Source: Chitinophagales bacterium (lineage in GTDB: Bacteria > Bacteroidota > Bacteroidia > Chitinophagales > UBA8649). From it: a stretch of 64,000 bases of DNA. The stretch's first letter is position 1. The number at the start of each line of letters is the position of its first letter. Positions 1 to 64,000 of this stretch are shown here, piece by piece. Position numbers and translations under genes: made by a program. The notes below the pieces were generated by a model that had not been told where the DNA came from, made no database searches, and saw only the letters and a list, made by a program, of their open reading frames with translations. The stretch is taken from positions 80,356-144,355 of the forward strand of contig JBMHCE010000033.1 of assembly GCA_049890075.1 (NCBI GenBank). Direction: 5' to 3'.

Positions 1-487
1 CAAAATCCCCTTGGAGAATAACTAGTAAAAATGGCAACAGCAGTATACCCACTGCATTGCGTAACAATGTTTTCGGTGGAGCATCTTGGTCTAGCGAGGC
101 ACAAACTGCTGCAAGGGCTAAAGATGCTGCCGTCTTGGCAAACTCCGAAGGTTGTAGGGCTACAGGACCAAACCTAAACCATGACCGAGCGCCGTTGATT
201 TCCACCCCAAACAACATAACAACAACCAAGAGAACCATTGATATTATATAAAGAGGAATAGCCATTCTAAAAAAGAAAGAACCATCCATTGCTAGAATAA
301 CAACAGCGGGAATCAATGTGATAAACAACCACACCATCTGACGTATATGGGGCTCTTCCCAAAATCCGCGATCAACCTCTTGGTCCATGGAGGCGCTACG
401 TATAACCAAAATACCGATAACCGATATGGCAAGGTATAGCACCGTAAGCACCGGGTCCATAAGCCGTAGAGGGCGTTCGCTCCTCAT
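1..487 (-). CDS. rodA: Rod shape-determining SEDS protein RodA, N-terminal part (gene runs off the left edge)
   Basis: Absent from the ORF track because it has no stop in the window. My minus-strand translation from the ATG at 487-485 gives MRSERPLRLMDPVLTVLYLAISVIGILVIRSAS...GARSWFRFGPVALQPSEFAKTAASLALA. This contains the FtsW/RodA-type SWF..G....QPSEFAK segment. The gene sits directly downstream of mrdA. Confidence 0.85.
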   Translation of the reverse strand, partial: MRSERPLRLMDPVLTVLYLAISVIGILVIRSASMDQEVDRGFWEEPHIRQMVWLFITLIPAVVILAMDGSFFFRMAIPLYIISMVLLVVVMLFGVEINGARSWFRFGPVALQPSEFAKTAASLALAAVCASLDQDAPPKTLLRNAVGILLLPFLLVILQGDF

Positions 488-500
488 TCTAAAGTCCGGG

Positions 501-2369
501 TTATTTCTCATCCCAAGCCATGGTGTTTTTGGTTTTTATTGAATATTCTAACGCTCTTCGGTCTGACCCTAGAATGCTTCCACGAAGATACTTTTCGGCC
601 ATTAAGCTTGCAATTGGAGATGCTGTTTCACCCCCCGCGCCCCCATTTTCTACGATGACAGCAATAACAATTTCTGGTTCATTTAATGGCGCCATACCTA
701 CAAACATTGAGTGTGAAGGTTGATCCCACTTTTCTACCGTACCTGTCTTCCCTCCAAAAGAAATTCCCGGAATCGAGCTGCCCTTTGCTGTTCCTTCTGT
801 AACAGCGAGACGCATTCCATCAATTACTGCCTCATAATCTCTCCAAGAGATGGGCATTGCATTGTTGTATCGCCGGCGGGGTTGATAAGAGCCTCTTCCA
901 ATTTGACGAATTAGCGAGGGGTAAAACACATTTTGGCCCCTGTTGGCCACAATCGAATACGAAAAGGCCATTTGAAGAGGAGTTAATAACAATTCACCCT
1001 GTCCGATTCCAAGAGAAATCATAGCCGTTGGCGCCCAACGCTTTTGACCATATAGTCCGTCGTAATATCCAGACATTGGAACATTCCCTTTGCTTTCCGC
1101 CATGCCTATATCCAACAGGGTAGTATCAAGACCAAAACTTCGACAAGCATTTCCCCAATCATCTAGCGCTTGTGCATAGGATTCCGTTCGCAGGCCATAA
1201 ACACACTTCTTAAAAACTTCCCAGAAATAGGGGTTGCAAGAGTGCATTAAGGCTTGACCTATGTTTTGCGATGGCGCATGAGCGTGAGAACACTTTAGAA
1301 CGGTTTGATCCGAAAGCCTGTAGAAAAACTGACACGCGTAACTCTTGTTTCGGCTCCAGGTTTGACTGCTTAAGGCAATCAATGCAGAAATGGTTTTAAA
1401 TGTCGAACCCGGCTGATATTGACCTGTGAGTGTTCGGTCAAGAAATGGGTTTCCCGGGGCCTTTGAAATCGTCTTAAAATAGTCTCCCCTGTTTTTACCC
1501 ATAATCTCAGAAAGATTGTAATCAGGAGTAGATACCAGCGTTAAAATCTCTCCCGAGCGGGGATCGAGAGCTACGACCGCGCCCTTTTTGTTTTCCATTA
1601 GGCTCCTTGCATATTGCTGAAGCGAGAGGTCAATGGTTAAAAACAAGTCATTGCCAGGGTTTGCCTTAATGTCATTTATACCATCTTCATATTTACCGCG
1701 TTCTGCACCATAAACATCCTCAATAATGTAGGCTTCCCCGTTTTCGCCCCTGAGTGCGTATTCATATTCCGACTCGATTCCTCCTCTGCCGATATAATCT
1801 CCCATCCTATAGCCTTTGGCGGTATACTCCTTTAGCTCGTCTTTATTAATCTCACCCATGTAACCTAAAAGGTGGGCAGGGGCATAATGAACATACTCCC
1901 TTCTCGAGCTTGGTGTTAGGCTCAAGCCTGGGAAATCTAATAATTGTTCTCTCAAACGCATAGACGTCGTAGTGTCCAATGCGCGTATAATTGGATACTT
2001 CCTAACCTTGGGAATGGTGCCTGAGTTAATGCCGTCAAGATAGGCCTCATAGCGGGCTACCACATCAGCCAAGGGCATACCCAATGCGGCGGCTAATGCA
2101 TTTACATCTAACTCTTCGTCTAGGGTCACGTACAATGCCTCTAGATCATAAACCACAATATTAAACGCTATTTTTTCGCCGTGGCGGTCATAAATTTCAC
2201 CCCGGACTGGCTCTGTTCTTCGTTGCTTGACAACATTTTCCTCTGCCGCTGCTTGGTATCGCTTGTCAAGTACTTGAAGATTAAACAACTGCGAGACCAG
2301 CAATACAAATAAAACGATTACAAGCCCTAAAAAAACCGACGTTCGGCGGCGTGCAGCATTTTCCATCAT
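501..2369 (-). CDS. mrdA: Penicillin-binding protein 2 (elongasome transpeptidase)
   Basis: 622 aa with an N-terminal TM segment. Transpeptidase motifs are present: STFK (PGSTFKTISA), SCN (HSCNPYF) and KTGT (GGKTGTVEK). It lies between mreD and rodA. Confidence 0.93.
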   Translation of the reverse strand: MMENAARRRTSVFLGLVIVLFVLLVSQLFNLQVLDKRYQAAAEENVVKQRRTEPVRGEIYDRHGEKIAFNIVVYDLEALYVTLDEELDVNALAAALGMPLADVVARYEAYLDGINSGTIPKVRKYPIIRALDTTTSMRLREQLLDFPGLSLTPSSRREYVHYAPAHLLGYMGEINKDELKEYTAKGYRMGDYIGRGGIESEYEYALRGENGEAYIIEDVYGAERGKYEDGINDIKANPGNDLFLTIDLSLQQYARSLMENKKGAVVALDPRSGEILTLVSTPDYNLSEIMGKNRGDYFKTISKAPGNPFLDRTLTGQYQPGSTFKTISALIALSSQTWSRNKSYACQFFYRLSDQTVLKCSHAHAPSQNIGQALMHSCNPYFWEVFKKCVYGLRTESYAQALDDWGNACRSFGLDTTLLDIGMAESKGNVPMSGYYDGLYGQKRWAPTAMISLGIGQGELLLTPLQMAFSYSIVANRGQNVFYPSLIRQIGRGSYQPRRRYNNAMPISWRDYEAVIDGMRLAVTEGTAKGSSIPGISFGGKTGTVEKWDQPSHSMFVGMAPLNEPEIVIAVIVENGGAGGETASPIASLMAEKYLRGSILGSDRRALEYSIKTKNTMAWDEK

Positions 2370-2371
2370 AG

Positions 2372-2890
2372 CTATCCTCGAATTAAACGTTTCCGCAAGA
2401 AATTACACAACGGAAAAATAAAAAGTGTTGTGAGAATGGTAGATAAAATGGCCGAGGAAATCACAAGAAATGTGTGTTTGAACGAAAAAAATAAAAGCGT
2501 ATAATACACCAATAGATAAACAAAACTCACTCCTCCAAAATATATTGTGTTTCGTATTTGGTTAAAGCCCACAAAACACCACTTTTCCTTCATGTCCAAA
2601 GCATCTACATCAAAAATTGAGGTACGAAACAATGGCGCAAAATAGCCCGCCACTAAAGCAGCTATTGTGTGCAACCCGCCAGACATGTACAGAATATCAA
2701 AAAGAAGACCCACACAGAAACTCATAATGAGCACAGCGTTTCTGCCCCAGAAAACGGGGTATGTTGCCAATGCAAAGGCAGCAACTACAATGATGCCATG
2801 AGTCCATAAATTGATTGTAATCAATATCAACGTCTGAAGCAAGACCAATGTCGCGACCCAAAGAAAGTACCCTATATTATTGATCCCCAT
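2372..2890 (-). CDS. mreD: Rod shape-determining protein MreD
   Basis: 172-aa polytopic hydrophobic protein in the canonical slot between mreC and mrdA. It overlaps the mreC stop by 14 nt. Assignment is mainly positional. Confidence 0.7.
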   Translation of the reverse strand: MGINNIGYFLWVATLVLLQTLILITINLWTHGIIVVAAFALATYPVFWGRNAVLIMSFCVGLLFDILYMSGGLHTIAALVAGYFAPLFRTSIFDVDALDMKEKWCFVGFNQIRNTIYFGGVSFVYLLVYYTLLFFSFKHTFLVISSAILSTILTTLFIFPLCNFLRKRLIRG

Positions 2891-3722
2891 ATTCCTCTAT
2901 CCATTCAAGATAAGCGCTCTCCTTTACCTCAATACAGTACACGTAACTCAGTTGTTCTAAATTGCCCTCAAGCTCAAGTTCAGCCTCCAAGTAATTGCCC
3001 GTTGATGATGGCCGAATGGCGCGAATAGTTCCTACAGGGATTCCACCAGGCACGTTACTTTTTCCAATAGGACCATAAGTAGAGACCGCATCACCCTCTG
3101 AAACATTCGATTTGTGCGGTATCTCCGTCAAAAGCACCTGGTCGCTTCCTAGGCCATAGTTCCATTGGACCACTCCTTTCTCTGACGTTGATTCGATTCT
3201 TCCGTTTAACTGTACCTGTTCATTGAGCACTGTAGCCACAAGGGCTGAGTTATTCAATGTTTTTGAAACGAGGCCAACAACTCCCCTGGCATCCATAACA
3301 ACCATGTGCTTCTCTATCCCGTCATCGCTACCTCTATCGATAAGAATTACATTGTCTTTTCTATTTAAAGTAGAGTAGATGACCTTTGCAGGATGAAAAC
3401 TTAAATATTTCGACGTGTCTACATTTTTCACAACGGCCCGGGGATCATTGGATGGAACCAATATTCTTATTTCCCGAAATTTCTTGGCCTTCAGTTCAGC
3501 GTTTTCCTCAATCAGTGCACGGTTTTCTCGAGCATACTTACCCGGCATTAGTACGTTTTCTCTGAAAGCGTGAAGCCGAAATGTAGCTTTTCCTAATCGA
3601 TTAAAATACCAGGCCCTATGGTAATCTGCACCAAAAGCAAACAATGCAAAACCAATAAACAGTAATACAGTAAATAACAGACCCGTCTGGTATCGGAAAA
3701 GGAAGTAAAGCAATCTATTCAT
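2877..3722 (-). CDS. mreC: Rod shape-determining protein MreC
   Basis: 281 aa with an N-terminal TM, a short coiled-coil (ENAELKAKK), then a beta-rich periplasmic part (GVVGLVSKT...ALVATVLN). It lies immediately downstream of mreB. Confidence 0.8.
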   Translation of the reverse strand: MNRLLYFLFRYQTGLLFTVLLFIGFALFAFGADYHRAWYFNRLGKATFRLHAFRENVLMPGKYARENRALIEENAELKAKKFREIRILVPSNDPRAVVKNVDTSKYLSFHPAKVIYSTLNRKDNVILIDRGSDDGIEKHMVVMDARGVVGLVSKTLNNSALVATVLNEQVQLNGRIESTSEKGVVQWNYGLGSDQVLLTEIPHKSNVSEGDAVSTYGPIGKSNVPGGIPVGTIRAIRPSSTGNYLEAELELEGNLEQLSYVYCIEVKESAYLEWIEEYGDQ

Positions 3723-3729
3723 GATGGCA

Positions 3730-4755
3730 TTAAGACATCAAAAAAGGCACGTCATGAAGTTTTTTAAGCGCTATCCCAGTACCACGAACCACCGCACGCA
3801 ATGGGTCGTCTGCAATATGGACCGGTAGCTTGGTTTTTAGAGATAAGCGTTGATCAAGTCCATGTAAAAGAGCTCCTCCGCCCGTTAGGAAAAGACCTGA
3901 TTTATAAATATCCGAGGCAAGTTCTGGTGGGGTGTTATTTAATGCCCTAAGAACAGCTTCCTCGATCTTACTAATCGACTTATCGAGGGCATGGTGCAAT
4001 TCTGAATAATGAATCACTATTTGCTTTGGAACACCCGTCATCAAATCACGACCGTTAATGGCCACATCATCTGGTGGGTTATCTAAAACAGGTAGGGCTG
4101 CGCCGCAACGCTTCTTTAATTCTTCGGCCGTACGCTCCCCAATTAGCATATTGTGTTGCCTTCGAACATAGTCTATAATGTCCGAGTTAAACTCATCGCC
4201 CGCAGTGCGGATCGACTGGTCGCAAACAATTCCGCTTAATGCAATGACAGCAATCTCAGTAGTACCACCCCCTATGTCGATTACCATATTTCCTGATGGC
4301 TCTTCTACATCTATACCAATTCCGATCGCTGCCGCCATTGGCTCTTGTATGAGACGCACATCTCTGCCCCCAGCATGCTCGGCTGAATCCTTAACCGCCC
4401 GCTTCTCCACATCTGTAATTCCAGAAGGAATGCATATGATCATTCGATATTGAGGGCGAATCCAACGCTGCTTATCCTTGTATATCATGCGTATGAAGGC
4501 ACGAATCATCTCCTCCGCTGCATGAAAATCAGCAATAACGCCATCCTTAAGTGGACGTATTGTTTTGATATTCTCATGCGTTTTCTCATGCATCTGAAGG
4601 GCCTTGTTGCCTACGGCCAAGAACCGTCCAGAATCCCTATCAATCGCTACAATAGAGGGTTCGTCAACTACAACTCGGTCGTTGTGGATGATTAATGTAT
4701 TGGCAGTGCCAAGGTCAATGGCAATGTCCTGTGTAAAGAAATTTAAAAACTTCAA
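3730..4755 (-). CDS. mreB: Actin-like rod shape-determining protein MreB
   Basis: 341 aa with the phosphate-1 motif IAIDLGTANTLI, DIGGGTTEIAV and LTGGGALL. Confidence 0.97.
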   Translation of the reverse strand: MKFLNFFTQDIAIDLGTANTLIIHNDRVVVDEPSIVAIDRDSGRFLAVGNKALQMHEKTHENIKTIRPLKDGVIADFHAAEEMIRAFIRMIYKDKQRWIRPQYRMIICIPSGITDVEKRAVKDSAEHAGGRDVRLIQEPMAAAIGIGIDVEEPSGNMVIDIGGGTTEIAVIALSGIVCDQSIRTAGDEFNSDIIDYVRRQHNMLIGERTAEELKKRCGAALPVLDNPPDDVAINGRDLMTGVPKQIVIHYSELHHALDKSISKIEEAVLRALNNTPPELASDIYKSGLFLTGGGALLHGLDQRLSLKTKLPVHIADDPLRAVVRGTGIALKKLHDVPFLMS

Positions 4756-4825
4756 TCGACAAAAATTCTACTTAAAGTTAGCCAAATAAAGCAAGAACGT
4801 CACGAAATCCGTTTGATTGTGGTCT

Positions 4826-6340
4826 TTAATGCTTAAAGTGGCGAACCCCTGTAATGCAAAGTGCCATGTCCAACTGGTTGGCCATGTCGACAGAATCTTG
4901 GTCTCTAATCGACCCACCAGGGTGTACAACACCTACCATGCCTGCGTTACCCGCAATTTCAACACAGTCAGGAAACGGGAAAAAAGCATCCGACGCAAAA
5001 ACAGCACCTTCAACACTGAATCCAAAGGATTTTGCCTTAGCAATGGCTTGTTGCAATGCGTCTACTCTTGACGTTTGGCCACAGCCCATGCCGATTAACT
5101 GCCTGTCTTTAACAATGGCAATTCCGTTGGATTTTAAATGTTTAACCGCCTTGAGGGCAAAAGATAAATCTTTAAGTGTTGACTTGTTGGGTACTTTTTC
5201 GGAAAGCGTCGTCCAATTTTTTGACTTTTCTATGGCAAGGTCGGCGTCCTGAACAACGACACCATTAAGCATGCTTCGGTACGTCCTTTGTTTGGGCTCA
5301 CAAGGTTCTTGCTGTAGGATGATCCTGTTTTTCTTAACCTTCAACGCATCAACCACTCCAGGTGCGAAACTCGGTGCAATAAGGACCTCAAAAAACAATT
5401 TTTGTATAGCTTCCGCACATTCCATGTCCACTTCTTGATTGGTGATCAGAATCCCGCCAAATGCAGAGACATTATCACATGCAAGTGCTTTGGCATAGGC
5501 ACTGGCCACTGTATCGGAAGTTGCTAAGCCGCAGGTGTTGTTGTGTTTGATTATAGCAAATGTGGGTTGTTTAAACTCAGCAATCACTTGAACGGCTGAT
5601 TCTATGTCCATTAAATTGTTGTAGGATACAGGCTTGCCAGAAAGCCGAGTAAACATGGCACCAAAGTCACCAAAAAACGTTGCTCTTTGGTGGGGGTTTT
5701 CACCGTACCTCAAAGGCATTGGGTGGTCCTGACTTACCGTGAAAACAGAAGCCTCTTCAGCAAGGTATCCGTGAATAAGGGTGTCATAGTGGGACGATAT
5801 GCCAAAGGCCGCGGCAGCATAAGCTTTGCGTTGGCTGAGGTCTGTTTGGCCGCCTGTTGACTCGAGCAATGCTAACACACCTTCATATTGGCCCCTTTGA
5901 GAAACTACTAACGTATCCTTATAATTTTTTGCGGCCGCCCTAATTAAGCTTATGCCCCCTATGTCTATTTTTTCTATAACGTCTTGATGGCTTGCCCCAT
6001 TAGCCACAGTTTCTTCAAATGGATATAAGTCTACAATAACCCAATCAAAGAGGGGAATTTCATACTCACCTAACTCCTTTAGGTCGGACGCGTTATCCTC
6101 TCGTGCGAGAATTCCTCCAAAAATTTTGGGATGCAAGGTTTTTACCCGTCCGCCCAAAATAGAAGGGTACGAGGTTAAAGATTCTACTTCAACAGCTTGA
6201 ACGCCCCAAGAAGTAATGGCACTGTAGGTGCCGCCTGTTGAGTAAATCGTTGCGCCCTGTGCGCTTAGTTGTTCAACAATGGGTTTAAGTCCTTCTTTAT
6301 GGAATACAGAGACTAGGACGTTTTTGGGAGACTTTACCAC
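4826..6340 (-). CDS. purH: Bifunctional AICAR formyltransferase / IMP cyclohydrolase
   Basis: 504 aa with an MGS-like N-terminus (VLVSVFHKEGL), RVKTLHPKIFGGIL, and the C-terminal HPGGSIRD...GVRHFKH. Confidence 0.96.
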   Translation of the reverse strand: MVKSPKNVLVSVFHKEGLKPIVEQLSAQGATIYSTGGTYSAITSWGVQAVEVESLTSYPSILGGRVKTLHPKIFGGILAREDNASDLKELGEYEIPLFDWVIVDLYPFEETVANGASHQDVIEKIDIGGISLIRAAAKNYKDTLVVSQRGQYEGVLALLESTGGQTDLSQRKAYAAAAFGISSHYDTLIHGYLAEEASVFTVSQDHPMPLRYGENPHQRATFFGDFGAMFTRLSGKPVSYNNLMDIESAVQVIAEFKQPTFAIIKHNNTCGLATSDTVASAYAKALACDNVSAFGGILITNQEVDMECAEAIQKLFFEVLIAPSFAPGVVDALKVKKNRIILQQEPCEPKQRTYRSMLNGVVVQDADLAIEKSKNWTTLSEKVPNKSTLKDLSFALKAVKHLKSNGIAIVKDRQLIGMGCGQTSRVDALQQAIAKAKSFGFSVEGAVFASDAFFPFPDCVEIAGNAGMVGVVHPGGSIRDQDSVDMANQLDMALCITGVRHFKH

Positions 6341-6379
6341 AATAAAAGTTTTGTCAAAGGTAGGCTCCTAATCACAGAG

Positions 6380-6952
6380 TTATGGGGTGTTCTTGCACAC
6401 GTCTTCCACGGTGTTTACAAAATGTTGAGACTCTAGCGAACGGACCTTTGACTCGATTCCATGTACGTCATCATCTGGAGATACATCTACTACGAATTGT
6501 GCTATTACCGCCCCCTCGTCATACTCTTCCGAAACGTAGTGAATTGTGATTCCCGTTTGACTTTCATGGCTCTTGAAAACAGCCTCATGAACCCTTCGTC
6601 CATACATTCCCTTTCCGCCATACTTTGGCAAAAGGGACGGGTGTAAGTTGACCATTCGTTTGCTAAATGTGTTTACTATCTCCTTTGGAACAAGCCGAAG
6701 AAATCCTGCGAGCACGATAAAGTCAGCTTTATATTCAGCAAGAAGGGCCAAGAGCGTCGACGGTGTTTGCTCCTTCCATACCACTCGCTCGACAGGAATA
6801 GAAAATTCCTTGGCATGTTGCTGAACTCCTGATGTAGGTTGATCGGTTAACACAAGTACAACCTCATAATAACTACTTCTACATCCCTGTTGCATTAGCC
6901 GCCGTGCATTACTTCCGCCTCCAGAGGCAAAAATGGCCATTCGCTTACCCAT
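6380..6952 (-). CDS. purN: Phosphoribosylglycinamide formyltransferase
   Basis: 190 aa with AIFASGGGSNARRL, VLAGFLRLVP and NLHPSLLPKYGGKGMYG. Confidence 0.93.
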   Translation of the reverse strand: MGKRMAIFASGGGSNARRLMQQGCRSSYYEVVLVLTDQPTSGVQQHAKEFSIPVERVVWKEQTPSTLLALLAEYKADFIVLAGFLRLVPKEIVNTFSKRMVNLHPSLLPKYGGKGMYGRRVHEAVFKSHESQTGITIHYVSEEYDEGAVIAQFVVDVSPDDDVHGIESKVRSLESQHFVNTVEDVCKNTP

Positions 6953-7043
6953 GCCTTAAAAATAGGTCAATGCTTTAAAACACTTTGAATTGGGTTGACC
7001 AAAAACTGTTTCTGTTTGCAAGAATTAACGTTACATTTAGTTT

Positions 7044-7898
7044 ATGTCGAGTCAAACGGATTACACTACAGTTATCAAGCCCAACACGGGGTTGTTTAAC
7101 CTAAAAATTCGCGAGGTTTGGGCCTACAGAGATTTGGCGCTTATTCTAGCAAGAAGAGATGTCGTAGCCGTTTATAAGCAGACTATTCTTGGACCTCTTT
7201 GGTTTTTAATATCTCCCATCTTAACCGTTCTGGTATATATGTTTGTCTTTGGTTCTATTGCAGGGATCTCTACAGATGGAATGCCTCAAGCGGTGTTTTA
7301 TCTCGGCGGGATAACCTTATGGAACTATTTTTCGGCTTGTTTTACTTCGACTGCCAATACCTTTACTGCTAATGCGCGAATTTTTGGCAAAGTATATTTC
7401 CCTAGGGTTATTGCGCCCATAGCCACTGTGTTGTCCAACTTAGTCAAGCTTTCTATTCAGATGGTTCTTTTTTTAGGCGTTTTAGTCTATTATATTGTTC
7501 AAGATCAGTCAGATATCTCAATATCAAGTGAGATATACCTATTGCCCTTGCTCGTTATCATGATGGCTTGTTTGGCCTTGGGCATAGGAATAATCATATC
7601 ATCATTGACCACCAAATACAGGGACTTTAAAAACTTTATTGGATTTGGCGTTTCGCTTTTAATGTATGCAAGTCCTGTCATATACCCCATATCTGCGGTA
7701 AAAGACAAGGGCTATGGCGCCCTTCTATCTTATAATCCTATTGCCCCTATCATCGAAACGTTTCGATATATTTTTACTGGACAGGGTAGCCTTGATTGGC
7801 ATGGCCTAATGATAAGTGGTATATCCACGTTAACCATATTGTTTTTAGGACTTATCTTATTTAATAGAGTGGAGCGAACCTTCATGGATACCGTGTAA
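7044..7898 (+). CDS. wzm: ABC-2 type polysaccharide export permease (Wzm/TagG-like)
   Basis: 284 aa with about 6 TM segments. The N-terminus has the typical REVWAYRDLALILARRDVVAVYKQTILGPLWFLISP and the gene is followed by a Wzt-type ATPase. The symbol is used generically. Confidence 0.85.
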   Translation: MSSQTDYTTVIKPNTGLFNLKIREVWAYRDLALILARRDVVAVYKQTILGPLWFLISPILTVLVYMFVFGSIAGISTDGMPQAVFYLGGITLWNYFSACFTSTANTFTANARIFGKVYFPRVIAPIATVLSNLVKLSIQMVLFLGVLVYYIVQDQSDISISSEIYLLPLLVIMMACLALGIGIIISSLTTKYRDFKNFIGFGVSLLMYASPVIYPISAVKDKGYGALLSYNPIAPIIETFRYIFTGQGSLDWHGLMISGISTLTILFLGLILFNRVERTFMDTV

Positions 7899-7906
7899 AT
7901 GAATCT

Positions 7907-9169
7907 ATGGCCAATCCTGCAATCATAGTAGATAATATTTCCAAACGATACCGACTTGGAATGGTTGGATCCGGAACGCTACGAGAAGACCTTCTTGGTT
8001 GGTGGTATCAAATTAGGGGCAAAGAGGACCCCTATTCAAAGATCGCCGAAGTCAATAACCGGGCTCAAAAGGGCCAAAGCAATTATGTGTGGGCATTGCG
8101 AGACATCAACTTTGCTGTCCCTGAAGGAGAGGTGCTTGGTGTGATTGGAAAAAACGGGGCTGGCAAATCAACCCTACTTAAACTGCTTTCACGAGTTACA
8201 GCGCCTACAACAGGAACTATCAAGGCTCGTGGAAGAATTGCCAGCTTACTTGAAGTCGGAACGGGTTTTCACCCCGAGCTAAGTGGCCGAGATAACATTT
8301 TCTTGAATGGCGCTATTATGGGGATGCGCCATGGAGAAATAAAGAGAAAACTAGATGAAATCGTTGATTTTGCCGGAGTTGAACGCTACATTGACACGCC
8401 CGTAAAGAGATATTCTTCTGGTATGTATGTTCGACTTGCCTTTGCCGTTGCAGCACACTTGGAGCCTGAGATTTTAATCGTAGACGAGGTGCTTGCTGTG
8501 GGGGATGCAGAATTTCAAAAAAAAGCTATTGGGAAAATGAAAGACGTTTCTCATGGACAGGGTAGGACTGTGCTTTTTGTTAGTCACAATATGCTTAGCA
8601 TACAAAAATTATGCAACCGTTGCCTTCTCATGGAAAATGGGATGATCAAAAATGTGGGGAGTAGTGAAGACATCGTCAATGAATATTTTCTTGACGCAGA
8701 AGAATCAATTGAGACGAAAGAGCACCTTGGTGAGCACGGAAAAGTTACTTGTAATGTGATTGGTTCTGATGGAAAACCTGTCACCAAGTTTCCCATCATG
8801 AGTGAGATAACATTTCAAGCTACAATCTCCTCAACGCTCAACCTTCCCAAGATTGCAGTAAAAATTCAGGTAAAAAACCGTTTAAATCAAATTGTTTTTA
8901 CGCTGAATAACTATCATCTCGGCGTCGAACTAGCCCTGAAAGAAGGTAGCAATACTTTTTCAGTAAAAATTCCTGAAATAAACCTTAGCCCAGGAGAATA
9001 CTTCATCGATTTAGAGGTGGTTAATCTATTCGACCGTTCAATAGCGTTTAAGGCGTCCAAATTGTCACGCTTTGAACTATATCCTGCTGACATCTATGCC
9101 AGCGGATACCTTCCAAACAGCGCAAACATAGGAGTGATCTTAATGAAGCAAAAATGGTCGAATGATTGA
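7907..9169 (+). CDS. wzt: Polysaccharide ABC exporter ATP-binding protein with a C-terminal glycan-binding-type extension (Wzt/TagH-like)
   Basis: 420 aa with Walker A GKNGAGKST, signature YSSGMYVRL and Walker B ILIVDEVLAVGD. A ~160-aa beta-rich C-terminal extension (residues ~265-420) resembles that of Wzt proteins carrying a carbohydrate-binding domain. Confidence 0.88.
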   Translation: MANPAIIVDNISKRYRLGMVGSGTLREDLLGWWYQIRGKEDPYSKIAEVNNRAQKGQSNYVWALRDINFAVPEGEVLGVIGKNGAGKSTLLKLLSRVTAPTTGTIKARGRIASLLEVGTGFHPELSGRDNIFLNGAIMGMRHGEIKRKLDEIVDFAGVERYIDTPVKRYSSGMYVRLAFAVAAHLEPEILIVDEVLAVGDAEFQKKAIGKMKDVSHGQGRTVLFVSHNMLSIQKLCNRCLLMENGMIKNVGSSEDIVNEYFLDAEESIETKEHLGEHGKVTCNVIGSDGKPVTKFPIMSEITFQATISSTLNLPKIAVKIQVKNRLNQIVFTLNNYHLGVELALKEGSNTFSVKIPEINLSPGEYFIDLEVVNLFDRSIAFKASKLSRFELYPADIYASGYLPNSANIGVILMKQKWSND

Positions 9170-9857
9170 TAGAGAAAATCAAATACTCTATATCCATATA
9201 CCCAAAACGGGTGGCAGTAGTATTGAGCGTTACATTGCACCCAGCCATGTCAAGTTCAATTGGCAAGAACCCGACTACAATTGGCTTTATGGATGGTGTC
9301 CAAAAAACAAAATTCACCTTCAGCACGCTAGCCCAGAGGAGTTGTTACGCTATGGTTTGATTTCAGAAAAAGAGTTTCAACAGTGTGTAAAGTTTGCGGT
9401 TACTAGAAACCCCTGGGACCGTGCCATATCCGACTGGTTTTGGTTGCAAAAAGATTTGAGCGTTTCAGGCAGCCTGATGGATTTTCTTAACAAGGAGGGG
9501 GCCTTTAAAGAATACCTTCAGTTTCCTTCTATCCCCTCTTACCGAGGAGATCATTTGCGACCACAAACTGATTATATCAACGACTCTTATCCTCTTGACT
9601 ATGTGGGACGATTTGAGAACTTTCCGGAGGTTGAAAAATTTTTAGAGTCATTACCAGGTAACCGAGAGACGTTTAATCTTCATCTCAAAAAGTCTAAAAA
9701 GAGAAAACATTACTCCCAATTTTTTACTAGAAAAGAGCGCAACCTTGTTTATGAATTGTACTCATCTGATATTGAAAAATTTAACTACTATTTTGAAAAC
9801 CCCACCTCATGGATAACCAGACTAAAAGCAACGTTGGGACTTATCAAAAAGGGGTAG
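9162..9857 (+). CDS. Sulfotransferase-like protein A (Sulfotransfer_2 / carbohydrate-sulfotransferase type), cytoplasmic
   Basis: 231 aa. It has a 5'-PSB-like IHIPKTGGSSIE at residues 11-22 and a 3'-PB-like TRNPWDRAISDW. There is no signal peptide or TM. The start overlaps the wzt stop by 8 nt (ATGATTGA). Confidence 0.7.
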   Translation: MIDRENQILYIHIPKTGGSSIERYIAPSHVKFNWQEPDYNWLYGWCPKNKIHLQHASPEELLRYGLISEKEFQQCVKFAVTRNPWDRAISDWFWLQKDLSVSGSLMDFLNKEGAFKEYLQFPSIPSYRGDHLRPQTDYINDSYPLDYVGRFENFPEVEKFLESLPGNRETFNLHLKKSKKRKHYSQFFTRKERNLVYELYSSDIEKFNYYFENPTSWITRLKATLGLIKKG

Positions 9858-10822
9858 GCAACCCCCCATCCGTCGTTGGCGTTGTCGTGGTTACTTATAA
9901 TGGTAGTCACTGGATAAAGCGATGCCTTGGCTCGATAAAAAAAGATAGTATAGCCACCAGAGCCTATGTAATTGACAATGCCTCTAGTGATAATACGGTA
10001 TCCATGGTGAAAGAGAACTTCCCTTCTGCCAAACTATTTACGCTAGAAAAAAACATTGGCTTTGGACAGGCTAATAATATCGGCATGTGCCAAGCTATTT
10101 CAGATGGGTGTGACTTCATCCTTTTGCTAAATCAAGATGCATGGTTTAGCGATGGGTCGTTAAGCAACTTAATGGAAGGGTTTTTGTCGTCGGAAATCGA
10201 TGTTATCAGCCCCATTCACCTATGCGGAGAGGGCGCGAAGATTGATCGGAATTTCTTTGGTTACCTAACGCATGGCCTACAAACGAACGACACAAATAGA
10301 ATGCTATACCGCGATGCTCTTCTAGGGCAACTCAAAAAGAGCTATCCGTCAAATTTTCTAAATGCCGCTTGTTGGCTTTTTAAAAGTTCGTTAATCGAAG
10401 AAGTAGGTTTGTTTGATCCTTTTTTCTTTCATTATGGAGAAGACACCAACTACTACCAGCGCCTTCGATATTTTCAAAAATCAATGGGAGTAGTGCCCAC
10501 TTCGTTTGTTTTCCACGATAGAGAGGGACGAAGAACTTTAGATTCTCAATCAGAACCTCAGTTAATTCTTGAATTGAAAAGAAAACTCAGCGATATAAAC
10601 TTTCATCAAAGCTTTTCCACGCGATACAGGCAATATGTTAGACATTATTGCCTGCGCTCTGCATACTATCTCCTTAGAGGTAACTTTTCTGAAAGCAAAA
10701 AAAGTTGGGCGATCTTTAGAGCGCTTATTCGGCTAAAGCCCCAACTCATAATGTCGATAAATCGCAATGTGAACTTGCAATATGATTCAACCGTTTTTCT
10801 CAGTAATTATTCCAATATATAA
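9809..10822 (+). CDS. Glycosyltransferase family 2
   Basis: 337 aa with VVVVTYNGSHWIKRCLGSI..., VIDNASSDNT and a DxD-like LLLNQDAW. The start is uncertain: the ATG at 9809 overlaps the upstream gene by 49 nt, and an in-frame GTG lies downstream. Confidence 0.8.
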   Translation: MDNQTKSNVGTYQKGVGNPPSVVGVVVVTYNGSHWIKRCLGSIKKDSIATRAYVIDNASSDNTVSMVKENFPSAKLFTLEKNIGFGQANNIGMCQAISDGCDFILLLNQDAWFSDGSLSNLMEGFLSSEIDVISPIHLCGEGAKIDRNFFGYLTHGLQTNDTNRMLYRDALLGQLKKSYPSNFLNAACWLFKSSLIEEVGLFDPFFFHYGEDTNYYQRLRYFQKSMGVVPTSFVFHDREGRRTLDSQSEPQLILELKRKLSDINFHQSFSTRYRQYVRHYCLRSAYYLLRGNFSESKKSWAIFRALIRLKPQLIMSINRNVNLQYDSTVFLSNYSNI

Positions 10823-11846
10823 CCGCGTTGATTTGTTTGGGGACACACTGCAAAGTGTCATCAACCAAGAGTACGAGCATTGGGAACTCATTCTTGTCGA
10901 TGATGGGTCAAACCAAGAGAATATCAGCGTGGTTAAGGATTTAATCAAAGGTATCCCTAACACTCAATGGGTTGCGCGGCCCAAGAATATGCCCAAATCT
11001 GCCTCCTCGTGCAGAAACTATGGCGCAAGCCTTGCTAAGGGGACGTTTTTTATATTCCTAGACTCTGACGACATATTATCACCCAACGCCCTAAAAGTAA
11101 GGGCGAAGCAAATCAACAATGCTAATGCACGAAGCATCCACCTTTTTCCATCCTTTACGTTTTCTAACCAAGACCACAAACCTGATCACATTTGGAATGT
11201 GTTAGAGAAAAAAAACAGGCCCAATATCAACCGGTTTTTTGACGGAGACATACCTTGGCATACCTCGGGGACAACATGGCCAAGAGAGATTTTTCAATCC
11301 ATAAATGGTTTTTATGGCGAAGCCTTGTCAGCTCAAGATTGGGAGATCCATATTCGACTACTACTTGAAAACAATATAGAATTAGTGTATCATGAAGATC
11401 ACGTGAAATATTGGCACCACGGAGTTCGGCGAGACAACCAGCCCTCTATTGTTTCAGGGTTTAACAAGCCAGACAGGATACTCAATCGGCTTGAAACCTT
11501 TGGGCGCATAGTGGCCGAAGTTGTACATCAAAATAGAATGACTCGAGATCTTGAGGGTAGTATTATCGCATCAACCTATCGAACAGCACTCAGTGCCAAA
11601 AAGGCCGGGCTTGATTCGGCAGGCACGGAGTTGATTATTCGCACATGCAATGCGCTGAAACTTGGCTTTTTTGCATCTAAAGCGTTAGTAACGATCTACC
11701 GTGACTCCCAACACAACATTAGGTATCGTTTAATAAGAATGTTTTTCTCGAAAAAATATAACCTTGCAGACTTGCGATTTAAGCAAAACGCCACGTTGTG
11801 TCGTTTGCCATGGAAAGATTTTAAGGAAACAATGAGCAACGCTTAA
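10782..11846 (+). CDS. Glycosyltransferase family 2
   Basis: 354 aa with FSVIIPIYNRVDLFGDTLQSVINQEYEHWELILVDDGS and FLDSDD. Confidence 0.85.
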   Translation: MIQPFFSVIIPIYNRVDLFGDTLQSVINQEYEHWELILVDDGSNQENISVVKDLIKGIPNTQWVARPKNMPKSASSCRNYGASLAKGTFFIFLDSDDILSPNALKVRAKQINNANARSIHLFPSFTFSNQDHKPDHIWNVLEKKNRPNINRFFDGDIPWHTSGTTWPREIFQSINGFYGEALSAQDWEIHIRLLLENNIELVYHEDHVKYWHHGVRRDNQPSIVSGFNKPDRILNRLETFGRIVAEVVHQNRMTRDLEGSIIASTYRTALSAKKAGLDSAGTELIIRTCNALKLGFFASKALVTIYRDSQHNIRYRLIRMFFSKKYNLADLRFKQNATLCRLPWKDFKETMSNA

Positions 11847-11848
11847 GT

Positions 11849-12865
11849 ATGGCTAAAAAACCTCTTCATATCATCCTATGTCACAGCAATGCAAGTCAAA
11901 CAAGCCGATTGGCGGAGAGACTACTTGAATCAGAGTGCTTTGTTGTCTTTCATATTTGTTTAAATGCATCTCAAGCATTTCAAAAAAACCTCACAGACCG
12001 ATTTGGACATTATCACAACGTTAGTTTTTCAACCAGAGAAGATGGAAGCTGGGGAGAATTTGGAATTGTCCAAGGAACGATAAATGCCATAGCCAAAGGA
12101 GATGAAGTATATGGAAAAGACATTTCACACTTCAACCTTCTTAGTGGTCAAGACTATCCCATCAAGCCCCTATCAGAGTTCAATACATTCCTTTCATTCA
12201 ACCAAGAAAAAGACTTTATTGAGGCCTACCGTTGGTATCCAAAACTCCACGATGACGTTGAGGTTAACCATCCCTGGCGACAGAGCAAGCATCTCCAACA
12301 CCTTCGATTACAACACTACTACTATCGAGTTGGGACGAATCGTATCGCTGTACCTGAAAAATACACAGACCGCTACAGAGGTGGTTTTGTTTCACGGTTG
12401 GCAGACCTAGTGCGTTCATTGCCCAGCATGGCACTAAACAGACAACGAGCAAGAGAAGAGTGGTTTCTTTTCCAACAAACCAACCGCCATCACTTTCCCC
12501 GACCTATTCCTCCTTACCAATTTTATAATGGCAGCCAGTGGTGGACCATGAGTGCATCGAGTGCACGCTATGTACTTTCCACCTATACTTCACTCTTTAA
12601 TGACTTAACAGAACATGCTAAGTTCAGCATGTTAAGTGATGAGTTCTTTTTTCAAACCTTGTTAAAAAACAGTCCTCACTCTGAAAAGGTACAACACAAT
12701 AATCTTCGTGAGATTCAGTTTGCGTTGGATCAGCGCCAATCCAAACACCCCCGAGTTTTTCAAGAAGACAGCCTTCGCGAGCTTTTGTCATCGCAACATT
12801 TTTTTGCGAGAAAATTCAATGGTGACTGCAAAACATTAGACCTCTTGGATGAAAAACATCGATAA
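11849..12865 (+). CDS. Core-2/I-branching-type beta-1,6-N-acetylglucosaminyltransferase family protein (GT14-like)
   Basis: 338 aa with HIILCHSN..., FNLLSGQDYPIKP and GSQWWTMS. These are typical of the Branch/GT14 fold family. There is no TM anchor. Confidence 0.6.
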   Translation: MAKKPLHIILCHSNASQTSRLAERLLESECFVVFHICLNASQAFQKNLTDRFGHYHNVSFSTREDGSWGEFGIVQGTINAIAKGDEVYGKDISHFNLLSGQDYPIKPLSEFNTFLSFNQEKDFIEAYRWYPKLHDDVEVNHPWRQSKHLQHLRLQHYYYRVGTNRIAVPEKYTDRYRGGFVSRLADLVRSLPSMALNRQRAREEWFLFQQTNRHHFPRPIPPYQFYNGSQWWTMSASSARYVLSTYTSLFNDLTEHAKFSMLSDEFFFQTLLKNSPHSEKVQHNNLREIQFALDQRQSKHPRVFQEDSLRELLSSQHFFARKFNGDCKTLDLLDEKHR

Positions 12866-13931
12866 CAATCCCACAGTAAGTATTGTGATGGCGGTCTACA
12901 ATGGTGAATCGTTCATTGACGAGGCGGTCCAAAGTATGCTGAGCCAAAGTTTTCAGGACTTTGAGCTTATTATCATAGATGATGGGTCTACCGATGGCAC
13001 CCATGAGAAGCTTTTGAACTACAGCGACCATCGAATTATACTTGAACGTAACCCCACGAATCAACGATTGATTGCATCCTTGAACAGGGGGCTTGGACTG
13101 GCTAAAGGAAAATATATTGTGCGAATGGACGCCGACGATGTATCGCTCCATCTTCGGCTACAAACCCTCGTAGACTATCTCAACCAAAACCCAAGGTGTG
13201 TCTTGCTTGGAAGCGCTCACGAAAACTTCGGAGATGGGCGCGAACCCAGAACAATTCGATATCAAGAAAACGACAAGGCTATACGATATCACATGTTGTT
13301 GAATACGTATCTGCAACATCCCACCGTTGCCATACGAGCTTCCACACTAAAACAACACAACCTTCAATATGACGAGCGATTTGTTCATGTCGAGGACCAT
13401 TGGATGTTCTACGAGCTATCCCGTCTTGGAGAAGTGCACATCATAAATACGCCACTTCTGCGATACAGAATTCATGCGCAAAACATTTCCGTTGTTTACT
13501 CTGAAGACCAGCTACAAACACAAAACAACATCCGACAACGGATTGCCGAAGATTACGGCTTACAGTTTAAGGGCAAAGACTCCTTTATCCATTACTTGTC
13601 TTTTATGCTTGTATTAAAACCACAGGCACACCAAACCTATACCATTCAACTTCCTACAACCAGCAGAGGTTTCTTAGAGTTATTTGATAATTTACACGTT
13701 CTGGTGCTGTCGATGAAAAATTGTGAGGTGGAAAAAAACATAACAAGAGGCCTCTTAACAATTCTTCCCCTTCTAACGGGATTAAGTCGTGCTGATTTTA
13801 AGGGGTTATTAAGGCACCCACTGGTGGCTATGTCTATAAAAAACCCGTTGGGTTTGTTTAAGCTACATATGAAGAATCTCCTCGGAATTTCATACCAATA
13901 CAATAAAATTTTAGACCAACAAAAATCATGA
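12849..13931 (+). CDS. Glycosyltransferase family 2
   Basis: 360 aa with VSIVMAVYNGESFIDEAVQSMLSQSFQDFELIIIDDGSTDGT and RMDADD. Confidence 0.88.
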   Translation: MKNIDNNPTVSIVMAVYNGESFIDEAVQSMLSQSFQDFELIIIDDGSTDGTHEKLLNYSDHRIILERNPTNQRLIASLNRGLGLAKGKYIVRMDADDVSLHLRLQTLVDYLNQNPRCVLLGSAHENFGDGREPRTIRYQENDKAIRYHMLLNTYLQHPTVAIRASTLKQHNLQYDERFVHVEDHWMFYELSRLGEVHIINTPLLRYRIHAQNISVVYSEDQLQTQNNIRQRIAEDYGLQFKGKDSFIHYLSFMLVLKPQAHQTYTIQLPTTSRGFLELFDNLHVLVLSMKNCEVEKNITRGLLTILPLLTGLSRADFKGLLRHPLVAMSIKNPLGLFKLHMKNLLGISYQYNKILDQQKS

Positions 13932-14944
13932 TACACCGAATTCGGGGAAGATTAAATAGATATTGGGAGCGCCACAAACACCAACGTGGAGTTCAAAAAG
14001 TTAAACAGCACAGCACCTTGATTCAATGGCAGGCGCCAATCAAAGGGGAGGGCTCTGTGATTTGCCTTGTAAAAGATGGAATGGAACATCTTGACTCCTT
14101 TGTAAAACACTACCAAGGGTTAGGATTTAGACACTTTGTCTTTCTAGATAATGGGTCGAGTGATAAGACCATTGATTATCTAAAGTCTATAGAATGCACT
14201 GTGTACCAATGCCGCCTCAATTATGAAAAATACATTTATGCCATGAAGCAATTTATGGTGCACAGCCTCGGTGAAAATCACTGGTCACTCTATGTCGATG
14301 TTGATGAGCTTTGGCTATATCCTGGAATGAAGACCCTTTCCTTAAAAGACTTCCTTGAATATCTAGATCATCATTCATTTAATGCATGCCAAGGGCATAT
14401 GTTAGATATGTTTGGTGAAACAATCAGTTTTAACAATCAACCGCTTAACGAAGTATCCTTACAACAAGCCTATCCATACTTTACCCTAAGTGGATTGATA
14501 CAATCTCCCCTTCAGCGCTACTTTATTCAATCTGACGGCAGAAGATTCCAGTATCATGGAGGGGTAAACAAACACTTCTTCGACTTAGATAAAATCTATT
14601 TGTCCAAAATTCCACTCATAAAGTGGAATCGGAAAATGATTGTCCACGAGAGTTCTCATATTTCAAAATATATCCAACTCGCGGACGTAAGCTGCGCTCT
14701 TTTGCACTATAAATTCACCAACACGTTTTTTCAGAAGGCGCAGAAAATTGTAAACGAAAAGCGTGACGCCTGGGCTGTTGAATACTATGGGCAAATCTTA
14801 GATGCCCTTGATAATAAAAACACAAGCCTTGTTGATGAAAGTACCTGTCGGTTTGAAAGTGCCCAGCAATTGGTTCAACTAGGGTTTATAGATGTAAGTA
14901 GTGCCTTTTTATCTTTCGAAAGCCAAATGAACATTAATGATTAA
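13928..14944 (+). CDS. GT-A fold glycosyltransferase (Glyco_tranf_2_4 / GT92-like)
   Basis: 338 aa with ICLVKDGMEHLDSFVKHYQGLGFRHFVFLDNGSSDKTIDYL followed by YVDVDELW (DxD-type). It has a 4-nt ATGA overlap with the upstream gene. Confidence 0.6.
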   Translation: MIHRIRGRLNRYWERHKHQRGVQKVKQHSTLIQWQAPIKGEGSVICLVKDGMEHLDSFVKHYQGLGFRHFVFLDNGSSDKTIDYLKSIECTVYQCRLNYEKYIYAMKQFMVHSLGENHWSLYVDVDELWLYPGMKTLSLKDFLEYLDHHSFNACQGHMLDMFGETISFNNQPLNEVSLQQAYPYFTLSGLIQSPLQRYFIQSDGRRFQYHGGVNKHFFDLDKIYLSKIPLIKWNRKMIVHESSHISKYIQLADVSCALLHYKFTNTFFQKAQKIVNEKRDAWAVEYYGQILDALDNKNTSLVDESTCRFESAQQLVQLGFIDVSSAFLSFESQMNIND

Positions 14945-15929
14945 AGTCTCTGTCATAATGTCTGTTTTCAACAGCCTCCCTCTGCTTAACGAGAGCATTG
15001 AAAGCCTGCAACAACAGGACGTTAGAAATTTTGAAGTCGTCATCGTAGACGATGGGTCAGATGACGGAAGTAGAGAGTTTTTAGCCAATTTGCAAGAGAA
15101 AGACCGTCGTTTTGTTGTTCTATTCAACGAAGTAAATATCGGATTGACCAAGTCCTTAAATCGTGCATTAGAAAAAGCGCAGGGAAAATATATTGCAAGA
15201 ATGGATGATGATGATATTGCTCTCCCATCTCGCTTAAAAAAACAAAGCGATTTTTTAGACAAGAATCATAATGTCGGAGTTGTTGGAACATATGCCGAAC
15301 TCTTCGGGGGGCAATCTGGATTCAGAATGCATGACACGCAGGACGAAATTTTAAAATGTAAAACCCTTTTTAGTTGTCAATTTTGCCATCCTTCCACGAT
15401 GATAAGAAGAGATGTTTTGACAAAAAACAACATAACCTATGACGAAAGCTTTGTAACCGCTCAGGACTACAAACTTTGGACTGATCTGTTGACTGTGACG
15501 GATTTTGCCACTCTGCCCGAAGTTTTGCTTAAATATCGAATACATGCAAGACAGATAAGTAGCGTAAAAAGAGAGCAGCAGGTTGAAAATACGTATCGAA
15601 TCTATGGCGAGATATTCTCTAGGCTTGGGATTGAGTATGACATGTCAACTCTTACAACCCACCAAGATCTTGCATCGTTTTCCCACCTATCTATGGGTGT
15701 AAATGACCTAAAAAAAACAAGCGATCATCTGTTATCCATTATCAAAGCAAATCAATCGGCTCAAGTGTTTCCACAAAAAGAACTTGAGAGGTTTCTTGGA
15801 GAGATGTTTTATAATCTAGTAAAGGTCTCTAAAGTAAGCCGAAGCCAAAAAGTTGCCATGTATTATCAAAATGGTCACCAGGTATATTTTGAGCCCCGGC
15901 TCACAAAACTAAAGCTGTATTTTTCCTAA
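14937..15929 (+). CDS. Glycosyltransferase family 2
   Basis: 330 aa with VSVIMSVFNSLPLLNESIESLQQQDVRNFEVVIVDDGSDDGS and RMDDDD. Confidence 0.88.
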   Translation: MIKVSVIMSVFNSLPLLNESIESLQQQDVRNFEVVIVDDGSDDGSREFLANLQEKDRRFVVLFNEVNIGLTKSLNRALEKAQGKYIARMDDDDIALPSRLKKQSDFLDKNHNVGVVGTYAELFGGQSGFRMHDTQDEILKCKTLFSCQFCHPSTMIRRDVLTKNNITYDESFVTAQDYKLWTDLLTVTDFATLPEVLLKYRIHARQISSVKREQQVENTYRIYGEIFSRLGIEYDMSTLTTHQDLASFSHLSMGVNDLKKTSDHLLSIIKANQSAQVFPQKELERFLGEMFYNLVKVSKVSRSQKVAMYYQNGHQVYFEPRLTKLKLYFS

Positions 15930-15936
15930 GGTTCCC

Positions 15937-16707
15937 ATGAGCAATCCAAAGAAAAATATTATTCTTCTCCATGTTCCCAAAGCCGGTGGAACCACGTTGC
16001 GGCAGATATTTCTTGAACAATATGACGGATCAACAAGCCGTGACGAAATCTACATCATTAACCGAACGCGCGAGGCAAAATATTTCAAGGATATCGACCC
16101 CAAAATGCGCGCAAAATATAGACTCCTTTTAGGACACCTTCCCTTTGGTATACACGAGTATTTATCCGGTGAATACCAATATGTTTCCATGGTGCGCAAC
16201 CCTATTGATCGAGCGGTATCTGACTATGCCTATTCTAAATCCTTTAAAAAGCACGAGGCCTATTCAATGATTCATGACCAAAAGATGAATCTTGTGGAAT
16301 ATGTTTCCAACTATGCCTCTTCTTGGCATTCAAATGGACAAACTAAACTATTCGCTGGAGCCCAGTACCTCCACCAAGAGTGTACCACAGAAACTTTTAA
16401 CAGAGCTATTGAAAACATTGAGCGCTACTTTTTATTTGTTGGTATTCTAGAAAAGTTTGACCTGTCGCTTACTTTGCTAAAAAACCGCTTGTCCTGGAGT
16501 CAGCCTTATTATAAAAAGAAAAACAAAACCCTTATTCGCTACAAGGTGTCAGATAAAGAAAAAGCGATCATCTCAGAGTTAAACCAATACGACTTAAAGC
16601 TCTGTGCCTACTGTGAAGAAAAATTTTTAGGTGTAGGAAACAAAGAAAGGCTGGCCACCAACATGTTTTCTACCCTTAATGGAATAAGAAACGCATTGCG
16701 CCACTAA
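15937..16707 (+). CDS. Sulfotransferase-like protein B (Sulfotransfer_2 type), cytoplasmic
   Basis: 256 aa with LLHVPKAGGTTLRQIF at residues 10-25 and MVRNPIDRAVSDY. The motif spacing matches protein A (9162-9857). There is no signal peptide or TM. Confidence 0.7.
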   Translation: MSNPKKNIILLHVPKAGGTTLRQIFLEQYDGSTSRDEIYIINRTREAKYFKDIDPKMRAKYRLLLGHLPFGIHEYLSGEYQYVSMVRNPIDRAVSDYAYSKSFKKHEAYSMIHDQKMNLVEYVSNYASSWHSNGQTKLFAGAQYLHQECTTETFNRAIENIERYFLFVGILEKFDLSLTLLKNRLSWSQPYYKKKNKTLIRYKVSDKEKAIISELNQYDLKLCAYCEEKFLGVGNKERLATNMFSTLNGIRNALRH

Positions 16708-16795
16708 CCATCAAATCGGATACAATGGATAAAAGAATAATGCAGGTCGATTTTTTGGGAATAAGCGCAATACCCTTTGTAACAAGTAACGTGAT

Positions 16796-17692
16796 ATGAA
16801 CCCTTTGTTTTCTATTGTTTTACCAGCCTATAACCGAGAGGACAGGATAGGACAGGCCATTCAAAGTGTACTTGACCAAACATATTCTAACTGGGAGCTA
16901 ATCATTGTCGACGATGGCTCAACAGATAACACCAAAGAGGTATGTCTGCAATACCAAGATCCAAGAATATCCTATGTCTACCAGGACAATGCAGAGCGTA
17001 GCGCTGCACGCAACAAGGGAATAGCACTTTCTCAAGGAGTTTACATCGGATTTTTGGATTCTGACGATGTATACACGCAGTCTTTTTTAGAAGAAGTGGA
17101 CCGTGTAATTCAAAAACTTGAGGACCCAAACCTTGTTTTCACGGGTCTTTCAACAAAGAAGGAGGGGCAACTTAATCACCAGCCCATTCCTGCACTTGAT
17201 GGTTGGGATTACAAAGATTACCTGTTAATTCATTCTATGGCTACCCCAAGGGCCGTTATACACAAGGAGTGCTTTTCAAAGGCCTTGTTTCCTGAAGACA
17301 TTTCGATTGGAGAGGACCGGTATCTGTGGGTTCGTTTAGCATATTATTATCCTGTAGCCTTTTGTCCCAAAGCTATCGTCGTTCAGCGTGACTTAGGCGA
17401 TCGATCCATAGACGGCCTTGAGGCCAAAATAGAGAACTATATCTCTCTTTGTAAAACCATAAAAACCAGAGAAGGAACATCGCTCTCACCCCGGGCTATT
17501 TCCGTTGCTAAGGCCCGCGGATTGTTGGCTATTGCTCGTTGGCATATGCACAACAAAAGCAGAGTAAAAAGTATCCTGTATGTTCTGCGTAGCTTATGGG
17601 TAGCTCCTTTTGATCAGGGCAAATTCAAGGCAAACCTTCTTTTACGATTGCTTTTTATGTTTCCCCTTGACTCGATTCTAACGCTATTCTAG
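16796..17692 (+). CDS. Glycosyltransferase family 2
   Basis: 298 aa with FSIVLPAYNREDRIGQAIQSVLDQTYSNWELIIVDDGSTDNT and FLDSDD. Confidence 0.88.
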   Translation: MNPLFSIVLPAYNREDRIGQAIQSVLDQTYSNWELIIVDDGSTDNTKEVCLQYQDPRISYVYQDNAERSAARNKGIALSQGVYIGFLDSDDVYTQSFLEEVDRVIQKLEDPNLVFTGLSTKKEGQLNHQPIPALDGWDYKDYLLIHSMATPRAVIHKECFSKALFPEDISIGEDRYLWVRLAYYYPVAFCPKAIVVQRDLGDRSIDGLEAKIENYISLCKTIKTREGTSLSPRAISVAKARGLLAIARWHMHNKSRVKSILYVLRSLWVAPFDQGKFKANLLLRLLFMFPLDSILTLF

Positions 17693-17734
17693 AATTGCAT
17701 CTGATAATCGTGTAGATTAGGTCTAACAAATCAT

Positions 17735-18676
17735 ATGAATCCCCTGCAAACGATACAAAACATCATTAAGGCAAAAGGTTATAACAAGAAAGCCCGCTCC
17801 CTGGGCCCTTCAAAAAAGATTGTTTTGTCCAGCACTCCAAGGGGTGGATCTACGTGGGCATATGAAGTACTTTTAGGAGAAAAGGGCATCGGTGTTTGGG
17901 AACCACTACACCCAGTTTGGCTTAAAAAAAATAGTATTCAACCCAACGGGAATCATGATCTTTTTGCCCCAAAGGACCTCTCGCTTCCCAAGCTTCAAAC
18001 CTACCTTGAACAGGTTTTGTATAATAGTAGTGTAGATAAACAAAATCGCTTTTACCCAAAAAAAGAGCACTCCTTAAAGCGCATACAATCTTGTGATTAT
18101 ATGGTTTTTAAGTTTTGTCGGCTCGGGCCGCTTTTGCCTTGGTTTCTTCATAGATTTCCCTTTCGTGTATGGCATATTGTTCGAAATCCCTTCGCTGTTG
18201 TATCCTCGCAGTTAAGGCACCCCGCATGGGATTTTATACATACGCAAAAGGCATTCAGAGATAATAAAAACTCTTTTTTTCCTACATATTATGAATCGTA
18301 TTATCACATCACAAATGCGTTGCATCACCCCGAAGAGTTTCTGGCGGCCAAATGGTGTTTAGATTTGATTCCCGTTCTTGATGAGGCACAGAACGATAAA
18401 CTTTATCTATGTTGCTATAAGGACTTAGTGGTAGATGGGGTTGAACACTTTCGTCGTGCCTTCAGCTTTTATGGCCTATCATTCGACTACTGCAATAAGG
18501 AGCAAATAGACAAACCCTCAATGACTACTCGCCAAGGGAGTAATATCCTAAACGCTCAAAGCCCCCTAACGACATATAAAAAGTACCTTAGTCAGGAGCA
18601 AATCGACAGGATTCAGAACGTGCTTGATTCTTTTGGACTCAGTTCATGGGAAGAAAGAATTCAAAAGGATCGTTGA
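17735..18676 (+). CDS. Sulfotransferase-like protein C (different subclass; P-loop-like PAPS site)
   Basis: 313 aa with SSTPRGGSTWAYEVL (5'-PSB-like, compare the PKSGTT/PRSGST type) and HIVRNPFAVVSSQLRHP (3'-PB-like). No TM. The family call is motif-only. Confidence 0.5.
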   Translation: MNPLQTIQNIIKAKGYNKKARSLGPSKKIVLSSTPRGGSTWAYEVLLGEKGIGVWEPLHPVWLKKNSIQPNGNHDLFAPKDLSLPKLQTYLEQVLYNSSVDKQNRFYPKKEHSLKRIQSCDYMVFKFCRLGPLLPWFLHRFPFRVWHIVRNPFAVVSSQLRHPAWDFIHTQKAFRDNKNSFFPTYYESYYHITNALHHPEEFLAAKWCLDLIPVLDEAQNDKLYLCCYKDLVVDGVEHFRRAFSFYGLSFDYCNKEQIDKPSMTTRQGSNILNAQSPLTTYKKYLSQEQIDRIQNVLDSFGLSSWEERIQKDR

Positions 18677-18697
18677 CAAGTGATAAATGGTTAAACT

Positions 18698-19831
18698 ATG
18701 CGCATTATTCATATTATACCCAGCTTAGCAATTGGTGGTGCTGAAAAGATGTGTATAGATATATGTAATACCCTCTTCGATCAGGGGCACGATGTATTAC
18801 TTGTCCGACTAAGCACTATACAGGAATTTAATGAAAAGAGCTTCCGCTTTTCTACTCGAGTCATTCAAGAACATTCCACGCTTCGATTTTTGCGTGGGAT
18901 GATTAATGTTTCCAACGAGTGGAAGAACTTAGTTGAAGAGTTTGACCCCGATATAATTCATAGTCATTTGTTCGAGGCAGAAATTTTTTCTAAAAGCGTA
19001 CTTCGCCAAAAGACTGCATACTTCACTCATTGCCACGATAATATGCGCCAATTTAAACGAAGAGTCAATATATTCCGGCTGTTAAACAAAGAAGAATTTG
19101 CTCGCCTTTATGAGAGATACTTTTTACTCAATACCTACCGGTTGCTTGGGCAAAACCATTTTATCTGTATTTCAGACAACAACGCTACATATTTCCAAAA
19201 AAACCTATCAAAACATCTACGTATTGTTAAGCTACCCAATGCCATAAATGTCCAGGATTTTGAGAAAAAACGCACCAAACTTGACCCCAAAGAAACGCTG
19301 AGTCTTGTTTCGGTTGGTTCACTAACTCCATTGAAAAACCACTCTTATCTAGTGAAGGTGCTTTATGAGTTAAATAAAAATCGACTCCGCGCCAAACTTG
19401 ATCTTGTAGGAGGTGGTCCACAATCGGGTGACTTACAAAAGATGGCACACAATTTCTCGCTTCACGAGACCATATCCATCCATGGAAAACAGACTGAGGT
19501 GTCTTCCTTTTATCAAAAGAACACCTTGTATATACATAGCGCAAAATCCGAAGGGTTCGGGCTTACACAAATAGAAGCAATGGCAGCGGGGTTGCCTGTT
19601 ATCGCACTAGATGCTGGTGGCAATAGGGACATTGTAAAAGACGGGGTGAATGGGTGCCTTCTGCCACAAGACACAAAGCCCGAAGAGTTTGCAGCAAAAA
19701 TTATTGCTGTCTGGGAGGATAAAGAACTGTTAACGTCTCTGCAAAAGGGAGCCATAGAAACTGCCACCCAATATGATATCGAGCCCTATTGCAAAAAACT
19801 AGTTAAACTTTACGAAGATGCTTTACGCTAG
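18698..19831 (+). CDS. Glycosyltransferase family 4 (GT-B, group 1)
   Basis: 377 aa with an N-terminal IIPSLAIGGAEKM and a C-terminal E-x7-E region SEGFGLTQIEAMAAGLPVIA. Confidence 0.88.
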   Translation: MRIIHIIPSLAIGGAEKMCIDICNTLFDQGHDVLLVRLSTIQEFNEKSFRFSTRVIQEHSTLRFLRGMINVSNEWKNLVEEFDPDIIHSHLFEAEIFSKSVLRQKTAYFTHCHDNMRQFKRRVNIFRLLNKEEFARLYERYFLLNTYRLLGQNHFICISDNNATYFQKNLSKHLRIVKLPNAINVQDFEKKRTKLDPKETLSLVSVGSLTPLKNHSYLVKVLYELNKNRLRAKLDLVGGGPQSGDLQKMAHNFSLHETISIHGKQTEVSSFYQKNTLYIHSAKSEGFGLTQIEAMAAGLPVIALDAGGNRDIVKDGVNGCLLPQDTKPEEFAAKIIAVWEDKELLTSLQKGAIETATQYDIEPYCKKLVKLYEDALR

Positions 19832-21015
19832 GTGAACTGCTTTAAGAACGCCATGTAGTTCTTTTCCGCGTTAAACTTATTCTGCCACGTGTTCTTCGCA
19901 TTTTCTGCCATAGCATATAGACGGCCTTCATCCAGTGCCTGAATCAAATGAGCTACAGCCTCAACGCTTAGGTCATCGTCATGTAAGAGCCCATTATTTC
20001 CATCTTCAATTATCTCAGAAACTCCGCCTACATTGGTACCCACACAAGGAATGCCAACACTCATGGCCTCCATCATAGAAACCGGAAGACCCTCTGTGGT
20101 GCTTTGGTTGATAAAGAGGGTATTATTAGCATTTTCGCTTAACCACTGGTGAACGGTTTCGTTGGATTGGCGACCATGAAAACTATATCCTTCCACCCCT
20201 GACCTATCCAACCAACCTTTTACTTCTGCTTCCAGTGGGCCATCTCCAAAGTGGTTCCATCTCCATGTGGAGTCGCTCTGATAAAGCACAGCAAAGATTG
20301 CTGCGATTCGCTGAACGCGCTTTAACTCTATACATGATGATATAGACACTAACGTTTTAGTGCCTTGGCGGTTTTTTGCTTCTGCTTTTTTCGGCGGTGG
20401 AGTACCGAGATAAAAAAGGTCTAGATTGGTAAACCCCTGGTCTCGCAATGCTTCTGCTCCGTGCTTTGAAATTGGACAAACCACTAATTCCGAGCTAGCC
20501 AGATAGGACCTATATGGCAAATATTTATGAGGATGGCGTACTGGATAAACGTCCCATCCATGGGCTCTGCTTATCGCAAAGGCCCCGTCTCTTTGGGCAA
20601 GAAATGCTGCGGCCATCGCCCCCTCGTCAAGCCAATAGCTGTAGTATGTAATCTCACCTGCAATATCCTTTGTTGATGTTTTGATTTGCGTGAGCCGTTT
20701 GTTGATGCCCTGCCAAGATCGGTAGGCAATTTTTGATTTAGACCAATGACCCATAAGGCGGAAGCACTCTTGGAACAAGGTGCGCCAGCCTATTGAGTGA
20801 TGCCTTGAGCCATAGGGTGTCCCAATAACACAGTTTGATGGCATTATTCTGGGACTGCCCGGAGTGTTTTTTGGTAAGACAATAATCTGGTCAAATGCTT
20901 CTGACAATATGGAAATCTCGTGTTCAATGAAGGTCTCTTGCCGGCCAAATGGATACTCTGCTGTAATAAACACGAGACTACGTTGAGAAGCTAAAGAATT
21001 CTTTGAGGGATTCAT
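19828..21015 (-). CDS. Glycosyltransferase family 4 (GT-B)
   Basis: 395 aa with TEGLPVSMMEAMSVGIPCVGTNVGGVSEII. It is the only minus-strand gene in this part of the locus and is convergent with the previous GT4, overlapping it by 4 nt. Confidence 0.85.
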   Translation of the reverse strand: MNPSKNSLASQRSLVFITAEYPFGRQETFIEHEISILSEAFDQIIVLPKNTPGSPRIMPSNCVIGTPYGSRHHSIGWRTLFQECFRLMGHWSKSKIAYRSWQGINKRLTQIKTSTKDIAGEITYYSYWLDEGAMAAAFLAQRDGAFAISRAHGWDVYPVRHPHKYLPYRSYLASSELVVCPISKHGAEALRDQGFTNLDLFYLGTPPPKKAEAKNRQGTKTLVSISSCIELKRVQRIAAIFAVLYQSDSTWRWNHFGDGPLEAEVKGWLDRSGVEGYSFHGRQSNETVHQWLSENANNTLFINQSTTEGLPVSMMEAMSVGIPCVGTNVGGVSEIIEDGNNGLLHDDDLSVEAVAHLIQALDEGRLYAMAENAKNTWQNKFNAEKNYMAFLKQFT

Positions 21016-21055
21016 GACTACCTTTAAAGTAGGTACAATTCCGCATTAGACCGCC

Positions 21056-22357
21056 ATGGCTGAGTATCGAATTTTAATTCTTGCCTATGATTTTCCTCCA
21101 AACCTTTCTATTGGTGGACAGCGGCCGTGGTATTGGGCAAAACACCTTAATGAACATGATATTTACCCTGTGGTCATCACACGGCATTGGAATGCCTCAT
21201 TACATTCTGCCACTGACTGTGTTAAACCAAGCGCAAGCCAAGCTGTTCAAGACCTGAAGCATGACAACTACCGAATTATAAGACTTCCGTTTAATCCAGG
21301 GCTAAGGGATCGAATGACTTTGCATTATGGAGAAAACAAGCGGAAATGGTTACGTAAGGCAGTTTCGTTTTTTATGGCCCTTGGCGAGCATCTTCTTCCC
21401 AGAGTTGGGGATAAGTACTTTTTATACAAAGAAGCAAAACAACGAATTGCATCGCTTCATGTAGATGCCATTCTTGCTACTGGAGAGCCCTTTGTTTTAC
21501 ATACCTATGCCTCGCGCCTCGGAAAACAGTTTAACCTACCTGTTATCCTGGATTATAGAGATGGCTGGACGTCCAATCAAGAAAAGAAATCATTGTCGTT
21601 GGCCGAACAACTTCTACACCTATCTAACCGCTTTAGTGAGCGAAACAATCTAACTGGTGCGTCGCTTGTTACCGCAGCCTCGCCTTCATACCTCAAAAAA
21701 ATTCGAACGCAATTGATGAAAAAACAGGCGTCAGCTGTTATATATAACGGCTATGATAGCGAAGTGGTTGGCGAGCTTAAGCCCCCTAGTGCAAACAACG
21801 TATTCACTATTGCATATGCTGGAAGATTGTATGATTATCAGCGCCTCGAAAGCTTTCTTGAAGGCCTCCGGGTTTTTATAACCCACCATGCGGGTGCAAA
21901 AATTAAAGTTGTTTTTTATGGACTATCCTTTTATCCAGCAATGGTTAATCGTGTCAAGGTTTTTCATCAATCGCTAGGGGCACACCTTGCCTTTACTGAC
22001 AGAATAGCCTATCCTGCGCTAATGCAAAAACTTCATGATGCAGATGCCCTTCTGCTGTTATCGGCCCCAAAGGCGGATTGGTTAAGCGCGAAGGTCTTCG
22101 ACTATTTGCCTCACAAAAAGCCCATACTCCTTGTTGAAGGCGACCAAGGGGTTTTGGAAGAGATTTTGGGGGAAACATCGCTCGGCTTTATTTGCAAGAA
22201 CGCCAATGAGGTTGCTTCCTATCTCAAAGAGCTGTACGCTGCTTGGTCTCTTTCCAAAAACACCGAAATAAAGAGTTCATCTCATTCCCAAGCATTTACT
22301 AGACAAGCGAGCACTAAACAACTCGCTGATTGCCTACATAACATAAATCGACGCTGA
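21056..22357 (+). CDS. GT-B fold glycosyltransferase (GT4-like, divergent)
   Basis: 433 aa with an N-terminal ILILAYDFPPNLSIGGQRPWYWAKHL (Glyco_trans_4-like). The C-terminal half has LLLLSAPKADWLSAKVFDYLPHKKPILL. No clean E-x7-E is seen. Confidence 0.6.
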   Translation: MAEYRILILAYDFPPNLSIGGQRPWYWAKHLNEHDIYPVVITRHWNASLHSATDCVKPSASQAVQDLKHDNYRIIRLPFNPGLRDRMTLHYGENKRKWLRKAVSFFMALGEHLLPRVGDKYFLYKEAKQRIASLHVDAILATGEPFVLHTYASRLGKQFNLPVILDYRDGWTSNQEKKSLSLAEQLLHLSNRFSERNNLTGASLVTAASPSYLKKIRTQLMKKQASAVIYNGYDSEVVGELKPPSANNVFTIAYAGRLYDYQRLESFLEGLRVFITHHAGAKIKVVFYGLSFYPAMVNRVKVFHQSLGAHLAFTDRIAYPALMQKLHDADALLLLSAPKADWLSAKVFDYLPHKKPILLVEGDQGVLEEILGETSLGFICKNANEVASYLKELYAAWSLSKNTEIKSSSHSQAFTRQASTKQLADCLHNINRR

Positions 22358-24183
22358 TGTGTGGGATCCTTGGTTTAGTTTCATTACGTGATACTAAGAA
22401 AGAACAATCGCCCGAACGAGTCAAGGGCATCTTAAAACACCGAGGGCCTGATCGGTTTGCCTTTACACAACTTGGAGCTTGCACCCTTTGGCACTATCGA
22501 CTAAGTGTTATCGATCCTTCAGAACGCGGGAACCAACCCCTAACCACATCTTCTGGGCGATACACGTTGGTTTTTAATGGAGAAGTATACAATTATCAAC
22601 GCCTGAAAAAGCAGTTTAACCTGCCATGTGAAGGAGGGTCAGATAGTGAAGTGGTTTTACTGTTATTTGAGGCCTTAGGAAGCAAAGCACTCGAACACTT
22701 TGAAGGAATGTTTTCCCTGGCCATCTGGGACGCGCAAGAAAACGAGTTGCTTCTTGCACGAGATAGAATAGGAATAAAGCCCCTTTTCTATGCCGAAACC
22801 AAGGACACTGGTTTTGCCTTTTCCTCCGAAATAAAGGGGATTCAGGCTCTCGAGCAAGTAAGCCCAACCAAAAAATACATAGCAGACTACTTAAGCTTGG
22901 GCTTTGTTCCTGGAGAAAACACGCTCTTTCAAGGAGTCCAACAAGTCAAACCAGGATGTTACCTCCGAGTAAAAAATGGAAAGATTAGTCATCATACATT
23001 CTATTCATTATATGATCGCGTCAAAAAAGAACCCTCACCACCTAGATCGTACAGTGAAGCAAAAAAGTTATTACGAGAGCTCATTTACACCAGTGTGAGT
23101 GATCGTTTGGTTGCAGATGTACCCTTGGGTTGCTTCTTAAGCGGTGGTATCGACTCTAGTTTGGTCGTGGCCGTAGCCCAAGACCTCCTCGGTGGAAACC
23201 TAAAAACCTTTTCAATTGGATTTAAAGAAGCCGCCTTTAATGAGGCATCCTACGCTGCCAACATTGCACATTATCTCAACTGCGAACACCACACCAAGAT
23301 GTTTGGTCAGGATGACTTACTCGATATATTTTCCAACTTCCTCTCAATGACTGATGAGCCTTTTGGCGACACGTCATTACTACCCACCGCACTTGTCTCC
23401 CAGTTTGCACGAGAACACGTGACCGTTGCGCTTTCGGGAGATGGGGGAGACGAGGGTTTTTTAGGTTATGGGATGTATTCTTGGTCAAAACGGTTAGACA
23501 GTACAATGCTTCGATCTGTGGGTCGCGCTGCAAGTCCGCTTGTTAAACTCTTTGGAAACTCCCGCTACAAAAGGGCCTTTGCACTCTTTGAGCGGCATAA
23601 TAAAGACCAAAGACAACGCCATGTTTTTTCCCAAGAACAATACTTCTTTAGCCAGAAAGAGATCGGTTCCCTTGCCAATAAACCCAGTGCACCTTCTCCC
23701 ATACCCCCATTGCCCGCTTGGATGAGCGCTGAAGAAAAACAAGCCTTCTTTGACTATTGCTGGTATCTTCCTGACGACCTGCTGGTAAAGGTAGACCGTG
23801 CCTCCATGGCCCACAGCTTAGAGGTTCGAGTTCCTCTTTTGGACCACCGTATTGTTGAATTTGCTCTGCGCCTACCTGTGCATTGGAAAAAAAGAAAATC
23901 TGTTACAAAGTATATTCTCAAGGACATCCTTTTTGACCTTGTACCCAAGGAATATTTTAATCGTCCTAAACAAGGATTTAGTATTCCGCTGTCAACATAT
24001 CTAAAAGGACCACTAAGGCCATGGGTTGATCAACATTTAACAAGAAACGTTGTAACAAAACATGGGTGGGTAGAATATAGCATGGTGGAAGAATATAAAC
24101 GGCGGTTTTATAGCAAGGGCGAGGAATACCTTTACCACCGCGTCTTCCTCTTAACCTTACTTCATCAATGGCTAGAGAAGTAG
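22357..24183 (+). CDS. Asparagine synthase (glutamine-hydrolysing) family amidotransferase, paralogue 1
   Basis: 608 aa with MCGILG (Ntn Cys2), RLSVIDPS..GNQPL and the PP-loop FLSGGIDSS. Its start codon shares one nt with the upstream stop. Confidence 0.9.
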   Translation: MCGILGLVSLRDTKKEQSPERVKGILKHRGPDRFAFTQLGACTLWHYRLSVIDPSERGNQPLTTSSGRYTLVFNGEVYNYQRLKKQFNLPCEGGSDSEVVLLLFEALGSKALEHFEGMFSLAIWDAQENELLLARDRIGIKPLFYAETKDTGFAFSSEIKGIQALEQVSPTKKYIADYLSLGFVPGENTLFQGVQQVKPGCYLRVKNGKISHHTFYSLYDRVKKEPSPPRSYSEAKKLLRELIYTSVSDRLVADVPLGCFLSGGIDSSLVVAVAQDLLGGNLKTFSIGFKEAAFNEASYAANIAHYLNCEHHTKMFGQDDLLDIFSNFLSMTDEPFGDTSLLPTALVSQFAREHVTVALSGDGGDEGFLGYGMYSWSKRLDSTMLRSVGRAASPLVKLFGNSRYKRAFALFERHNKDQRQRHVFSQEQYFFSQKEIGSLANKPSAPSPIPPLPAWMSAEEKQAFFDYCWYLPDDLLVKVDRASMAHSLEVRVPLLDHRIVEFALRLPVHWKKRKSVTKYILKDILFDLVPKEYFNRPKQGFSIPLSTYLKGPLRPWVDQHLTRNVVTKHGWVEYSMVEEYKRRFYSKGEEYLYHRVFLLTLLHQWLEK

Positions 24184-24207
24184 TACTTTACAGAAGAATA
24201 CATCGCT

Positions 24208-25194
24208 GTGTTTAAGAGAAAGACTTTTTTAGTAACCGGTTGTGCCGGGTTCATTGGATCACATGTTGCCGAAAGGTTACTTTCTTTAGGCCACCTGGTC
24301 TATGGCATGGACAATCTAGACCCCTTTTATCCTCGGGAAATCAAAGAGGAAAACTTGAGCATACTTGCGGCATATCCTAACTTTCATTTTGAAGAGTGTT
24401 CTCTTCAAGATCTTAAAGATTGCCGTTGGGTTGCAGATGGGGTCACATTTGATTGCATCATTCATTTGGCCGCTAAGGCAGGGGTTCGGCCTTCCATTGA
24501 ACGACCAGGAGATTACATAAAAAGCAACATTCTTGGAACCCAGGCGGTCATTGACCTGGCAGAAGCAACTCAATGTAAAGACATTCTCTTTGCCTCTAGT
24601 TCTTCAATTTATGGCAACTTGTCAACGCTTCCTTTTGATGAAGAAATGAATGTGAGTAAGCCTATTTCGCCCTATGCTTATACCAAAAGAGCCAATGAAC
24701 TTCAATTGTTTGAAGCTCATCACCGATTGGGGTTAAATGTTTGTTGCTTGCGGTTTTTTACTGTGTTTGGGCCTCGACAGCGACCCGATCTCGCTATCTG
24801 TAAGTTTATCGACCTGATTAAGCGAGGTCAACCGATTACGCTATACGGTGATGGGAGCACAAGAAGAGATTACACGTTTGTAGATGATATTGTTGAAGGG
24901 GTGCTTTCCGCAATACGCCTTTTAGCAAGTGGCGCTTCTCAGTATGAAATTATTAATCTTGGTGGAGGTAACCCGATTACACTTTCTACAATGGCTGATT
25001 TGCTCTATGAGAAATTAGGTGAGACCCCGAAAATAGAGTATCACCCTATGCAAGAGGGAGATGTTAATTACACCCATGCCAACATAACCAAGGCATACAA
25101 CCTATTGCAGTATGAGCCTAACGTATCATTTTCCAAGGGGCTTGACCTGTATATAGAGTGGCTTGCCCAGCACGGGAAACACTCAAACAATTAA
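24208..25194 (+). CDS. NAD-dependent epimerase, UDP-glucuronate 4-epimerase-like (SDR)
   Basis: 328 aa with a GTG start. It has LVTGCAGFIGSH, the catalytic YAYTK and LRFFTVFGPRQRPDLA, which is characteristic of the UDP-GlcA/GalA 4-epimerase subgroup. Confidence 0.8.
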   Translation: MFKRKTFLVTGCAGFIGSHVAERLLSLGHLVYGMDNLDPFYPREIKEENLSILAAYPNFHFEECSLQDLKDCRWVADGVTFDCIIHLAAKAGVRPSIERPGDYIKSNILGTQAVIDLAEATQCKDILFASSSSIYGNLSTLPFDEEMNVSKPISPYAYTKRANELQLFEAHHRLGLNVCCLRFFTVFGPRQRPDLAICKFIDLIKRGQPITLYGDGSTRRDYTFVDDIVEGVLSAIRLLASGASQYEIINLGGGNPITLSTMADLLYEKLGETPKIEYHPMQEGDVNYTHANITKAYNLLQYEPNVSFSKGLDLYIEWLAQHGKHSNN

Positions 25195-25203
25195 CGAGCT
25201 GAC

Positions 25204-26439
25204 GTGGCCACTGTCTTATACATAACATTTGACGGTATAACTGACCCCCTCGGAAGGTCGCAAATCCTTCCCTATCTCATCGGCTTACGGCAGCGTGGAC
25301 ACACCATTCATATCCTGTCACAAGAAAAACAAGATCAACTTAAGAACGACAAGGCATCAGTAGATCAGACGCTAGAAAAGCACGGTATTTATTGGGACTA
25401 CATCGTTTACAAAAACAAGCCAGCCATTATACAGCCCTTGGTTCAGCGGAGCAAAATCAAAAAAATGGCGTTTGAGATTATAGCTAATAAGCAGGTAAAA
25501 CTCACTCACTGTAGAAGTTATATGGCTGGATCTGTTGGACTAGAAATCAAAAGAAAGCATGGCATTCCCTTTGTCTTCGATATGCGCGGTTTTTGGGCCG
25601 ACGAAAGAAAAGAAGGGGGTCTTTGGCCATACAGCAACCCAATATACAGAGCCGTATACAAGCGCGTTAAGCGGCTTGAAAGAAAACTTCTTCAAAACGC
25701 TGACCATATCATATCCTTAACTCACAAAGGGAAAAATATAATAGAAGGGTGGAATCACATTAGAGGTTTTAGTGGGTCAATTTCGGTTATTCCCTGTTGT
25801 GCAGATCTAAAACACTTTGATCCTAGTCGCTATTCATCTAATGACAGAGAGACCTTACGTAAATCATATCATTTAGCCCATGAAGATGTTGTAATCGGAT
25901 ATGTAGGGTCCATTGGCACATGGTATATGTTAGATGAAATGTTGGACGCTTTTGCTATTTGGCAAAAACATATTCCCAATTTGAAGCTTTTCTTCTTGTC
26001 GAAACTCTCCCAAAGTGGTATACAACCAAAGCTTGACGCAAGAGAAATACATCCTGATTCTGTAAGAATCCAATCAACTAGTTATGACCATGTTCCCAAA
26101 CACATCGCAATGTTTGATGTTGGATTGTTTTTTATTCTGCCCGTCTTTTCGAAGTCGGCCTCATCTCCTGTTAAGCAAGGAGAGATGCTAGCCATGGGAT
26201 TGCCTGTTTTGTGTAATAGGGGAGTGGGAGACACCGATCGTGTGATTGAAGAAATTGATGAGGCCCTTTTAATCGACGAGTTTAACGAGAATGGATATAA
26301 GAAAGCCCTTCCTATACTTGGGGATAAGACGTATTCCAAAAGGATTGGCCCTTTGTGCCAAAGCACCGCAAAACGTTGGTTTGATGTTAAACAGGGTGTT
26401 GAGACCTATCATTCCGTTTACGAAAAACTCAGCCGCTAA
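25204..26439 (+). CDS. GT-B fold glycosyltransferase (GT4-like)
   Basis: 411 aa with a GTG start. It has an N-terminal LYITFDGITDPLGRSQILPYL and a C-terminal SSPVKQGEMLAMGLPVLCNRGVGD. Confidence 0.7.
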   Translation: MATVLYITFDGITDPLGRSQILPYLIGLRQRGHTIHILSQEKQDQLKNDKASVDQTLEKHGIYWDYIVYKNKPAIIQPLVQRSKIKKMAFEIIANKQVKLTHCRSYMAGSVGLEIKRKHGIPFVFDMRGFWADERKEGGLWPYSNPIYRAVYKRVKRLERKLLQNADHIISLTHKGKNIIEGWNHIRGFSGSISVIPCCADLKHFDPSRYSSNDRETLRKSYHLAHEDVVIGYVGSIGTWYMLDEMLDAFAIWQKHIPNLKLFFLSKLSQSGIQPKLDAREIHPDSVRIQSTSYDHVPKHIAMFDVGLFFILPVFSKSASSPVKQGEMLAMGLPVLCNRGVGDTDRVIEEIDEALLIDEFNENGYKKALPILGDKTYSKRIGPLCQSTAKRWFDVKQGVETYHSVYEKLSR

Positions 26440-27427
26440 AAGGGTGTTTGCTTTGGAGACTGCTAACTAATGGGTGGGCGTCTTCTGGATTTTTAGGGAG
26501 AGCTGGCGTCATATTCCTCATGGCGGTAAGAAGTTCTATTGCTGGTTGTGCATCGGCCAAAGAACAACTCTTACCGTTCAAAATATCTCGGTATACCTCG
26601 GTATGAAGGTCCATAAATCCATCACTAAAACTTACCTCTTGCTTATCTACCCTTAACCTTCTGTGGCTACCTGTTTTTGAATTGGTTGACCTTCCCGGAA
26701 TTGTACTTCCATCTATTGACAAGAAGTACCGCACTTTTGCATCTTGAAACTCGATGAGGCCCGCCTCTCTATCATGGCTTCGATCGTGTACCCTACAGGC
26801 TAGCGCCGGACCATATACCCACAACAGCATATCAAAAAAATGTATACCAATATTGGTAGCTAATCCGCCCGACTTTTCTTGACTTCCTTTCCAAGAGGCA
26901 TAGTACCAGTTGCCCCGTGGTGTTATATAGGTTAGCTCCACATCTGCCTTAGAAGGCTTACTGTGACCTGCCTCCATTTGATTTTTCCAAGCAAGTACTG
27001 AGGGGTGCTTCCGAAGTTGTAAAATTGGATGAACCTTTTTGTTTTCTTCTTTTTCCAATTGCAACAGCCCTGATACGTTCTTTGCATCTATTACAATAGG
27101 TTTTTCACAAATAACCTCCATACCTTGACGCAAACCAAATCGTATGTGGGCATCATGAAGGTGGTTTGGGCTACAAACCACTAGATGGGTGATTGGATTG
27201 CCCAATTGTCTTTGCTTATCTAAAAACCGATCAAATCGCTCAAATGAAGTAAAAAAGTAAGCGCTAGGAGCGTATTGATCAAGAATGCCTATGCTATCGT
27301 TAACGTCATATACAGCAGCCAACTCGTGGCCCAATTCTTGAATTGCCTTGTAGTGTCTTGGCGCAATATATCCTGCTCCACCAATAAGCGCAAATCGCTG
27401 AATGTTTTGGGATTTATCTTTTTTCAT
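26429..27427 (-). CDS. Gfo/Idh/MocA oxidoreductase, WbpB-like (UDP-GlcNAcA 3-dehydrogenase type)
   Basis: Start placed at the internal Met (MKKDKSQNIQRFALIGGAGYIAPRHYKAIQELGHEL...DSIGILD...FFTSFERFDR). The ATG shares 1 nt with the upstream TAA, consistent with translational coupling. The longer track ORF reaching 27541 would overlap the upstream gene by 115 nt. Confidence 0.75.
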   Translation of the reverse strand: MKKDKSQNIQRFALIGGAGYIAPRHYKAIQELGHELAAVYDVNDSIGILDQYAPSAYFFTSFERFDRFLDKQRQLGNPITHLVVCSPNHLHDAHIRFGLRQGMEVICEKPIVIDAKNVSGLLQLEKEENKKVHPILQLRKHPSVLAWKNQMEAGHSKPSKADVELTYITPRGNWYYASWKGSQEKSGGLATNIGIHFFDMLLWVYGPALACRVHDRSHDREAGLIEFQDAKVRYFLSIDGSTIPGRSTNSKTGSHRRLRVDKQEVSFSDGFMDLHTEVYRDILNGKSCSLADAQPAIELLTAMRNMTPALPKNPEDAHPLVSSLQSKHPFSG

Positions 27428-28011
27428 TAGACCAAGGTTAATCCCTTTGAAGTAAGCCGATACAACTCTCCGCCTTCTGGGCAAAAAGCTTCTTCGCCAG
27501 GATTCTTTAGATCTAGCTTGTGTCCTGACATGCTCACCCAACCTTGATGCGTTGCCGGATTACCATATACCAATTGGAACGGCTTAACATCTTTTGTTAC
27601 GACCGAACCCGCACCCACAAAACCGTAAGATCCTATTTCCACTCCACACACAATCGTTGCGTTGGCGCCAATACTAGCTCCTTTTCGTACGTAAGTTTGT
27701 TTAAACTGATCTTTTCGCACGAGGTGTGCCCTTGGGTTGATCACGTTGGTAAACACCATAGAGGGACCCAAAAAAACATCATCCTCACACACCACCCCCT
27801 CATAAATTGAGACATTGTTTTGGACTTTTACATTATTGCCCAATACACAGCGCGAAGCGATAAAACAGTTCTGACCAATTGTACACTCTTTTCCCATCTC
27901 TACACCTTGCATAATATGAGTAAAGTGCCAGATCTTACTTCCTTCACCTATCGTTGCCGGTTGATCAACTGTAGCTGAATCGTGAACAAAAACGTTTGAT
28001 TTGTGTATCAT
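27427..28011 (-). CDS. Left-handed beta-helix N-acetyltransferase, WbpD-like (UDP-2-acetamido-3-amino-2,3-dideoxy-glucuronate N-acetyltransferase type)
   Basis: 194 aa with hexapeptide repeats: IGEGSKIWHFTHIM...IGQNCFI...LGNNVKVQNNVSIYEGVVCEDDVFLGPSMVFTNVINPRA. Confidence 0.75.
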   Translation of the reverse strand: MIHKSNVFVHDSATVDQPATIGEGSKIWHFTHIMQGVEMGKECTIGQNCFIASRCVLGNNVKVQNNVSIYEGVVCEDDVFLGPSMVFTNVINPRAHLVRKDQFKQTYVRKGASIGANATIVCGVEIGSYGFVGAGSVVTKDVKPFQLVYGNPATHQGWVSMSGHKLDLKNPGEEAFCPEGGELYRLTSKGLTLV

Positions 28012-28026
28012 TTTCTCTTACCTCTG

Positions 28027-28593
28027 TTAGCAATCACTGGATGAAAAATATGGCTTAAAAAAAGAAAGCATAACCCAAAACAATACTCCATATATCATAA
28101 GAATATAAGTATATGAGTGGCTAAAATAAAAGAATTGCTTCCACTCTGCGTATAACATAAAACCGAGGGTTGTTATCCTAAACCAATTTAGAAATACAAT
28201 GGTCGCCATTGCCCCAATCCAATAGGTTAGTCGGCGAGGTAAAGGAAGGGGGTTCCATAAAAACACTAGCGTCATGATAGCCATTGGGGCAACACCCACA
28301 CAATGAAAAGCAACAAACATGGGGGGTGATCCGGGCAGAAAAATGTTTTGAGAATTTATAACAACCGGCACGTGTGTTAGCCATTCAAGGATAGGTTTTG
28401 CCATCCGTATGTACATCGTTGAGAACATTACATGGAGGTCATCCCAGTGGGGTCGAAACAACAATGACTTCTCCATAAGCTCTCGAAACGAAAACCAAAT
28501 AAGATATATAACAAGGATTCGAACGAAAAATGCAATGTATCTTGAGGATTCGTCTTGGTGGCCTTTAAGGGAAAAGATTTCTTTGAGGTTCAT
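28027..28593 (-). CDS. Small polytopic membrane protein, exosortase/archaeosortase-family-like (XrtF-like size)
   Basis: 188-196 aa with about 5-6 TM segments. It has a candidate Cys/Arg/His triad: FHC106VGV, NWFR147ITTLG and FSH167SYTY (numbering from the 196-aa ORF). The Cys-to-Arg spacing of 41 residues matches that of sortase-like exosortases. The start may be 28593 or 28617. Confidence 0.45.
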   Translation of the reverse strand: MNLKEIFSLKGHQDESSRYIAFFVRILVIYLIWFSFRELMEKSLLFRPHWDDLHVMFSTMYIRMAKPILEWLTHVPVVINSQNIFLPGSPPMFVAFHCVGVAPMAIMTLVFLWNPLPLPRRLTYWIGAMATIVFLNWFRITTLGFMLYAEWKQFFYFSHSYTYILMIYGVLFWVMLSFFKPYFSSSDC

Positions 28594-28600
28594 ATCAACT

Positions 28601-29713
28601 ATGAAGCAAAGCAACAAAAAAGTAATGGAAAAGACTAGGAGGCTTCTTATACTGTGTCCCTATCCCAAGGGTTGTGCAGGCTCCCAGCGTTTTCGTTTTG
28701 AACAATATATTCCCCTTTGGGAGGCTAACAATATAGAAGTTAGTCATCACTCCTTTTTAACGGAATGGGGGTGGAATATTGTATATAAAAAAGGGGTTGG
28801 CTTGTTGAAGATACTTGCCACACTGCTCGGTTTTTGCCGACGCCTTTCATGTTTATTTACTCTAAAGCGCTATGATCTGGTCTTTATTCATAGGGAGACA
28901 TGTCCAATTGGACCCGCTTTTTTTGAATGGTGGATTGCTCGCGTTGCAAAAAAAAAGATTGTCTACGATTTCGATGATGCCATTTGGATAAACAACACGA
29001 CCAATGCTTGGATTCATCGACTCAAAAATCCAGGGAAAACTAAGAAAATATGCACTTGGTCTTCCATGATATTTGTTGGAAACCAGTTTTTAGCAGATTT
29101 TGCATCTCAGTACAACAAGAGCGTCATTGTTATACCTACCACTATAGATACCACAAACCACCACAACACAACAAAAGATTATACACAAGAAAAAGATGTG
29201 TTGTGTATTGGATGGACTGGTAGCCACTCGACCTTACCCTACCTAACAGAAATCGATGGAGCCTTAAATCAAATTCAAAACAAATATGCTATTCAAATAA
29301 AAATCATTGCCAACTCACGGCCAGCTAACCTAGGTGTTGCTTTCCACTTCGAGGCTTGGGATAAGCAGCGTGAAATTGACCAATTGCTTGATATTGATAT
29401 TGGCATCATGCCACTACCTGATAAAGAGTGGGCCCAAGGAAAGTGTGCTTTCAAAGCGCTTCAATATCTAAGTTTGGAGATTCCGTGTATTGCTTCACCT
29501 GTTGGTGCCAACAAAAAGGTTGTGCTTCCAAATATAACCGGGCTTTGGGCGGAATCCGAAAAGGAATGGGTGCAAGCATTAGAAATGCTTCTATTGGATG
29601 GTCTGCTTAGAAAGAAAATGGGGAAGGCGGGAAGAAGGCATGTAGAGAAAAACTACTCTGTTTCAAGCCAAAAAGACTTAATTCTTGAATGTATTAATCG
29701 TTTAATGCTGTAA
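28601..29713 (+). CDS. GT-B fold glycosyltransferase (GT4-like)
   Basis: The track ORF starts at 28409, but its first 64 codons are antisense to the exosortase-like gene. The likely start is MKQSNKK (28601) or MEKTRR (28625). Motifs include LLILCPYPKGCAGSQRFRFEQY and a C-terminal KALQYLSLEIPCIASPVGAN. Confidence 0.65.
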   Translation: MKQSNKKVMEKTRRLLILCPYPKGCAGSQRFRFEQYIPLWEANNIEVSHHSFLTEWGWNIVYKKGVGLLKILATLLGFCRRLSCLFTLKRYDLVFIHRETCPIGPAFFEWWIARVAKKKIVYDFDDAIWINNTTNAWIHRLKNPGKTKKICTWSSMIFVGNQFLADFASQYNKSVIVIPTTIDTTNHHNTTKDYTQEKDVLCIGWTGSHSTLPYLTEIDGALNQIQNKYAIQIKIIANSRPANLGVAFHFEAWDKQREIDQLLDIDIGIMPLPDKEWAQGKCAFKALQYLSLEIPCIASPVGANKKVVLPNITGLWAESEKEWVQALEMLLLDGLLRKKMGKAGRRHVEKNYSVSSQKDLILECINRLML

Positions 29714-31108
29714 GACCTCCTCCTTGTCGTTCTTTTCCGCTCTTAGAGAATAGAGGGCGGCTAGTAGAATACCAGTTGTCGGTAAACACGGGATTTTGTA
29801 CCGAACTAGAGCACCAAAATTATAGGCAGTAAACCCTACAGCAAATCCAAAAATTATAGAAAACAACAACGCAAATTGTAAAATGGGATACCGGTGGAAA
29901 AGGCGGGAAAGCCTGTTATCTGGTGTTGTACTTCTTTGAAAAAACACAAGAAAGCCAATTGAAAACAAGGCCAGCGATTCAAGGGAGCTCAACGCCATAA
30001 GCACGTTACTTACCTCCCAAGGAAAGGGCCTAAAAAAAGTGGTTACCAAGGCTATTGGTGCCTTCGTAATAAGACCTAGCGTAGAAAAATCAGTGTTTCC
30101 TAAACTGTATGAAGAGCCTTCGTAGTCATATACTTCTTCTACCTGGTGGTGCCATTGCTGCATGGCTTGAGCTTCATATTGAAGATTCTCTACAGAATAC
30201 CTACCTAGCACATCGCCCAATTGAGACAACGCAACCAAAGACAAAAGGATAGAAACGGTGGCCAGTACGGGCGACAAAGAAGAAGACCTGTTTCGTGATG
30301 ACAACAACCTTCTTTCAGATACATACCAAAGAAATGCGGCGGGAATAAATGCCACCAAAATGTAGCTTTTTATGACAGCTACAAAGTACCCAAGAATGAG
30401 CATAAATAAAATGTTAACTATCGGCCTTTGGCGTAAAATAACTCCACGATAAAAACAGGCGATAACCCATGTTATTCCTCCTAATGTAAGGGTGTCTTTT
30501 AATAAACCACTACCCCAGAAAACAACCGAAGGAAACAGCAAGATGGCAATGCCAAGGTTTCGCTTGGATACCGTGGGAAGGGCCTGACAGGAAATCCTGT
30601 AAAGCTGCCACAGTCCGGAAAAAGCAAAGACAGAAAACAAGAGGGCAACATTGGTATAAATCCCAAAGCAAACTATATTGACTATAGATGCTATGCGCAC
30701 CACCATATATGATGCAGTGTCAAATGCTCGTAATGATGTCATTAAAAAATACGCATCATCAGCCTCTTCTGAATAGGATGTAAAAACTAACTGTAGACCT
30801 AGTAAAAGATCATTTTTGAGTGTCTTTGACACCCTCAGCATTCTTTCAAAGTAATAGACTGTGTCTCCGTCTTGGTAATAAAACCAGTAGATGATCCCGA
30901 TTGCAAAAGAGCTAACAAGCTTTGCTAAAAGACCCAGATTAAATAATCTACGATCTATGCTGTCAGCAAAACCTGAGGAAATTCTGAGTCCTACAAAAAG
31001 AATTATACCAACATATACAGGACCAATAATAAAATCCAATAGCTCCACGTAATGAAGATACACCTTTACTAAAATCCTTTTATTTTGCAAGGGTATGTGC
31101 GGTATCAT
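29702..31108 (-). CDS. Polytopic (about 11-12 TM) membrane protein, candidate repeat-unit polymerase (Wzy/EpsG-like)
   Basis: About 468-480 aa. It has an N-proximal QDGDTVYYFERM resembling the EpsG/Wzy GxDxxxYxxxF motif. One ~55-aa soluble loop (RYSVENLQYEAQAMQQWHH...) precedes FFRPFPWEV. The start is uncertain (ATG 31144 or 31108, or GTG 31063/31048). It is the only large polytopic protein of unknown role in the locus. Confidence 0.4.
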   Translation of the reverse strand: MIPHIPLQNKRILVKVYLHYVELLDFIIGPVYVGIILFVGLRISSGFADSIDRRLFNLGLLAKLVSSFAIGIIYWFYYQDGDTVYYFERMLRVSKTLKNDLLLGLQLVFTSYSEEADDAYFLMTSLRAFDTASYMVVRIASIVNIVCFGIYTNVALLFSVFAFSGLWQLYRISCQALPTVSKRNLGIAILLFPSVVFWGSGLLKDTLTLGGITWVIACFYRGVILRQRPIVNILFMLILGYFVAVIKSYILVAFIPAAFLWYVSERRLLSSRNRSSSLSPVLATVSILLSLVALSQLGDVLGRYSVENLQYEAQAMQQWHHQVEEVYDYEGSSYSLGNTDFSTLGLITKAPIALVTTFFRPFPWEVSNVLMALSSLESLALFSIGFLVFFQRSTTPDNRLSRLFHRYPILQFALLFSIIFGFAVGFTAYNFGALVRYKIPCLPTTGILLAALYSLRAEKNDKEEVLQH

Positions 31109-32966
31109 TGGTTGGATTGGAACAGGTGCACCTTTTAACAACAAGGAGTTTGATGCTGCGCTTCAGGATTTGAAACACCGCGGCCCCAACCACAGGGATT
31201 TTGTTGTTTTTGACAATAAGGTTTTTCTCGGGCATAGCCGTCTTTCCATTATTGACCTCGATTCAAGGTCCAACCAGCCCATGAAAAGTAATTGTGGGCG
31301 CTATTGGATTGTCTATAACGGAGAGTGCTTTAACTACTCCGCTCTTCGCGAAGAGTTATCTAAACAGGGAGCTGTTTTCCAAACATCGTCCGATACTGAA
31401 GTTTTACTTCAGGGGCTTATTCTAGAAGGTGAAGGTTTTATTGAGAGGGTTAACGGATTTTTTGCCTTTGCCTTCTATGACACTATTACTGAAGAAATTC
31501 TACTTGGGCGAGATCGGCTAGGCATTAAACCTTTATACATTTATTACTCAGGTGATGGTCTTCGATTTAGTTCGGAGCTAAGGCCTCTTAAAAAACTCGG
31601 TGTTCCTTTTGCCATAAACCATCAGGCCCTCAACGAGTACCTTTTATATAGCTACGTGCCCGAGCCGCTTTGCCTAATTGATGGAATTGTCAAGGTTTCC
31701 CCAGGAACGACGTTGCGATATTCCCAGAAACACGGGGCAAAACAGCATTGCTATTACACAATCGGTGAGCACAAGAAGCAGAAAGAACTTTCTTTTGATG
31801 AAGCCGCGCGTCAATGTAAAACCAAAATCAAGGAAGCTGTTGAGCTTCGAATGGTGGCAGATGTTCCCGTCGGTTGCTTTCTTAGTGGAGGGATTGATTC
31901 TTCGATTATTACCTCAGTTGCTCAAAAACTACATGGTGGGGTCCAAACGTATTCTATAGGGTTTGAAGGGCGAAACTTTCTAGATGAAACCAGCGCAGCC
32001 CGTCAAACCGCCAACTTTCTTGGCACCAAACACAACAATATTATTTTGTCCGATAAGATAATCTTTGATCATTTAGACTTGTTCTTTGATGCTATGGATG
32101 AGCCTTTTGCGGATTCCTCTGCACTAAACGTTTTCCATCTTTGCCGCAGTGTAAAAAACCACATAACGGTTGCATTGGGTGGGGATGGAGCCGACGAGGT
32201 GTTCGGTGGCTACAACAAACACCGTGCATTGCAAATGAGTTTAAACCCGCTCTACCGGTTTATCCTATCTACAACTAGCCCCCTTTGGCAACTTGCATCC
32301 TCTAGTCGTGGATCGGCTTTTCGCAACAAAACAAGACAACTCAAACGATTGAGCGCTGGAATGAGCAAAAGACCTAAAGGCCGATATGCTCATTGGGCGG
32401 CCTTTTCCAACCAAAAGGATGTAAGTCAGTGCCTCAAAAAACCCCATTTTGGTGAACCCTCCTTCATGGATCTAATGCCTAATCGTATAGACAGTCTCAA
32501 TCATTTTCTATATGCCGATCAAAAAATTGTCTTGCCTTCGGACATGCTAACCAAAGTGGATAAAATGTCCATGGCGTCAAGCCTTGAAGTGCGCGTTCCA
32601 TTTTTAGACCACCACGTGGTTGATTTTGCTAACAGCCTTCCTAGCGCATACAAGGTTAAGGGCTCGACCACTAAGCGCCTTATACGCAAAGGCTTTGAAA
32701 ATGATTTACCCTATGAAGTATTTCACCGGCCTAAACAAGGATTTGAAGTTCCGTTGGAAGACTGGATTAGAAACGTCTTTAGTGGGAGGATTGAACAATT
32801 TATTCAACAAGATTTTCTCGACGCACAAGGGCTATTTTTATACAAACCCTTACGTCGGCTATTTGAATCCAATCAAAAAAGCGGCAACGCTGAACAAAGT
32901 GCGTTTTTATACTCCTTTATGGTTTTTCAAGAATGGTGGAAACGTTTAAATGTAGGCAATGAGTAG
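31095..32966 (+). CDS. Asparagine synthase (glutamine-hydrolysing) family amidotransferase, paralogue 2
   Basis: 623 aa with MCGIIG (Cys2), RLSIIDLDSRSNQPM and the PP-loop FLSGGIDSS. Confidence 0.9.
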   Translation: MCGIIGWIGTGAPFNNKEFDAALQDLKHRGPNHRDFVVFDNKVFLGHSRLSIIDLDSRSNQPMKSNCGRYWIVYNGECFNYSALREELSKQGAVFQTSSDTEVLLQGLILEGEGFIERVNGFFAFAFYDTITEEILLGRDRLGIKPLYIYYSGDGLRFSSELRPLKKLGVPFAINHQALNEYLLYSYVPEPLCLIDGIVKVSPGTTLRYSQKHGAKQHCYYTIGEHKKQKELSFDEAARQCKTKIKEAVELRMVADVPVGCFLSGGIDSSIITSVAQKLHGGVQTYSIGFEGRNFLDETSAARQTANFLGTKHNNIILSDKIIFDHLDLFFDAMDEPFADSSALNVFHLCRSVKNHITVALGGDGADEVFGGYNKHRALQMSLNPLYRFILSTTSPLWQLASSSRGSAFRNKTRQLKRLSAGMSKRPKGRYAHWAAFSNQKDVSQCLKKPHFGEPSFMDLMPNRIDSLNHFLYADQKIVLPSDMLTKVDKMSMASSLEVRVPFLDHHVVDFANSLPSAYKVKGSTTKRLIRKGFENDLPYEVFHRPKQGFEVPLEDWIRNVFSGRIEQFIQQDFLDAQGLFLYKPLRRLFESNQKSGNAEQSAFLYSFMVFQEWWKRLNVGNE

Positions 32967-34155
32967 TCAGAAAATTCGTGTTTTACGTATCGCCAATCGC
33001 CTCAATATCGGAGGCCCAACCTATAACGTCTGCTACTTAACCAAACACCTTGGTGATTCTTATGAAACGCTACTTTTGGCCGGTCAAGAGGACGCCTCAG
33101 AAGGCAGCTCATTATATGTTGCAAAGTCAATGGGGCTTTCTCCAAGGCTAATTCCATCTATGCAGCGAGCAATTAACCTGTCTCGAGATAGAAAAGCTTA
33201 TTTAGAAATACGAAAGGTTATTCGTGAGTTTAAACCACACATTGTACATACTCATGCAGCCAAGGCCGGAGCTATTGGGCGTTATGCGGCCTACAAAGAA
33301 AACGTGCCTGTCGTCTTGCATACTTACCATGGCCATGTGTTTCACTCCTATTTTGGTAGGATAAAAACAACCTTTTTCCTGCTTGTTGAGCGGTTCTTGG
33401 GGCGAAAGAGTAATGCATTGATTGCAATTAGTCCTTTACAAAAACAAGAGCTTTCAAGCGTATTTCATATTGCTCCATCGTCAAAATTTCGAGTTGTGCC
33501 GCTTGGTTTTGACCTAGATCGTTTCTTTACAAACATGGATGACAAAAGGTTATCCTTTCGCAAGGAATGGGGAGTTGCTGAAGACGTATTTGCCCTTGCA
33601 CTTATAGGAAGGCTTGTGCCCGTAAAGGACCACGCCTTCTTTCTTGAATCAATAGCTTTTGTTAAAAACAATTCTAACGAAAAAATTCAAGTGTTTCTCG
33701 TTGGGGATGGTGAGGAAAAAAACGCCTTAATGGTACATTGTGATGCGCTTAATCTATCTTTCAATACGGCACCCGACCCAAATGCGGACATCATTTTTAC
33801 ATCATGGATTACAGAGGTTGATCGGGTTTTGGCCGGTGTAGACCTCGTGTGTCTCACCTCAAAAAACGAAGGAACACCGGTAAGTTTAATTGAGGCTGGG
33901 TGTGCCGGAAAACCTTTTATTTCTACTGATGTGGGTGGGGTTCGAGATATCCTTCTCGACTCCGAACAAGGCATGGTGACACCACAAGGTGATCGCAATG
34001 CTTTTCAAAAAAGCTTGCTTTCTTGGGTTAAAGAATCCAAACCGGGATTTGTTTTAAACCTTGCCCTACGCAAGCAAATAGCTCAACGATTTAGTTACAA
34101 ACAACTCTGCTCGACGATGTCAAAAGTCTATGAGCAATTGCTTACTTCCCAATAA
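32959..34155 (+). CDS. Glycosyltransferase family 4 (GT-B)
   Basis: 398 aa with NRLNIGGPTYNV and NEGTPVSLIEAGCAGKPFISTDVGGVRDIL. Confidence 0.85.
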   Translation: MSSQKIRVLRIANRLNIGGPTYNVCYLTKHLGDSYETLLLAGQEDASEGSSLYVAKSMGLSPRLIPSMQRAINLSRDRKAYLEIRKVIREFKPHIVHTHAAKAGAIGRYAAYKENVPVVLHTYHGHVFHSYFGRIKTTFFLLVERFLGRKSNALIAISPLQKQELSSVFHIAPSSKFRVVPLGFDLDRFFTNMDDKRLSFRKEWGVAEDVFALALIGRLVPVKDHAFFLESIAFVKNNSNEKIQVFLVGDGEEKNALMVHCDALNLSFNTAPDPNADIIFTSWITEVDRVLAGVDLVCLTSKNEGTPVSLIEAGCAGKPFISTDVGGVRDILLDSEQGMVTPQGDRNAFQKSLLSWVKESKPGFVLNLALRKQIAQRFSYKQLCSTMSKVYEQLLTSQ

Positions 34156-34948
34156 ATACGTTCCTTTATATTCAATAGCCGTGAGAAGTTTTCAAATTAT
34201 AGCCATACTCCTTTTATTGAGTTCATGTAAGATCCTTGTTCCAGACCGTATGTTCAGGAAGGGAAATTTTGAGCAGTTCGTCGCAGAAAAGGATAAAATA
34301 GAAGATTACTCGATTCGACCCGGAGACGTGATAAGACTACAACTTTACACGCAAGACGGTTTTCCGATTCTTGATGCCTTAAAAATGGATGGAAATCAAG
34401 GTGTAAATGGCTCTCAATCGGTACAAATAGGACAACTGGTTCCATTTCTTGTGACCCAAGATGGATATGTAGACCTCCCCATCCTTGGAGAAACCTATGT
34501 CCAGGGTATGAAAGATCAAGAGCTTGAGCGGTTTCTCGAACAACGCGCTGAAGAACTTTTTGTAAATCCCTTTGCTATTGTTTCTGTTCTTGGGAGAAGG
34601 TGTTTGGTGTTTAAGGGGGGGAGCGCCTCTGTTATTCCGCTGGAAACAAGGCCCACCACATTGCTCGAAATTATCGCAAGAAGTGGAGGGTTGGGTCAAT
34701 ATGATAGAGCGGACAAAATTTATATTATCCGTGGGGATTTAAACGATCCTTTGCTCTATGAAATAGATCTTTCTGAAATGTCGAACATTGCCGATGGGGG
34801 AATGATTGTTCAGAGTAATGATATCATATACATCCATAGAAGACCCCGTGTGGTTGGAAGAGCAAGTACAGAAATTTCATCCGTTACCTCGTTACTATTG
34901 TCATCATCTTCTCTTATAACTACTGTTTTGCTGCTTCGCCAACAATAA
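34130..34948 (+). CDS. wza: Polysaccharide export outer-membrane lipoprotein (Wza-like; Poly_export + SLBB)
   Basis: 272 aa with a lipoprotein-type signal ILLLLSSC, IRPGDVIRLQLY, and a second beta-grasp block NDIIYIHRRP. It is followed by a Wzc-type gene. The symbol is used generically. Confidence 0.8.
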   Translation: MSNCLLPNKYVPLYSIAVRSFQIIAILLLLSSCKILVPDRMFRKGNFEQFVAEKDKIEDYSIRPGDVIRLQLYTQDGFPILDALKMDGNQGVNGSQSVQIGQLVPFLVTQDGYVDLPILGETYVQGMKDQELERFLEQRAEELFVNPFAIVSVLGRRCLVFKGGSASVIPLETRPTTLLEIIARSGGLGQYDRADKIYIIRGDLNDPLLYEIDLSEMSNIADGGMIVQSNDIIYIHRRPRVVGRASTEISSVTSLLLSSSSLITTVLLLRQQ

Positions 34949-34963
34949 CCAAAACCCCTACCA

Positions 34964-37417
34964 GTGTCTGATTCACCCAAAACAAAACAACAATCCTCCG
35001 TCCTGTACGATCGGTTCAATGTTGGGCTGCTGCTCTATGTTTTGAGGAAGTCTTTCAAATGGTTTTTTCTCTTCATGTTGTTGTCTTCAGGTGTTGCCCA
35101 TATTTTTCTCCACTTTTCTACCAGAATATACTCTTCTAAAGGAGTTCTAATTCATATCGCCGGAGAGGATAAACAGAGCCTTCTTGGTGTTGACAAATCA
35201 CTTCCGACACAAGATTTTACCCCAACTGATTTTCAACAAGATGTCCGGGTTATAACATCTCCTATTGTAGTTGATAACGCATTCAGCAACAAAGGACTGA
35301 ACTATGTTTTTTACGAAGTAGGTGATTTCCGCTCTCTAGAGATTTTTCCTAATCCATACTTTACGATAGACAGTTTTTATCAGCAACCCGCAATGCGCAG
35401 GGTCAACATTGACTACAACATTAATATCGATCAAAAGAAAGATAGTGTTCGGTTGGACTATGTCTATCAAGGAAAAAGCTGGGGGGGCTTCCTTAAACCA
35501 GGAAAGCCTTTTGCTGATGAAAACATCTACTTGGCTATATCAAACCTAGACCAATTGCTGTTAGAGGGGGGGGCAGAAAATCAAAAAAACATCTTGTTTA
35601 AGGTAAAAACCAACGAGGCGCTGGCCGATGAACTCATGGCCATCACACGAATAGAGCCCAACAAGGAAACGTTCGCCATTCAGGTTTCTGCGCGTCACCC
35701 AAGTAAGTCTAAGGCGGCCCTAACCGTTGATTTGTTAATGGAATCCTTTATGGATTTTCACCTTGACCAAAAAATGGAGAGCCTTGAGCAATCCATTGCA
35801 TTCCTTGACAAACAAATTGACTCTATCAAACCCCTTTACGACGATGCCCTGGTAGCCGTTAGAAACGCTGAGGCGCAAAAAGGGTATAGAAATATAGAAG
35901 CACTTGGTGGTGGATTATATGGCGATGTTAAGGCATTACAAAAGAAACTGGTTCGCCTTGAATATGTTACAAGTGTGCTTGAATGGTTTGTTGTTATGAT
36001 TGAGCAAGAGGAAAACATTAATCTTGCAAGCACCCAACTTTCTGGGGATGAGTTTGACGGCATTACAAGAACGCTCTCTGTTGATGAAATCTTAAAGCTA
36101 GAATCTGATAAAGAGGAGGCACTTATGCAAGTAACCCCTGAGCATCCTACTGTCGTGCTTATCGAAAGAAATCTCGACAAAGCCAGAGCAACACTAATCG
36201 CCCAGGTTCAAATAAATATCGATAAGTATAGGCAGGAAAAAGATGCGGTTATTGAAGAAATCAACAAACTATTAGAAGAGCTTGATTTGCTACCATTGTT
36301 TGAGGCTGAATATCTAAGGTTAAAAAGAGATTATGAGGTGAAGTCTTCCTTTTATAACAGCCTTCTTGATCGTAAAGCTTCATTTTCTTTATCAAGAGCA
36401 GGTATTGTCAGTGATTATATCGTTTTAGAAGAACCCAAGGTTTCTGAAAAACATGTAGCACCAAATGACAGTTTTATTCGTTTTGTTGGACTGGCTATTG
36501 GGGCCATTCTATCGCTTATATTGGTTGTGTTTCGCTACATAACTCACAAGGAAATCATAAACATTGAAGATGTTACCTCCCAGACAGACACTTCATTGCT
36601 CGGTGTAATTCAGCGGTACTCTGAACGACTACCCATGTCCTCTATTGTTGTCACCAATCGGCCAAAAAGTGGGATTTCTGAGTCATTCAGAGGAGTTCGC
36701 AGTAATCTCGAATTTCTTGAGGCAGAAGATGACTTTCGTTCTATTGCGGTAACGTCTACTATACCTGGTGAAGGAAAAACATTTGTTGCTATCAACCTTG
36801 CTGCAATTATTGCCATGCAGGGTAAGAAAGTCCTAATCGTAGATGTTGATTTAAGAAAACCTCGTATTCACAAGATTTTCGACCTCCCCAATGCTGCCGG
36901 CATGAGTACCTTGCTAAATAAACGATCATCAAAAGAGGATGTCACCTTTTCTACCTCCGAAGAAAATCTTTGGGCAATACCCGCTGGCCCAATTCCACCA
37001 AATCCTTCTGAATTGGTGGGTAGTGAGTCATTTGTTCGGTTCCTTGACGAGATAAAGACATCCTTTGACGTAGTTATTTTTGACACCCCTCCAATTGGTT
37101 TGGTAACTGACTCCATCCCTGTTATTAGTAAGGTTAATAATCCCATTTATGTGTTGAGGGCTGACTACTCACACCGAGCGTTTATAGGTCACATTGAGTC
37201 AACTAAAGAAAACCTGCAAGTACCGAACTTATCCATCATTATGAATGATTACGGAAGGGGCGTTTCAGGTTCTTACTATAATTATGGGTATGGCTATGGG
37301 TACGGTTATGGGTACGGATACGGGTATGGGTATGGATACGGGTACTACTCCGATCCGGACAAACGGGAGAAAAGAGAGCGTGGTGGATTCTTCTCAAGGT
37401 TTCGTAGGAAATCATAG
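34964..37417 (+). CDS. wzc: Polysaccharide co-polymerase / BY-kinase (Wzc-like tyrosine autokinase)
   Basis: 817 aa with a GTG start, two TM segments flanking a ~450-aa periplasmic coiled-coil domain, and Walker A TSTIPGEGKTFVAINLA. VLIVDVDLRKP and VIFDTPP are also present. The C-terminal Tyr cluster is SYYN(YG)10YY. Confidence 0.9.
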   Translation: MSDSPKTKQQSSVLYDRFNVGLLLYVLRKSFKWFFLFMLLSSGVAHIFLHFSTRIYSSKGVLIHIAGEDKQSLLGVDKSLPTQDFTPTDFQQDVRVITSPIVVDNAFSNKGLNYVFYEVGDFRSLEIFPNPYFTIDSFYQQPAMRRVNIDYNINIDQKKDSVRLDYVYQGKSWGGFLKPGKPFADENIYLAISNLDQLLLEGGAENQKNILFKVKTNEALADELMAITRIEPNKETFAIQVSARHPSKSKAALTVDLLMESFMDFHLDQKMESLEQSIAFLDKQIDSIKPLYDDALVAVRNAEAQKGYRNIEALGGGLYGDVKALQKKLVRLEYVTSVLEWFVVMIEQEENINLASTQLSGDEFDGITRTLSVDEILKLESDKEEALMQVTPEHPTVVLIERNLDKARATLIAQVQINIDKYRQEKDAVIEEINKLLEELDLLPLFEAEYLRLKRDYEVKSSFYNSLLDRKASFSLSRAGIVSDYIVLEEPKVSEKHVAPNDSFIRFVGLAIGAILSLILVVFRYITHKEIINIEDVTSQTDTSLLGVIQRYSERLPMSSIVVTNRPKSGISESFRGVRSNLEFLEAEDDFRSIAVTSTIPGEGKTFVAINLAAIIAMQGKKVLIVDVDLRKPRIHKIFDLPNAAGMSTLLNKRSSKEDVTFSTSEENLWAIPAGPIPPNPSELVGSESFVRFLDEIKTSFDVVIFDTPPIGLVTDSIPVISKVNNPIYVLRADYSHRAFIGHIESTKENLQVPNLSIIMNDYGRGVSGSYYNYGYGYGYGYGYGYGYGYGYGYYSDPDKREKRERGGFFSRFRRKS
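37283..37348 (+). repeat. Imperfect hexanucleotide (TAY-GGN)x10 + TACTAC tract encoding the (YG)10YY tail of Wzc
   Basis: Read directly: tat ggg tat ggc tat ggg tac ggt tat ggg tac gga tac ggg tat ggg tat gga tac ggg tac tac. Confidence 0.95.
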
Positions 37418-37437
37418 TTCTACTTAGATTTAACCTT

Positions 37438-38517
37438 ATGGAGCAGCAATTCTATTGGTTCGTTTTATTCGTAGCAATATTCCTTTTTGGGTACACGACG
37501 CATGCGTTGTTTCTTCGCTTCAGTAGGGGACTTGGTGTTCGGCAACCATCAGCTCTTGGACAAGAGCGCTGGAGTGCGGAGGTCAAACCATCTGTTGGCG
37601 GACTTACCTTTTTTATTTGCTTTAGTGTCTCCATAAGCCTTTTACCCATTGAGGGTATCAATATGCTTAGTGAGCTCAAACGAACTTCATTTACCGCTGC
37701 CTGCTGTCTAGGGTTTTTGTTAGGCTTGGCAGATGACACGTATGACACGGTTCCTATTGTGAAGTTTTTGGGTCAAGTTCTGTGTGGGACGATTTTGTGC
37801 TTGGGGGGTATTGTAATACAATTCAGCGGAAATGTGTTTGTCGATTATGCATTAACCACCTTCTGGGTTATTGCCATAATGAATTCCATCAATATGTTGG
37901 ATAATATGGATGCTATAACCACTTCTGTTTCCATATCTATTGTGCTTACTGCCATTGGAATGGCCCTTCTTATTGTCTCACCTAGCCTTTGGGTCTATCC
38001 ATGTATTATTGGCGTCTTAGCAAGCCTTATTGCCTTTTTACCCTATAATTGGAACCCTGCTAAAATCTATATGGGCGATACGGGCTCCCAATTCCTTGGT
38101 GTCTTCTTGGCTGGCTTGGGTGTTGAGTTATTTTGGAACCACCGAGTTGATTATGGAGGAATCGTTCAAGTACAACAGTTTATGATTCCTATTCTTGTGT
38201 TTGCTGTACCTATAATGGATACAATAACGGTGTTCGTAAGACGCCTTCTGCGCAGGACATCACCTTTTGTTGGGGGTAGAGACCATTTGGCTCACCACTT
38301 GGTTTATTGTGGGTTTTCAGAGCAACAAGTCGCTATAATCCTGTTTTTCCTTTCCATTGTGTTTGGAGTCCTTTCCCTTAGTTTTTTCTTCGAGCAATAC
38401 CCATTTAACCTGTCTCTTATAGGATGGTCTCTTGTACTGCTAAACATATTCTTAGTTGTCTTCTTTGTTTTACAGCTTTACTATAACCGAGGGGCTGAAA
38501 AAAAGGGTCAACCCTAA
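37438..38517 (+). CDS. Polyprenyl-phosphate N-acetylhexosamine-1-phosphate transferase (MraY/WecA family, Glycos_transf_4), initiating enzyme
   Basis: 359 aa with about 10-11 TM segments. Motifs are GLADDTYD, NSINMLDNMDAI (equivalent to the NxxNxxDGxDG loop) and YMGDTGSQFLG. Confidence 0.8.
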   Translation: MEQQFYWFVLFVAIFLFGYTTHALFLRFSRGLGVRQPSALGQERWSAEVKPSVGGLTFFICFSVSISLLPIEGINMLSELKRTSFTAACCLGFLLGLADDTYDTVPIVKFLGQVLCGTILCLGGIVIQFSGNVFVDYALTTFWVIAIMNSINMLDNMDAITTSVSISIVLTAIGMALLIVSPSLWVYPCIIGVLASLIAFLPYNWNPAKIYMGDTGSQFLGVFLAGLGVELFWNHRVDYGGIVQVQQFMIPILVFAVPIMDTITVFVRRLLRRTSPFVGGRDHLAHHLVYCGFSEQQVAIILFFLSIVFGVLSLSFFFEQYPFNLSLIGWSLVLLNIFLVVFFVLQLYYNRGAEKKGQP

Positions 38518-38540
38518 ATCCAGAACACAAATTTGTTGAC

Positions 38541-38891
38541 TTGGCTAAATTGTTAATCATTTTTTGTTGCACAGGATTCGGAGGAATTTTTCGGTACCTG
38601 TTCTCTTTTGTCCCCTATGTTAAATCTGGAGATCACGGGGTTCTGGTGTCCAATATCGTAGCTTGTGCTATTATGGGCTGTCTCTTGGCAATTCCTGTAA
38701 ACAACCCCATTATCAGAATTGGTATAGCTAGTTTTTGTGGCGGTCTCTCTACATTTAGCGGATATATTGCCTTTTCATGTTTGTCCGCCCCAAGTACAAG
38801 CCAATCCTTATTCTATCATCTTGCAAGCATCGGAATGGGCCTGGTCTTTTTTATGGGAAGTTACTATAGCTGTAAATCGCTCTTCGCTTAG
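38541..38891 (+). CDS. crcB: Fluoride ion channel CrcB/FluC
   Basis: 116 aa with a TTG start and 4 TM segments. It has GFGGIFRY near the N-terminus and SFCGGLSTFSGY. Confidence 0.85.
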   Translation: MAKLLIIFCCTGFGGIFRYLFSFVPYVKSGDHGVLVSNIVACAIMGCLLAIPVNNPIIRIGIASFCGGLSTFSGYIAFSCLSAPSTSQSLFYHLASIGMGLVFFMGSYYSCKSLFA

Positions 38892-38916
38892 ACTTATTTG
38901 GTATATTTGCCCGTCT

Positions 38917-39000
38917 GCCCGGGTGCTGAAACTGGTAGACAGGCATGGTTGAGGGCCATGTGTTCGTATGAACGTGCGGGTTCGAGTCCCGCCCCGGGCA
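38917..39000 (+). tRNA. tRNA-Leu (anticodon GAG), class II with long variable arm
   Basis: Folded by hand. The acceptor is GCCCGGG/CCCGGGC with discriminator A. The D stem is CTG/CAG. The anticodon stem CATGG/CCATG carries the loop TT-GAG-GG. The 15-nt variable arm has GTTC/GAAC. The T arm is GCGGG-TTCGAGT-CCCGC. No CCA is encoded. Confidence 0.93.
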
Positions 39001-39019
39001 CTTTCTTAACACTTTTCAG

Positions 39020-39574
39020 TTAAGAATAAACTACCGTTTTTTTCGAGAGCTTATCTATTTCTAGCAGCGTTCTATTTAACAACCATCTTGTGTGTTTAGA
39101 GGACTTTTCATTATCATGAAAGACAAGAACACACCTTTTCCTTTTAAGCGCGCCTTCTATCCTTCTCCACAAAGTATACTGAGCTTTAGAATGATCAAAA
39201 TCATAACTCATTAACGTCCACATCTTAATACTTAGCTTACCATAGCAATACAATAATTGCGTTAAGGTCAATCGACCATATGGCGGGCGATAATATTTTT
39301 CTATAGCTGGAAATCGCTCTTCTACGCGCTTGATGTTTTCTCGTTGTTTTTTAGGACTTGACGTCCAATTGTTTAAGTGGCTATATCCATGATTAGCCAC
39401 TTGATAATTACGTAAAGATTTTGCCTGAGCAGGATACTTTTCCATTTGCTCTCCTAAAACAAAGAAGGTAGCCTGTGCCTTATGAGCTTCTAATATCTCT
39501 ACCAGACGCTCAGTATATAGGCCATTGGGGCCGTCGTCAATTGTGATATGCACTGGGTTTTTTTCTCTATTCAT
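39020..39574 (-). CDS. Polysaccharide deacetylase (CE4 / NodB homology domain), no signal peptide
   Basis: Start placed at the internal Met (MNREKNPVHITIDDGPNGLYTERLVEILEAHKAQATFFVLG). NHGYSH is also present. The longer ORF reaching 39631 would overlap gltX. Confidence 0.8.
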   Translation of the reverse strand: MNREKNPVHITIDDGPNGLYTERLVEILEAHKAQATFFVLGEQMEKYPAQAKSLRNYQVANHGYSHLNNWTSSPKKQRENIKRVEERFPAIEKYYRPPYGRLTLTQLLYCYGKLSIKMWTLMSYDFDHSKAQYTLWRRIEGALKRKRCVLVFHDNEKSSKHTRWLLNRTLLEIDKLSKKTVVYS

Positions 39575-39640
39575 GTCATAACGAATATAATTTAAGCTGC
39601 AATTTTGCTTGTTTGGCCTTAGTATATGCATCTTTGGTCT

Positions 39641-41173
39641 ATGGCAACTAGAACTCGATTCGCTCCAAGCCCAACAGGTCCATTACATATTGGTGGTCTA
39701 CGTACGGCACTCTTTTGTTATTTACATGCAAAAAACAATAAAGGAGATTTTATCCTTCGTATTGAGGATACCGATCAAAAACGATTTGTTCCCGGTGCGG
39801 AAGAGTATATTTTAAAAAGCCTATCCTGGTGTGGGATAACACCCGATGAAGGTCCTGCTTTTGGGGGCGAATTTGGTCCTTACCGCCAAAGTGAACGCAG
39901 TGCTCTGTATAAGCCTTATATAGAACAACTCCTCCGTGATGGACATGCCTATTATGCTTTCGACACAAGCGAAGAATTAACCGCTTGGAGGGAAACCATG
40001 CAAAAACAAGGAAATACCTCACCGAAATACAGCGCAACCACCAGAGCATACTTAAAAAATAGCCTAAGCTTATCGACACAAGAAGTGGAGGAGCGTATTG
40101 GACGTGGTGATGATTATGTTGTGCGGTTTAAAACTCCTGTTGCTGGTGAAGTTCGATTTTATGATGAGATTAGAGGATGGATCGTTTTTCAATGCCATGA
40201 ACTTGATGATAAAGTACTAATGAAAAGCGATGGGCTTCCAACCTATCACTTAGCTAATGTCGTAGACGATTATCTTATGGAGATTACCGATGTAATACGC
40301 GGTGAGGAGTGGCTTCCTTCTACACCACTTCATGTTCAGCTGTATCAAGCACTTGGATGGGATATGCCAAAGTTTGCTCACCTGCCGCTTATTTTAAAAC
40401 CCGACGGTAAAGGTAAACTCAGTAAACGCGACGGCGACAGACTAGGATTTCCCGTTTTTCCCATTGACTGGTATAATCCAAGTAATCCAGGAGAACTGAT
40501 TGCCGGTGGTTATAAAGAAAGAGGTTTCGAAGCCTCAGCCATTTTAAATTTCTTAGCCTTACTTGGTTGGAATCCCGGAAACAATCAAGAAATCTTTTCC
40601 CTTGAAGACCTTATCAAAAACTTTTCTTTAGAAAGAGTTAATAAGTCAGGTGCCAAATTTGATTACCAAAAAGCTTGCTGGTTCAATAGTGAATACCTTA
40701 AAGCCTATTCCGACAAAGAAAAGCAAGAAACCATTCTTCAAATCTTTCCCAATGCAAAAAATCGAGAAGTACAAGATTTAGAATTGGTGTTTAATCTTGC
40801 TTCTGAACGCATACAATTCAAGCATGAGATAAAAGAAACCGTAGCCTATCTATTTGAGAAGCCACAACCCTTAGAAGGTAAAGGGGTAAAGAAGGCCTGG
40901 AAAGAAGAAAAAGTGGCTCACCTAGAACAATGCATACAAACAATTCAGGAAGCTAACACCGACTTTAGTCCATCCGCGCTAGAAACAATCATTAAGCAGT
41001 ATATCGAAGAGAAATCAATATCCTTTGGACAGATTCTCCCTCCGCTGAGATTAAGCCTCACAGGAACGTTACAAGGTCCCTCGATTTTTGAGATTATGAG
41101 TTTTCTTGGACTACCAGAATGTTTAGAACGTATTGAGTTGGCTAAAACTACCTATAAAACCGAAGAGATTTAA
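39641..41173 (+). CDS. gltX: Glutamate--tRNA ligase
   Basis: Start at MATRTRFAPSPTGPLHIGGLRTALF (HIGH motif). The KMSKS-type motif is KLSKRD. Confidence 0.96.
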   Translation: MATRTRFAPSPTGPLHIGGLRTALFCYLHAKNNKGDFILRIEDTDQKRFVPGAEEYILKSLSWCGITPDEGPAFGGEFGPYRQSERSALYKPYIEQLLRDGHAYYAFDTSEELTAWRETMQKQGNTSPKYSATTRAYLKNSLSLSTQEVEERIGRGDDYVVRFKTPVAGEVRFYDEIRGWIVFQCHELDDKVLMKSDGLPTYHLANVVDDYLMEITDVIRGEEWLPSTPLHVQLYQALGWDMPKFAHLPLILKPDGKGKLSKRDGDRLGFPVFPIDWYNPSNPGELIAGGYKERGFEASAILNFLALLGWNPGNNQEIFSLEDLIKNFSLERVNKSGAKFDYQKACWFNSEYLKAYSDKEKQETILQIFPNAKNREVQDLELVFNLASERIQFKHEIKETVAYLFEKPQPLEGKGVKKAWKEEKVAHLEQCIQTIQEANTDFSPSALETIIKQYIEEKSISFGQILPPLRLSLTGTLQGPSIFEIMSFLGLPECLERIELAKTTYKTEEI

Positions 41174-41175
41174 TT

Positions 41176-41772
41176 ATGAGGGTTGGACTATTTTTTGGAA
41201 GCTTTAATCCCATTCATATAGGACATCTTCTTATTGCTAACGAAGCACTACATACCGAATTAATTGATCAGGTATGGCTTTGTCCTACTCCTCAAAATCC
41301 TCATAAACAAAAAGCGTCTTTACTCGATTATCAAAAAAGACTCGACCTATGCCATTTAGCTATAAATAATACATCGAGGGTTGTTGTCAATGATTTTGAG
41401 CGCTTTTTGGAAAGACCTAGCTATACGGCAAATTCAATGCGCTATCTAATTTCAAAATATAGCACCTATGCCTTTAGTATAATCGTAGGAGAGGATAATT
41501 ATAGGACGCTTCATAAATGGCATGACGCCAACTGGTTAATGGAAACCTTTCCTTTTCTAGTATATAGCCGTTTAGGCCTAGAAGAGGAAAAGCACCTTTC
41601 CGATAAAGAGGTCTTTCATACAACACATCAATTCTTTGGTTGTGATTTACTGGATATATCCTCAAGTTCGATTCGGCAACGCATCAGAGAAGGCAAAAGC
41701 ATTGAATACCTTACACCCCCTGCTGTGGTAGAGGAAATTACATTATCTAAACTGTATCAGAACAATGATTAA
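41176..41772 (+). CDS. nadD: Nicotinate-nucleotide adenylyltransferase
   Basis: 198 aa with GLFFGSFNPIHIGHL (H/TxGH) and a C-terminal ISSSSIR. Confidence 0.9.
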   Translation: MRVGLFFGSFNPIHIGHLLIANEALHTELIDQVWLCPTPQNPHKQKASLLDYQKRLDLCHLAINNTSRVVVNDFERFLERPSYTANSMRYLISKYSTYAFSIIVGEDNYRTLHKWHDANWLMETFPFLVYSRLGLEEEKHLSDKEVFHTTHQFFGCDLLDISSSSIRQRIREGKSIEYLTPPAVVEEITLSKLYQNND

Positions 41773-42643
41773 TTCAACCAATCTTATTGTTAATAGCGAT
41801 GGATCCATATTCCACCTCGGAGTAAAGCCAGAGGAAATAGCATCTAGTATAATTTTAGTTGGCGATCCAGGCAGAGTAGAACTGATCGCGTCATTTTTTG
41901 ACCATATCGAGTACAAGAGACAGAATAGGGAATTTGTCATGGCTACAGGTATGTATAAGGGTTGTCGGCTATCGGTTATGGCTACAGGGATTGGGACTGA
42001 TAATATCGATATCGTGTTAAATGAAATTGATGCATTAGCTAACGTAGACTTTAATGCTAAAGAGATCAAGCCATCCCTTACCAAACTAAATCTACTTCGC
42101 CTCGGAACTTGTGGTAGCTTTCAAAACGATGTAAAACCAGGAGACTTAGTTATATCTAAAAAAGCTTTTGGCCAAGACAGTCTAATGCTTTACTATCATG
42201 AATTTTTGAAAGGTTCAGTTGAAAACAATAAAGAACTACAAACCGTACAAGATTATTTTTATAAAAACCAATTAGGACCCGTACAATATATTGCTAGTTC
42301 CAGTGATTACCTCTTAAATCACTTTGCATCTCTTGGTCATTGCGGGATTACCTTAACAGCATCTGGATTTTACGGACCTCAAGGAAGAGAACTTAGAACA
42401 AATCATTTAAGTGGATGGCATACAGGGTCAATTGCAGACTACCGTAGTGTAGAAGGAGACACCATTTGCAATCTTGAAATGGAATGTAGTGCACTATATG
42501 GTTTAGGCGGACTACTAGGGCACGAATGTTTAACTATATGTCTTGCCATTGCACAGCGATCAACTAAAGAAGTACTTGTTGATTACAAGGCAAAAATGAA
42601 AGAAATTATACCTCAAGTATTAGATCGATTTATTGAGTGTTAA
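41765..42643 (+). CDS. Nucleoside phosphorylase family protein (PNP_UDP_1; uridine/purine nucleoside phosphorylase-like)
   Basis: 292 aa with VGDPGRVE, MATGIGTDNIDIVLNE and NLEMECSALY. Confidence 0.75.
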   Translation: MINSTNLIVNSDGSIFHLGVKPEEIASSIILVGDPGRVELIASFFDHIEYKRQNREFVMATGMYKGCRLSVMATGIGTDNIDIVLNEIDALANVDFNAKEIKPSLTKLNLLRLGTCGSFQNDVKPGDLVISKKAFGQDSLMLYYHEFLKGSVENNKELQTVQDYFYKNQLGPVQYIASSSDYLLNHFASLGHCGITLTASGFYGPQGRELRTNHLSGWHTGSIADYRSVEGDTICNLEMECSALYGLGGLLGHECLTICLAIAQRSTKEVLVDYKAKMKEIIPQVLDRFIEC

Positions 42644-43216
42644 TAGGATTTCTTGCCAAATCGTATCATAATGATCTCTTTGATCTTGCATATAACGTAA
42701 TCCTTCTGTATCCCCTGTTCCATGGTCATTTTGTATAAAATGAAGAATCACCTCCTCATGAGCAGCAAGCCAATTGTTGTGGCAATCATGTATTGATTGA
42801 AAGGCTGATATTATAGCCGGTCTCATCACTTCCTTCTCTGTATATCTCTTTTTATTCTTGTAAAAAGCGTCTATCCATATAAGATATTGACTACTCTGCA
42901 TTCCAGATATACCTGTCAATGACGGTCTAAAACCTAGAAAGTCTTCTCTTTTCAAGTATTCTAAGAGCTTTAACGCACCTATATTTAACTTCCAACAAGC
43001 AAGTATTCGCTGTAATCGATCAATCTTTTCCTCCTCACTATCAATACTCAGCCTGGAATCCAGCTCGTTTACATCAGCTAAAATTTGCGCAAAGTTAATC
43101 TCATGAATGTGATGAACTCTGATAAAAAAAGATTCTTCAAGAGCGTATTTAGAATCTGCCTGCGGCTTATTACAATCTAAAAGCTTGCGTAACGAAATGT
43201 ACTCGTCATAAATCAT
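42620..43216 (-). CDS. Tryptophan 2,3-dioxygenase family protein, unusually short
   Basis: 198 aa. YDEYISLRKLLDCNKP...EESFFIRVHHIHEINF parallels the TDO Y..YL.LD.LL..Q...HDE.LFI..HQ.SELW. FLGFRPSLTGISGMQSSQY parallels F..FR..L...SGFQS.Q. WLAAHEEV...HGTGDTEGLRYM parallels the proximal-His/GTGGSSG..YL region. Confidence 0.55.
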   Translation of the reverse strand: MIYDEYISLRKLLDCNKPQADSKYALEESFFIRVHHIHEINFAQILADVNELDSRLSIDSEEEKIDRLQRILACWKLNIGALKLLEYLKREDFLGFRPSLTGISGMQSSQYLIWIDAFYKNKKRYTEKEVMRPAIISAFQSIHDCHNNWLAAHEEVILHFIQNDHGTGDTEGLRYMQDQRDHYDTIWQEILLTLNKSI

Positions 43217-43566
43217 AATGATTAAAATCTTTTATTTAAAAAAACTATAGTCATCATTAGGAGTGTTATTATGTGGAATACTACTAGTACAGTGGGCAAT
43301 CCACATATTTCAAACACTAAGTTAACCTATCTTTTCCCTAAGAAGTTCAGATTTAAGAGCAAAGTTGAGTATAATAAACATTGTGTGCATTATAAGTAGT
43401 TTACTCATTGTGGAATAATTATTTGTGAGCAACTGGTGTACATCATGAGGAAAAGCAGCAATATTTTACTTGAAAGAACACCATTAGTCAATTTTACCTA
43501 GCATATACACATAAGGCAAGTACTTTTAACGTTGTAATTAACATTATATGTTAATAGCTTAGAATA

Positions 43567-46500
43567 ATGATTAAAGATAAAATCATAGAGTCTGGCAAAG
43601 TAGGTCTGTATAAACGGCTGGAGTATAAGATTTTACGTGCTCTATGTTTATCTACTCTGCTTTGGAGTATAATGAGCTTAGCTCTGCTTATATTTTTTAT
43701 TGAAGGTAATGTAAGCTGGCCGGTGTGGGTGGCACTTGGCTCTAGTATTGCGTCTTTACTCTTTATTTCTTTTAGGATTTTTCATACCTATACTCTAAGT
43801 GAAATCTATATAGTTAACACAGTACTTTCTTGGTATGATCATCAAGCTGATCAGGCAAAACACAAACTTCAATACGGATTAGAATTTGAGGAAACCTATT
43901 CGGACAAGAGTTCAGAGCCAGTAGATAGTTTACTTCCAACTTGGCATAAGGAGGAAAAGCAGCAAAAGCGGTTTAGAACGCTTTTATTGTTATCTACAAT
44001 TATTGCTGGAACCTTGGTAAGCCTAAGTCCATGGACAGAGGCGTTTTCTAATGCATTTGCGATTAATCAGGGTAATGAAAGCAACGAACGTATTGTCTGG
44101 TTGTCGGAAAATCAGGTAGAAGTAGGTCAGCCATATACCCTACTTGCTGTGATACAGGATACTAGTTATACATCAAATGATTTATTACTTAATAACCTGA
44201 AAATCAAACCTTTATATAAAAACGATACGCTTTCCTATGTAATTGAATCAGTTAATCAAGATTTACATTTTACTTGGCAGAATGGTGATAAAATCCTTTC
44301 ATCTTTTCATGTTGAAGTGGTGAACACAACAGGTTATTTATATAAGGTGGTATTAACTCCTCCTAGTTACATCGAGCAACAAGCGGTCCAATGGATAAAC
44401 CCAAAGAATATTGAAGTTTTTGAAGGGAGCACTTTGCGTGTAGAAAAACAATCAAGCGATGATAGTAGTGTGTTGTCATTTAATGGATTGTTACGCCAAT
44501 TCAATGAGGATTTTATTGTAATGGAGTCGGCTCCATGCTATACCACTATAGATCAAGATACATTGTGGTCAATGGTTGTTGATGTGTTAACCGATAATGA
44601 GCCAACCATTTCTATGGAATGGAATTATGATACGATGGCACGTGCATACACTGCTATTGGGTCATTTGAAGATGATTTTGGTGTATCAAGCGTTTTTCGA
44701 CAAGTGCACTTTATTCAATCTGGCGAGATAATAGATACAAAGCGCTACAGCGTTATTCATGATAAATCAGTAGAGGGTGATTTTGCAGACTATTTTAGGC
44801 GTAAGGATTTATGGAGATCTGGAGTAGACGCAATAGAAATAAGTTATGGAGCATGTGACAATAATAAGGTAAAAGGAAGCCAGTGTGCTTTTTCGCGAAA
44901 GATTATTCTCACGGTGCCCAATCAAGATACTTGGGATGATCAAAAAGATGAGGAGATTGAGGAAATGGAGACTACGGCTAATCGTCTAAATAGCACTCAG
45001 TCAACAATGAATGAGCGGTTAGAAGACATACGAAATGAGCGATTAACAGAAACGTCTTCTAGTGCCGATAATATGGAAATTCTTGACTTTTTAGAAAGTT
45101 TGGAAAAGTTAAGCGATCAAAAAAATCTACTACAGGAGGAGATAGAAGCTTTTATGTTAATGGCTGAAGAGTTTAATGATCCAGTGGATACCAGCGTGTT
45201 AAACCCTTTGCTAGAAGAAGCCCAGGAAGATAGTAGGAGGGAAGAGTTAATGGATAAGATTAGAGAAGCGCTTGAACAGCAAGATGAAGAGACCTTAGAT
45301 AATGCGTTAGAGGAGCTAAGTGAGATGGAAAGTAAGGAAGAAATGTCTTTAGAGATGTTAGAACGGATGCTTTCCCAGCTAATGAAAGAAAACGCCTTAA
45401 AGGATGCAATACAAGAACTAGAGCAGTTAAGTAAAGAAGAGGATTCACTTGATTTGAATGATACTAATGCCCTTGCGAAACAAAACGACATCAACGAACA
45501 GTTTGATGATATAAAGAACTCTATACAAGAGGGTGAGGATTTGTTAGGAGAAGAATCACAGGACATAGGTGATTTTTCAGAAGAGATCGACAATGATTTG
45601 CAAGACCTTTCAAATCAAATGCAGCAGGGATCTCCAAGTGAATCGAATAAGTCGAACGCGGCCCAAAAAATGCAGCAATTAAGTTCTATGTTGTCCATGG
45701 CAATGAAATCAGCTAAGCAAAAGCAACTAGAGATGGACTTAGCCACATTACAACAGTTGTTAGAAAATCTAGTAGACTTATCACTTATTGAAGAAGACCT
45801 CTTTTTGTCTAGACCATCTTCCAATGTCGGTGTTTTTACCAAAGAGCGCAAAGTACGCAGTCAAACGCTTTGGAATAAAAACTTTGATGGCGTAAAAGAC
45901 ACCCTGATGGCACTAGCTTCAAGAAGCCCAACAGCGCAAAAGCCAATAATAGACGGAATTGTGCGTATAGAAAAGCGACAAGAGCAGTTAGCAAAAAGTT
46001 TTGAAAGAGGCAGTCAAGCCACGTGGGCTACCCAGGCGCAAGGGGTAATGATGGAGGTTAATGAAATTGCTTTACTGCTTGATGAGGCACTTCAAAATAT
46101 TCAAATGAACCTTTCAGGTCAGATGCAGGGAAGTCAAATGTGTGAAAACCCTGGGGGTACAGGTCAAGGCCAAAGCGGAAAACCTTCAAAAGAGGGAGGG
46201 CTTCAAGACATTATGTCTGATCAAGCAGCAATGGGCCAACAAGGCAATAAAGAAGGCGAGGGCGAAGATGGAAATAAGGGCAGCGCAGGAAAAGGAGGTA
46301 GCGGGGATAAAGAAGACGAAGCGTTAGCTGCACTAATCAAAGAACAGGCAAAGATCAGGAATGCCTTGGAAAACTGGCTTAAAGCCAATAATCTTGAAAA
46401 GGAAGGTAGAGGTGTTCTTGATCAAATGAAACGCCAGGAGCAAATGTTGTCTGAAGGGCTCTTAATGGGAAATGAGGAGTATAGCGAGGGCCTACAAAAC

Positions 46501-46719
46501 ATAGACTTACAGCTTCTGAAATTAGAACAAGCAGCCAACAAACAGGGTCAAAAAGAGACGCGAAAATCATCGTCACCCGTTGACCAGAATGTCGTAATTG
46601 TTCCAGAAGAAGTACAACAAGTAATCGATCAAATCATTCAACGAAGAAAGAGACCTACAAAAGTAAACCCGGGTTTGGTTGCGTTTTATGATAAACTATG
46701 GAGATCATTTACACAATAA
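43567..46719 (+). CDS. Large membrane-anchored protein with a long acidic coiled-coil and Gly/Lys/Glu low-complexity regions (possibly DUF4175-like)
   Basis: 1050 aa with two N-terminal TM segments (about residues 22-70) and a third at about 136-156. A beta-rich segment is followed by a ~220-residue Glu/Asp/Leu-rich heptad-like region (nt ~44930-45600). Then comes a GQGQSGKPSKEGG...GEGEDGNKGSAGKGGSGDKEDE tract. The family name is from memory only. Confidence 0.35.
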   Translation: MIKDKIIESGKVGLYKRLEYKILRALCLSTLLWSIMSLALLIFFIEGNVSWPVWVALGSSIASLLFISFRIFHTYTLSEIYIVNTVLSWYDHQADQAKHKLQYGLEFEETYSDKSSEPVDSLLPTWHKEEKQQKRFRTLLLLSTIIAGTLVSLSPWTEAFSNAFAINQGNESNERIVWLSENQVEVGQPYTLLAVIQDTSYTSNDLLLNNLKIKPLYKNDTLSYVIESVNQDLHFTWQNGDKILSSFHVEVVNTTGYLYKVVLTPPSYIEQQAVQWINPKNIEVFEGSTLRVEKQSSDDSSVLSFNGLLRQFNEDFIVMESAPCYTTIDQDTLWSMVVDVLTDNEPTISMEWNYDTMARAYTAIGSFEDDFGVSSVFRQVHFIQSGEIIDTKRYSVIHDKSVEGDFADYFRRKDLWRSGVDAIEISYGACDNNKVKGSQCAFSRKIILTVPNQDTWDDQKDEEIEEMETTANRLNSTQSTMNERLEDIRNERLTETSSSADNMEILDFLESLEKLSDQKNLLQEEIEAFMLMAEEFNDPVDTSVLNPLLEEAQEDSRREELMDKIREALEQQDEETLDNALEELSEMESKEEMSLEMLERMLSQLMKENALKDAIQELEQLSKEEDSLDLNDTNALAKQNDINEQFDDIKNSIQEGEDLLGEESQDIGDFSEEIDNDLQDLSNQMQQGSPSESNKSNAAQKMQQLSSMLSMAMKSAKQKQLEMDLATLQQLLENLVDLSLIEEDLFLSRPSSNVGVFTKERKVRSQTLWNKNFDGVKDTLMALASRSPTAQKPIIDGIVRIEKRQEQLAKSFERGSQATWATQAQGVMMEVNEIALLLDEALQNIQMNLSGQMQGSQMCENPGGTGQGQSGKPSKEGGLQDIMSDQAAMGQQGNKEGEGEDGNKGSAGKGGSGDKEDEALAALIKEQAKIRNALENWLKANNLEKEGRGVLDQMKRQEQMLSEGLLMGNEEYSEGLQNIDLQLLKLEQAANKQGQKETRKSSSPVDQNVVIVPEEVQQVIDQIIQRRKRPTKVNPGLVAFYDKLWRSFTQ

Positions 46720-46748
46720 ATGATAGTATTATATATTATCTTTGAATT

Positions 46749-47147
46749 ATGCAGCAACTGATTGTTTCTTCTAAACATGAGAGCCTAAAAGAGATAGAGC
46801 ATTTCTTAGAGCAGGTCGTAGTTGAACACAATGTGTCTGACGAGGTTTTTGGGAACATGCTTATCGGCGTGACAGAAGCAGTTAATAATGCCATTATCCA
46901 CGGCAATAAAGAGGATGATTCAAAAAAGGTAACCCTAGAGTTCGAAAGAGAAGAGAATCCAGACAAGTTGGTTTTTCATATTCATGATGAGGGATCTGGT
47001 TTTGATTATAATGGGTTGCCAGACCCAACACACCCAGACAATCTAATGGTCGTTGGTGGCCGAGGAGTTTTTTTAATAAAACAGTTGGCCGACTGGGTTG
47101 TGTTTAGTAATGATGGGGCAACCATCGAGCTTCAATTCAGGTTATAA
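46749..47147 (+). CDS. GHKL-type ATP-binding protein, RsbW/SpoIIAB-like anti-sigma serine kinase fold
   Basis: 132 aa with N-box TEAVNNAIIHGN, G1 HDEGSGFD and G2 VGGRGVFLIKQLAD. Confidence 0.7.
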   Translation: MQQLIVSSKHESLKEIEHFLEQVVVEHNVSDEVFGNMLIGVTEAVNNAIIHGNKEDDSKKVTLEFEREENPDKLVFHIHDEGSGFDYNGLPDPTHPDNLMVVGGRGVFLIKQLADWVVFSNDGATIELQFRL

Positions 47148-47154
47148 TACTTCT

Positions 47155-47577
47155 ATGTTTGTGCGTGTGCTACGCGATGGCAACCCGGACCTTGCAATAA
47201 CGGTCAAAGAAGTAAAAGATGCCTTAATGTTATTTAGCCAGGAATACAACCTTCCGCTCCGGGGGGTGGACGTGATTCTAACAGATAGTGAGCGCCAAAT
47301 TGAGCATAATACCAGCCTGTTAAATCATAGGTATGATACAGATGTTATAACCCATGAAAGCGACACACCAATGGGCAAGCATGTAGAGCTATTTATAAAT
47401 GGTTCGACACAGTTTTTAGAAACCAACGAAAGCCACCAGGCCTACATCACACGCATGCTCTTCCATGGCTTGCTCCATGTAGTAGGTTATACAGACCAAA
47501 ACGAAAGCGATAAGCAGACAATGCACTTAGAGGAGAACCGATTGCTCAAATTGTTCCACGTGGAACATAAACCCTAG
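47155..47577 (+). CDS. ybeY: rRNA maturation endoribonuclease YbeY
   Basis: Start moved to the ATG at 47155, just after the upstream stop. The metal site reads [11 protein letters not shown]. Confidence 0.85.
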
Positions 47578-47582
47578 ATAGT

Positions 47583-49442
47583 ATGATGGAAAAATATAAT
47601 GTTATTGTTGTGGGAGGGGGTCATGCTGGGTGTGAGGCGGCAAGAATTTCAGCACGATTGGGTGCAAAAACCTTATTGGTTACCATGAACATGCAGGCCA
47701 TTGGACAAATGTCGTGTAATCCTGCTATGGGTGGTGTTGCCAAGGGTCAAATTGTTAGAGAAATTGATGCGCTCGGCGGGTTTTCGGGCAAAGTGGCTGA
47801 TCGATCTATGCTTCATTTTCGTATGTTGAATCGTTCAAAGGGCCCTGCAATGCACAGTCCAAGAACTCAGAACGACCGCCACCTATTTGCTAGAATTTGG
47901 AGGTCGGAGTTAGAAAGCACAGCCAACTTAGCTTTTTGGCAAGATGAAGTGGTGGGTTTGCAAAAAGAAGGGAAAAGGATCATAGGTGTTGTTTGTCGGT
48001 CAGGGTTGACGATAAGCGCAGACAAGGTGGTTATAACGGGTGGCACTTTCCTAGGCGGTGTCATTCATGTTGGCGAAGAGCAAAGAAAATCAGGAAGAGC
48101 AGGGGAATCTGCCTCAATAGGGCTCAGTGGTCAGTTACGTGACTGGGGGTTTGAAACAGGCAGGATGAAAACGGGTACGCCACCAAGAATTGATGGACGG
48201 ACAATCGATTACTCGGCCATGGAGATTCAGCCCAGCGAAGAGCCTACGGAGGTTTTTTCGTATGAGGCAAGCAATCTTTTTCAGGAAAGACGCCATTGTT
48301 ACATAACCTATACGAATACCAAGACACACGAAGTTTTACGAAAGGATTTTCATAAGTCTCCCATGTTTTCTGGTAGAATAGAAGGCAAGGGCCCGCGATA
48401 TTGTCCATCGATAGAGGACAAAATTGATCGATTTAGTGAAAGGGATCGTCACCAAATTTTTGTAGAGCCAGAAGGGGTAGACACTGTGGAGACTTATTTG
48501 AATGGTTTTTCAACTTCACTGCCTTTTGCTACACAACTAGAGGCGCTCCACACTATCCCGGGGCTAGAGAATGCAAAAATGTTCAGACCGGGTTATGCAA
48601 TAGAATACGACTATTTTCCGCCAAATCAGATTAAGCAAACACTAGAAACAAGGTTGATCGAAGGCCTCTATTTTGCGGGACAAATAAATGGTACAACGGG
48701 CTATGAAGAGGCAGCGTGTCAAGGTCTTATGGCGGGCATAAATGCAGCATTAAGCACGTTGGGGAGTTCACCCTTAATCCTAGAACGATCAGAAGCATAC
48801 ATAGGTGTTCTTATCAATGACCTAGTGTTTAAGGGTACCAATGAGCCATACAGAATGTTTACGTCGCGTGCCGAGTTTAGGCTTTCTTTGCGCCAGGACA
48901 ATGCGGATATGCGTTTAATGCCTATAGCACAGCGGCACAACCTTCTATCTGAAGAGGCTAGCCTTTTGTATCAGTCAAAGGTTTCTTTTATTAAGGATTT
49001 TAATGATTGTATTCGTAAAACATCCATTAGGCCTGAAACGATTAATGCCTTGCTGATAGATCGTGGTCAAGACCCCATTCGTCAGAGCGTGAAGCTTGAA
49101 AAGATATTGGCTAGGCCAGGTATAGCAACACACGACTTAGTCGCCTATTCAGAGGAATTCGCGCAATTAGTCAAAGGACAAAGGCCCCATTATATACATA
49201 CAGCAGAAATTGAGCATAAATATTCTGGGTATATAGCAAGAGAAGCAGAGAATGTAAAACGACTACAAAGCCTCGCGAAAGTTAAAATAAAGCCTACAAC
49301 GAACTTTGATGAAATGCCCTCTTTGTCCAAAGAAGCAAGGGAAAAGCTCAAACAGTTTAAACCGTCAACGCTAGGCGAGGCTCAGCAAATCAGTGGGGTC
49401 TCAGCAAGCGATATAACGGCACTATCAATTTATTTGTCGTAG
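47583..49442 (+). CDS. mnmG: tRNA uridine 5-carboxymethylaminomethyl modification enzyme MnmG (GidA)
   Basis: 619 aa with the FAD motif [25 protein letters not shown] and YAIEYDYF. Confidence 0.97.
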
Positions 49443-49446
49443 AAAG

Positions 49447-50766
49447 ATGGTTTTACCTTGGACTAGATTTTTCATAGCGTGTTGCTTTTTGCTTATGTTA
49501 CAGCGCTGTGCAAACCCGTTTGCCCCCACCGGCGGGCCAAAAGACACAACCCCCCCAAAAATATTAGTCGCCCCCAAAGACACAGTTGTAAACTATATGG
49601 GGGAGGAGTTGATTTGGGCCTTTGATGAACACATTAAGCCGATTGAAAAAGGTGGAATTACAGTACAACCCAATACGCTTTTATCAATAGAACAGCGAGG
49701 AAGCTCGCTCGTTATATCTTTGGAAAAAACAGATCCAGGCGTAGCCTACAATCTTTTGATTGACAATGCTGTAAAGGACTATAATGAAGGCAATGTTCTT
49801 CCTGAGCAATCCATTTGGATAACAACAAACGACACGTTATCTAGTGCATCGCTGTCATATGCAATTACATTTCTTCCTCCAAGTATTGATTTGACAACGT
49901 TAACCTCATCAATCCAGTGTGCTAACCCACCATTAGTATATGATTTGCAAAACAATGATCAACGAAAGGGTCGATTAGACCATGTATACAGAAAATGGAA
50001 GTATAGTTATGTATGGCATTGGGACGCAAACTCCAACAGTACAATTGATTCTTTTGAGCGGAGCAATCAGACCCCATTGGTTTTTGACGACAGCAACGAA
50101 ATTGTGATGCACTCAGCCACAAGACAACCAATAACGATAGATAGTCTTAGGGAAGGATGGTTTAGGATATACCCCAAACCACGTCGGTCTAGTTGGGACT
50201 CTGTTGCTCGCGCGAAAGGGTATAACTTTTCTACCTATGCCTGGGGTCATGATACCATTTATGCCAGTAGAACGCTTCCCGTGGGGGAAATTGGCGAGAT
50301 TAAGGATTCACAACACGTTAGATTAGGTTCTCTGTCGGGATTGTATAGTTCGGATACGGTGCAAGCTATTGTGTTGGTGTCTGACACAGCTCAGGCGGAT
50401 AGTGAGCATTTATCCGTTTTTGCGACACAGTCAAATAATTTGGATTCCCTCGCCATTCAAGAGGGTCTTTCTCTAGGTTTAAAAAGCTTTTATTTTATAT
50501 CCTTTTCCTTACCTAGTGAATTGGGCCTTGGACAAGACAGCCTGGTGATTGATATATATGATGAGTCTGGTACACTTTTGCTAAGTGATATATATGCAGA
50601 GAGCACTATATATTCGTTATATCATGAGCCTAGTTACGCCATCGTGTATGCTGCACAAGCGGAAGAAAAGGTGCTGTTGTATTCGGAGGGTATAAGCGCT
50701 CAGAAAAATTTTTTAGTGCAAGAGATATTAAAAGCTACAGGCAAGGCAATTTTCATAAATGATTAA
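49447..50766 (+). CDS. Putative lipoprotein with N-terminal C[16 protein letters not shown] segment (Ig-like/SbsA_Ig-type start)
   Basis: 439 aa with a signal peptide ending LMLQRC. The family assignment is weak. Its stop overlaps the lptB start by 8 nt. Confidence 0.4.
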
Positions 50767-51484
50767 TAATCAAGGACTTATAAAGAAATATGGGCGACGA
50801 ACCGTCGTCGATAATGTAAGCTTCCGTGTGAACAAAGGAGAGGTTGTGGGGCTTTTAGGCCCCAATGGTGCAGGTAAAACAACTACGTTTAATATGATTG
50901 TGGGCTTGGTTAAGCCAGATGTAGGCTCTGTTGAACTTGATAACGTAGATATCACCAAAAAGCCAATGTACAAACGGGCCCGAATGGGAATAACATACCT
51001 TCCGCAAGAGGCTTCTGTATACAGACACCTGTCCGTAGAAGACAATCTTATGGCGATAATTGAGTTCCATGTCAAGTCCAAAAAGGAACAACGAGAACGG
51101 TGTGAGTCGTTAATTACAGAATTCGACCTTAATCACGTCCGGAAAACAAAAGGCGCATTGTTATCAGGAGGAGAACGGCGCAGGACAGAGATAGCAAGGG
51201 CTTTGGCAAGCAACCCGTCGTATGTTTTACTCGACGAACCGTTCGCGGGTATTGATCCCATTGCCGTAGAGGCCATTCAGCGAATAGTAGTTAAGCTTAA
51301 GTCGCTGGGCTTAGGTGTTCTTATAACAGACCACAATGTTCAGGAAACCCTCAATATTGTTGATAGGGCTTATCTAATGAATGAGGGCAGGGTTTTTGCT
51401 GAAGGCAGTCCAGAGCAATTGGCTGACAACCCTCTTGCAAAAAAAATCTACTTGGGAGACCGTTTTGAATTGCGCAGAGATTGA
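50759..51484 (+). CDS. lptB: LPS export ABC transporter ATP-binding protein LptB
   Basis: 241 aa with [46 protein letters not shown] and [11 protein letters not shown]. Confidence 0.9.
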
Positions 51485-51485
51485 G

Positions 51486-52472
51486 CTACAGTCTTCGTGC
51501 CATTGAGTAGTCAGCAAGAAGAATTAGGCTATTTACTGCCTCGCTTGGGTTAAGAATAGATAGAGCACCTTTTGCTTTTTCTGCAAAGGATAACATTTCT
51601 TTGTTGCTGGCTTCAATCGCCCCGGAATTCTTGACGTATTCTATTGTTTTTTTCCGTGCATGGCCTTTTGTCCTACTTAGGCGTACTTGTTTTTCAAGCC
51701 AGCGGCGGTCGGCACTTGGTGCAAGCTCGTGAGCCAAAATAAGGGGAAGTGTCTTTTTTCCTTCACGCAAATCGTTACCCCGTGGCTTTCCAACTTCAGC
51801 CTCGCCATAGTCAAACAAATCATCTTTGATTTGAAAGGCCATGCCAAGGTTTAGGCCATAGGTAAATAGGGCCTGCCGAACTGTTTCGTTGTCCTCATGA
51901 TCACTGCTATGGGAACCAATGGCACAAGCTGCAGCCAACAATGCCGCAGTTTTCTTTTCAATTACTTTATAGTAAACGTCTTTGTCATATCGTTCTGTGC
52001 GAGATCGTTCGAGTTGTATCAGCTCTCCTTTGCTCATTTCTTCCACAGCAAGGGATAGCTCCTTTAACATGGAATACGCCTCATTGTCTACAGCAAGCTT
52101 GAGCCCAGCCCCTAGTAGATAATCTCCTACAAGAATAGAGACTTTGCTTTTCCAAAGTGCAGGTACAGAAAACATATGCCTTCTATGTTCGGCTTGATCG
52201 ACAACATCGTCATGAATAAGTGTCGCAGAGTGAAGAATTTCGACGAGTGCTGCGCCGACATGAGCCTTATCAGAAACCACACCGTGTGCGGCCCGTGCGC
52301 TTAGTAAGACAAAGATAGGCCGAAGTTGCTTCCCTTTGTTCTTTATCATGTACCGTAGCACTCGATTGAGTAACGGGGCATCACTAGATATAATGGATTC
52401 GAAAACAGTTTGGAACTTCTCCAAATCCGCGGCTATCGGGCGCTTGATATCTAGAATAGTTGGGTTTTTCAA
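51486..52472 (-). CDS. Polyprenyl diphosphate synthase (long-chain trans-IPPS; IspB-like)
   Basis: 328 aa with the first Asp-rich motif LIHDDVVD and the second QIKDDLFD. KGKQLRP is also present. Confidence 0.9.
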   Translation of the reverse strand: MKNPTILDIKRPIAADLEKFQTVFESIISSDAPLLNRVLRYMIKNKGKQLRPIFVLLSARAAHGVVSDKAHVGAALVEILHSATLIHDDVVDQAEHRRHMFSVPALWKSKVSILVGDYLLGAGLKLAVDNEAYSMLKELSLAVEEMSKGELIQLERSRTERYDKDVYYKVIEKKTAALLAAACAIGSHSSDHEDNETVRQALFTYGLNLGMAFQIKDDLFDYGEAEVGKPRGNDLREGKKTLPLILAHELAPSADRRWLEKQVRLSRTKGHARKKTIEYVKNSGAIEASNKEMLSFAEKAKGALSILNPSEAVNSLILLADYSMARRL

Positions 52473-52579
52473 AACACCGTCTATGTTAAAATTTAAAACA
52501 AAGTCTCAAAAATGAAACCCATGAGGGTTTAGACTAGTATATAAAGGTACAATGTGTAGACTTTTTAAACGTGTAGAAA

Positions 52580-53317
52580 ATGATAATCCTGGCAAAACGT
52601 TGGGCCTGCCTTCTTAGTGCAGCCCTGTTCTTTATGACGCCCTTAGAACTCAGTGCACAGCACGAAGTAGGCGTAAAACTTCATACAATAAACTTTATGG
52701 GTGACCTTGGAGGAGGTGGAGGAATGGGCACCGTCTTTCTTAAAGATGTAAATGTCCAAGCGACTACTATGGGATTTTCCTTAGAACATAAACGTCATTT
52801 TGCAAAGGTCTTGTCTTGGAAAACCGCCTTTGGCGCATTTTCTATTCATAGCAATGATCAGTATACCCGCAATCCATTTAGAAGAGAACGAGACCTTGGA
52901 ATGAAGGGGTCACTAGTAGAGTTTACCACAGGTCTAGAAATAGACATCTTTCCAATGCCTTATTGTGTAAAGCGTTCGTCAGTAACTCCCTATTTCGGGG
53001 TTAGCGCAGGTGCTGCTTTATCTAATGTGGATGTTATTCAGAACACCTTTAATGAAGAAAAGCTTGAATTGGAGCAGGAATATCTTACAGAAAAGACAAG
53101 GCAGATAGCTCCGATTTTCCCGATGTATCTAGGAATAAAAGCCAAGTTTGGCCCAAGCTGGGTATTCTCCTCAGAGTTAAACTACAGACAGATAATAGGT
53201 GACAACTTAGATGGTTACGTACGGCAACAGGGAGATACTTATTTTTCGCTATCTGTGGGTATAGCGTACAATATATGCGGCCCCGCCTTTAGCCCTATTC
53301 GTTGTCCTCGTTTTTAA
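52580..53317 (+). CDS. Putative outer-membrane beta-barrel protein
   Basis: 245 aa with a signal peptide (LSAALFFMTPLELSAQ), alternating amphipathic strands and a C-terminal aromatic-rich end. There is no recognisable enzymatic motif. Confidence 0.45.
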   Translation: MIILAKRWACLLSAALFFMTPLELSAQHEVGVKLHTINFMGDLGGGGGMGTVFLKDVNVQATTMGFSLEHKRHFAKVLSWKTAFGAFSIHSNDQYTRNPFRRERDLGMKGSLVEFTTGLEIDIFPMPYCVKRSSVTPYFGVSAGAALSNVDVIQNTFNEEKLELEQEYLTEKTRQIAPIFPMYLGIKAKFGPSWVFSSELNYRQIIGDNLDGYVRQQGDTYFSLSVGIAYNICGPAFSPIRCPRF

Positions 53318-55397
53318 GTATGGTAGGGATGCTGCCGCCTTGGATCCAGTCGAACAATTCTTGATGACCAAGCATAGGAACACCTAGCGCTCGAGCCTTA
53401 TCTTCCTTGCTTCCTGCTTTTTCCCCAACGAAGACCACGCTCGTGTTTTTGCTAACACTACCACTAACTATGCCACCATGCATTTCGACAAATTCCCTGA
53501 TTTCGTTTCGGGATGCGAAATCGAAACTTCCGGTAACAACTACACGTTTGGATGCAAGTAGCTCAGAAGACACACTCTCTGGGCTGCTTGCATTGTCGTA
53601 TTCAAAGCAGGCGCTTAGTTCTTTTAACTCTTGAAAACATCTTGGGTCATTGGCAAAACCCACAATGGATTGGCTAACTTTTTCACCAACATCATGTATT
53701 TCCACGAGCTGATTATGGGTAAGGAGTGTGAGCTCTTCGAGATTTCGTAGGCGTAAGTGCTTAATCATCGCTTTGGCCGTTTGGGGGCCAACCAGGGGAA
53801 TTCCAAGAGAAACGATTTGGCGCCAAAGAGATTGTTTGCGTGCCATCTCAATAGAAGTGAGTAGTTTGTCAATGGACTTAGCGCCAAGTCCTTCTAGTTC
53901 AGTCAGTTCTTTTCTGTGCTCGTGTAAGGAAAAGACGTCAATACGTGATGAAACAAAGCCTTTCTCGTAGAAAAGCTTCATAATTTCACGTCCAAATCCA
54001 TCAATATCTAGTGCGGTTTTGGAAACAAAATATTGTAGTTGCTCTAACTTTTTTGCTTGACATTGTGCATTGGGGCACAACCAGGCAGCAGATTCTTCTT
54101 CTCGCTCGACAGGGCTGTTACACGCAGGGCATTCCTTGGGAAAAACAACCCGTTCTCCGCGACCACCACTGCTTGCCCATGAGTCTTTGATGTATGGAAT
54201 TACATCACCTGCACGAACCACAAGAACGGTGTCACCAAGGTGTAAGTTTAAGCGGTCGATAAAGTCTTGATTGTGCAAGGAAATATTTCGAACAACAACA
54301 CCATGTAGAGGAGCAGGTTGAATTTTTGCTACAGGAGTAAGCACTCCTGTTCTTCCTACTTGAAAGTCTACTGCTTCGAGCGTACTCTCAACAGAGGCAG
54401 CAGTAAACTTAAAGGCGGTAGCCCATTTGGGGTGATGACCCGTGGAACCAATGTCATCATGAAGCCCCGTATTATTGACTTTTATAACCAGTCCATCAAT
54501 TTCAATAGGAAATTCTTCTCTTTGCCCTTTCCAGTGATTAACGACCTCATATAGTGATTCTACTGAGTCACTGAGTTTTACAAAGGGGTGTGTCGTGGGT
54601 AGTCCAATTGAAAAAAGCAATTCCATTTGCTTGCTGTGGTCTTTGTGGAGCTTCTCCGCTGGATCTTGATTGTCACAATGAACACACTGAAACAAAACCA
54701 CTTCGAGGGGTCTAGACCTCACGGTTTGTGAATCTTTAAGCCTCAGGGAACCGGAGGCCGTGTTTCTGCTATTTTGAAAGGGGTCGAGCCCTTCTTTTAA
54801 GCGGGTTTCATTGAGTTGGTTAAAGGCGGCTTTACGAATAAAGATCTCTCCCCTGAACTCGGCTCGCGAGATACCATAACGACTTAGCGGAAGGCTTAGT
54901 GGAAGGTTGCGTAACGTTTTTACATTGTTTGTTACATCTTCTCCAGTTTCTCCATTTCCTCTAGTGACCGCCTGAACAAAAACATCGTTTTCATAATGAA
55001 TGGCGATGCTTACCCCATCAAATTTTGGTTCGATAACGTAGTTGGTTTGATGCATGCCAATGTCTTCAGTGAACCGTTTAAGGTCAGGTTCGTCAAAAGC
55101 ATTGGACAATGAAAGCATTGGGTGTTCGTGCTGAACTTTCTGAAACGAATCGGTTAAGTTTTCAGTAAGCTTTTGGCTAGGAGAGTCGGCGAGTTCTTCC
55201 TCGCTTAACGAAAGCTTTTCCTCCCAAGTTATGAGCTGCTTAAATAGAGCGTCATAGATAGGGTCGTCCACAAGACTCTTGGACTCGATGTAATATTCCC
55301 GATTTAGTTCACGAATAAAACCCTTGAGCTCAAGGTAGTCCTGAAGAGAGGGGTTGTCTATGGCAAGAAGGCTACTCGTTCTTTGAATTGGATTCAT
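53295..55397 (-). CDS. ligA: NAD-dependent DNA ligase
   Basis: 700 aa with the adenylation motif EPKFDGVSI, the Zn finger CPACNSPV...CPNAQC, HhH repeats and a C-terminal BRCT domain (VVVTGSF...). Confidence 0.97.
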   Translation of the reverse strand: MNPIQRTSSLLAIDNPSLQDYLELKGFIRELNREYYIESKSLVDDPIYDALFKQLITWEEKLSLSEEELADSPSQKLTENLTDSFQKVQHEHPMLSLSNAFDEPDLKRFTEDIGMHQTNYVIEPKFDGVSIAIHYENDVFVQAVTRGNGETGEDVTNNVKTLRNLPLSLPLSRYGISRAEFRGEIFIRKAAFNQLNETRLKEGLDPFQNSRNTASGSLRLKDSQTVRSRPLEVVLFQCVHCDNQDPAEKLHKDHSKQMELLFSIGLPTTHPFVKLSDSVESLYEVVNHWKGQREEFPIEIDGLVIKVNNTGLHDDIGSTGHHPKWATAFKFTAASVESTLEAVDFQVGRTGVLTPVAKIQPAPLHGVVVRNISLHNQDFIDRLNLHLGDTVLVVRAGDVIPYIKDSWASSGGRGERVVFPKECPACNSPVEREEESAAWLCPNAQCQAKKLEQLQYFVSKTALDIDGFGREIMKLFYEKGFVSSRIDVFSLHEHRKELTELEGLGAKSIDKLLTSIEMARKQSLWRQIVSLGIPLVGPQTAKAMIKHLRLRNLEELTLLTHNQLVEIHDVGEKVSQSIVGFANDPRCFQELKELSACFEYDNASSPESVSSELLASKRVVVTGSFDFASRNEIREFVEMHGGIVSGSVSKNTSVVFVGEKAGSKEDKARALGVPMLGHQELFDWIQGGSIPTILKNEDNE

Positions 55398-55406
55398 TGC
55401 GCAGCC

Positions 55407-55673
55407 CTATTGATCACTAGATAACACCGAATTGATTTTCTCGGCCAAACTATAGTCTTTTTCCGTGATGGTATTCCCTTGGTCGTGCGTGGTCAGCAAT
55501 AGGGAAACCTCATTGTATGTATTGGTAATTGTAGGGTGGTGGTCGCACTGTTCAGCAAGAAGCCCAACGCGGACAATAAAAGCAAGCGCTTCGTTAAAAT
55601 CCTCAAAGCGTTCTGTGCGAATAAGCGCGTTGTTCTCTTTTGTCCACCCGTTGATTACGCGTTCCAATCCCAT
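55407..55673 (-). CDS. 4a-hydroxytetrahydrobiopterin dehydratase (PCD/DCoH family)
   Basis: 88 aa containing CDHHPTITNTYNEV. Confidence 0.85.
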   Translation of the reverse strand: MGLERVINGWTKENNALIRTERFEDFNEALAFIVRVGLLAEQCDHHPTITNTYNEVSLLLTTHDQGNTITEKDYSLAEKINSVLSSDQ

Positions 55674-56716
55674 GTATCAAGTGATTTAAGCGCTTCAACA
55701 AGAAGGTCAATACCTCCAAGAATATCACCACTGTGGGCCATCTCAATAACTTGGTGAATATGCCTGGTTGGAAAGGATATAGCACCGGCTATGGTTCCGT
55801 CTGTTGCCATGCGCTGCATTCCTGCCGTATCGGTACCCCCACCCGTTAGAATTTCTAATTGGTAAGTAAGCCCTGCCTTTTCACACACATTTTTCATAAA
55901 GGCAACCATTCTGCGGTCACTAATGGCCGATGTGTCCATAACTTTTATGGCAACTCCTTTGCCCATTGCTGTTACATATTCATGGGGCAAGGCTCCGGGA
56001 AGATCGTAAGCAATAGTTGTATCCAACCCAAAGCTGAAACTTGGATTAATATGGTGTGCAGCAACCAGGGCCCCACGAAGACCAACCTCCTCTTGTACGG
56101 TAAACACACCATACACGTCGTATGGGACTGTTTGACCATTGAGTTTCTCAAGTGCTTCAACCAAGGCAAAGACTGACACGCGGTTGTCTACAGACTTACA
56201 GTTAATACAATCACCCATGGTGATTAACTCCCGTTCTCTTGTGATGGCGTCCCCTACAGATATAAGCTTGTGTACCGTTTCACTGGGAAGCCCGGTGTCA
56301 ATAAAGAAATCAGAGAGCTTCGGCGCTTTGCCGCGCTCCTCAGGAGACATAACGTGGATGGGCTTTGAACCCATCACCCCCATTACATCTTCTTTACCAT
56401 GAATGATAACGCGCTGCGCGGTTAATGTTTTTGGATCAAATCCACCGAGTGGGTGAAAAAATATAAATCCCTTATCATCGATGTGCTTAACAATAAAGCC
56501 TATTTCATCCATGTGTGCTGCAACCATGGCTCTTTTTTCAGAAGAGGTCCCTTTTTTTAATGCAATAAGGTTACCCATGGCATCTTCATAGAGTTCATCG
56601 CAGTAAGGCGATACCAAGCTTCTTACGTGATCTCTAATTCCTTTCTCAAATCCAGGTGCGCCAGGAATTTTACAAATTTCGGCAAGCCGTTGGACGTTTA
56701 ATTTTTTTATACTCAT
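55655..56716 (-). CDS. M42 family metallopeptidase (FrvX/glutamyl aminopeptidase-like)
   Basis: 353 aa with AAHMDEIGFIV, VQEEVGLRGA and GGGTDTAG. Confidence 0.88.
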   Translation of the reverse strand: MSIKKLNVQRLAEICKIPGAPGFEKGIRDHVRSLVSPYCDELYEDAMGNLIALKKGTSSEKRAMVAAHMDEIGFIVKHIDDKGFIFFHPLGGFDPKTLTAQRVIIHGKEDVMGVMGSKPIHVMSPEERGKAPKLSDFFIDTGLPSETVHKLISVGDAITRERELITMGDCINCKSVDNRVSVFALVEALEKLNGQTVPYDVYGVFTVQEEVGLRGALVAAHHINPSFSFGLDTTIAYDLPGALPHEYVTAMGKGVAIKVMDTSAISDRRMVAFMKNVCEKAGLTYQLEILTGGGTDTAGMQRMATDGTIAGAISFPTRHIHQVIEMAHSGDILGGIDLLVEALKSLDTWDWNA

Positions 56717-56733
56717 GGGTTTGATTTTATACT

Positions 56734-58161
56734 TTATGTAACCTTGGTGATTTTAATTGTGTTGGTGCGGCCTTTGATATAAAATGGCATGCTGGCCAAA
56801 TTGACCACTAGGTCTTCGGCCGCAACAAAGTTGTGAAGCTTTAAGATGTGAATAACGTCTTCAATGGTTTCATCCGTCCCGGAGTTACCATCATAATAAA
56901 ACGCATGTACCCCAAACAAAAGATTGAGGGTGTTGAGCAGCGGCCGATTATCGGTAAAGATGTACACGGGGGCCACAGGGCGGGTACTGGCAATCATAAA
57001 TGCCGTATATCCCGACTTCGTCATTCCAATAATCGCTTTGGCTTCTACTTGTTGTGCCAAATGACACGCAGCATTACAAAGAGCATCAGATTCGTAACTC
57101 TCTGACGTGGTATGAGCCTGCCGGGTTTTGTTAAAGATTTGTCCCCGTGTTTCGATACTGTCCAAAATAGCCCGCATTGTTTGTACGGTTTTCACAGGAT
57201 ACTTTCCTACAGAGGTCTCCCCACTAAGCATAACCGCATCGGCACCGTCTAGAATAGCATTGGCAACGTCATTGATTTCTGCTCGGGTAGGAACCGGGCT
57301 CTCAATCATGGACTCCATCATATGCGTGGCCACAATTACAGGCTTGGCATGGCGGATACAAGTTTGGATGATGTTTTTCTGAGCCAAGGGTACCTGTTCT
57401 TGTGGAATTTCAACCCCTAAGTCCCCCCTGGCAACCATGACCCCATCGCTTGCCTCAACAATACCTTCTAAGTTTTGCAGCGCTTCGGGCTTTTCAACCT
57501 TGGCAATCACTTTGATAAAGGAGTTAAGTTCTCCAAGGCGTTCTTTAAGGCCAATCATATCTTGCGCGTGGCGAACAAATGATAGGGCAACCCAATTAAC
57601 CTCTTGCTCCATGGCAAAGACCAGGTCAACTTCGTCTTTTTCTGTCAGTGTTGGAACCGAGAGGTTGGAGTCAGGAAAGTTCACCCCTTTTCGGGAAGTT
57701 AACACGCCGCCTTCAACGATGTCGCAAACTATACCATCCTTTTTGGTTTCAACTGCGCAGATTTCAACACGCCCATCATTGATTAAAATGCGCTCCCCAG
57801 GAAGAATATCCTTCATTAGTGTAGGATACCTCACCGTGAGATGGTCTGTGGTACACGGCCCCTCATTAGGGCTTATAATTATTTGATCACCGGTGATGAG
57901 CTCGATGGAACCCTCGATTTCGCCAATTCTGATTTTAGGGCCTTGTAAGTCACCTAAAATAGCTACGTGGCTTCCTAGTTTTTGGTTGAGTTTTCGGACC
58001 CTCTCCATTCCCTCTTTGTGGAAGTCGTGGTCGCCGTGACTAAAATTAAATCGCACGACACTAAGGCCGGACAAGATCAGCTCTTCAAGTACGCTTTCGT
58101 CAGCTATTGATGGCCCATAGGTGGCTACAATTTTAGCTTTTGTTATAGGGGTTGTTTTCAT
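56734..58161 (-). CDS. pyk: Pyruvate kinase
   Basis: Start at MKTTPITKAKIVATYGP. MVARGDLGVEIP and MLSGETSVGKYP are present. Confidence 0.96.
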   Translation of the reverse strand: MKTTPITKAKIVATYGPSIADESVLEELILSGLSVVRFNFSHGDHDFHKEGMERVRKLNQKLGSHVAILGDLQGPKIRIGEIEGSIELITGDQIIISPNEGPCTTDHLTVRYPTLMKDILPGERILINDGRVEICAVETKKDGIVCDIVEGGVLTSRKGVNFPDSNLSVPTLTEKDEVDLVFAMEQEVNWVALSFVRHAQDMIGLKERLGELNSFIKVIAKVEKPEALQNLEGIVEASDGVMVARGDLGVEIPQEQVPLAQKNIIQTCIRHAKPVIVATHMMESMIESPVPTRAEINDVANAILDGADAVMLSGETSVGKYPVKTVQTMRAILDSIETRGQIFNKTRQAHTTSESYESDALCNAACHLAQQVEAKAIIGMTKSGYTAFMIASTRPVAPVYIFTDNRPLLNTLNLLFGVHAFYYDGNSGTDETIEDVIHILKLHNFVAAEDLVVNLASMPFYIKGRTNTIKITKVT

Positions 58162-58558
58162 GGTTGGTTTTTGCAATTATGTTTTCTAAAACGGGAAATT
58201 CGCTAATGCTCCCGAGGCCTTTAATCATTGCGATGTTGTCGGTTTTTTTTAACTGTCCAATACACGTTTTCACGAGAATCGGGTCTTGAAATTGAAAATA
58301 TAAAACAAAATCAAATGGCTTGGCAAAGCCAAGTAAAAACTGTTGATGTTGTTTGTTGGTCAATAAATATGCTCCGCGTTGAGTTTGAAAGTCAAATTGC
58401 CCAAACAACGTGTAGGGTATGCTGTTTAGCTCACCTGGTGGCACGTCTTGTAATCGAAGAATTTCGTTGTGCCAGAATGTATTTAGGTGGAAGGCAATTT
58501 GGTAGTCTGACAAAGCAGAGCTTACTCCATATACATCATTCTCTGTCATATCCCACAA
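58133..58558 (-). CDS. Conserved-looking hypothetical protein (141 aa)
   Basis: Intact ORF upstream of and overlapping pyk. There is no TM, signal peptide or motif I can name. Confidence 0.4.
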   Translation of the reverse strand: MWDMTENDVYGVSSALSDYQIAFHLNTFWHNEILRLQDVPPGELNSIPYTLFGQFDFQTQRGAYLLTNKQHQQFLLGFAKPFDFVLYFQFQDPILVKTCIGQLKKTDNIAMIKGLGSISEFPVLENIIAKTNHENNPYNKS

Positions 58559-58598
58559 ATGTTTTTAGGAATTCATTTTGTTTTTCCAAAAACCACGT

Positions 58599-58606
58599 AT
58601 TTTTGA
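58599..58606 (+). promoter_or_regulatory. Candidate Bacteroidota sigma-A -7 box (TAnnTTTG) for acpP
   Basis: TATTTTTG ends 16 nt upstream of the acpP ATG (58622). A second near-match, TCATTTTG, lies at 58574-58581. Confidence 0.4.
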
Positions 58607-58621
58607 CCAAAATTTAAAATT

Positions 58622-58858
58622 ATGTCAGCAGTTAAAGATAGAGTAATTCAAATCATTGTTGAGAAACTTGGTGTAGACGCAAGCGAAGTCACAGAACAAG
58701 CTAGCTTCACTAAAGATTTAAACGCAGATTCTCTTGACACCGTCGAGTTAATCATGGAATTTGAAAAGGAATTCAACATCTCTATTCCAGATGAGCAGGC
58801 TGAAAGCATTGCTACTGTGAATGATGCCATCCAGTATTTGGAAGCAAACGCTAAATGA
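58622..58858 (+). CDS. acpP: Acyl carrier protein
   Basis: 78 aa with [17 protein letters not shown] (phosphopantetheine Ser in DSLD). Confidence 0.97.
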
Positions 58859-60114
58859 TAAAAAACCCTGCCTCAACACGAGTTGTTGTTACGGGAGTGG
58901 GCGTAGTCTCTCCCATTGGTAACGACTTTAACGCATTTGCCGACAACCTACTATCAGGCATTTCGGGAGCAGCGCCAATCACATTATTTGATGCTGAAAA
59001 GTTCCCAACGAGATTTGCCTGTGAAGTCAAAGATTTCAATCCTACAGATTTTATTGACCCAAAGTTGTCCAAGCGAATGGATCGTTTTACGCATCTAGGT
59101 ATCGTTGCGTCTGACCAAGCTATACAGGACGCCAACAACCTTGAAGGCGTTTCCAAATCGCGTACAGCCGTAATCTGGTCTTCGGGTATTGGGGGGTTAG
59201 GTTTCTTTGAACAGGAAATAGGGGCTCATTACTCAGGGGACGGAACACCTCGGTTTAACCCGTTTTTCATTCCGAAAATGATCGTTGATATTGCCGCGGG
59301 GTATATATCAATGCGTCATGGTTTTAAGGGTCCCAATTATTCGCCCGTTGCGGCTTGTGCATCGTCTACAATAGCCATTATCGATGCTTTTCATTTGATA
59401 AAGTTAGGCAAGGTGGATGCTGTGGTTTGTGGGGGTAGCGATGCGACAATTACCCGTGGGGGCATTGGAGGATTTAGCGCTATGAGGGCGCTATCGAGAA
59501 GAAACGATGATTACAAGACAGCCTCTAGACCTTACGACCAAGACAGGGATGGCTTTGTTATGGGAGAGGGAGGTGCTGCCTTGATTGTAGAAAGCTTGGA
59601 GTCCGCACAAAATAGAGGAGCCAACGTCTTGTGTGAAATTGTGGGAACTGGTATGTCTGCGGACGCCTATCACCTTACGGCACCCCATCCAGATGGTGAG
59701 GGGGCTAAGGCGGTGATGAACTTGGCTATCGAGGAGGCAGGCATCACACCAGAGCAAGTGGATTACATTAACGTACACGGAACATCAACGCCTGTTGGTG
59801 ATCTTGCTGAGCTGGCCGCCATAAAATCTATATGGTCTGGTCGCTCATCGAATACGCTTATATCTTCAACTAAATCAATGACAGGGCACCTTCTTGGGGC
59901 AGCGGGAGCCTTGGAGGCTTTAGCTCTTTTGGTATCTATGCAGCAATCAACTATTCCACCAACCATCAATGTAGCCAACCCCGACCCAAAACTACCCGAA
60001 GAACTCGACATAGTTTTCGATAAGGCGCGGGCAAAAGAGGTTACTTATGCATTGAGCAATACCTTTGGTTTTGGTGGCCATAATGCTTCGGTGCTTTTAA
60101 AGAAGTTTGCATAA
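58855..60114 (+). CDS. fabF: 3-oxoacyl-ACP synthase II
   Basis: 419 aa with the active-site [16 protein letters not shown] and [12 protein letters not shown]. It has an ATGA overlap with the acpP stop. Confidence 0.96.
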
Positions 60115-60823
60115 AGGATATACCTTGAGTTTATTGAGGGATAGTTTTCAAAAGCGGTGGTTTTCAAAAAAAAGCCCTTTTGAGCAAAAAATCCGTTCAA
60201 TTAATGGATTCAGCGCAAAAGACGAGTCCTTATACACATTAGCCCTGCACCAAACTGCGAATGGACAAGAAAACAATGAACGCCTGGAGTTCTTAGGTGA
60301 TGCAGTGTTAGATGCAGTTATTGCAGAGGTCTTGTACAAAAGATTTCCAGAAAAGGAAGAAGGACTCCTTACCCAAATGAAATCAGAGTTGGTAAAAGCC
60401 ACCTCACTCAACAGGTTAGCCAATTGCTTAGGAATTACCCCACTAGTTGTAACCAATTTAAGCCAAGACGAAATGGAAGAGAGTAAGGTTCCTGGTTCTG
60501 CACTAGAGGCTTGGATTGGTGCAATTTACATGGATCGCGGCTATGCAATGGCAAAACAGTTTGTTGGTCAAAAGATGATTAATCCTTATGTGGATTGGTC
60601 AGTAGTTGAATCACAAAACACGGACTACAAAAGTCAGTTGTTACAAAGGGTTCAACAAAACGGACAAAACCTTATTACGAGCTTTGAGCAAGCTGAGTAT
60701 AAAAAAGGCGCGGGATTTTTGGCAATAATTCAATGGGGTGACATAACAGCAAAAGGATTAGGTCGTTCAAAAAAGATAGCCGAACAACGCGCCGCACAAA
60801 AGCTTTTAGAACAAGCGCGATAG
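60107..60823 (+). CDS. rnc: Ribonuclease III
   Basis: 238 aa with the signature ERLEFLGDAVLD and a C-terminal dsRBD (GRSKKIAEQRAAQKLL). There is no ATG; it starts at the TTG at 60107 or at a nearby in-frame TTG. Confidence 0.93.
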   Translation: MHKGYTLSLLRDSFQKRWFSKKSPFEQKIRSINGFSAKDESLYTLALHQTANGQENNERLEFLGDAVLDAVIAEVLYKRFPEKEEGLLTQMKSELVKATSLNRLANCLGITPLVVTNLSQDEMEESKVPGSALEAWIGAIYMDRGYAMAKQFVGQKMINPYVDWSVVESQNTDYKSQLLQRVQQNGQNLITSFEQAEYKKGAGFLAIIQWGDITAKGLGRSKKIAEQRAAQKLLEQAR

Positions 60824-62077
60824 CTACTCCTCCTGGAAAAGCTCTTCTTCCTCTACTTGCACAACGGGAGACTTATCCTCAAGTGTATTGGCAATGGCAT
60901 CATAGGGGCCACTTATAACCGAAACTCCACCCTCAAGTCCACCAATAATTTCAATAAATTGTTCATCCTGAATTCCTGTTACAACGGGTTGCGTGATAGC
61001 TTTTCCCTTGTCATATACAAAGACTACATCCTCAATAACACCTTCGTCATTTGGCCTAACCGTTACACACTGAAGGGGCACGCTGAGTACCAGGTCTGCT
61101 TGGTTGGTAAATACAGAGGCATTTCCTCTCATTCCAGGCCTAAGGGGTATTTCTTGACTCGTCTCTAACTCGCCTAGTCGCTCAGGAGATACCATAAGCA
61201 CGACCTCAAACTTGTTACTCATATCAAGCGCCTGTTTTGGCGATAGAGGTAGTTGCCAAACATTGGCATAAATGGTTTTCCCCGGGTAAGCGTCTAAAAC
61301 AATTTTGGCAGAGTCATTAAGGTGGATTCTCGGAATATCACTTTCTGACACTTCGGCCCGGAACAGCAAGGTGTCAAAATTGGTTATGGTAAGTAAATTG
61401 CTTCCCTGCATTTGTGCTGTTCCGACAATGGTTTCTCCTTCATGAACATTTAGTTCGGTGATCACACCGCTAGACGGGGCATAAATGGATGTTCTCGCTA
61501 GTCCATTTTTTGCTTCATCTATGCTATTTTCTGCTGCGCGAACAAGGTAGAGTGCTTCGTCGACAGAGTGTTTACTCGATTCATATTCACCTTGTATTCT
61601 AATGTGATTGGATTGGAAGGCATCAAATTCCGTTTGAGCAATCAGCCCTTTTTCGTAGGCGTTAAGCTGAACAGCATATTGATCTTTTGAAAGCACCCAA
61701 GCAGCTTCCGCTTGGCTTTGATAAGCTTGTGCTCTTGACAACCCGGCCAGGCGTTGGTTTAGATTGGTCTTGGCCAGTTCAAGGCTATTGGTAAACAGAT
61801 CAGCATCAATAGAAAGCAAAAGATCTCCACTATCTACTTGCTGGCCAAGCGCAACATGTATTCCCGCAATCCGGCCCGAGTTTTCCGCTGACACCACCCG
61901 GCTATCAAGCGCTTCAATGGTTCCGCTAACACTTACCTTTTCTGTGATGGACCGATAGCCTGTTTCTTCTACCAAAACCTTCGTGCCCTCCTCTCCGCCA
62001 CCACATTGTACTAAGAGACAGCAGAGTATGCCAAGGGCTATGTGAATCGGCGCGGGAAGCTTAATTAGAATACTCAT
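60824..62077 (-). CDS. Efflux periplasmic adaptor (membrane fusion protein, HlyD/MacA-like)
   Basis: 417 aa with a lipoprotein-like N-terminus (LLVQCGG), a biotinyl-lipoyl-like hairpin (GDLLLSID...GVITELNVHEGE) and an alpha-hairpin coiled coil in between. Confidence 0.8.
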   Translation of the reverse strand: MSILIKLPAPIHIALGILCCLLVQCGGGEEGTKVLVEETGYRSITEKVSVSGTIEALDSRVVSAENSGRIAGIHVALGQQVDSGDLLLSIDADLFTNSLELAKTNLNQRLAGLSRAQAYQSQAEAAWVLSKDQYAVQLNAYEKGLIAQTEFDAFQSNHIRIQGEYESSKHSVDEALYLVRAAENSIDEAKNGLARTSIYAPSSGVITELNVHEGETIVGTAQMQGSNLLTITNFDTLLFRAEVSESDIPRIHLNDSAKIVLDAYPGKTIYANVWQLPLSPKQALDMSNKFEVVLMVSPERLGELETSQEIPLRPGMRGNASVFTNQADLVLSVPLQCVTVRPNDEGVIEDVVFVYDKGKAITQPVVTGIQDEQFIEIIGGLEGGVSVISGPYDAIANTLEDKSPVVQVEEEELFQEE

Positions 62078-63542
62078 AAAATATACGAATAAGGTGAAGT
62101 TTGCTGGCTAAATCAAGTTGTGCCTGGTGAAACTGAACACGTGCCAGTTGTTGTCTGTTTCGAACAAGCGACAATTCATAAGGGCTAATAAGCCCACCCT
62201 CATATCGTGATTGGGCAACACGAGAGGCCTTGATGTTTATGTCATATAAGCGTTTGCTTTGGTGATACGCCTTTAGTGCACCACGAGCATCTTGAATATA
62301 CAAGGCAAGTCGATTCTCATCTTCTCTTAGGTCGTTTGCATTGGAAAGGCTTGTTTGTTCTTGAGCAAGTTGTTGTTGCTGGATGGCTTGAAAGCGCTGG
62401 TATCTTCCCCAAAGCGGAAAACTAATGGTGAGGTTGGCTGATTGAGAAAAGTTTGTTTTTATTTGATCGCCAAAAGGACGGGGAGAATAGATCGGCTGGG
62501 TAAAGGGAATGGTGGAAACAACAGCCTCTCCACTTGCTGTTTCTCCAATTATAGGAAAGTTGTTTTGACCACTGAACCCATCAATTTGTTGGCTAGCACT
62601 AAAGAAGTTTGTGTTTACCCTTGCACCTAGGCTTATGGTGGGCCAGAGAAGCCCTCGTACAGATTGAGTGCGATAGTTTTCTGCGGTTAGCCTTAACTCT
62701 CCAAGCATTCGAGTTTTTTCAGTCCCTCGGTAATTCAAATAGACAGAGGAATCTTGAATGATCGCAAACACTCCAGTAGTATCTAGAGTAAACAACCCCT
62801 CGTCTTCTTGTTGTAAAAGTTGGGATAAGCTCAGTTTTGATCGAGTAAGTTGAGCATTGGCTCTGGCTTGTTGAAGCTCTTGTTCGGTGAGGTTCACTTC
62901 AAACTCTACCCGTGAGGCTTCAGGCTGAAGGCCTGCCTCAATAAGCAGGTCATATTGGTTAATGTCTGCAAGGCTTTGGTATAGTGCAGTATCGACTAGG
63001 TCTAGGCTAATCCTGCTTGCAAGTACAGCAAAGTATGATTGAGCAGTTACTAGAGCTATCTCTCTTTCCAGCAGCTCTTCTTCCAACTCAAAAACAGACT
63101 GATCAGTGAGAAGGCCTTTATGTGCGTTTTGCTTTTGAAAGCCGTTAAACACATCCCATGATACATCGATGGAACCCAGCGTTGCGTTGGTGTTTTGCGC
63201 CACAAAATTGAATGTCAATGGATCTATTGAGTTGCTAAAGTTTAAGTTTTCAGTTATTGATGCGCTAACATTTGGTGTATACATTCCCAGTGTACTGCTC
63301 TTTATATCGAGCGCGTTAAGGCTAATTTTAATTTGTTGAAGCTGTAGAGAGTTATCAACCGCTCGAGACCAATCCAGGCAATCTTCTAAACTATAAGTGG
63401 GTTGCTCATAATCTTGAGCCGAAGCCAAGGGTACACTAAACCAATAGAAAACCGCGATGGCACCAATTTTTAATAAGAGCCTGTGGCAAGACTCAATGGG
63501 AGGGATACCCGCTGAATAAGGAATACGTAAAAAACAAAACAT
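62061..63542 (-). CDS. TolC-family outer-membrane efflux protein
   Basis: About 460-493 aa with a signal peptide ...PLASAQ and SLEDCLDWSRAVDNSLQLQ. It has a two-repeat coiled-coil/beta architecture. The true start is probably downstream of the track ATG. Confidence 0.8.
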   Translation of the reverse strand: MFCFLRIPYSAGIPPIESCHRLLLKIGAIAVFYWFSVPLASAQDYEQPTYSLEDCLDWSRAVDNSLQLQQIKISLNALDIKSSTLGMYTPNVSASITENLNFSNSIDPLTFNFVAQNTNATLGSIDVSWDVFNGFQKQNAHKGLLTDQSVFELEEELLEREIALVTAQSYFAVLASRISLDLVDTALYQSLADINQYDLLIEAGLQPEASRVEFEVNLTEQELQQARANAQLTRSKLSLSQLLQQEDEGLFTLDTTGVFAIIQDSSVYLNYRGTEKTRMLGELRLTAENYRTQSVRGLLWPTISLGARVNTNFFSASQQIDGFSGQNNFPIIGETASGEAVVSTIPFTQPIYSPRPFGDQIKTNFSQSANLTISFPLWGRYQRFQAIQQQQLAQEQTSLSNANDLREDENRLALYIQDARGALKAYHQSKRLYDINIKASRVAQSRYEGGLISPYELSLVRNRQQLARVQFHQAQLDLASKLHLIRIFYEYSN

Positions 63543-63623
63543 TGATAAAGCAAAGGTAGTCTATATACGGTATATGTGAAGCAGATGTGCTCGGTGATGA
63601 TATCGCACAAACGATAACAACGC

Positions 63624-63631
63624 TATTTTTG
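63624..63631 (+). promoter_or_regulatory. Candidate Bacteroidota -7 box (TAnnTTTG) for tadA
   Basis: TATTTTTG ends 24 nt upstream of the ATG at 63656. Confidence 0.35.
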
Positions 63632-63655
63632 TTGTAAGTTCAAAGTAAACCCCTT

Positions 63656-64000
63656 ATGTACTCAAACGATTTAATGCTTTGGCGAGAAGTGCTTAAAAGT
63701 GCTTACCGGGCAGCAGACAATGGAGAGATACCTGTCGGAGCTCTTGTTGTAGACAACGACAAAAAGACCATTGTTTCCAAGGGGTGGAACCAGGTTAACC
63801 TTCTGCACGACCCAACAGCTCACGCAGAAATGCTGGCAATCACATCGGCAACAAGTGCTACGCAAACACGCCACCTACCCTCTTATACCGTCATGGTCTC
63901 CTTGGAGCCATGTATTATGTGCGCTGGGGCAATCCACTGGGCGCAGGTTAAGCGGGTTCAGTATCTTTTGCCGGACGACAAGTTTGGGGCAATAAGTCAC
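63656..64000 (+). CDS. tadA: tRNA-specific adenosine deaminase, N-terminal part (runs off the right edge)
   Basis: Absent from the ORF track because it has no stop. My translation is MYSNDLMLWREVLKSAYRAADNGEIPVGALVVDNDKK...TAHAEMLAI...SLEPCIMCAGAI. It carries the CDA zinc motifs HAE and PCxxC. Confidence 0.85.
   Translation, partial: MYSNDLMLWREVLKSAYRAADNGEIPVGALVVDNDKKTIVSKGWNQVNLLHDPTAHAEMLAITSATSATQTRHLPSYTVMVSLEPCIMCAGAIHWAQVKRVQYLLPDDKFGAISH

Follow-up and report, generated by a model that had tools for sequence, protein, structure and literature searches.

Does the cluster of three sulfotransferase genes at positions 7044-19831 serve a sulfated polysaccharide, and if so, on which side of the membrane would the sulfate be added? 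Within the window, by which we mean the whole 64,000-nucleotide stretch of DNA that was analyzed, this region is one 12.8-kb operon of 13 genes, all on the forward strand, probably for a Wzm/Wzt-dependent surface heteropolysaccharide. Pfam assignments revealed wzm, wzt, six GT2, one GT14, and one GT4 glycosyltransferase genes, and three sulfotransferase genes, in agreement with the original prediction of six GT2-type, one GT14-type, and three sulfotransferase-like genes. Every ORF coordinate cited in that prediction exists, ten genes separate wzt from the GT4 gene, and the spacing between genes (−49 to +88 bp) matches its description of tightly packed or overlapping same-strand genes. The host is an uncultured marine member of Bacteroidota (Saprospirales/Chitinophagales) known only from MAGs and metagenomes. 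The operon block recurred at 97-100% identity across several independent metagenome assemblies and is conserved in the population. Because of this recurrence, and because a sister species also carries three sulfotransferases at the same locus, albeit a different set, the presence of three such genes among 13 is not due to chance.

The first two genes encode the glycan exporter. The wzm product (7044..7898) is an ABC-2 permease (Pfam ABC2_membrane, E 4e-19) with five hydrophobic helices (19-residue Kyte-Doolittle means 2.2-2.8), which also matched the NCBIfam Wzm/RfbD and KpsM models at scores under their cutoffs. The wzt product (7907..9169) is a 420-aa ATPase (Pfam ABC_tran) with a C-terminal carbohydrate-binding domain (CBD) at residues ~283-371, where the Pfam Wzt_C domain scored 34.7 bits (cutoff 30.4). 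Its best PDB match was the full-length Aquifex aeolicus Wzt (8dku/7k2t, E 1.7e-69), with an alignment spanning residues 33-370; by this sequence evidence, its homology to the cap-reading A. aeolicus protein extends into part of the CBD.

GT2 glycosyltransferases (Pfam Glycos_transf_2) are encoded at 9809..10822 (E 1e-15), 10782..11846 (E 2e-24), 12849..13931 (E 2e-32), 14937..15929 (E 2e-32), and, within a strain-variable 3′ cassette, 16796..17692 (E 1.5e-34), together with a GT2-like protein (Glyco_tranf_2_4, PF13704, E 1e-17) at 13928..14944. A GT14 enzyme of the Core-2/I-branching type is encoded at 11849..12865 (Pfam Branch, PF02485, E 3e-14), and the final gene of the operon (18698..19831) encodes a GT4 enzyme (Glycos_transf_1, E 5e-36, plus Glyco_transf_4). 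The sole candidate initiating enzyme within the window was a WecA/MraY-family polyprenyl-phosphate sugar-phosphate transferase, also on the forward strand (37438..38517; Pfam Glycos_transf_4, E 3e-25), with eleven hydrophobic helices and an NCBIfam ECA_wecA match under cutoff (E 4e-21); it may work with the operon.

The three remaining proteins, ST-A, ST-B, and ST-C, all passed Pfam gathering thresholds, and by sequence profiles and structural models they are members of three different subfamilies of the PAPS-dependent sulfotransferase superfamily. The motifs originally quoted for them were present as written, and the 5′-PSB and 3′-PB positions were invariant in all three family alignments, so that the cofactor-binding motifs are intact. 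Profile and structure searches, which the original prediction had named as a possible refutation, came out in its favor for each of the three proteins. ST-A (9162..9857; 231 aa), whose gene shares its first 8 bp with the end of wzt, is a Sulfotransfer_2 protein (PF03567, 49.4 bits, cutoff 22), and the same Pfam family was assigned to 88 of its 89 database relatives. It carries HIPKTGGSS and RNPWDRAISD, and H12, I13, P14, K15, G18, S20, H55, R82, P84, and S90 were invariant in its family. Sulfotransferases accounted for 39 of the 41 top PDB fold matches of its AlphaFold model (pLDDT 92.8), the remaining two being the structurally related retinol dehydratase; the matches to solved sulfotransferases were weak (best fold E 1.5e-3; profile E ~1e-3).

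ST-B (15937..16707; 256 aa) was assigned by Pfam and family profile to the heparan-sulfate 2-O/6-O-sulfotransferase type. It scored 34.1 bits against Sulfotransfer_2, 28.1 bits against Sulfotransfer_1, and 25.7 bits against Gal-3-O_sulfotr, and it carries HVPKAGGTT and RNPIDRAVSD. Its family is large (6988 representative clusters), with H12, P14, G18, G66, H67, R87, P89, R92, and S95 invariant, and the family profile matched HS6ST (E 3.8e-20) and HS2ST (E 2e-14), the match to animal HS6ST3 and HS2ST1 covering both cofactor-binding motifs (PSB and PB) as well as the C-terminal region. ST-A likewise shares its Pfam family with the animal heparan-sulfate 2-O- and 6-O-sulfotransferases, although identity is low.

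ST-C (17735..18676; 313 aa) is a cytosolic SULT/CurM-type protein (Pfam Sulfotransfer_1, 26.6 bits, cutoff 22) whose family profile matched SULTs at E 1e-8. It contains TPRGGST and RNPFAVVSS, and its 5′-PSB motif (PRGGSTW) has an arginine in place of the canonical lysine; R36, G37, G38, T40, W41, E56, R150, P152, S157, S158, and Q159 were invariant in the family alignment. Of the 50 top PDB fold matches to its AlphaFold model (pLDDT 85.7), 45 were sulfotransferases (best E 8e-6) and five were retinol dehydratase, a sulfotransferase-fold enzyme. The models of both ST-A and ST-C matched PAP/PAPS-bound sulfotransferase folds. In strain variant L004, the ST-C gene was not found, and the GT2 gene at 16796..17692 showed a nucleotide identity of only 66%, compared with 97% for the upstream genes. 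The ST-C cassette has thus been swapped out in a co-occurring strain, ST-C being exchanged along with the neighboring glycosyltransferases as one unit.

All three sulfotransferases are soluble, cytoplasmic proteins: no hydrophobic 19-residue window was found in any of them (maximum Kyte-Doolittle means 0.36, 1.15, and 0.89), which upholds the predicted lack of a membrane anchor and makes cytoplasmic sulfation before ABC export the natural reading. The animal heparan-sulfate sulfotransferases are Golgi type-II membrane proteins facing the lumen, whereas ST-A and ST-B are anchorless and must therefore act in the cytoplasm. The PAPS-supply genes were absent from the window, as had been stated: no cysDN, cysC, or cysQ domain was found by Pfam in window ORFs of at least 150 aa (the scan excluded 2372-2890, 2877-3722 (MreC), and 47098-47577) or among called genes up to 10 kb past either window end. 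PAPS would presumably be supplied from another part of the genome. A distant relative of ST-A has an APS kinase gene 0.8 kb away.

Relatives of each sulfotransferase were located in glycosyltransferase-rich loci in four phyla. ST-A homologs lay directly 3′ of wzt in at least nine other Bacteroidota loci and no more than ~2 kb away in several more, with differing glycosyltransferase sets. The rarity implied by the original prediction was overstated, since marine Bacteroidota commonly carry wzm-wzt-sulfotransferase modules and ABC-transporter-dependent sulfated capsules have been published (PMC11766843, PMC11641403), the Vibrio sp. KMM 8419 capsule/O-antigen region itself containing three sulfotransferase genes (PMC11641403). 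The operon arrangement is not unique.

Taken as a whole, the operon would probably build a sulfated surface polysaccharide in the cytoplasm and export it via Wzm/Wzt. A polyprenyl-phosphate-linked primer would be formed, possibly by the WecA-like enzyme. The operon's eight soluble glycosyltransferases (the six GT2 enzymes plus the GT14 and GT4 enzymes) would then lengthen it at the inner membrane, on the cytoplasmic side, while the three soluble PAPS-dependent O-sulfotransferases would esterify hydroxyls of the growing chain. The Wzt CBD would recognize the finished anionic chain, Wzm/Wzt would export it, and it would become an O-antigen-like or capsule-like surface glycan. We infer that the operon glycan is the acceptor, and likewise the sulfated sugars and positions, the lipid carrier, and the final attachment.

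In favor of this explanation, published marine sulfated capsules follow the same logic, with sulfotransferase genes accompanying an ABC transporter in one region (PMC11766843, PMC11641403). Sulfated polysaccharide products have been proven for Cobetia marina KMM 1449 (PMC11766843) and Vibrio sp. KMM 8419 (PMC11641403). Like our locus, these loci combine an ABC transporter, cytoplasmic glycosyltransferases, and PAPS-type sulfotransferase genes (one to three within the capsule/O-antigen region), with strain-variable glycosyltransferase and sulfotransferase content. However, they use KpsMT(DE)-type transporters with kpsS/C lipid priming, where our locus has Wzm and a CBD-bearing Wzt, and they contain cysD, cysN, cysC, and cysQ inside the cluster; the Vibrio authors take the joint presence of PAPS and sulfotransferase genes in one cluster to be a signature of loci for sulfated polysaccharides (PMC11641403). 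They also belong to Gammaproteobacteria, whereas the present locus belongs to Bacteroidota.

In the O-antigen cluster of Aeromonas salmonicida A450, ORF19, a 216-aa sulfotransferase-domain gene, directly follows wzt; no sulfate was reported in the O-antigen, and the cluster encodes a WbbB-like multidomain protein (PMC4483657). ORF19 resembles ST-A in gene position and description, as a sulfotransferase domain right after wzt in an ABC-transporter cluster, and such a gene is therefore no guarantee of a bulk-sulfated polymer. This precedent, the weak fold and profile matches of ST-A, and the lack of nearby PAPS genes weigh against the proposed pathway.

The Synechocystis synechan (xss) locus, a cyanobacterial locus for a sulfated EPS, has several sulfotransferases interleaved with glycosyltransferases, although the xss system is Wzx/Wzy-dependent. 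A locus in Elainella with an ST-C homolog (28% identity) and two further sulfotransferases shows the same interleaving as ours, and no transporter was visible in the locus fragment.

A considerably less probable reading is that sulfate forms a chain-end cap, with one or more of the sulfotransferases (most likely ST-A) sulfating only the non-reducing terminal sugar. This would halt elongation and create the epitope that the Wzt CBD must read before export, and the repeat units may nonetheless be modified by ST-B and ST-C. The terminator gene wbdD of E. coli O9a sits after wzt, as ST-A homologs do in the Bacteroidota loci described above despite their differing glycosyltransferase sets. E. coli O9a, Klebsiella O3, O4, O7, and O12, and A. 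aeolicus all have Wzm/Wzt with a Wzt_C CBD, as here, and capped O-antigens are assembled wholly in the cytoplasm before export, as proposed here, with a non-glycosyltransferase modifying enzyme encoded beside wzt. In every characterized system cited, the Wzt CBD is paired with an export-required terminal cap (methyl, methyl-phosphate, or Kdo), and the capping enzymes are joined to a coiled-coil ruler (PMC11231755, PMC9445017). Our operon differs in that no methyltransferase, kinase, Kdo-transferase, or long protein was found in it, leaving the sulfotransferases as its only non-glycosyltransferase enzymes; together with the homology of Wzt_C to the cap-binding A. aeolicus domain, this favors a sulfate cap. 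A sister species without ST-A has a diverged Wzt (48% identity) with an unrecognizable CBD, while flanking genes are 73-79% identical, and the lack of sulfate seen in the A. salmonicida repeat unit (PMC4483657) would be expected of a substoichiometric cap. However, we found no description of a sulfate cap in the literature searched, and no operon protein other than Wzt exceeds 377 aa, which leaves no evident space for the coiled-coil ruler present in all characterized terminators (PMC11231755). Any of the eight glycosyltransferases could equally attach a terminal sugar that serves as the cap, and NeuB and CMP-sugar synthetase genes in several ST-A-linked loci could supply a nonulosonic-acid cap. 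Five close ST-A homologs had no wzt nearby, and the CBDs of the ST-A-linked Wzt proteins compared were only ~26-29% identical, with no conserved basic pocket found among them.

It is very improbable that the sulfotransferases have an acceptor other than the operon polysaccharide, such as a lipid (a glycolipid or lipid A/core), a glycan on a protein, or a small molecule, with their operon position reflecting co-regulation only. Bacteroidota possess a general protein O-glycosylation system, and ST-C falls in the SULT/CurM branch, whose solved members modify small molecules, peptides, and polyketide intermediates. However, all three sit among glycosyltransferase genes in one operon, their relatives occupy similar glycosyltransferase-rich loci in four phyla, ST-C is swapped as one cassette with adjacent glycosyltransferases, and the nearest solved relatives of ST-B are polysaccharide O-sulfotransferases. 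Very improbable as well is an inactive sulfotransferase, or one with a different chemistry, and a glycan with little or no sulfate: the arginine in the ST-C PSB, the lack of nearby PAPS genes, and the A. salmonicida precedent favor it, but the PSB and PB residues and candidate catalytic His/Glu are invariant per family down to 22-30% identity, indicating purifying selection on the active site, the active mycobacterial Stf0 has an Arg-containing PSB (RSGST), and a cyanobacterial neighbor of the ST-C homolog weakly matches the Stf0 family model.

The preferred reading thus remains cytoplasmic sulfation of an exported surface polysaccharide. With its Wzt-CBD transporter class, its phylum, its mix of sulfotransferase families, and its lack of nearby PAPS genes as distinguishing features, the operon is a credible variant within a known kind of pathway rather than a new kind of system.

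The ORF map placed 13 same-strand genes between positions 7044 and 19831, with neighbours overlapping by at most 49 bp or separated by no more than 88 bp; upstream, purN, purH, and mreBCD occupy the opposite strand, and downstream a GT4 gene (19828-21015) runs convergently. Pfam analysis identified Wzm (ABC2_membrane; 7044-7898) and Wzt (ABC_tran plus Wzt_C, the latter above its gathering score; 7907-9169), together with six GT2-type, one GT14 (Branch), and one GT4 glycosyltransferase and three sulfotransferase-family proteins: ST-A (9162-9857), ST-B (15937-16707), and ST-C (17735-18676). This is the gene content described in the original prediction, and it was confirmed in every particular. 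The ABC-2 permease and ATPase genes occur together with cytoplasmic glycosyltransferase genes, and no Wzx or Wzy was found in the operon. Apart from Wzm, the operon proteins are soluble, the sole stretch above threshold being a borderline C-terminal one (1.61) in GT2e, the GT2 encoded at 16796-17692. The G+C content of the operon is 0.39-0.42 versus 0.43-0.455 in the housekeeping flanks; a slightly lower value is usual in surface-glycan loci. Scans of the operon for sigma-70 promoters and intrinsic terminators, made with consensus patterns unsuited to Bacteroidota, gave results at chance level.

Against a gathering cutoff of 22 bits, which applies to all of the sulfotransferase Pfam profiles used, ST-A matched PF03567 (49.4 bits), ST-B matched PF03567 (34.1 bits) and PF00685 (28.1 bits) with an additional Gal-3-O match, and ST-C matched PF00685 (Sulfotransfer_1; 26.6 bits). 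No NCBIfam model matched ST-A, ST-B, or ST-C. Direct sequence searches against PDB chains returned nothing significant for ST-A or ST-C and, for ST-B, a best match of only E 0.035 (SULT4A1); because such single-sequence searches were uninformative, family profiles and fold searches were needed.

The sequence motifs quoted for the three proteins in the original prediction were found in the peptides exactly as quoted. All three carry an N-terminal P-K/R-x-G-x-T/S loop and an R-x-P-x-x-R/x-x-S motif, both conserved in the respective family. PF03567 is annotated in 88 of the 89 database relatives of ST-A, and across 33 relatives, down to 23% identity, the invariant residues were I11, H12, I13, P14, K15, G18, and S20 of the 5'-phosphosulfate loop, H55, and R82, P84, and S90 of the 3'-phosphate motif. 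The ST-B family is far larger (6988 representative clusters at E <=1e-3); an alignment of 27 members showed H12, P14, G18, G66, H67, R87, P89, R92, and S95 to be invariant, with K15 and T20 conserved at 90% or more. Some ST-B relatives (P0192, P0197, P0201, and P0203) are large proteins with 2-5 tandem sulfotransferase domains, P0203 having 1250 aa and five matched stretches. For ST-C (n=19 sequences), R36, G37, G38, T40, W41, E56, P57, L58, R150, P152, S157, S158, and Q159 were invariant, and Arg replaces the canonical Lys in the loop.

Structure comparison pointed in the same direction. The AlphaFold model of ST-C (pLDDT 85.7) gave 84 PDB fold matches at E <=1e-3; 45 of the top 50 were sulfotransferases (SULTs, TPST, and CurM/OLS sulfotransferase domains), mostly PAP-bound, and the remaining five were retinol dehydratase, which has the same fold. 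For ST-A (pLDDT 92.8), sulfotransferases accounted for 39 of the 41 top PDB fold matches, including SULT7A1, an Alicyclobacillus sulfotransferase, HS6ST, NDST, and 3-OST, although these matches were weak (best E 1.5e-3; TM-scores 0.4-0.5). Profile searches linked the ST-B family to heparan-sulfate 6-O-sulfotransferase (E 3.8e-20) and 2-O-sulfotransferase (E 2e-14) and ST-C to cytosolic SULTs (E 1e-8); the ST-A profile gave marginal matches only, yet every one was a sulfotransferase. ST-A and ST-C are therefore predicted to adopt the sulfotransferase alpha/beta fold, and ST-B is assigned to it by profile alignment to HS6ST and HS2ST. Searches that could have placed the three proteins in other families thus all led to sulfotransferases, whether by Pfam, alignment, fold, or profile. 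As the original prediction had also held, none has a membrane anchor, with no hydrophobic stretch in any of them. ST-A, ST-B, and ST-C are accordingly best described as predicted soluble, cytoplasmic, PAPS-dependent members of the sulfotransferase superfamily, drawn from three different branches. A WbdD-like amphipathic membrane helix at the C-terminus of ST-A was considered and dropped, the hydrophobic moment being only 0.23.

Chain synthesis in ABC-transporter pathways is completed on undecaprenyl phosphate, at the cytoplasmic face, before Wzm/Wzt exports the product (PMC11231755, PMC9445017, PMC3482155). The window encodes a single polyprenyl-phosphate sugar-phosphate transferase, a WecA-like enzyme (37438-38517), which the operon may use. 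Eight glycosyltransferases are many for a Wzm/Wzt-type pathway, and this number, together with the absence of nucleotide-sugar synthesis genes, suggests that common UDP-sugars are the building blocks of a complex heteropolymer. Given that PAPS is a cytoplasmic donor and that all three sulfotransferases are soluble, the chain would have to be sulfated in the cytoplasm, before export. Simple decoration of the chain is our default reading of the role of these enzymes, in preference to a sulfate cap. The interpretation originally put forward is supported as far as gene function and the logic of the pathway are concerned.

The WecA-like gene belongs to a second, separate polysaccharide locus that follows the operon (19828-38517) and has approximately 73% nucleotide identity to its counterpart in the sister species. 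It contains several GT4s, an epimerase, a GFO/IDH/MocA oxidoreductase, a hexapeptide acyltransferase, two asparagine-synthase-like amidotransferases of the XrtA/PEP-CTERM type (22357-24183 and 31095-32966), a small exosortase-like protein (28027-28617, minus strand; XrtX/XrtY-like, below cutoff), a 10-helix membrane protein (29702-31144), Wza (34130-34948), and a Wzc-like tyrosine kinase (34964-37417). The exosortase-like ORF overlaps a 434-aa GT1-like ORF (28409-29713, plus strand) by approximately 200 bp; since the sister-species counterpart of this glycosyltransferase (372 aa) starts after the exosortase gene, the true plus-strand start in the window probably lies further downstream. A tRNA-Leu(GAG) gene (38917-39001, plus strand), of a class that typically marks the edges of islands, follows the WecA-like gene at a distance of 400 bp, where the 31-kb glycan region ends. 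Beyond it, two plus-strand ORFs had no Pfam or NCBIfam match: a 1050-aa ORF (43567-46719), in which hydrophobic helices at the N-terminus precede a very acidic region that is rich in Glu, Gln, and Leu and probably coiled-coil, and which lies where the GC content of the window is lowest (0.35-0.38) and the GC skew strongly positive, and a 439-aa ORF (49447-50766) between mnmG and an ABC ATPase gene.

PAPS-supply genes had been reported absent from the window, and we likewise found no ATP-sulfurylase, APS-kinase, or CysQ domain among its Pfam-scanned ORFs of at least 150 aa, all except those at 2372-2890, 2877-3722, and 47098-47577; nor did the called genes in the 10 kb on either side of the window include PAPS genes. 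In Ectopseudomonas guguanensis, the gene for a distant relative of ST-A is part of a glycan locus and has an APS kinase gene 0.8 kb away, and this proximity lends independent support to PAPS use by the ST-A family. The only sulfur-related gene seen near the locus encodes a TauE/SafE-family (sulfite/organosulfonate exporter-like) membrane protein, approximately 6.7 kb upstream of the window start (18576-19322 of L093).

Close homologs of ST-A (33-47% identity) were found in cultured and uncultured marine Bacteroidota, including Winogradskyella, Psychroserpens, Pustulibacterium, Psychroflexus, Salinimicrobium, Christiangramia, Tamlana, and Saprospiraceae; the best match among the GTDB representative genomes scanned was 47%. 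Their placement was determined from gene maps and by tblastn of the window Wzm and Wzt against 80 loci, the best 24 genome loci being L013-L036. The homolog directly follows wzt, often overlapping its stop codon, in L013, L017, L020, L021, L023, L026, and L032, and directly follows it in L008 and L009 as well (L007 and L020 are one and the same locus, from Pustulibacterium); a second copy occupies this position in L015. It lies 0.6-2.2 kb from wzt in L022, L028, L029, and L034, in the wzt cluster at a distance of 4-8 kb in L014 and L016, and between wzm and wzt in L025. Three loci (L033, L035, and L036) carry it after a different, weakly similar ABC ATPase, five (L018, L019, L024, L027, and L030) have it near no wzt, and the contig of L031 was too short for placement. 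The downstream glycosyltransferase sets vary among the ST-A-linked loci. Because ST-A homologs follow wzt in many loci with differing glycosyltransferases, the wzt-sulfotransferase adjacency is a recurring module and no peculiarity of this window. Cultured carriers of wzm-wzt-ST-A include Winogradskyella ursingii, W. poriferorum, Pustulibacterium marinum, Psychroflexus gondwanensis, and P. lacisalsi. A cyanobacterial relative of ST-C also lies in a glycosyltransferase-rich locus, with two further sulfotransferases.

The window is 99.995% identical to the MAG GCA_049889375.1 (123.8-kb contig) over the 19.9 kb compared. The operon block recurs in several seawater metagenome assemblies, TARA among them, and the exact Wzt and MreB of the window are also present on one 2.03-Mb contig. 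Proteins at least 90% identical come from MAGs labelled as Saprospirales, Chitinophagales, or Bacteroidota, and a PorP/SprF gene is found immediately upstream. The host is an uncultured marine Bacteroidota bacterium.

Comparison with related loci revealed variation within the operon. A TARA strain variant (L004) is 97% identical to the window from wzm through ST-B, and the window segment 16735-19573, which encodes GT2e, ST-C, and GT4a (the GT4 at 18698-19831), is exchanged for L004 14901-17268, with 97% identity on both sides. The L004 cassette instead encodes a 139-aa ORF, a GT2 with 66% identity, and a different GT4; L004 therefore has no ST-C. It also has a 4.2-kb insertion (L004 490-4661) between purH and purN (window ~6450-6495) with two FdtA-like genes and genes for a hexapeptide acetyltransferase, a DegT aminotransferase, and a GT2, which looks like a dTDP-3-acetamido-3,6-dideoxyhexose pathway. 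In the sister species (L010-L012), whose ST-C is 79% identical, the GT14 gene directly follows wzt, and ST-A and the first two GT2s are missing; an ST-B-like gene (42% identity), an extra 256-aa Sulfotransfer_1 gene, an MBOAT gene, and ST-C are present, so that this locus also totals three sulfotransferases. The sister-species Wzt is 48% identical to that of the window, with a C-terminal domain undetectable by tblastn. The strain-level exchange of a sulfotransferase cassette suggests that selection acts on the sulfation pattern as a variable trait of the cell surface.

The 420-aa Wzt scored 34.7 bits for Wzt_C (cutoff 30.4) at residues 283-371, and its alignment to the Wzt of the A. aeolicus transporter, the best structural homolog, reaches residue 370. 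The A. aeolicus domain binds a 3-O-methyl sugar cap (PMC9445017), and in characterised systems the presence of a Wzt carbohydrate-binding domain (CBD) signals that a terminator enzyme caps the chain end (PMC11231755, PMC9445017). Pfam analysis found no methyltransferase, kinase, or Kdo-transferase domain in the operon, which leaves a glycosyltransferase-added sugar or sulfate as the options for a cap. Because the wzt-ST-A linkage is tight and widespread, ST-A is the obvious candidate for the latter: an ST-A-type enzyme would sulfate the non-reducing end, and the Wzt CBD would read the sulfate as an export signal, a cap type not previously described. Aeromonas salmonicida, in which a sulfotransferase-domain gene lies right after wzt and no sulfate was seen in the O-antigen repeat (PMC4483657), would fit this idea. 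We nevertheless consider it unlikely. No coiled-coil ruler is evident in the operon, whose proteins other than Wzt do not exceed 377 aa, and no long helix is seen in the models of ST-A and ST-C; some ST-A-linked loci contain NeuB and CMP-sugar synthetase genes, and in other loci the ST-A homolog has no link to a wzt. The CBDs of the ST-A-linked Wzts share no conserved basic pocket, although at 26-29% identity they are too diverged to be informative, and their only common motif, GDF..GK.P, is also found in the sister species, which lacks ST-A. Were sulfate the cap, the wzm-wzt-sulfotransferase trio would be a portable unit that marine Bacteroidota combine with varied glycosyltransferase sets. 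Full-text searches, whose scope did not extend to the terminator census of Mann, Kimber, and Whitfield (2019), returned nothing relevant on sulfotransferase-type terminators, which may possibly have been predicted earlier.

Precedents for the general design include rhizobial sulfated LPS and K-antigens (LpsS, KpsS) and the cyanobacterial synechan locus. Closer to the present locus, the sulfated capsule of Cobetia marina KMM 1449 is encoded by a cluster with a Kps ABC transporter, one sulfotransferase, and cysNC/cysD/cysQ (PMC11766843), and that of Vibrio sp. KMM 8419 by one that combines a Kps ABC transporter with cysNDC and three sulfotransferase genes, of which one lies in the neighbouring O-antigen part (PMC11641403). 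The general design of an ABC-transporter sulfated capsule has thus already been published, and the present locus differs from it in five ways: it has a Wzt with a CBD in place of KpsMT, it belongs to Bacteroidota, it combines sulfotransferases from three subfamilies, two of which are related to the glycosaminoglycan sulfotransferases of animals, it lacks the PAPS genes that the Cobetia and Vibrio clusters hold in cis, and it features the conserved wzt-sulfotransferase module. The rarity implied by the original prediction was overstated, given these capsules and the recurrence of the module in marine Bacteroidota; its narrower statement on uniqueness holds insofar as literature searches found no characterised Wzm/Wzt pathway with three sulfotransferases, with the qualification that Kps-type sulfated capsules are known. 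Kokoulin and co-workers define sulfated-polysaccharide clusters by a sulfotransferase plus PAPS genes in the cluster. The present locus, in which no cysD, cysN, cysC, or cysQ was found, falls outside this definition and is a weaker member of that class; the functional prediction is not weakened, because PAPS can be supplied in trans.

The main attraction of the locus is the testable idea of sulfate as an export cap, and cultured flavobacteria with the module make such a test practical. As small, soluble candidate carbohydrate sulfotransferases related to animal Golgi enzymes, the three proteins could catalyse the synthesis of defined sulfated oligosaccharides. Sulfated glycans resist ordinary glycosidases, alter cell-surface charge and phage recognition, and add to the ocean's slowly degraded pool of sulfated carbohydrate. 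If the product is indeed sulfated, abundant marine particle-associated Bacteroidota would be makers of such glycans, in addition to degrading those that algae produce.

Follow-up and report, generated by a model that had tools for sequence, protein, structure and literature searches.

An uncultured marine bacterium carries, within a polysaccharide cluster, a gene whose product is placed by its profile matches in a known family of membrane cysteine peptidases, the exosortases, where it falls into an unnamed small subfamily of short forms, outside all the named ones. The gene (xrt hereafter) lies in a stretch of 64 kb, referred to here as the window. It is real, expressed in the ocean and conserved. 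Reasoning by analogy from XrtA, from ArtA and from the model that Haft et al. proposed for the family, we lean, if only slightly, towards a short-form exosortase/archaeosortase, a cysteine endopeptidase (and possibly a transpeptidase) embedded in the membrane, that would sort proteins encoded elsewhere in the genome.

The open reading frame (28027..28617, minus strand) can be translated into 196 aa from a TTG or into 188 aa from an ATG at 28593. The ATG, followed by an N-terminus of the type MNxKE, is common to all the homologues, and the start of the 207-aa gene model of the relatives is absent from the window, where its ATG reads ATA. The gene was therefore taken as 28027..28593, the shorter of the two forms (188-196 aa) given in an earlier note on this DNA. 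The TTG is a possible start that is not common to the relatives. Residues are numbered here on the 188-aa protein, in which C98, R139 and H159 correspond to C106, R147 and H167 of the 196-aa form used in that note.

Both general models of the family recognize the protein above their curated cut-offs, Pfam PF09721 with 29.2 bits (GA 25.7) and NCBIfam TIGR04178 with 35.8 bits (cut-off 23), which agrees with its previous description as exosortase-like. No cut-off of a named subfamily was reached, the best being XrtX with about 53 bits against 170, so that a cognate signal cannot be assigned to it through annotation. The 17 distant relatives all match the TIGR04178, XrtX, XrtF and XrtY models as well. 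In an alignment of 25 sequences with identities down to 19%, C98, N136, R139, H159, W33 and Y168 were invariant, the first four also in the comparison with proteins named XrtF or exosortase in the sources. Three motifs have been described for exosortases, Cys-x-Gly, Asn-x-x-Arg and His-x-x-x-Gly (Haft et al., 2006; PMC1569441). The first appears as C98-V-G100, with the glycine nearly invariant over the 25 sequences, and the second, downstream of the cysteine, as N136-W-F-R139, invariant at both ends; 41 residues separate Cys98 from Arg139. The third is modified, H159 being invariant but followed at +4 by Tyr163 (HSYTY), and the glycine at this position is also missing from proteins named XrtF. 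The motifs that had been noticed from the letters alone, FHC(106)VGV, NWFR(147)ITTLG and FSH(167)SYTY, are thus present and, as their key residues are invariant, not a product of chance.

AlphaFold2 (AF2) modelled the exosortase as five long helices with a pLDDT of 91.3. With a mean hydropathy of -0.13, helix 47-73 is amphipathic and is likely to lie in the periplasm or at the interface, which leaves four probable TM helices; the 5-6 TM segments counted earlier are roughly right. Over the whole family the charge was positive at the N-terminus (+1.2), in the loop 113-121 (+2.4) and at the C-terminus (+0.6), and negative in the region 37-95 and the loop 149-153. Taken with the modelled helices, this distribution brings Cys98, Arg139 and His159 to the part of helices 3, 4 and 5 that faces the periplasm, and all three are consequently predicted in the outer leaflet near the periplasmic face of the membrane. 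The catalytic-candidate residues of EpsH have been predicted in the outer leaflet too (Haft et al., 2006; PMC1569441). No relative of solved structure turned up when PDB sequences were searched with a profile, the Foldseek matches of the model in the PDB did not rise above noise (best E 1.7, TM below 0.36), and we found no exosortase structure for comparison.

Strong purifying selection acts on the gene, with dN/dS values of 0.08-0.10 (about 0.09) and synonymous sites near saturation. Contigs from four seawater metatranscriptomes cover its whole length, among them 27960-28633, 28114-28608 and 27992-28546. The subfamily is limited to a small marine Saprospirales/Chitinophagales lineage and two sister lineages; with the close-clade alignment as locus query only four GTDB species (representatives) were found.

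In a tight operon, xrt comes first and is followed by the genes of a sugar acetyltransferase and an oxidoreductase (Table 1). The acetyltransferase gene starts 15 bp past the xrt stop codon in the window and overlaps it by 4 nt in locus L003, and an RNA (metatranscriptome) contig spans the junction. Seven bp from the xrt start codon is that of a divergent GT4-like gene, conserved in L001-L010 either beside xrt or beside the gene of a polytopic membrane protein that we call M440. The oxidoreductase start was set at MKKDKSQN (331 aa) following its relatives, and the GTG start of M440 from the family alignment.

Table 1. Features of the exosortase operon and the surrounding polysaccharide cluster (positions in the window)
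Feature	Coordinates	Strand	Evidence and remarks
AsnB-like glutamine amidotransferase, copy 1	22357..24183	+	Pfam and NCBIfam profile matches
GFO/IDH/MocA-family oxidoreductase, xrt operon gene 3	26429..27424	-	Pfam PF01408/PF02894; same order in L001-L004
Hexapeptide-repeat (LbH) sugar acetyltransferase, xrt operon gene 2	27427..28011	-	Pfam Hexapep; best match of NeuD/PglB/VioB type, below cut-off
Putative short-form exosortase (xrt), 188 aa	28027..28593	-	PF09721, TIGR04178, invariant residues, AF2, dN/dS, metatranscriptome contigs
Divergent GT4-like glycosyltransferase, ~370 aa	28601..29713	+	Pfam Glycos_transf_1, 28.2 bits
M440, ~448-aa polytopic membrane protein, tentatively GT-C-like	29702..31048	-	Weak DUF2142/PMT_2 matches; AF2; PDB folds
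AsnB-like glutamine amidotransferase, copy 2	31095..32966	+	Pfam Asn_synthase/GATase_7; TIGR03108 454 bits vs 817
GT4 glycosyltransferase, in conserved core module	32959..34155	+	Conserved in L001-L010
Wza-type outer-membrane polysaccharide export protein	34130..34948	+	Pfam Poly_export, SLBB_2
Wzc-type chain-length determinant / tyrosine autokinase	34964..37417	+	Pfam GNVR, AAA_31; TIGR01007 157.5 bits vs 108
WecA/MraY-family initiating phosphoglycosyl transferase	37438..38517	+	Pfam Glycos_transf_4; best NCBIfam TIGR02380 wecA, below cut-off

The cluster of Wza, Wzc, WecA, AsnB and GT4 genes is syntenic in marine Saprospirales/Chitinophagales MAGs, completely so in the relatives at 72-82% identity. 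In the two nearest outgroups (29-33% identity), too, xrt adjoins the same module of GT, membrane protein, GT4 and Wza. An EPS locus is the usual setting of exosortases and the one that gave the family its name. The neighbourhood had been described earlier as containing two AsnB-like amidotransferases, Wza, Wzc, several GT4s and a CE4 deacetylase; all are present, but the CE4 gene probably lies outside the polysaccharide cluster. It sits past crcB and a tRNA-Leu and matches peptidoglycan deacetylases best. The neighbours were also compared with families of the XrtA/PEP-CTERM system (models TIGR03108, TIGR03018, TIGR03007, TIGR03027 and TIGR03006), an assignment that we rejected as all of them scored far below the equivalog cut-offs: 448 and 454 bits against 817 for the AsnB copies, 115 against 231 for the kinase, 54 against 279 for the chain-length determinant, 30 against 180 for the exporter and 36 against 276 for the deacetylase (CE4). 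An Rfam scan of the window gave no matches.

M440 had previously been taken for a candidate polymerase. We found no match to it in NCBIfam and weak ones in Pfam, to DUF2142 and PMT_2. Its AF2 model (pLDDT 83) had DPY19, STT3, ArnT and ALG12 as best PDB folds, with E values of 0.05-0.9, and its homologues, at least 654, are every one named hypothetical. The resemblance, a weak one, is thus to GT-C-type glycosyltransferases rather than to Wzy. The family ends in a conserved motif (RYKIP) followed by a TM segment and a basic tail, a C-terminus that is not specific to loci with xrt. We also considered M440 as an obligate partner of the exosortase and discarded the idea: among 80 metagenome loci found via M440, xrt was present only in L019, which belongs to the clade of the window itself, and L009 and L010 do not carry it either. 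With xrt missing beside nearly all M440 loci, the module must work without an adjacent exosortase.

We have searched for substrates in the window and in 17 related loci of ~20 kb each. A scan for a C-terminal TM segment with a basic tail retrieved polytopic membrane proteins only (Wzm, WecA and the exosortases themselves), and neither the window nor the related loci contained a PEP-CTERM-like tail or a recognisable sorting signal; the earlier note had reported the same for PEP-CTERM-like proteins in the window. Around xrt we saw neither PrsK/PrsR/PrsT genes nor PEP-CTERM ones, and no known companion protein could be attached to it within the window. The small companion that the note had reported as lacking is indeed absent, and there is no room for its gene because the gaps beside xrt measure 15 bp (downstream) and 7 bp (upstream). 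According to Haft et al. (2006; PMC1569441), most PEP-CTERM genes form operons of a single gene scattered through the genome, and the exosortase gene is nearly always found among EPS genes. Given this dispersal, a substrate gene missing from 64 kb is what would be expected and represents no anomaly, and to call the exosortase an orphan, as was done before, is not justified by a window of this size.

In the sorting role that we favour, the exosortase would recognise secreted proteins held at the inner membrane by a C-terminus made up of a motif, a TM helix and a basic tail, cut off this anchor via a thioacyl intermediate on Cys98 and hand the cleaved protein to an acceptor, leaving it in association with the exopolysaccharide or the cell surface. 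The substrate genes would lie in other parts of the genome, and the signal on their products would be one that escapes current models, as has been reported for XrtF of Bacteroidota. We infer the peptidase activity, the nature of the substrates and any coupling to the glycan of the cluster; we know of no demonstration of peptidase activity for any short-form bacterial exosortase. The HxxxY form of the third motif, the four to five helices, the scores below every subfamily cut-off and the lack of a candidate substrate in the window and related loci are points against such a role. The substrates might also be ordinary PEP-CTERM-type proteins, with the enzyme a divergent short relative of XrtX or XrtF acting on the usual targets. 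We regard this as unlikely, though to be taken seriously: the general family models recognize the protein, the portion of genome inspected amounts to 64 kb and genes for such proteins are typically scattered as single-gene operons (PMC1569441), but no tail of this kind was found in that portion or in the related loci.

A somewhat lower probability is assigned to a role in the polysaccharide pathway itself, in place of the sorting of a dispersed protein family. The enzyme might, for instance, link either a glycosylated carrier or the glycan of the cluster to an acceptor, protein or lipid, or it might process a membrane protein of the cluster, possibly together with M440. A polysaccharide-linked target, which the earlier note had raised as one possibility, finds neither support nor contradiction in our results. 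All three xrt-bearing lineages have xrt within the same GT, M440, GT4 and Wza module, the M440 stop overlaps the xrt start by 17 nt in L005, xrt is co-transcribed with sugar-modifying enzymes in the clade of the window and another short exosortase (L017) is found near a PMT_2 GT-C gene; the C-terminus of M440 and the lack of a sorting-signal protein nearby, in the window and the related loci, point in the same direction. However, exosortases with dispersed protein substrates normally co-locate with EPS genes as well, and disruption of epsH in Methylobacillus left polysaccharide production unaffected (PMC1569441). The scarcity of xrt among the M440 loci, L009 and L010 included, and the M440 motif at loci without xrt argue against this role too. 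To our knowledge no exosortase uses a non-protein substrate, which we also count against it. There is a slim chance that the clade has no PEP-CTERM-type clients at all. Its Cys-Arg-His site at the periplasmic face would then, together with M440, attach a peptide or carrier protein to the sulfated/amidated glycan (or the reverse), or process a component of the cluster, and the enzyme would be an exosortase directed at polysaccharide instead of one that sorts proteins. Very improbable, finally, is a catalytically inactive or structural remnant of an exosortase, or a small membrane protein of unrelated origin whose hydrophobic composition produces the matches. The protein clears the thresholds of the general models only by modest margins (29.2 vs 25.7 and 35.8 vs 23), the HxxxG motif is lost and the length is half that of XrtA, but even highly divergent relatives all keep the catalytic-candidate residues, dN/dS is about 0.09, the match to the XrtX model is near full length and named exosortase models of similar length exist (XrtF, XrtX, XrtY and XrtH).

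Exosortases are widespread, and the few studied experimentally are the classical ones, XrtA, the cyanobacterial CrtB and the archaeal ArtA. For the short exosortases of Bacteroidota we know of a deletion phenotype only for XrtF and of no substrate for any. The novelty here is an unnamed short-form subfamily, expressed in the ocean, with a narrow range of lineages, one defined polysaccharide module and known operon partners, and these properties make it a reasonably clean case for the study of short-exosortase function. The window exosortase alone does not reveal a new mechanism, and a pipeline based on TIGR04178 would already annotate it as "exosortase/archaeosortase family protein".

Among named models, XrtX (NF046081) and XrtY (NF046083) gave the best scores. 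The window exosortase shares with them the length class (about 170-190 aa) and the Cys / NxxR / His core, and its residues 18-181 match positions 3-161 of the 168 of XrtX. It scores 53.2 bits against a cut-off of 170 for XrtX and 32 against 160 for XrtY, and none of the eight nearest relatives tested reached the XrtX cut-off. We found no paper describing XrtX or XrtY. Profiles are short in several named subfamilies (XrtF 174, XrtX 168, XrtY 168, XrtH 158). XrtF (TIGR04128; F. johnsoniae Fjoh_1448) is also a Bacteroidota short form of similar size, in which C98, N136, R139 and H159 align. However, the window protein gave no TIGR04128 match at E<=10 (cut-off 90 bits), shares 18-19% identity with proteins named XrtF, has neither an adjacent exosortase F system-associated protein (the TIGR04127 partner) nor the space for it, and is embedded in a polysaccharide cluster, with an acetyltransferase and a GT as neighbours. 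Deletion of XrtF in F. johnsoniae abolished biofilm and impaired surface colonisation; its substrates are not yet known and are predicted to be unlike PEP-CTERM (PMC10936215).

The proteobacterial EpsH/XrtA (TIGR02602/PF09721) belongs to the same Pfam family, has the Cys-x-Gly and Asn-x-x-Arg motifs, a triad predicted at the periplasmic face and an EPS cluster with Wza, a Wzc-type kinase, an AsnB-type amidotransferase and GT4 genes. It differs in having at least eight helices against four to five here, and the window exosortase has half the length of XrtA, no EpsI-like extension and HxxxY instead of HxxxG. The archaeal ArtA of Haloferax volcanii has Arg253 rather than a histidine as third critical residue, and its PGF-CTERM signal and lipid attachment are known. 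It nevertheless shares with the window exosortase the TIGR04178 signature and an identical spacing of 41 residues between cysteine and arginine (Cys173 and Arg214), both critical by mutagenesis, and it is on these experiments with ArtA that the catalytic assignment of the residues rests (PMC9263693).

The earlier note had described xrt, a short gene inside a polysaccharide gene cluster, as coding for an exosortase-like membrane protein, and the profile searches bear this out. The protein scored 29.2 bits against Pfam PF09721 (Exosortase_EpsH; gathering score 25.7) and 35.8 bits against the exosortase/archaeosortase signature TIGR04178 of NCBIfam (cut-off 23), matches that confirm an exosortase at the family level. 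None of the NCBIfam cut-offs for the named subfamilies was reached (XrtX, 53 bits vs. a cut-off of 170; XrtY, 32 vs. 160), the XrtM and XrtR scores were negligible and the XrtF model gave no match at all. Among 1.84 billion representative proteins, only 25 matched in an exhaustive HMMER search (E ≤ 0.001): one cluster at 50% identity that is the clade of the window itself, fragments included, plus other proteins of 175–205 aa with at most 33% identity. All 17 of these distant relatives that were scanned matched the exosortase signature and the XrtX, XrtF and XrtY models, and the XrtX cut-off was reached by none of the eight relatives inspected individually.

The exosortase family was defined by three motifs, Cys-x-Gly, Asn-x-x-Arg and His-x-x-x-Gly (Haft et al., 2006; PMC1569441). 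The xrt protein has the first two, and in the third the His is retained and the Gly is replaced by Tyr, as is also the case in proteins named XrtF. The only invariant positions in the alignment of the 25 sequences, down to 19% identity, were W33, C98, N136, R139, H159 and Y168. The Cys, Arg and His singled out before (C106, R147 and H167 in a 196-aa numbering, here C98, R139 and H159 in 188 aa) are thus among them, and together with N136 they were still invariant after adding proteins that JGI/NCBI call 'XrtF' or 'exosortase/archaeosortase family protein'. C98 and R139 are 41 residues apart, as are Cys173 and Arg214 of the archaeosortase ArtA, both critical by mutagenesis (PMC9263693). Within this known kind of enzyme the gene represents a new subfamily without a name, in the canonical genomic setting.

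The ORF reported previously (28027–28617, minus strand) is present, with 196 aa counted from a TTG that is preceded, 14 codons upstream, by a stop codon. Relatives at 72–99% identity have in common the ATG of 'MNxKE'. Some of their gene models are 19 residues longer (several of 207 aa, from an upstream ATG, MRSLL...), but in the window this ATG is ATA (28648–28650), and therefore the extension is unavailable. For both reasons we take the gene as one of 188 aa, with the ATG at 28593 as the likely start. The overlapping plus-strand ORF 28409–29713 codes for a glycosyltransferase whose true start, by comparison with relatives, is at 28601 (or 28625), so that both genes are divergent and do not conflict. 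Their start codons are 7 bp apart (28593–28601), and the promoter of each must therefore sit within the coding sequence of the other; in related loci the gap is 0 bp (L001, 10000–10001), 30 bp (L003) and 80 bp (L006). At its other end, the glycosyltransferase gene converges with that of M440, a polytopic membrane protein of about 448 aa, overlapping it by 12 bp (29702–29713).

Xrt heads a tight minus-strand operon, followed by an acetyltransferase and an oxidoreductase gene (see table); in L003 the end of xrt and the start of the acetyltransferase gene overlap. The whole gene was covered by contigs of four rRNA-depleted seawater metatranscriptomes at ≥99% match. One contig spans 27960–28633, so that one of its ends lies inside the acetyltransferase gene and the other 40 nt before the xrt ATG. 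These data fit transcription in situ and co-transcription of both genes, the contigs being strandless and DNA carry-over possible. Flanking the operon are an epimerase/dehydratase, a WecA-type initiating transferase and the neighbours already listed in the earlier note, i.e., two AsnB-type amidotransferases, Wza, Wzc and several GT4s. The CE4 deacetylase that had been counted with them probably does not belong to the cluster, since it sits past crcB (fluoride channel) and tRNA-Leu(GAG) (38541–39631) and is matched best by peptidoglycan (GlcNAc) deacetylases. No gene in the 7–38.5 kb cluster had a Pfam match to Wzx or Wzy. The neighbours resemble families of the XrtA/PEP-CTERM system, with scores far under those cut-offs. 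The cluster is joined upstream to a second glycan system, with a Wzm/Wzt ABC exporter (Wzt with a C-terminal domain), at least five GT2s, a Branch-family enzyme and three sulfotransferases, which suggests a sulfated polysaccharide.

Coordinates of xrt and of surrounding features in the window
Feature	Position	Strand
Second glycan system	7044–19831	
Sulfotransferase	9162–9857	
Sulfotransferase	15937–16707	
Sulfotransferase	17735–18676	
GFO/IDH/MocA oxidoreductase, xrt operon	26429–27424	-
Hexapeptide-repeat sugar acetyltransferase, xrt operon	27427–28011	-
Exosortase gene xrt	28027–28593	-
Membrane protein M440	29702–31048	-
Housekeeping block with ybeY and mnmG	43567–50766	

Synteny extends over the whole arrangement in relatives found in marine metagenomes and in MAGs that carry the label Saprospirales, Chitinophagales or Bacteroidetes, and an exosortase of this type was found in only four GTDB species representatives. 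The two nearest outgroup proteins, P0011 (33% identity) and P0013 (29%), are encoded in the same core module as in the window, with Wza, GT4, a membrane protein of about 440 aa, a second glycosyltransferase and then xrt, whose start is overlapped by 17 nt by the membrane-protein gene in one of them. The contexts of more distant short exosortases differ. In L015 (6085–8552) and L016 (6067–8564), the loci of P0014 and P0016, a gldB lipoprotein gene and a gene for a 285–293-aa protein with no Pfam or NCBIfam match precede xrt, stop and start of the last two abutting; possibly these form a distinct exosortase system that has a partner of its own. In L017 (8001–11351) the exosortase P0018 (205 aa) lies between unknown genes of 64 and 268 aa, and the gene for a PMT_2 (GT-C) membrane glycosyltransferase is about 1.2 kb away. 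In L006–L008 (L006, 8538–16326) xrt is directly adjoined by a housekeeping block that in the window is separated from it by about 15 kb. The block comprises ybeY, mnmG/gidA and the genes for a small HATPase_c_2-like protein, a lipoprotein-like protein and an unknown protein of about 1050–1117 aa with no Pfam match.

M440, the candidate polymerase of the earlier note, is a member of a large family in Bacteroidota, whose homologues (at least 654) all carry the name hypothetical. It has no NCBIfam match, and the Pfam matches, to DUF2142 and, in one family member, to PMT_2, are all sub-threshold. The best PDB folds for its AlphaFold2 model (pLDDT 83) were the GT-C glycosyltransferases DPY19, STT3, ArnT, ALG9 and ALG12. 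With E-values of 0.05–0.9 and TM-scores of about 0.3–0.4, a GT-C-like nature is therefore a lead, not a finding. The motifs YYxxGDT, PSVFFWGSGLLKDT and YNFGALVRYKIP are strongly conserved, and the C-terminus has a conserved motif, a TM helix and a basic tail. As an obligate exosortase partner M440 was discarded, its family being mostly found without one. Among 80 metagenome loci retrieved via M440, of which more than 25 reach several kb to either side and many others are short (L018, another contig of the close clade, with 2.5 kb, being too short to tell), the exosortase appeared only in L019, from the window's own clade. Two further loci without it are L009, from a complete Roseivirga genome, and L010, from a Chitinophagales MAG. 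The identity to the M440 of the window was no higher in xrt-bearing outgroups (35–36%) than in xrt-less loci (37–39%). The module is thus widespread, and the exosortase a lineage-restricted, non-obligate addition to it.

The AlphaFold2 model of the xrt protein, built on the 25-sequence alignment (mean pLDDT 91.3, pTM 0.84), has five long helices (15–42, 47–73, 96–112, 118–148 and 152–183), the second amphipathic (mean hydropathy -0.13), and a beta-hairpin at about 77–92. Counted over the whole alignment, net charges were +1.2 at the N-terminus, about -0.6 in region 37–95, +2.4 in loop 113–121, -0.4 in loop 149–153 and +0.6 at the C-terminus. By the positive-inside rule this indicates an N-in protein with a periplasmic 37–95 region and three successive helices running out-in, in-out and out-in. 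On that topology Cys98 would lie where the first of these helices begins on the periplasmic side, Arg139 nine residues short of the periplasmic end of the second and His159 seven residues inside the third, in agreement with the arrangement predicted for EpsH in 2006 (PMC1569441). Neither sequence nor fold searches found a relative in the PDB.

We lean towards a periplasm-facing cysteine endopeptidase or transpeptidase acting on proteins encoded elsewhere. The enzyme would strip such secreted proteins of their C-terminal membrane anchor and pass them on in the direction of the cell surface or the polysaccharide matrix. That the same peptidase recognizes an ordinary PEP-CTERM signal is an additional, rather unlikely reading. 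As the earlier note had stated, the window has no sorting-signal protein (here and in 17 related loci, only polytopic membrane proteins end in a TM helix plus basic tail). We also find no room for a small companion gene adjoining xrt. However, this does not make xrt an orphan. According to the founding description of the family, most PEP-CTERM genes are dispersed single-gene operons, and it is the exosortase gene that almost always lies within EPS loci (PMC1569441); the window presents the normal picture for the family.

A role directed at the polysaccharide, possibly with the GT-C-like M440, would fit the repeated placement of xrt in one module and its co-transcription with sugar-modifying enzymes. 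We consider it improbable, as such placement is normal for exosortases, most modules lack an adjacent one, and methanolan production remained intact after epsH disruption (PMC1569441). The invariant residues and the strong purifying selection (dN/dS 0.08–0.10 against five relatives with 71–80% aa identity, synonymous sites near saturation) make it very unlikely that xrt is an inactive remnant or was wrongly assigned to the family.

What the short Bacteroidota exosortases cut is a question already known in the field, and xrt is useful mainly as a compact, expressed example for their study. Experimental data exist for one other Bacteroidota exosortase, XrtF, whose deletion abolished biofilm and impaired surface colonization, and whose substrates are expected to be unlike PEP-CTERM (PMC10936215).
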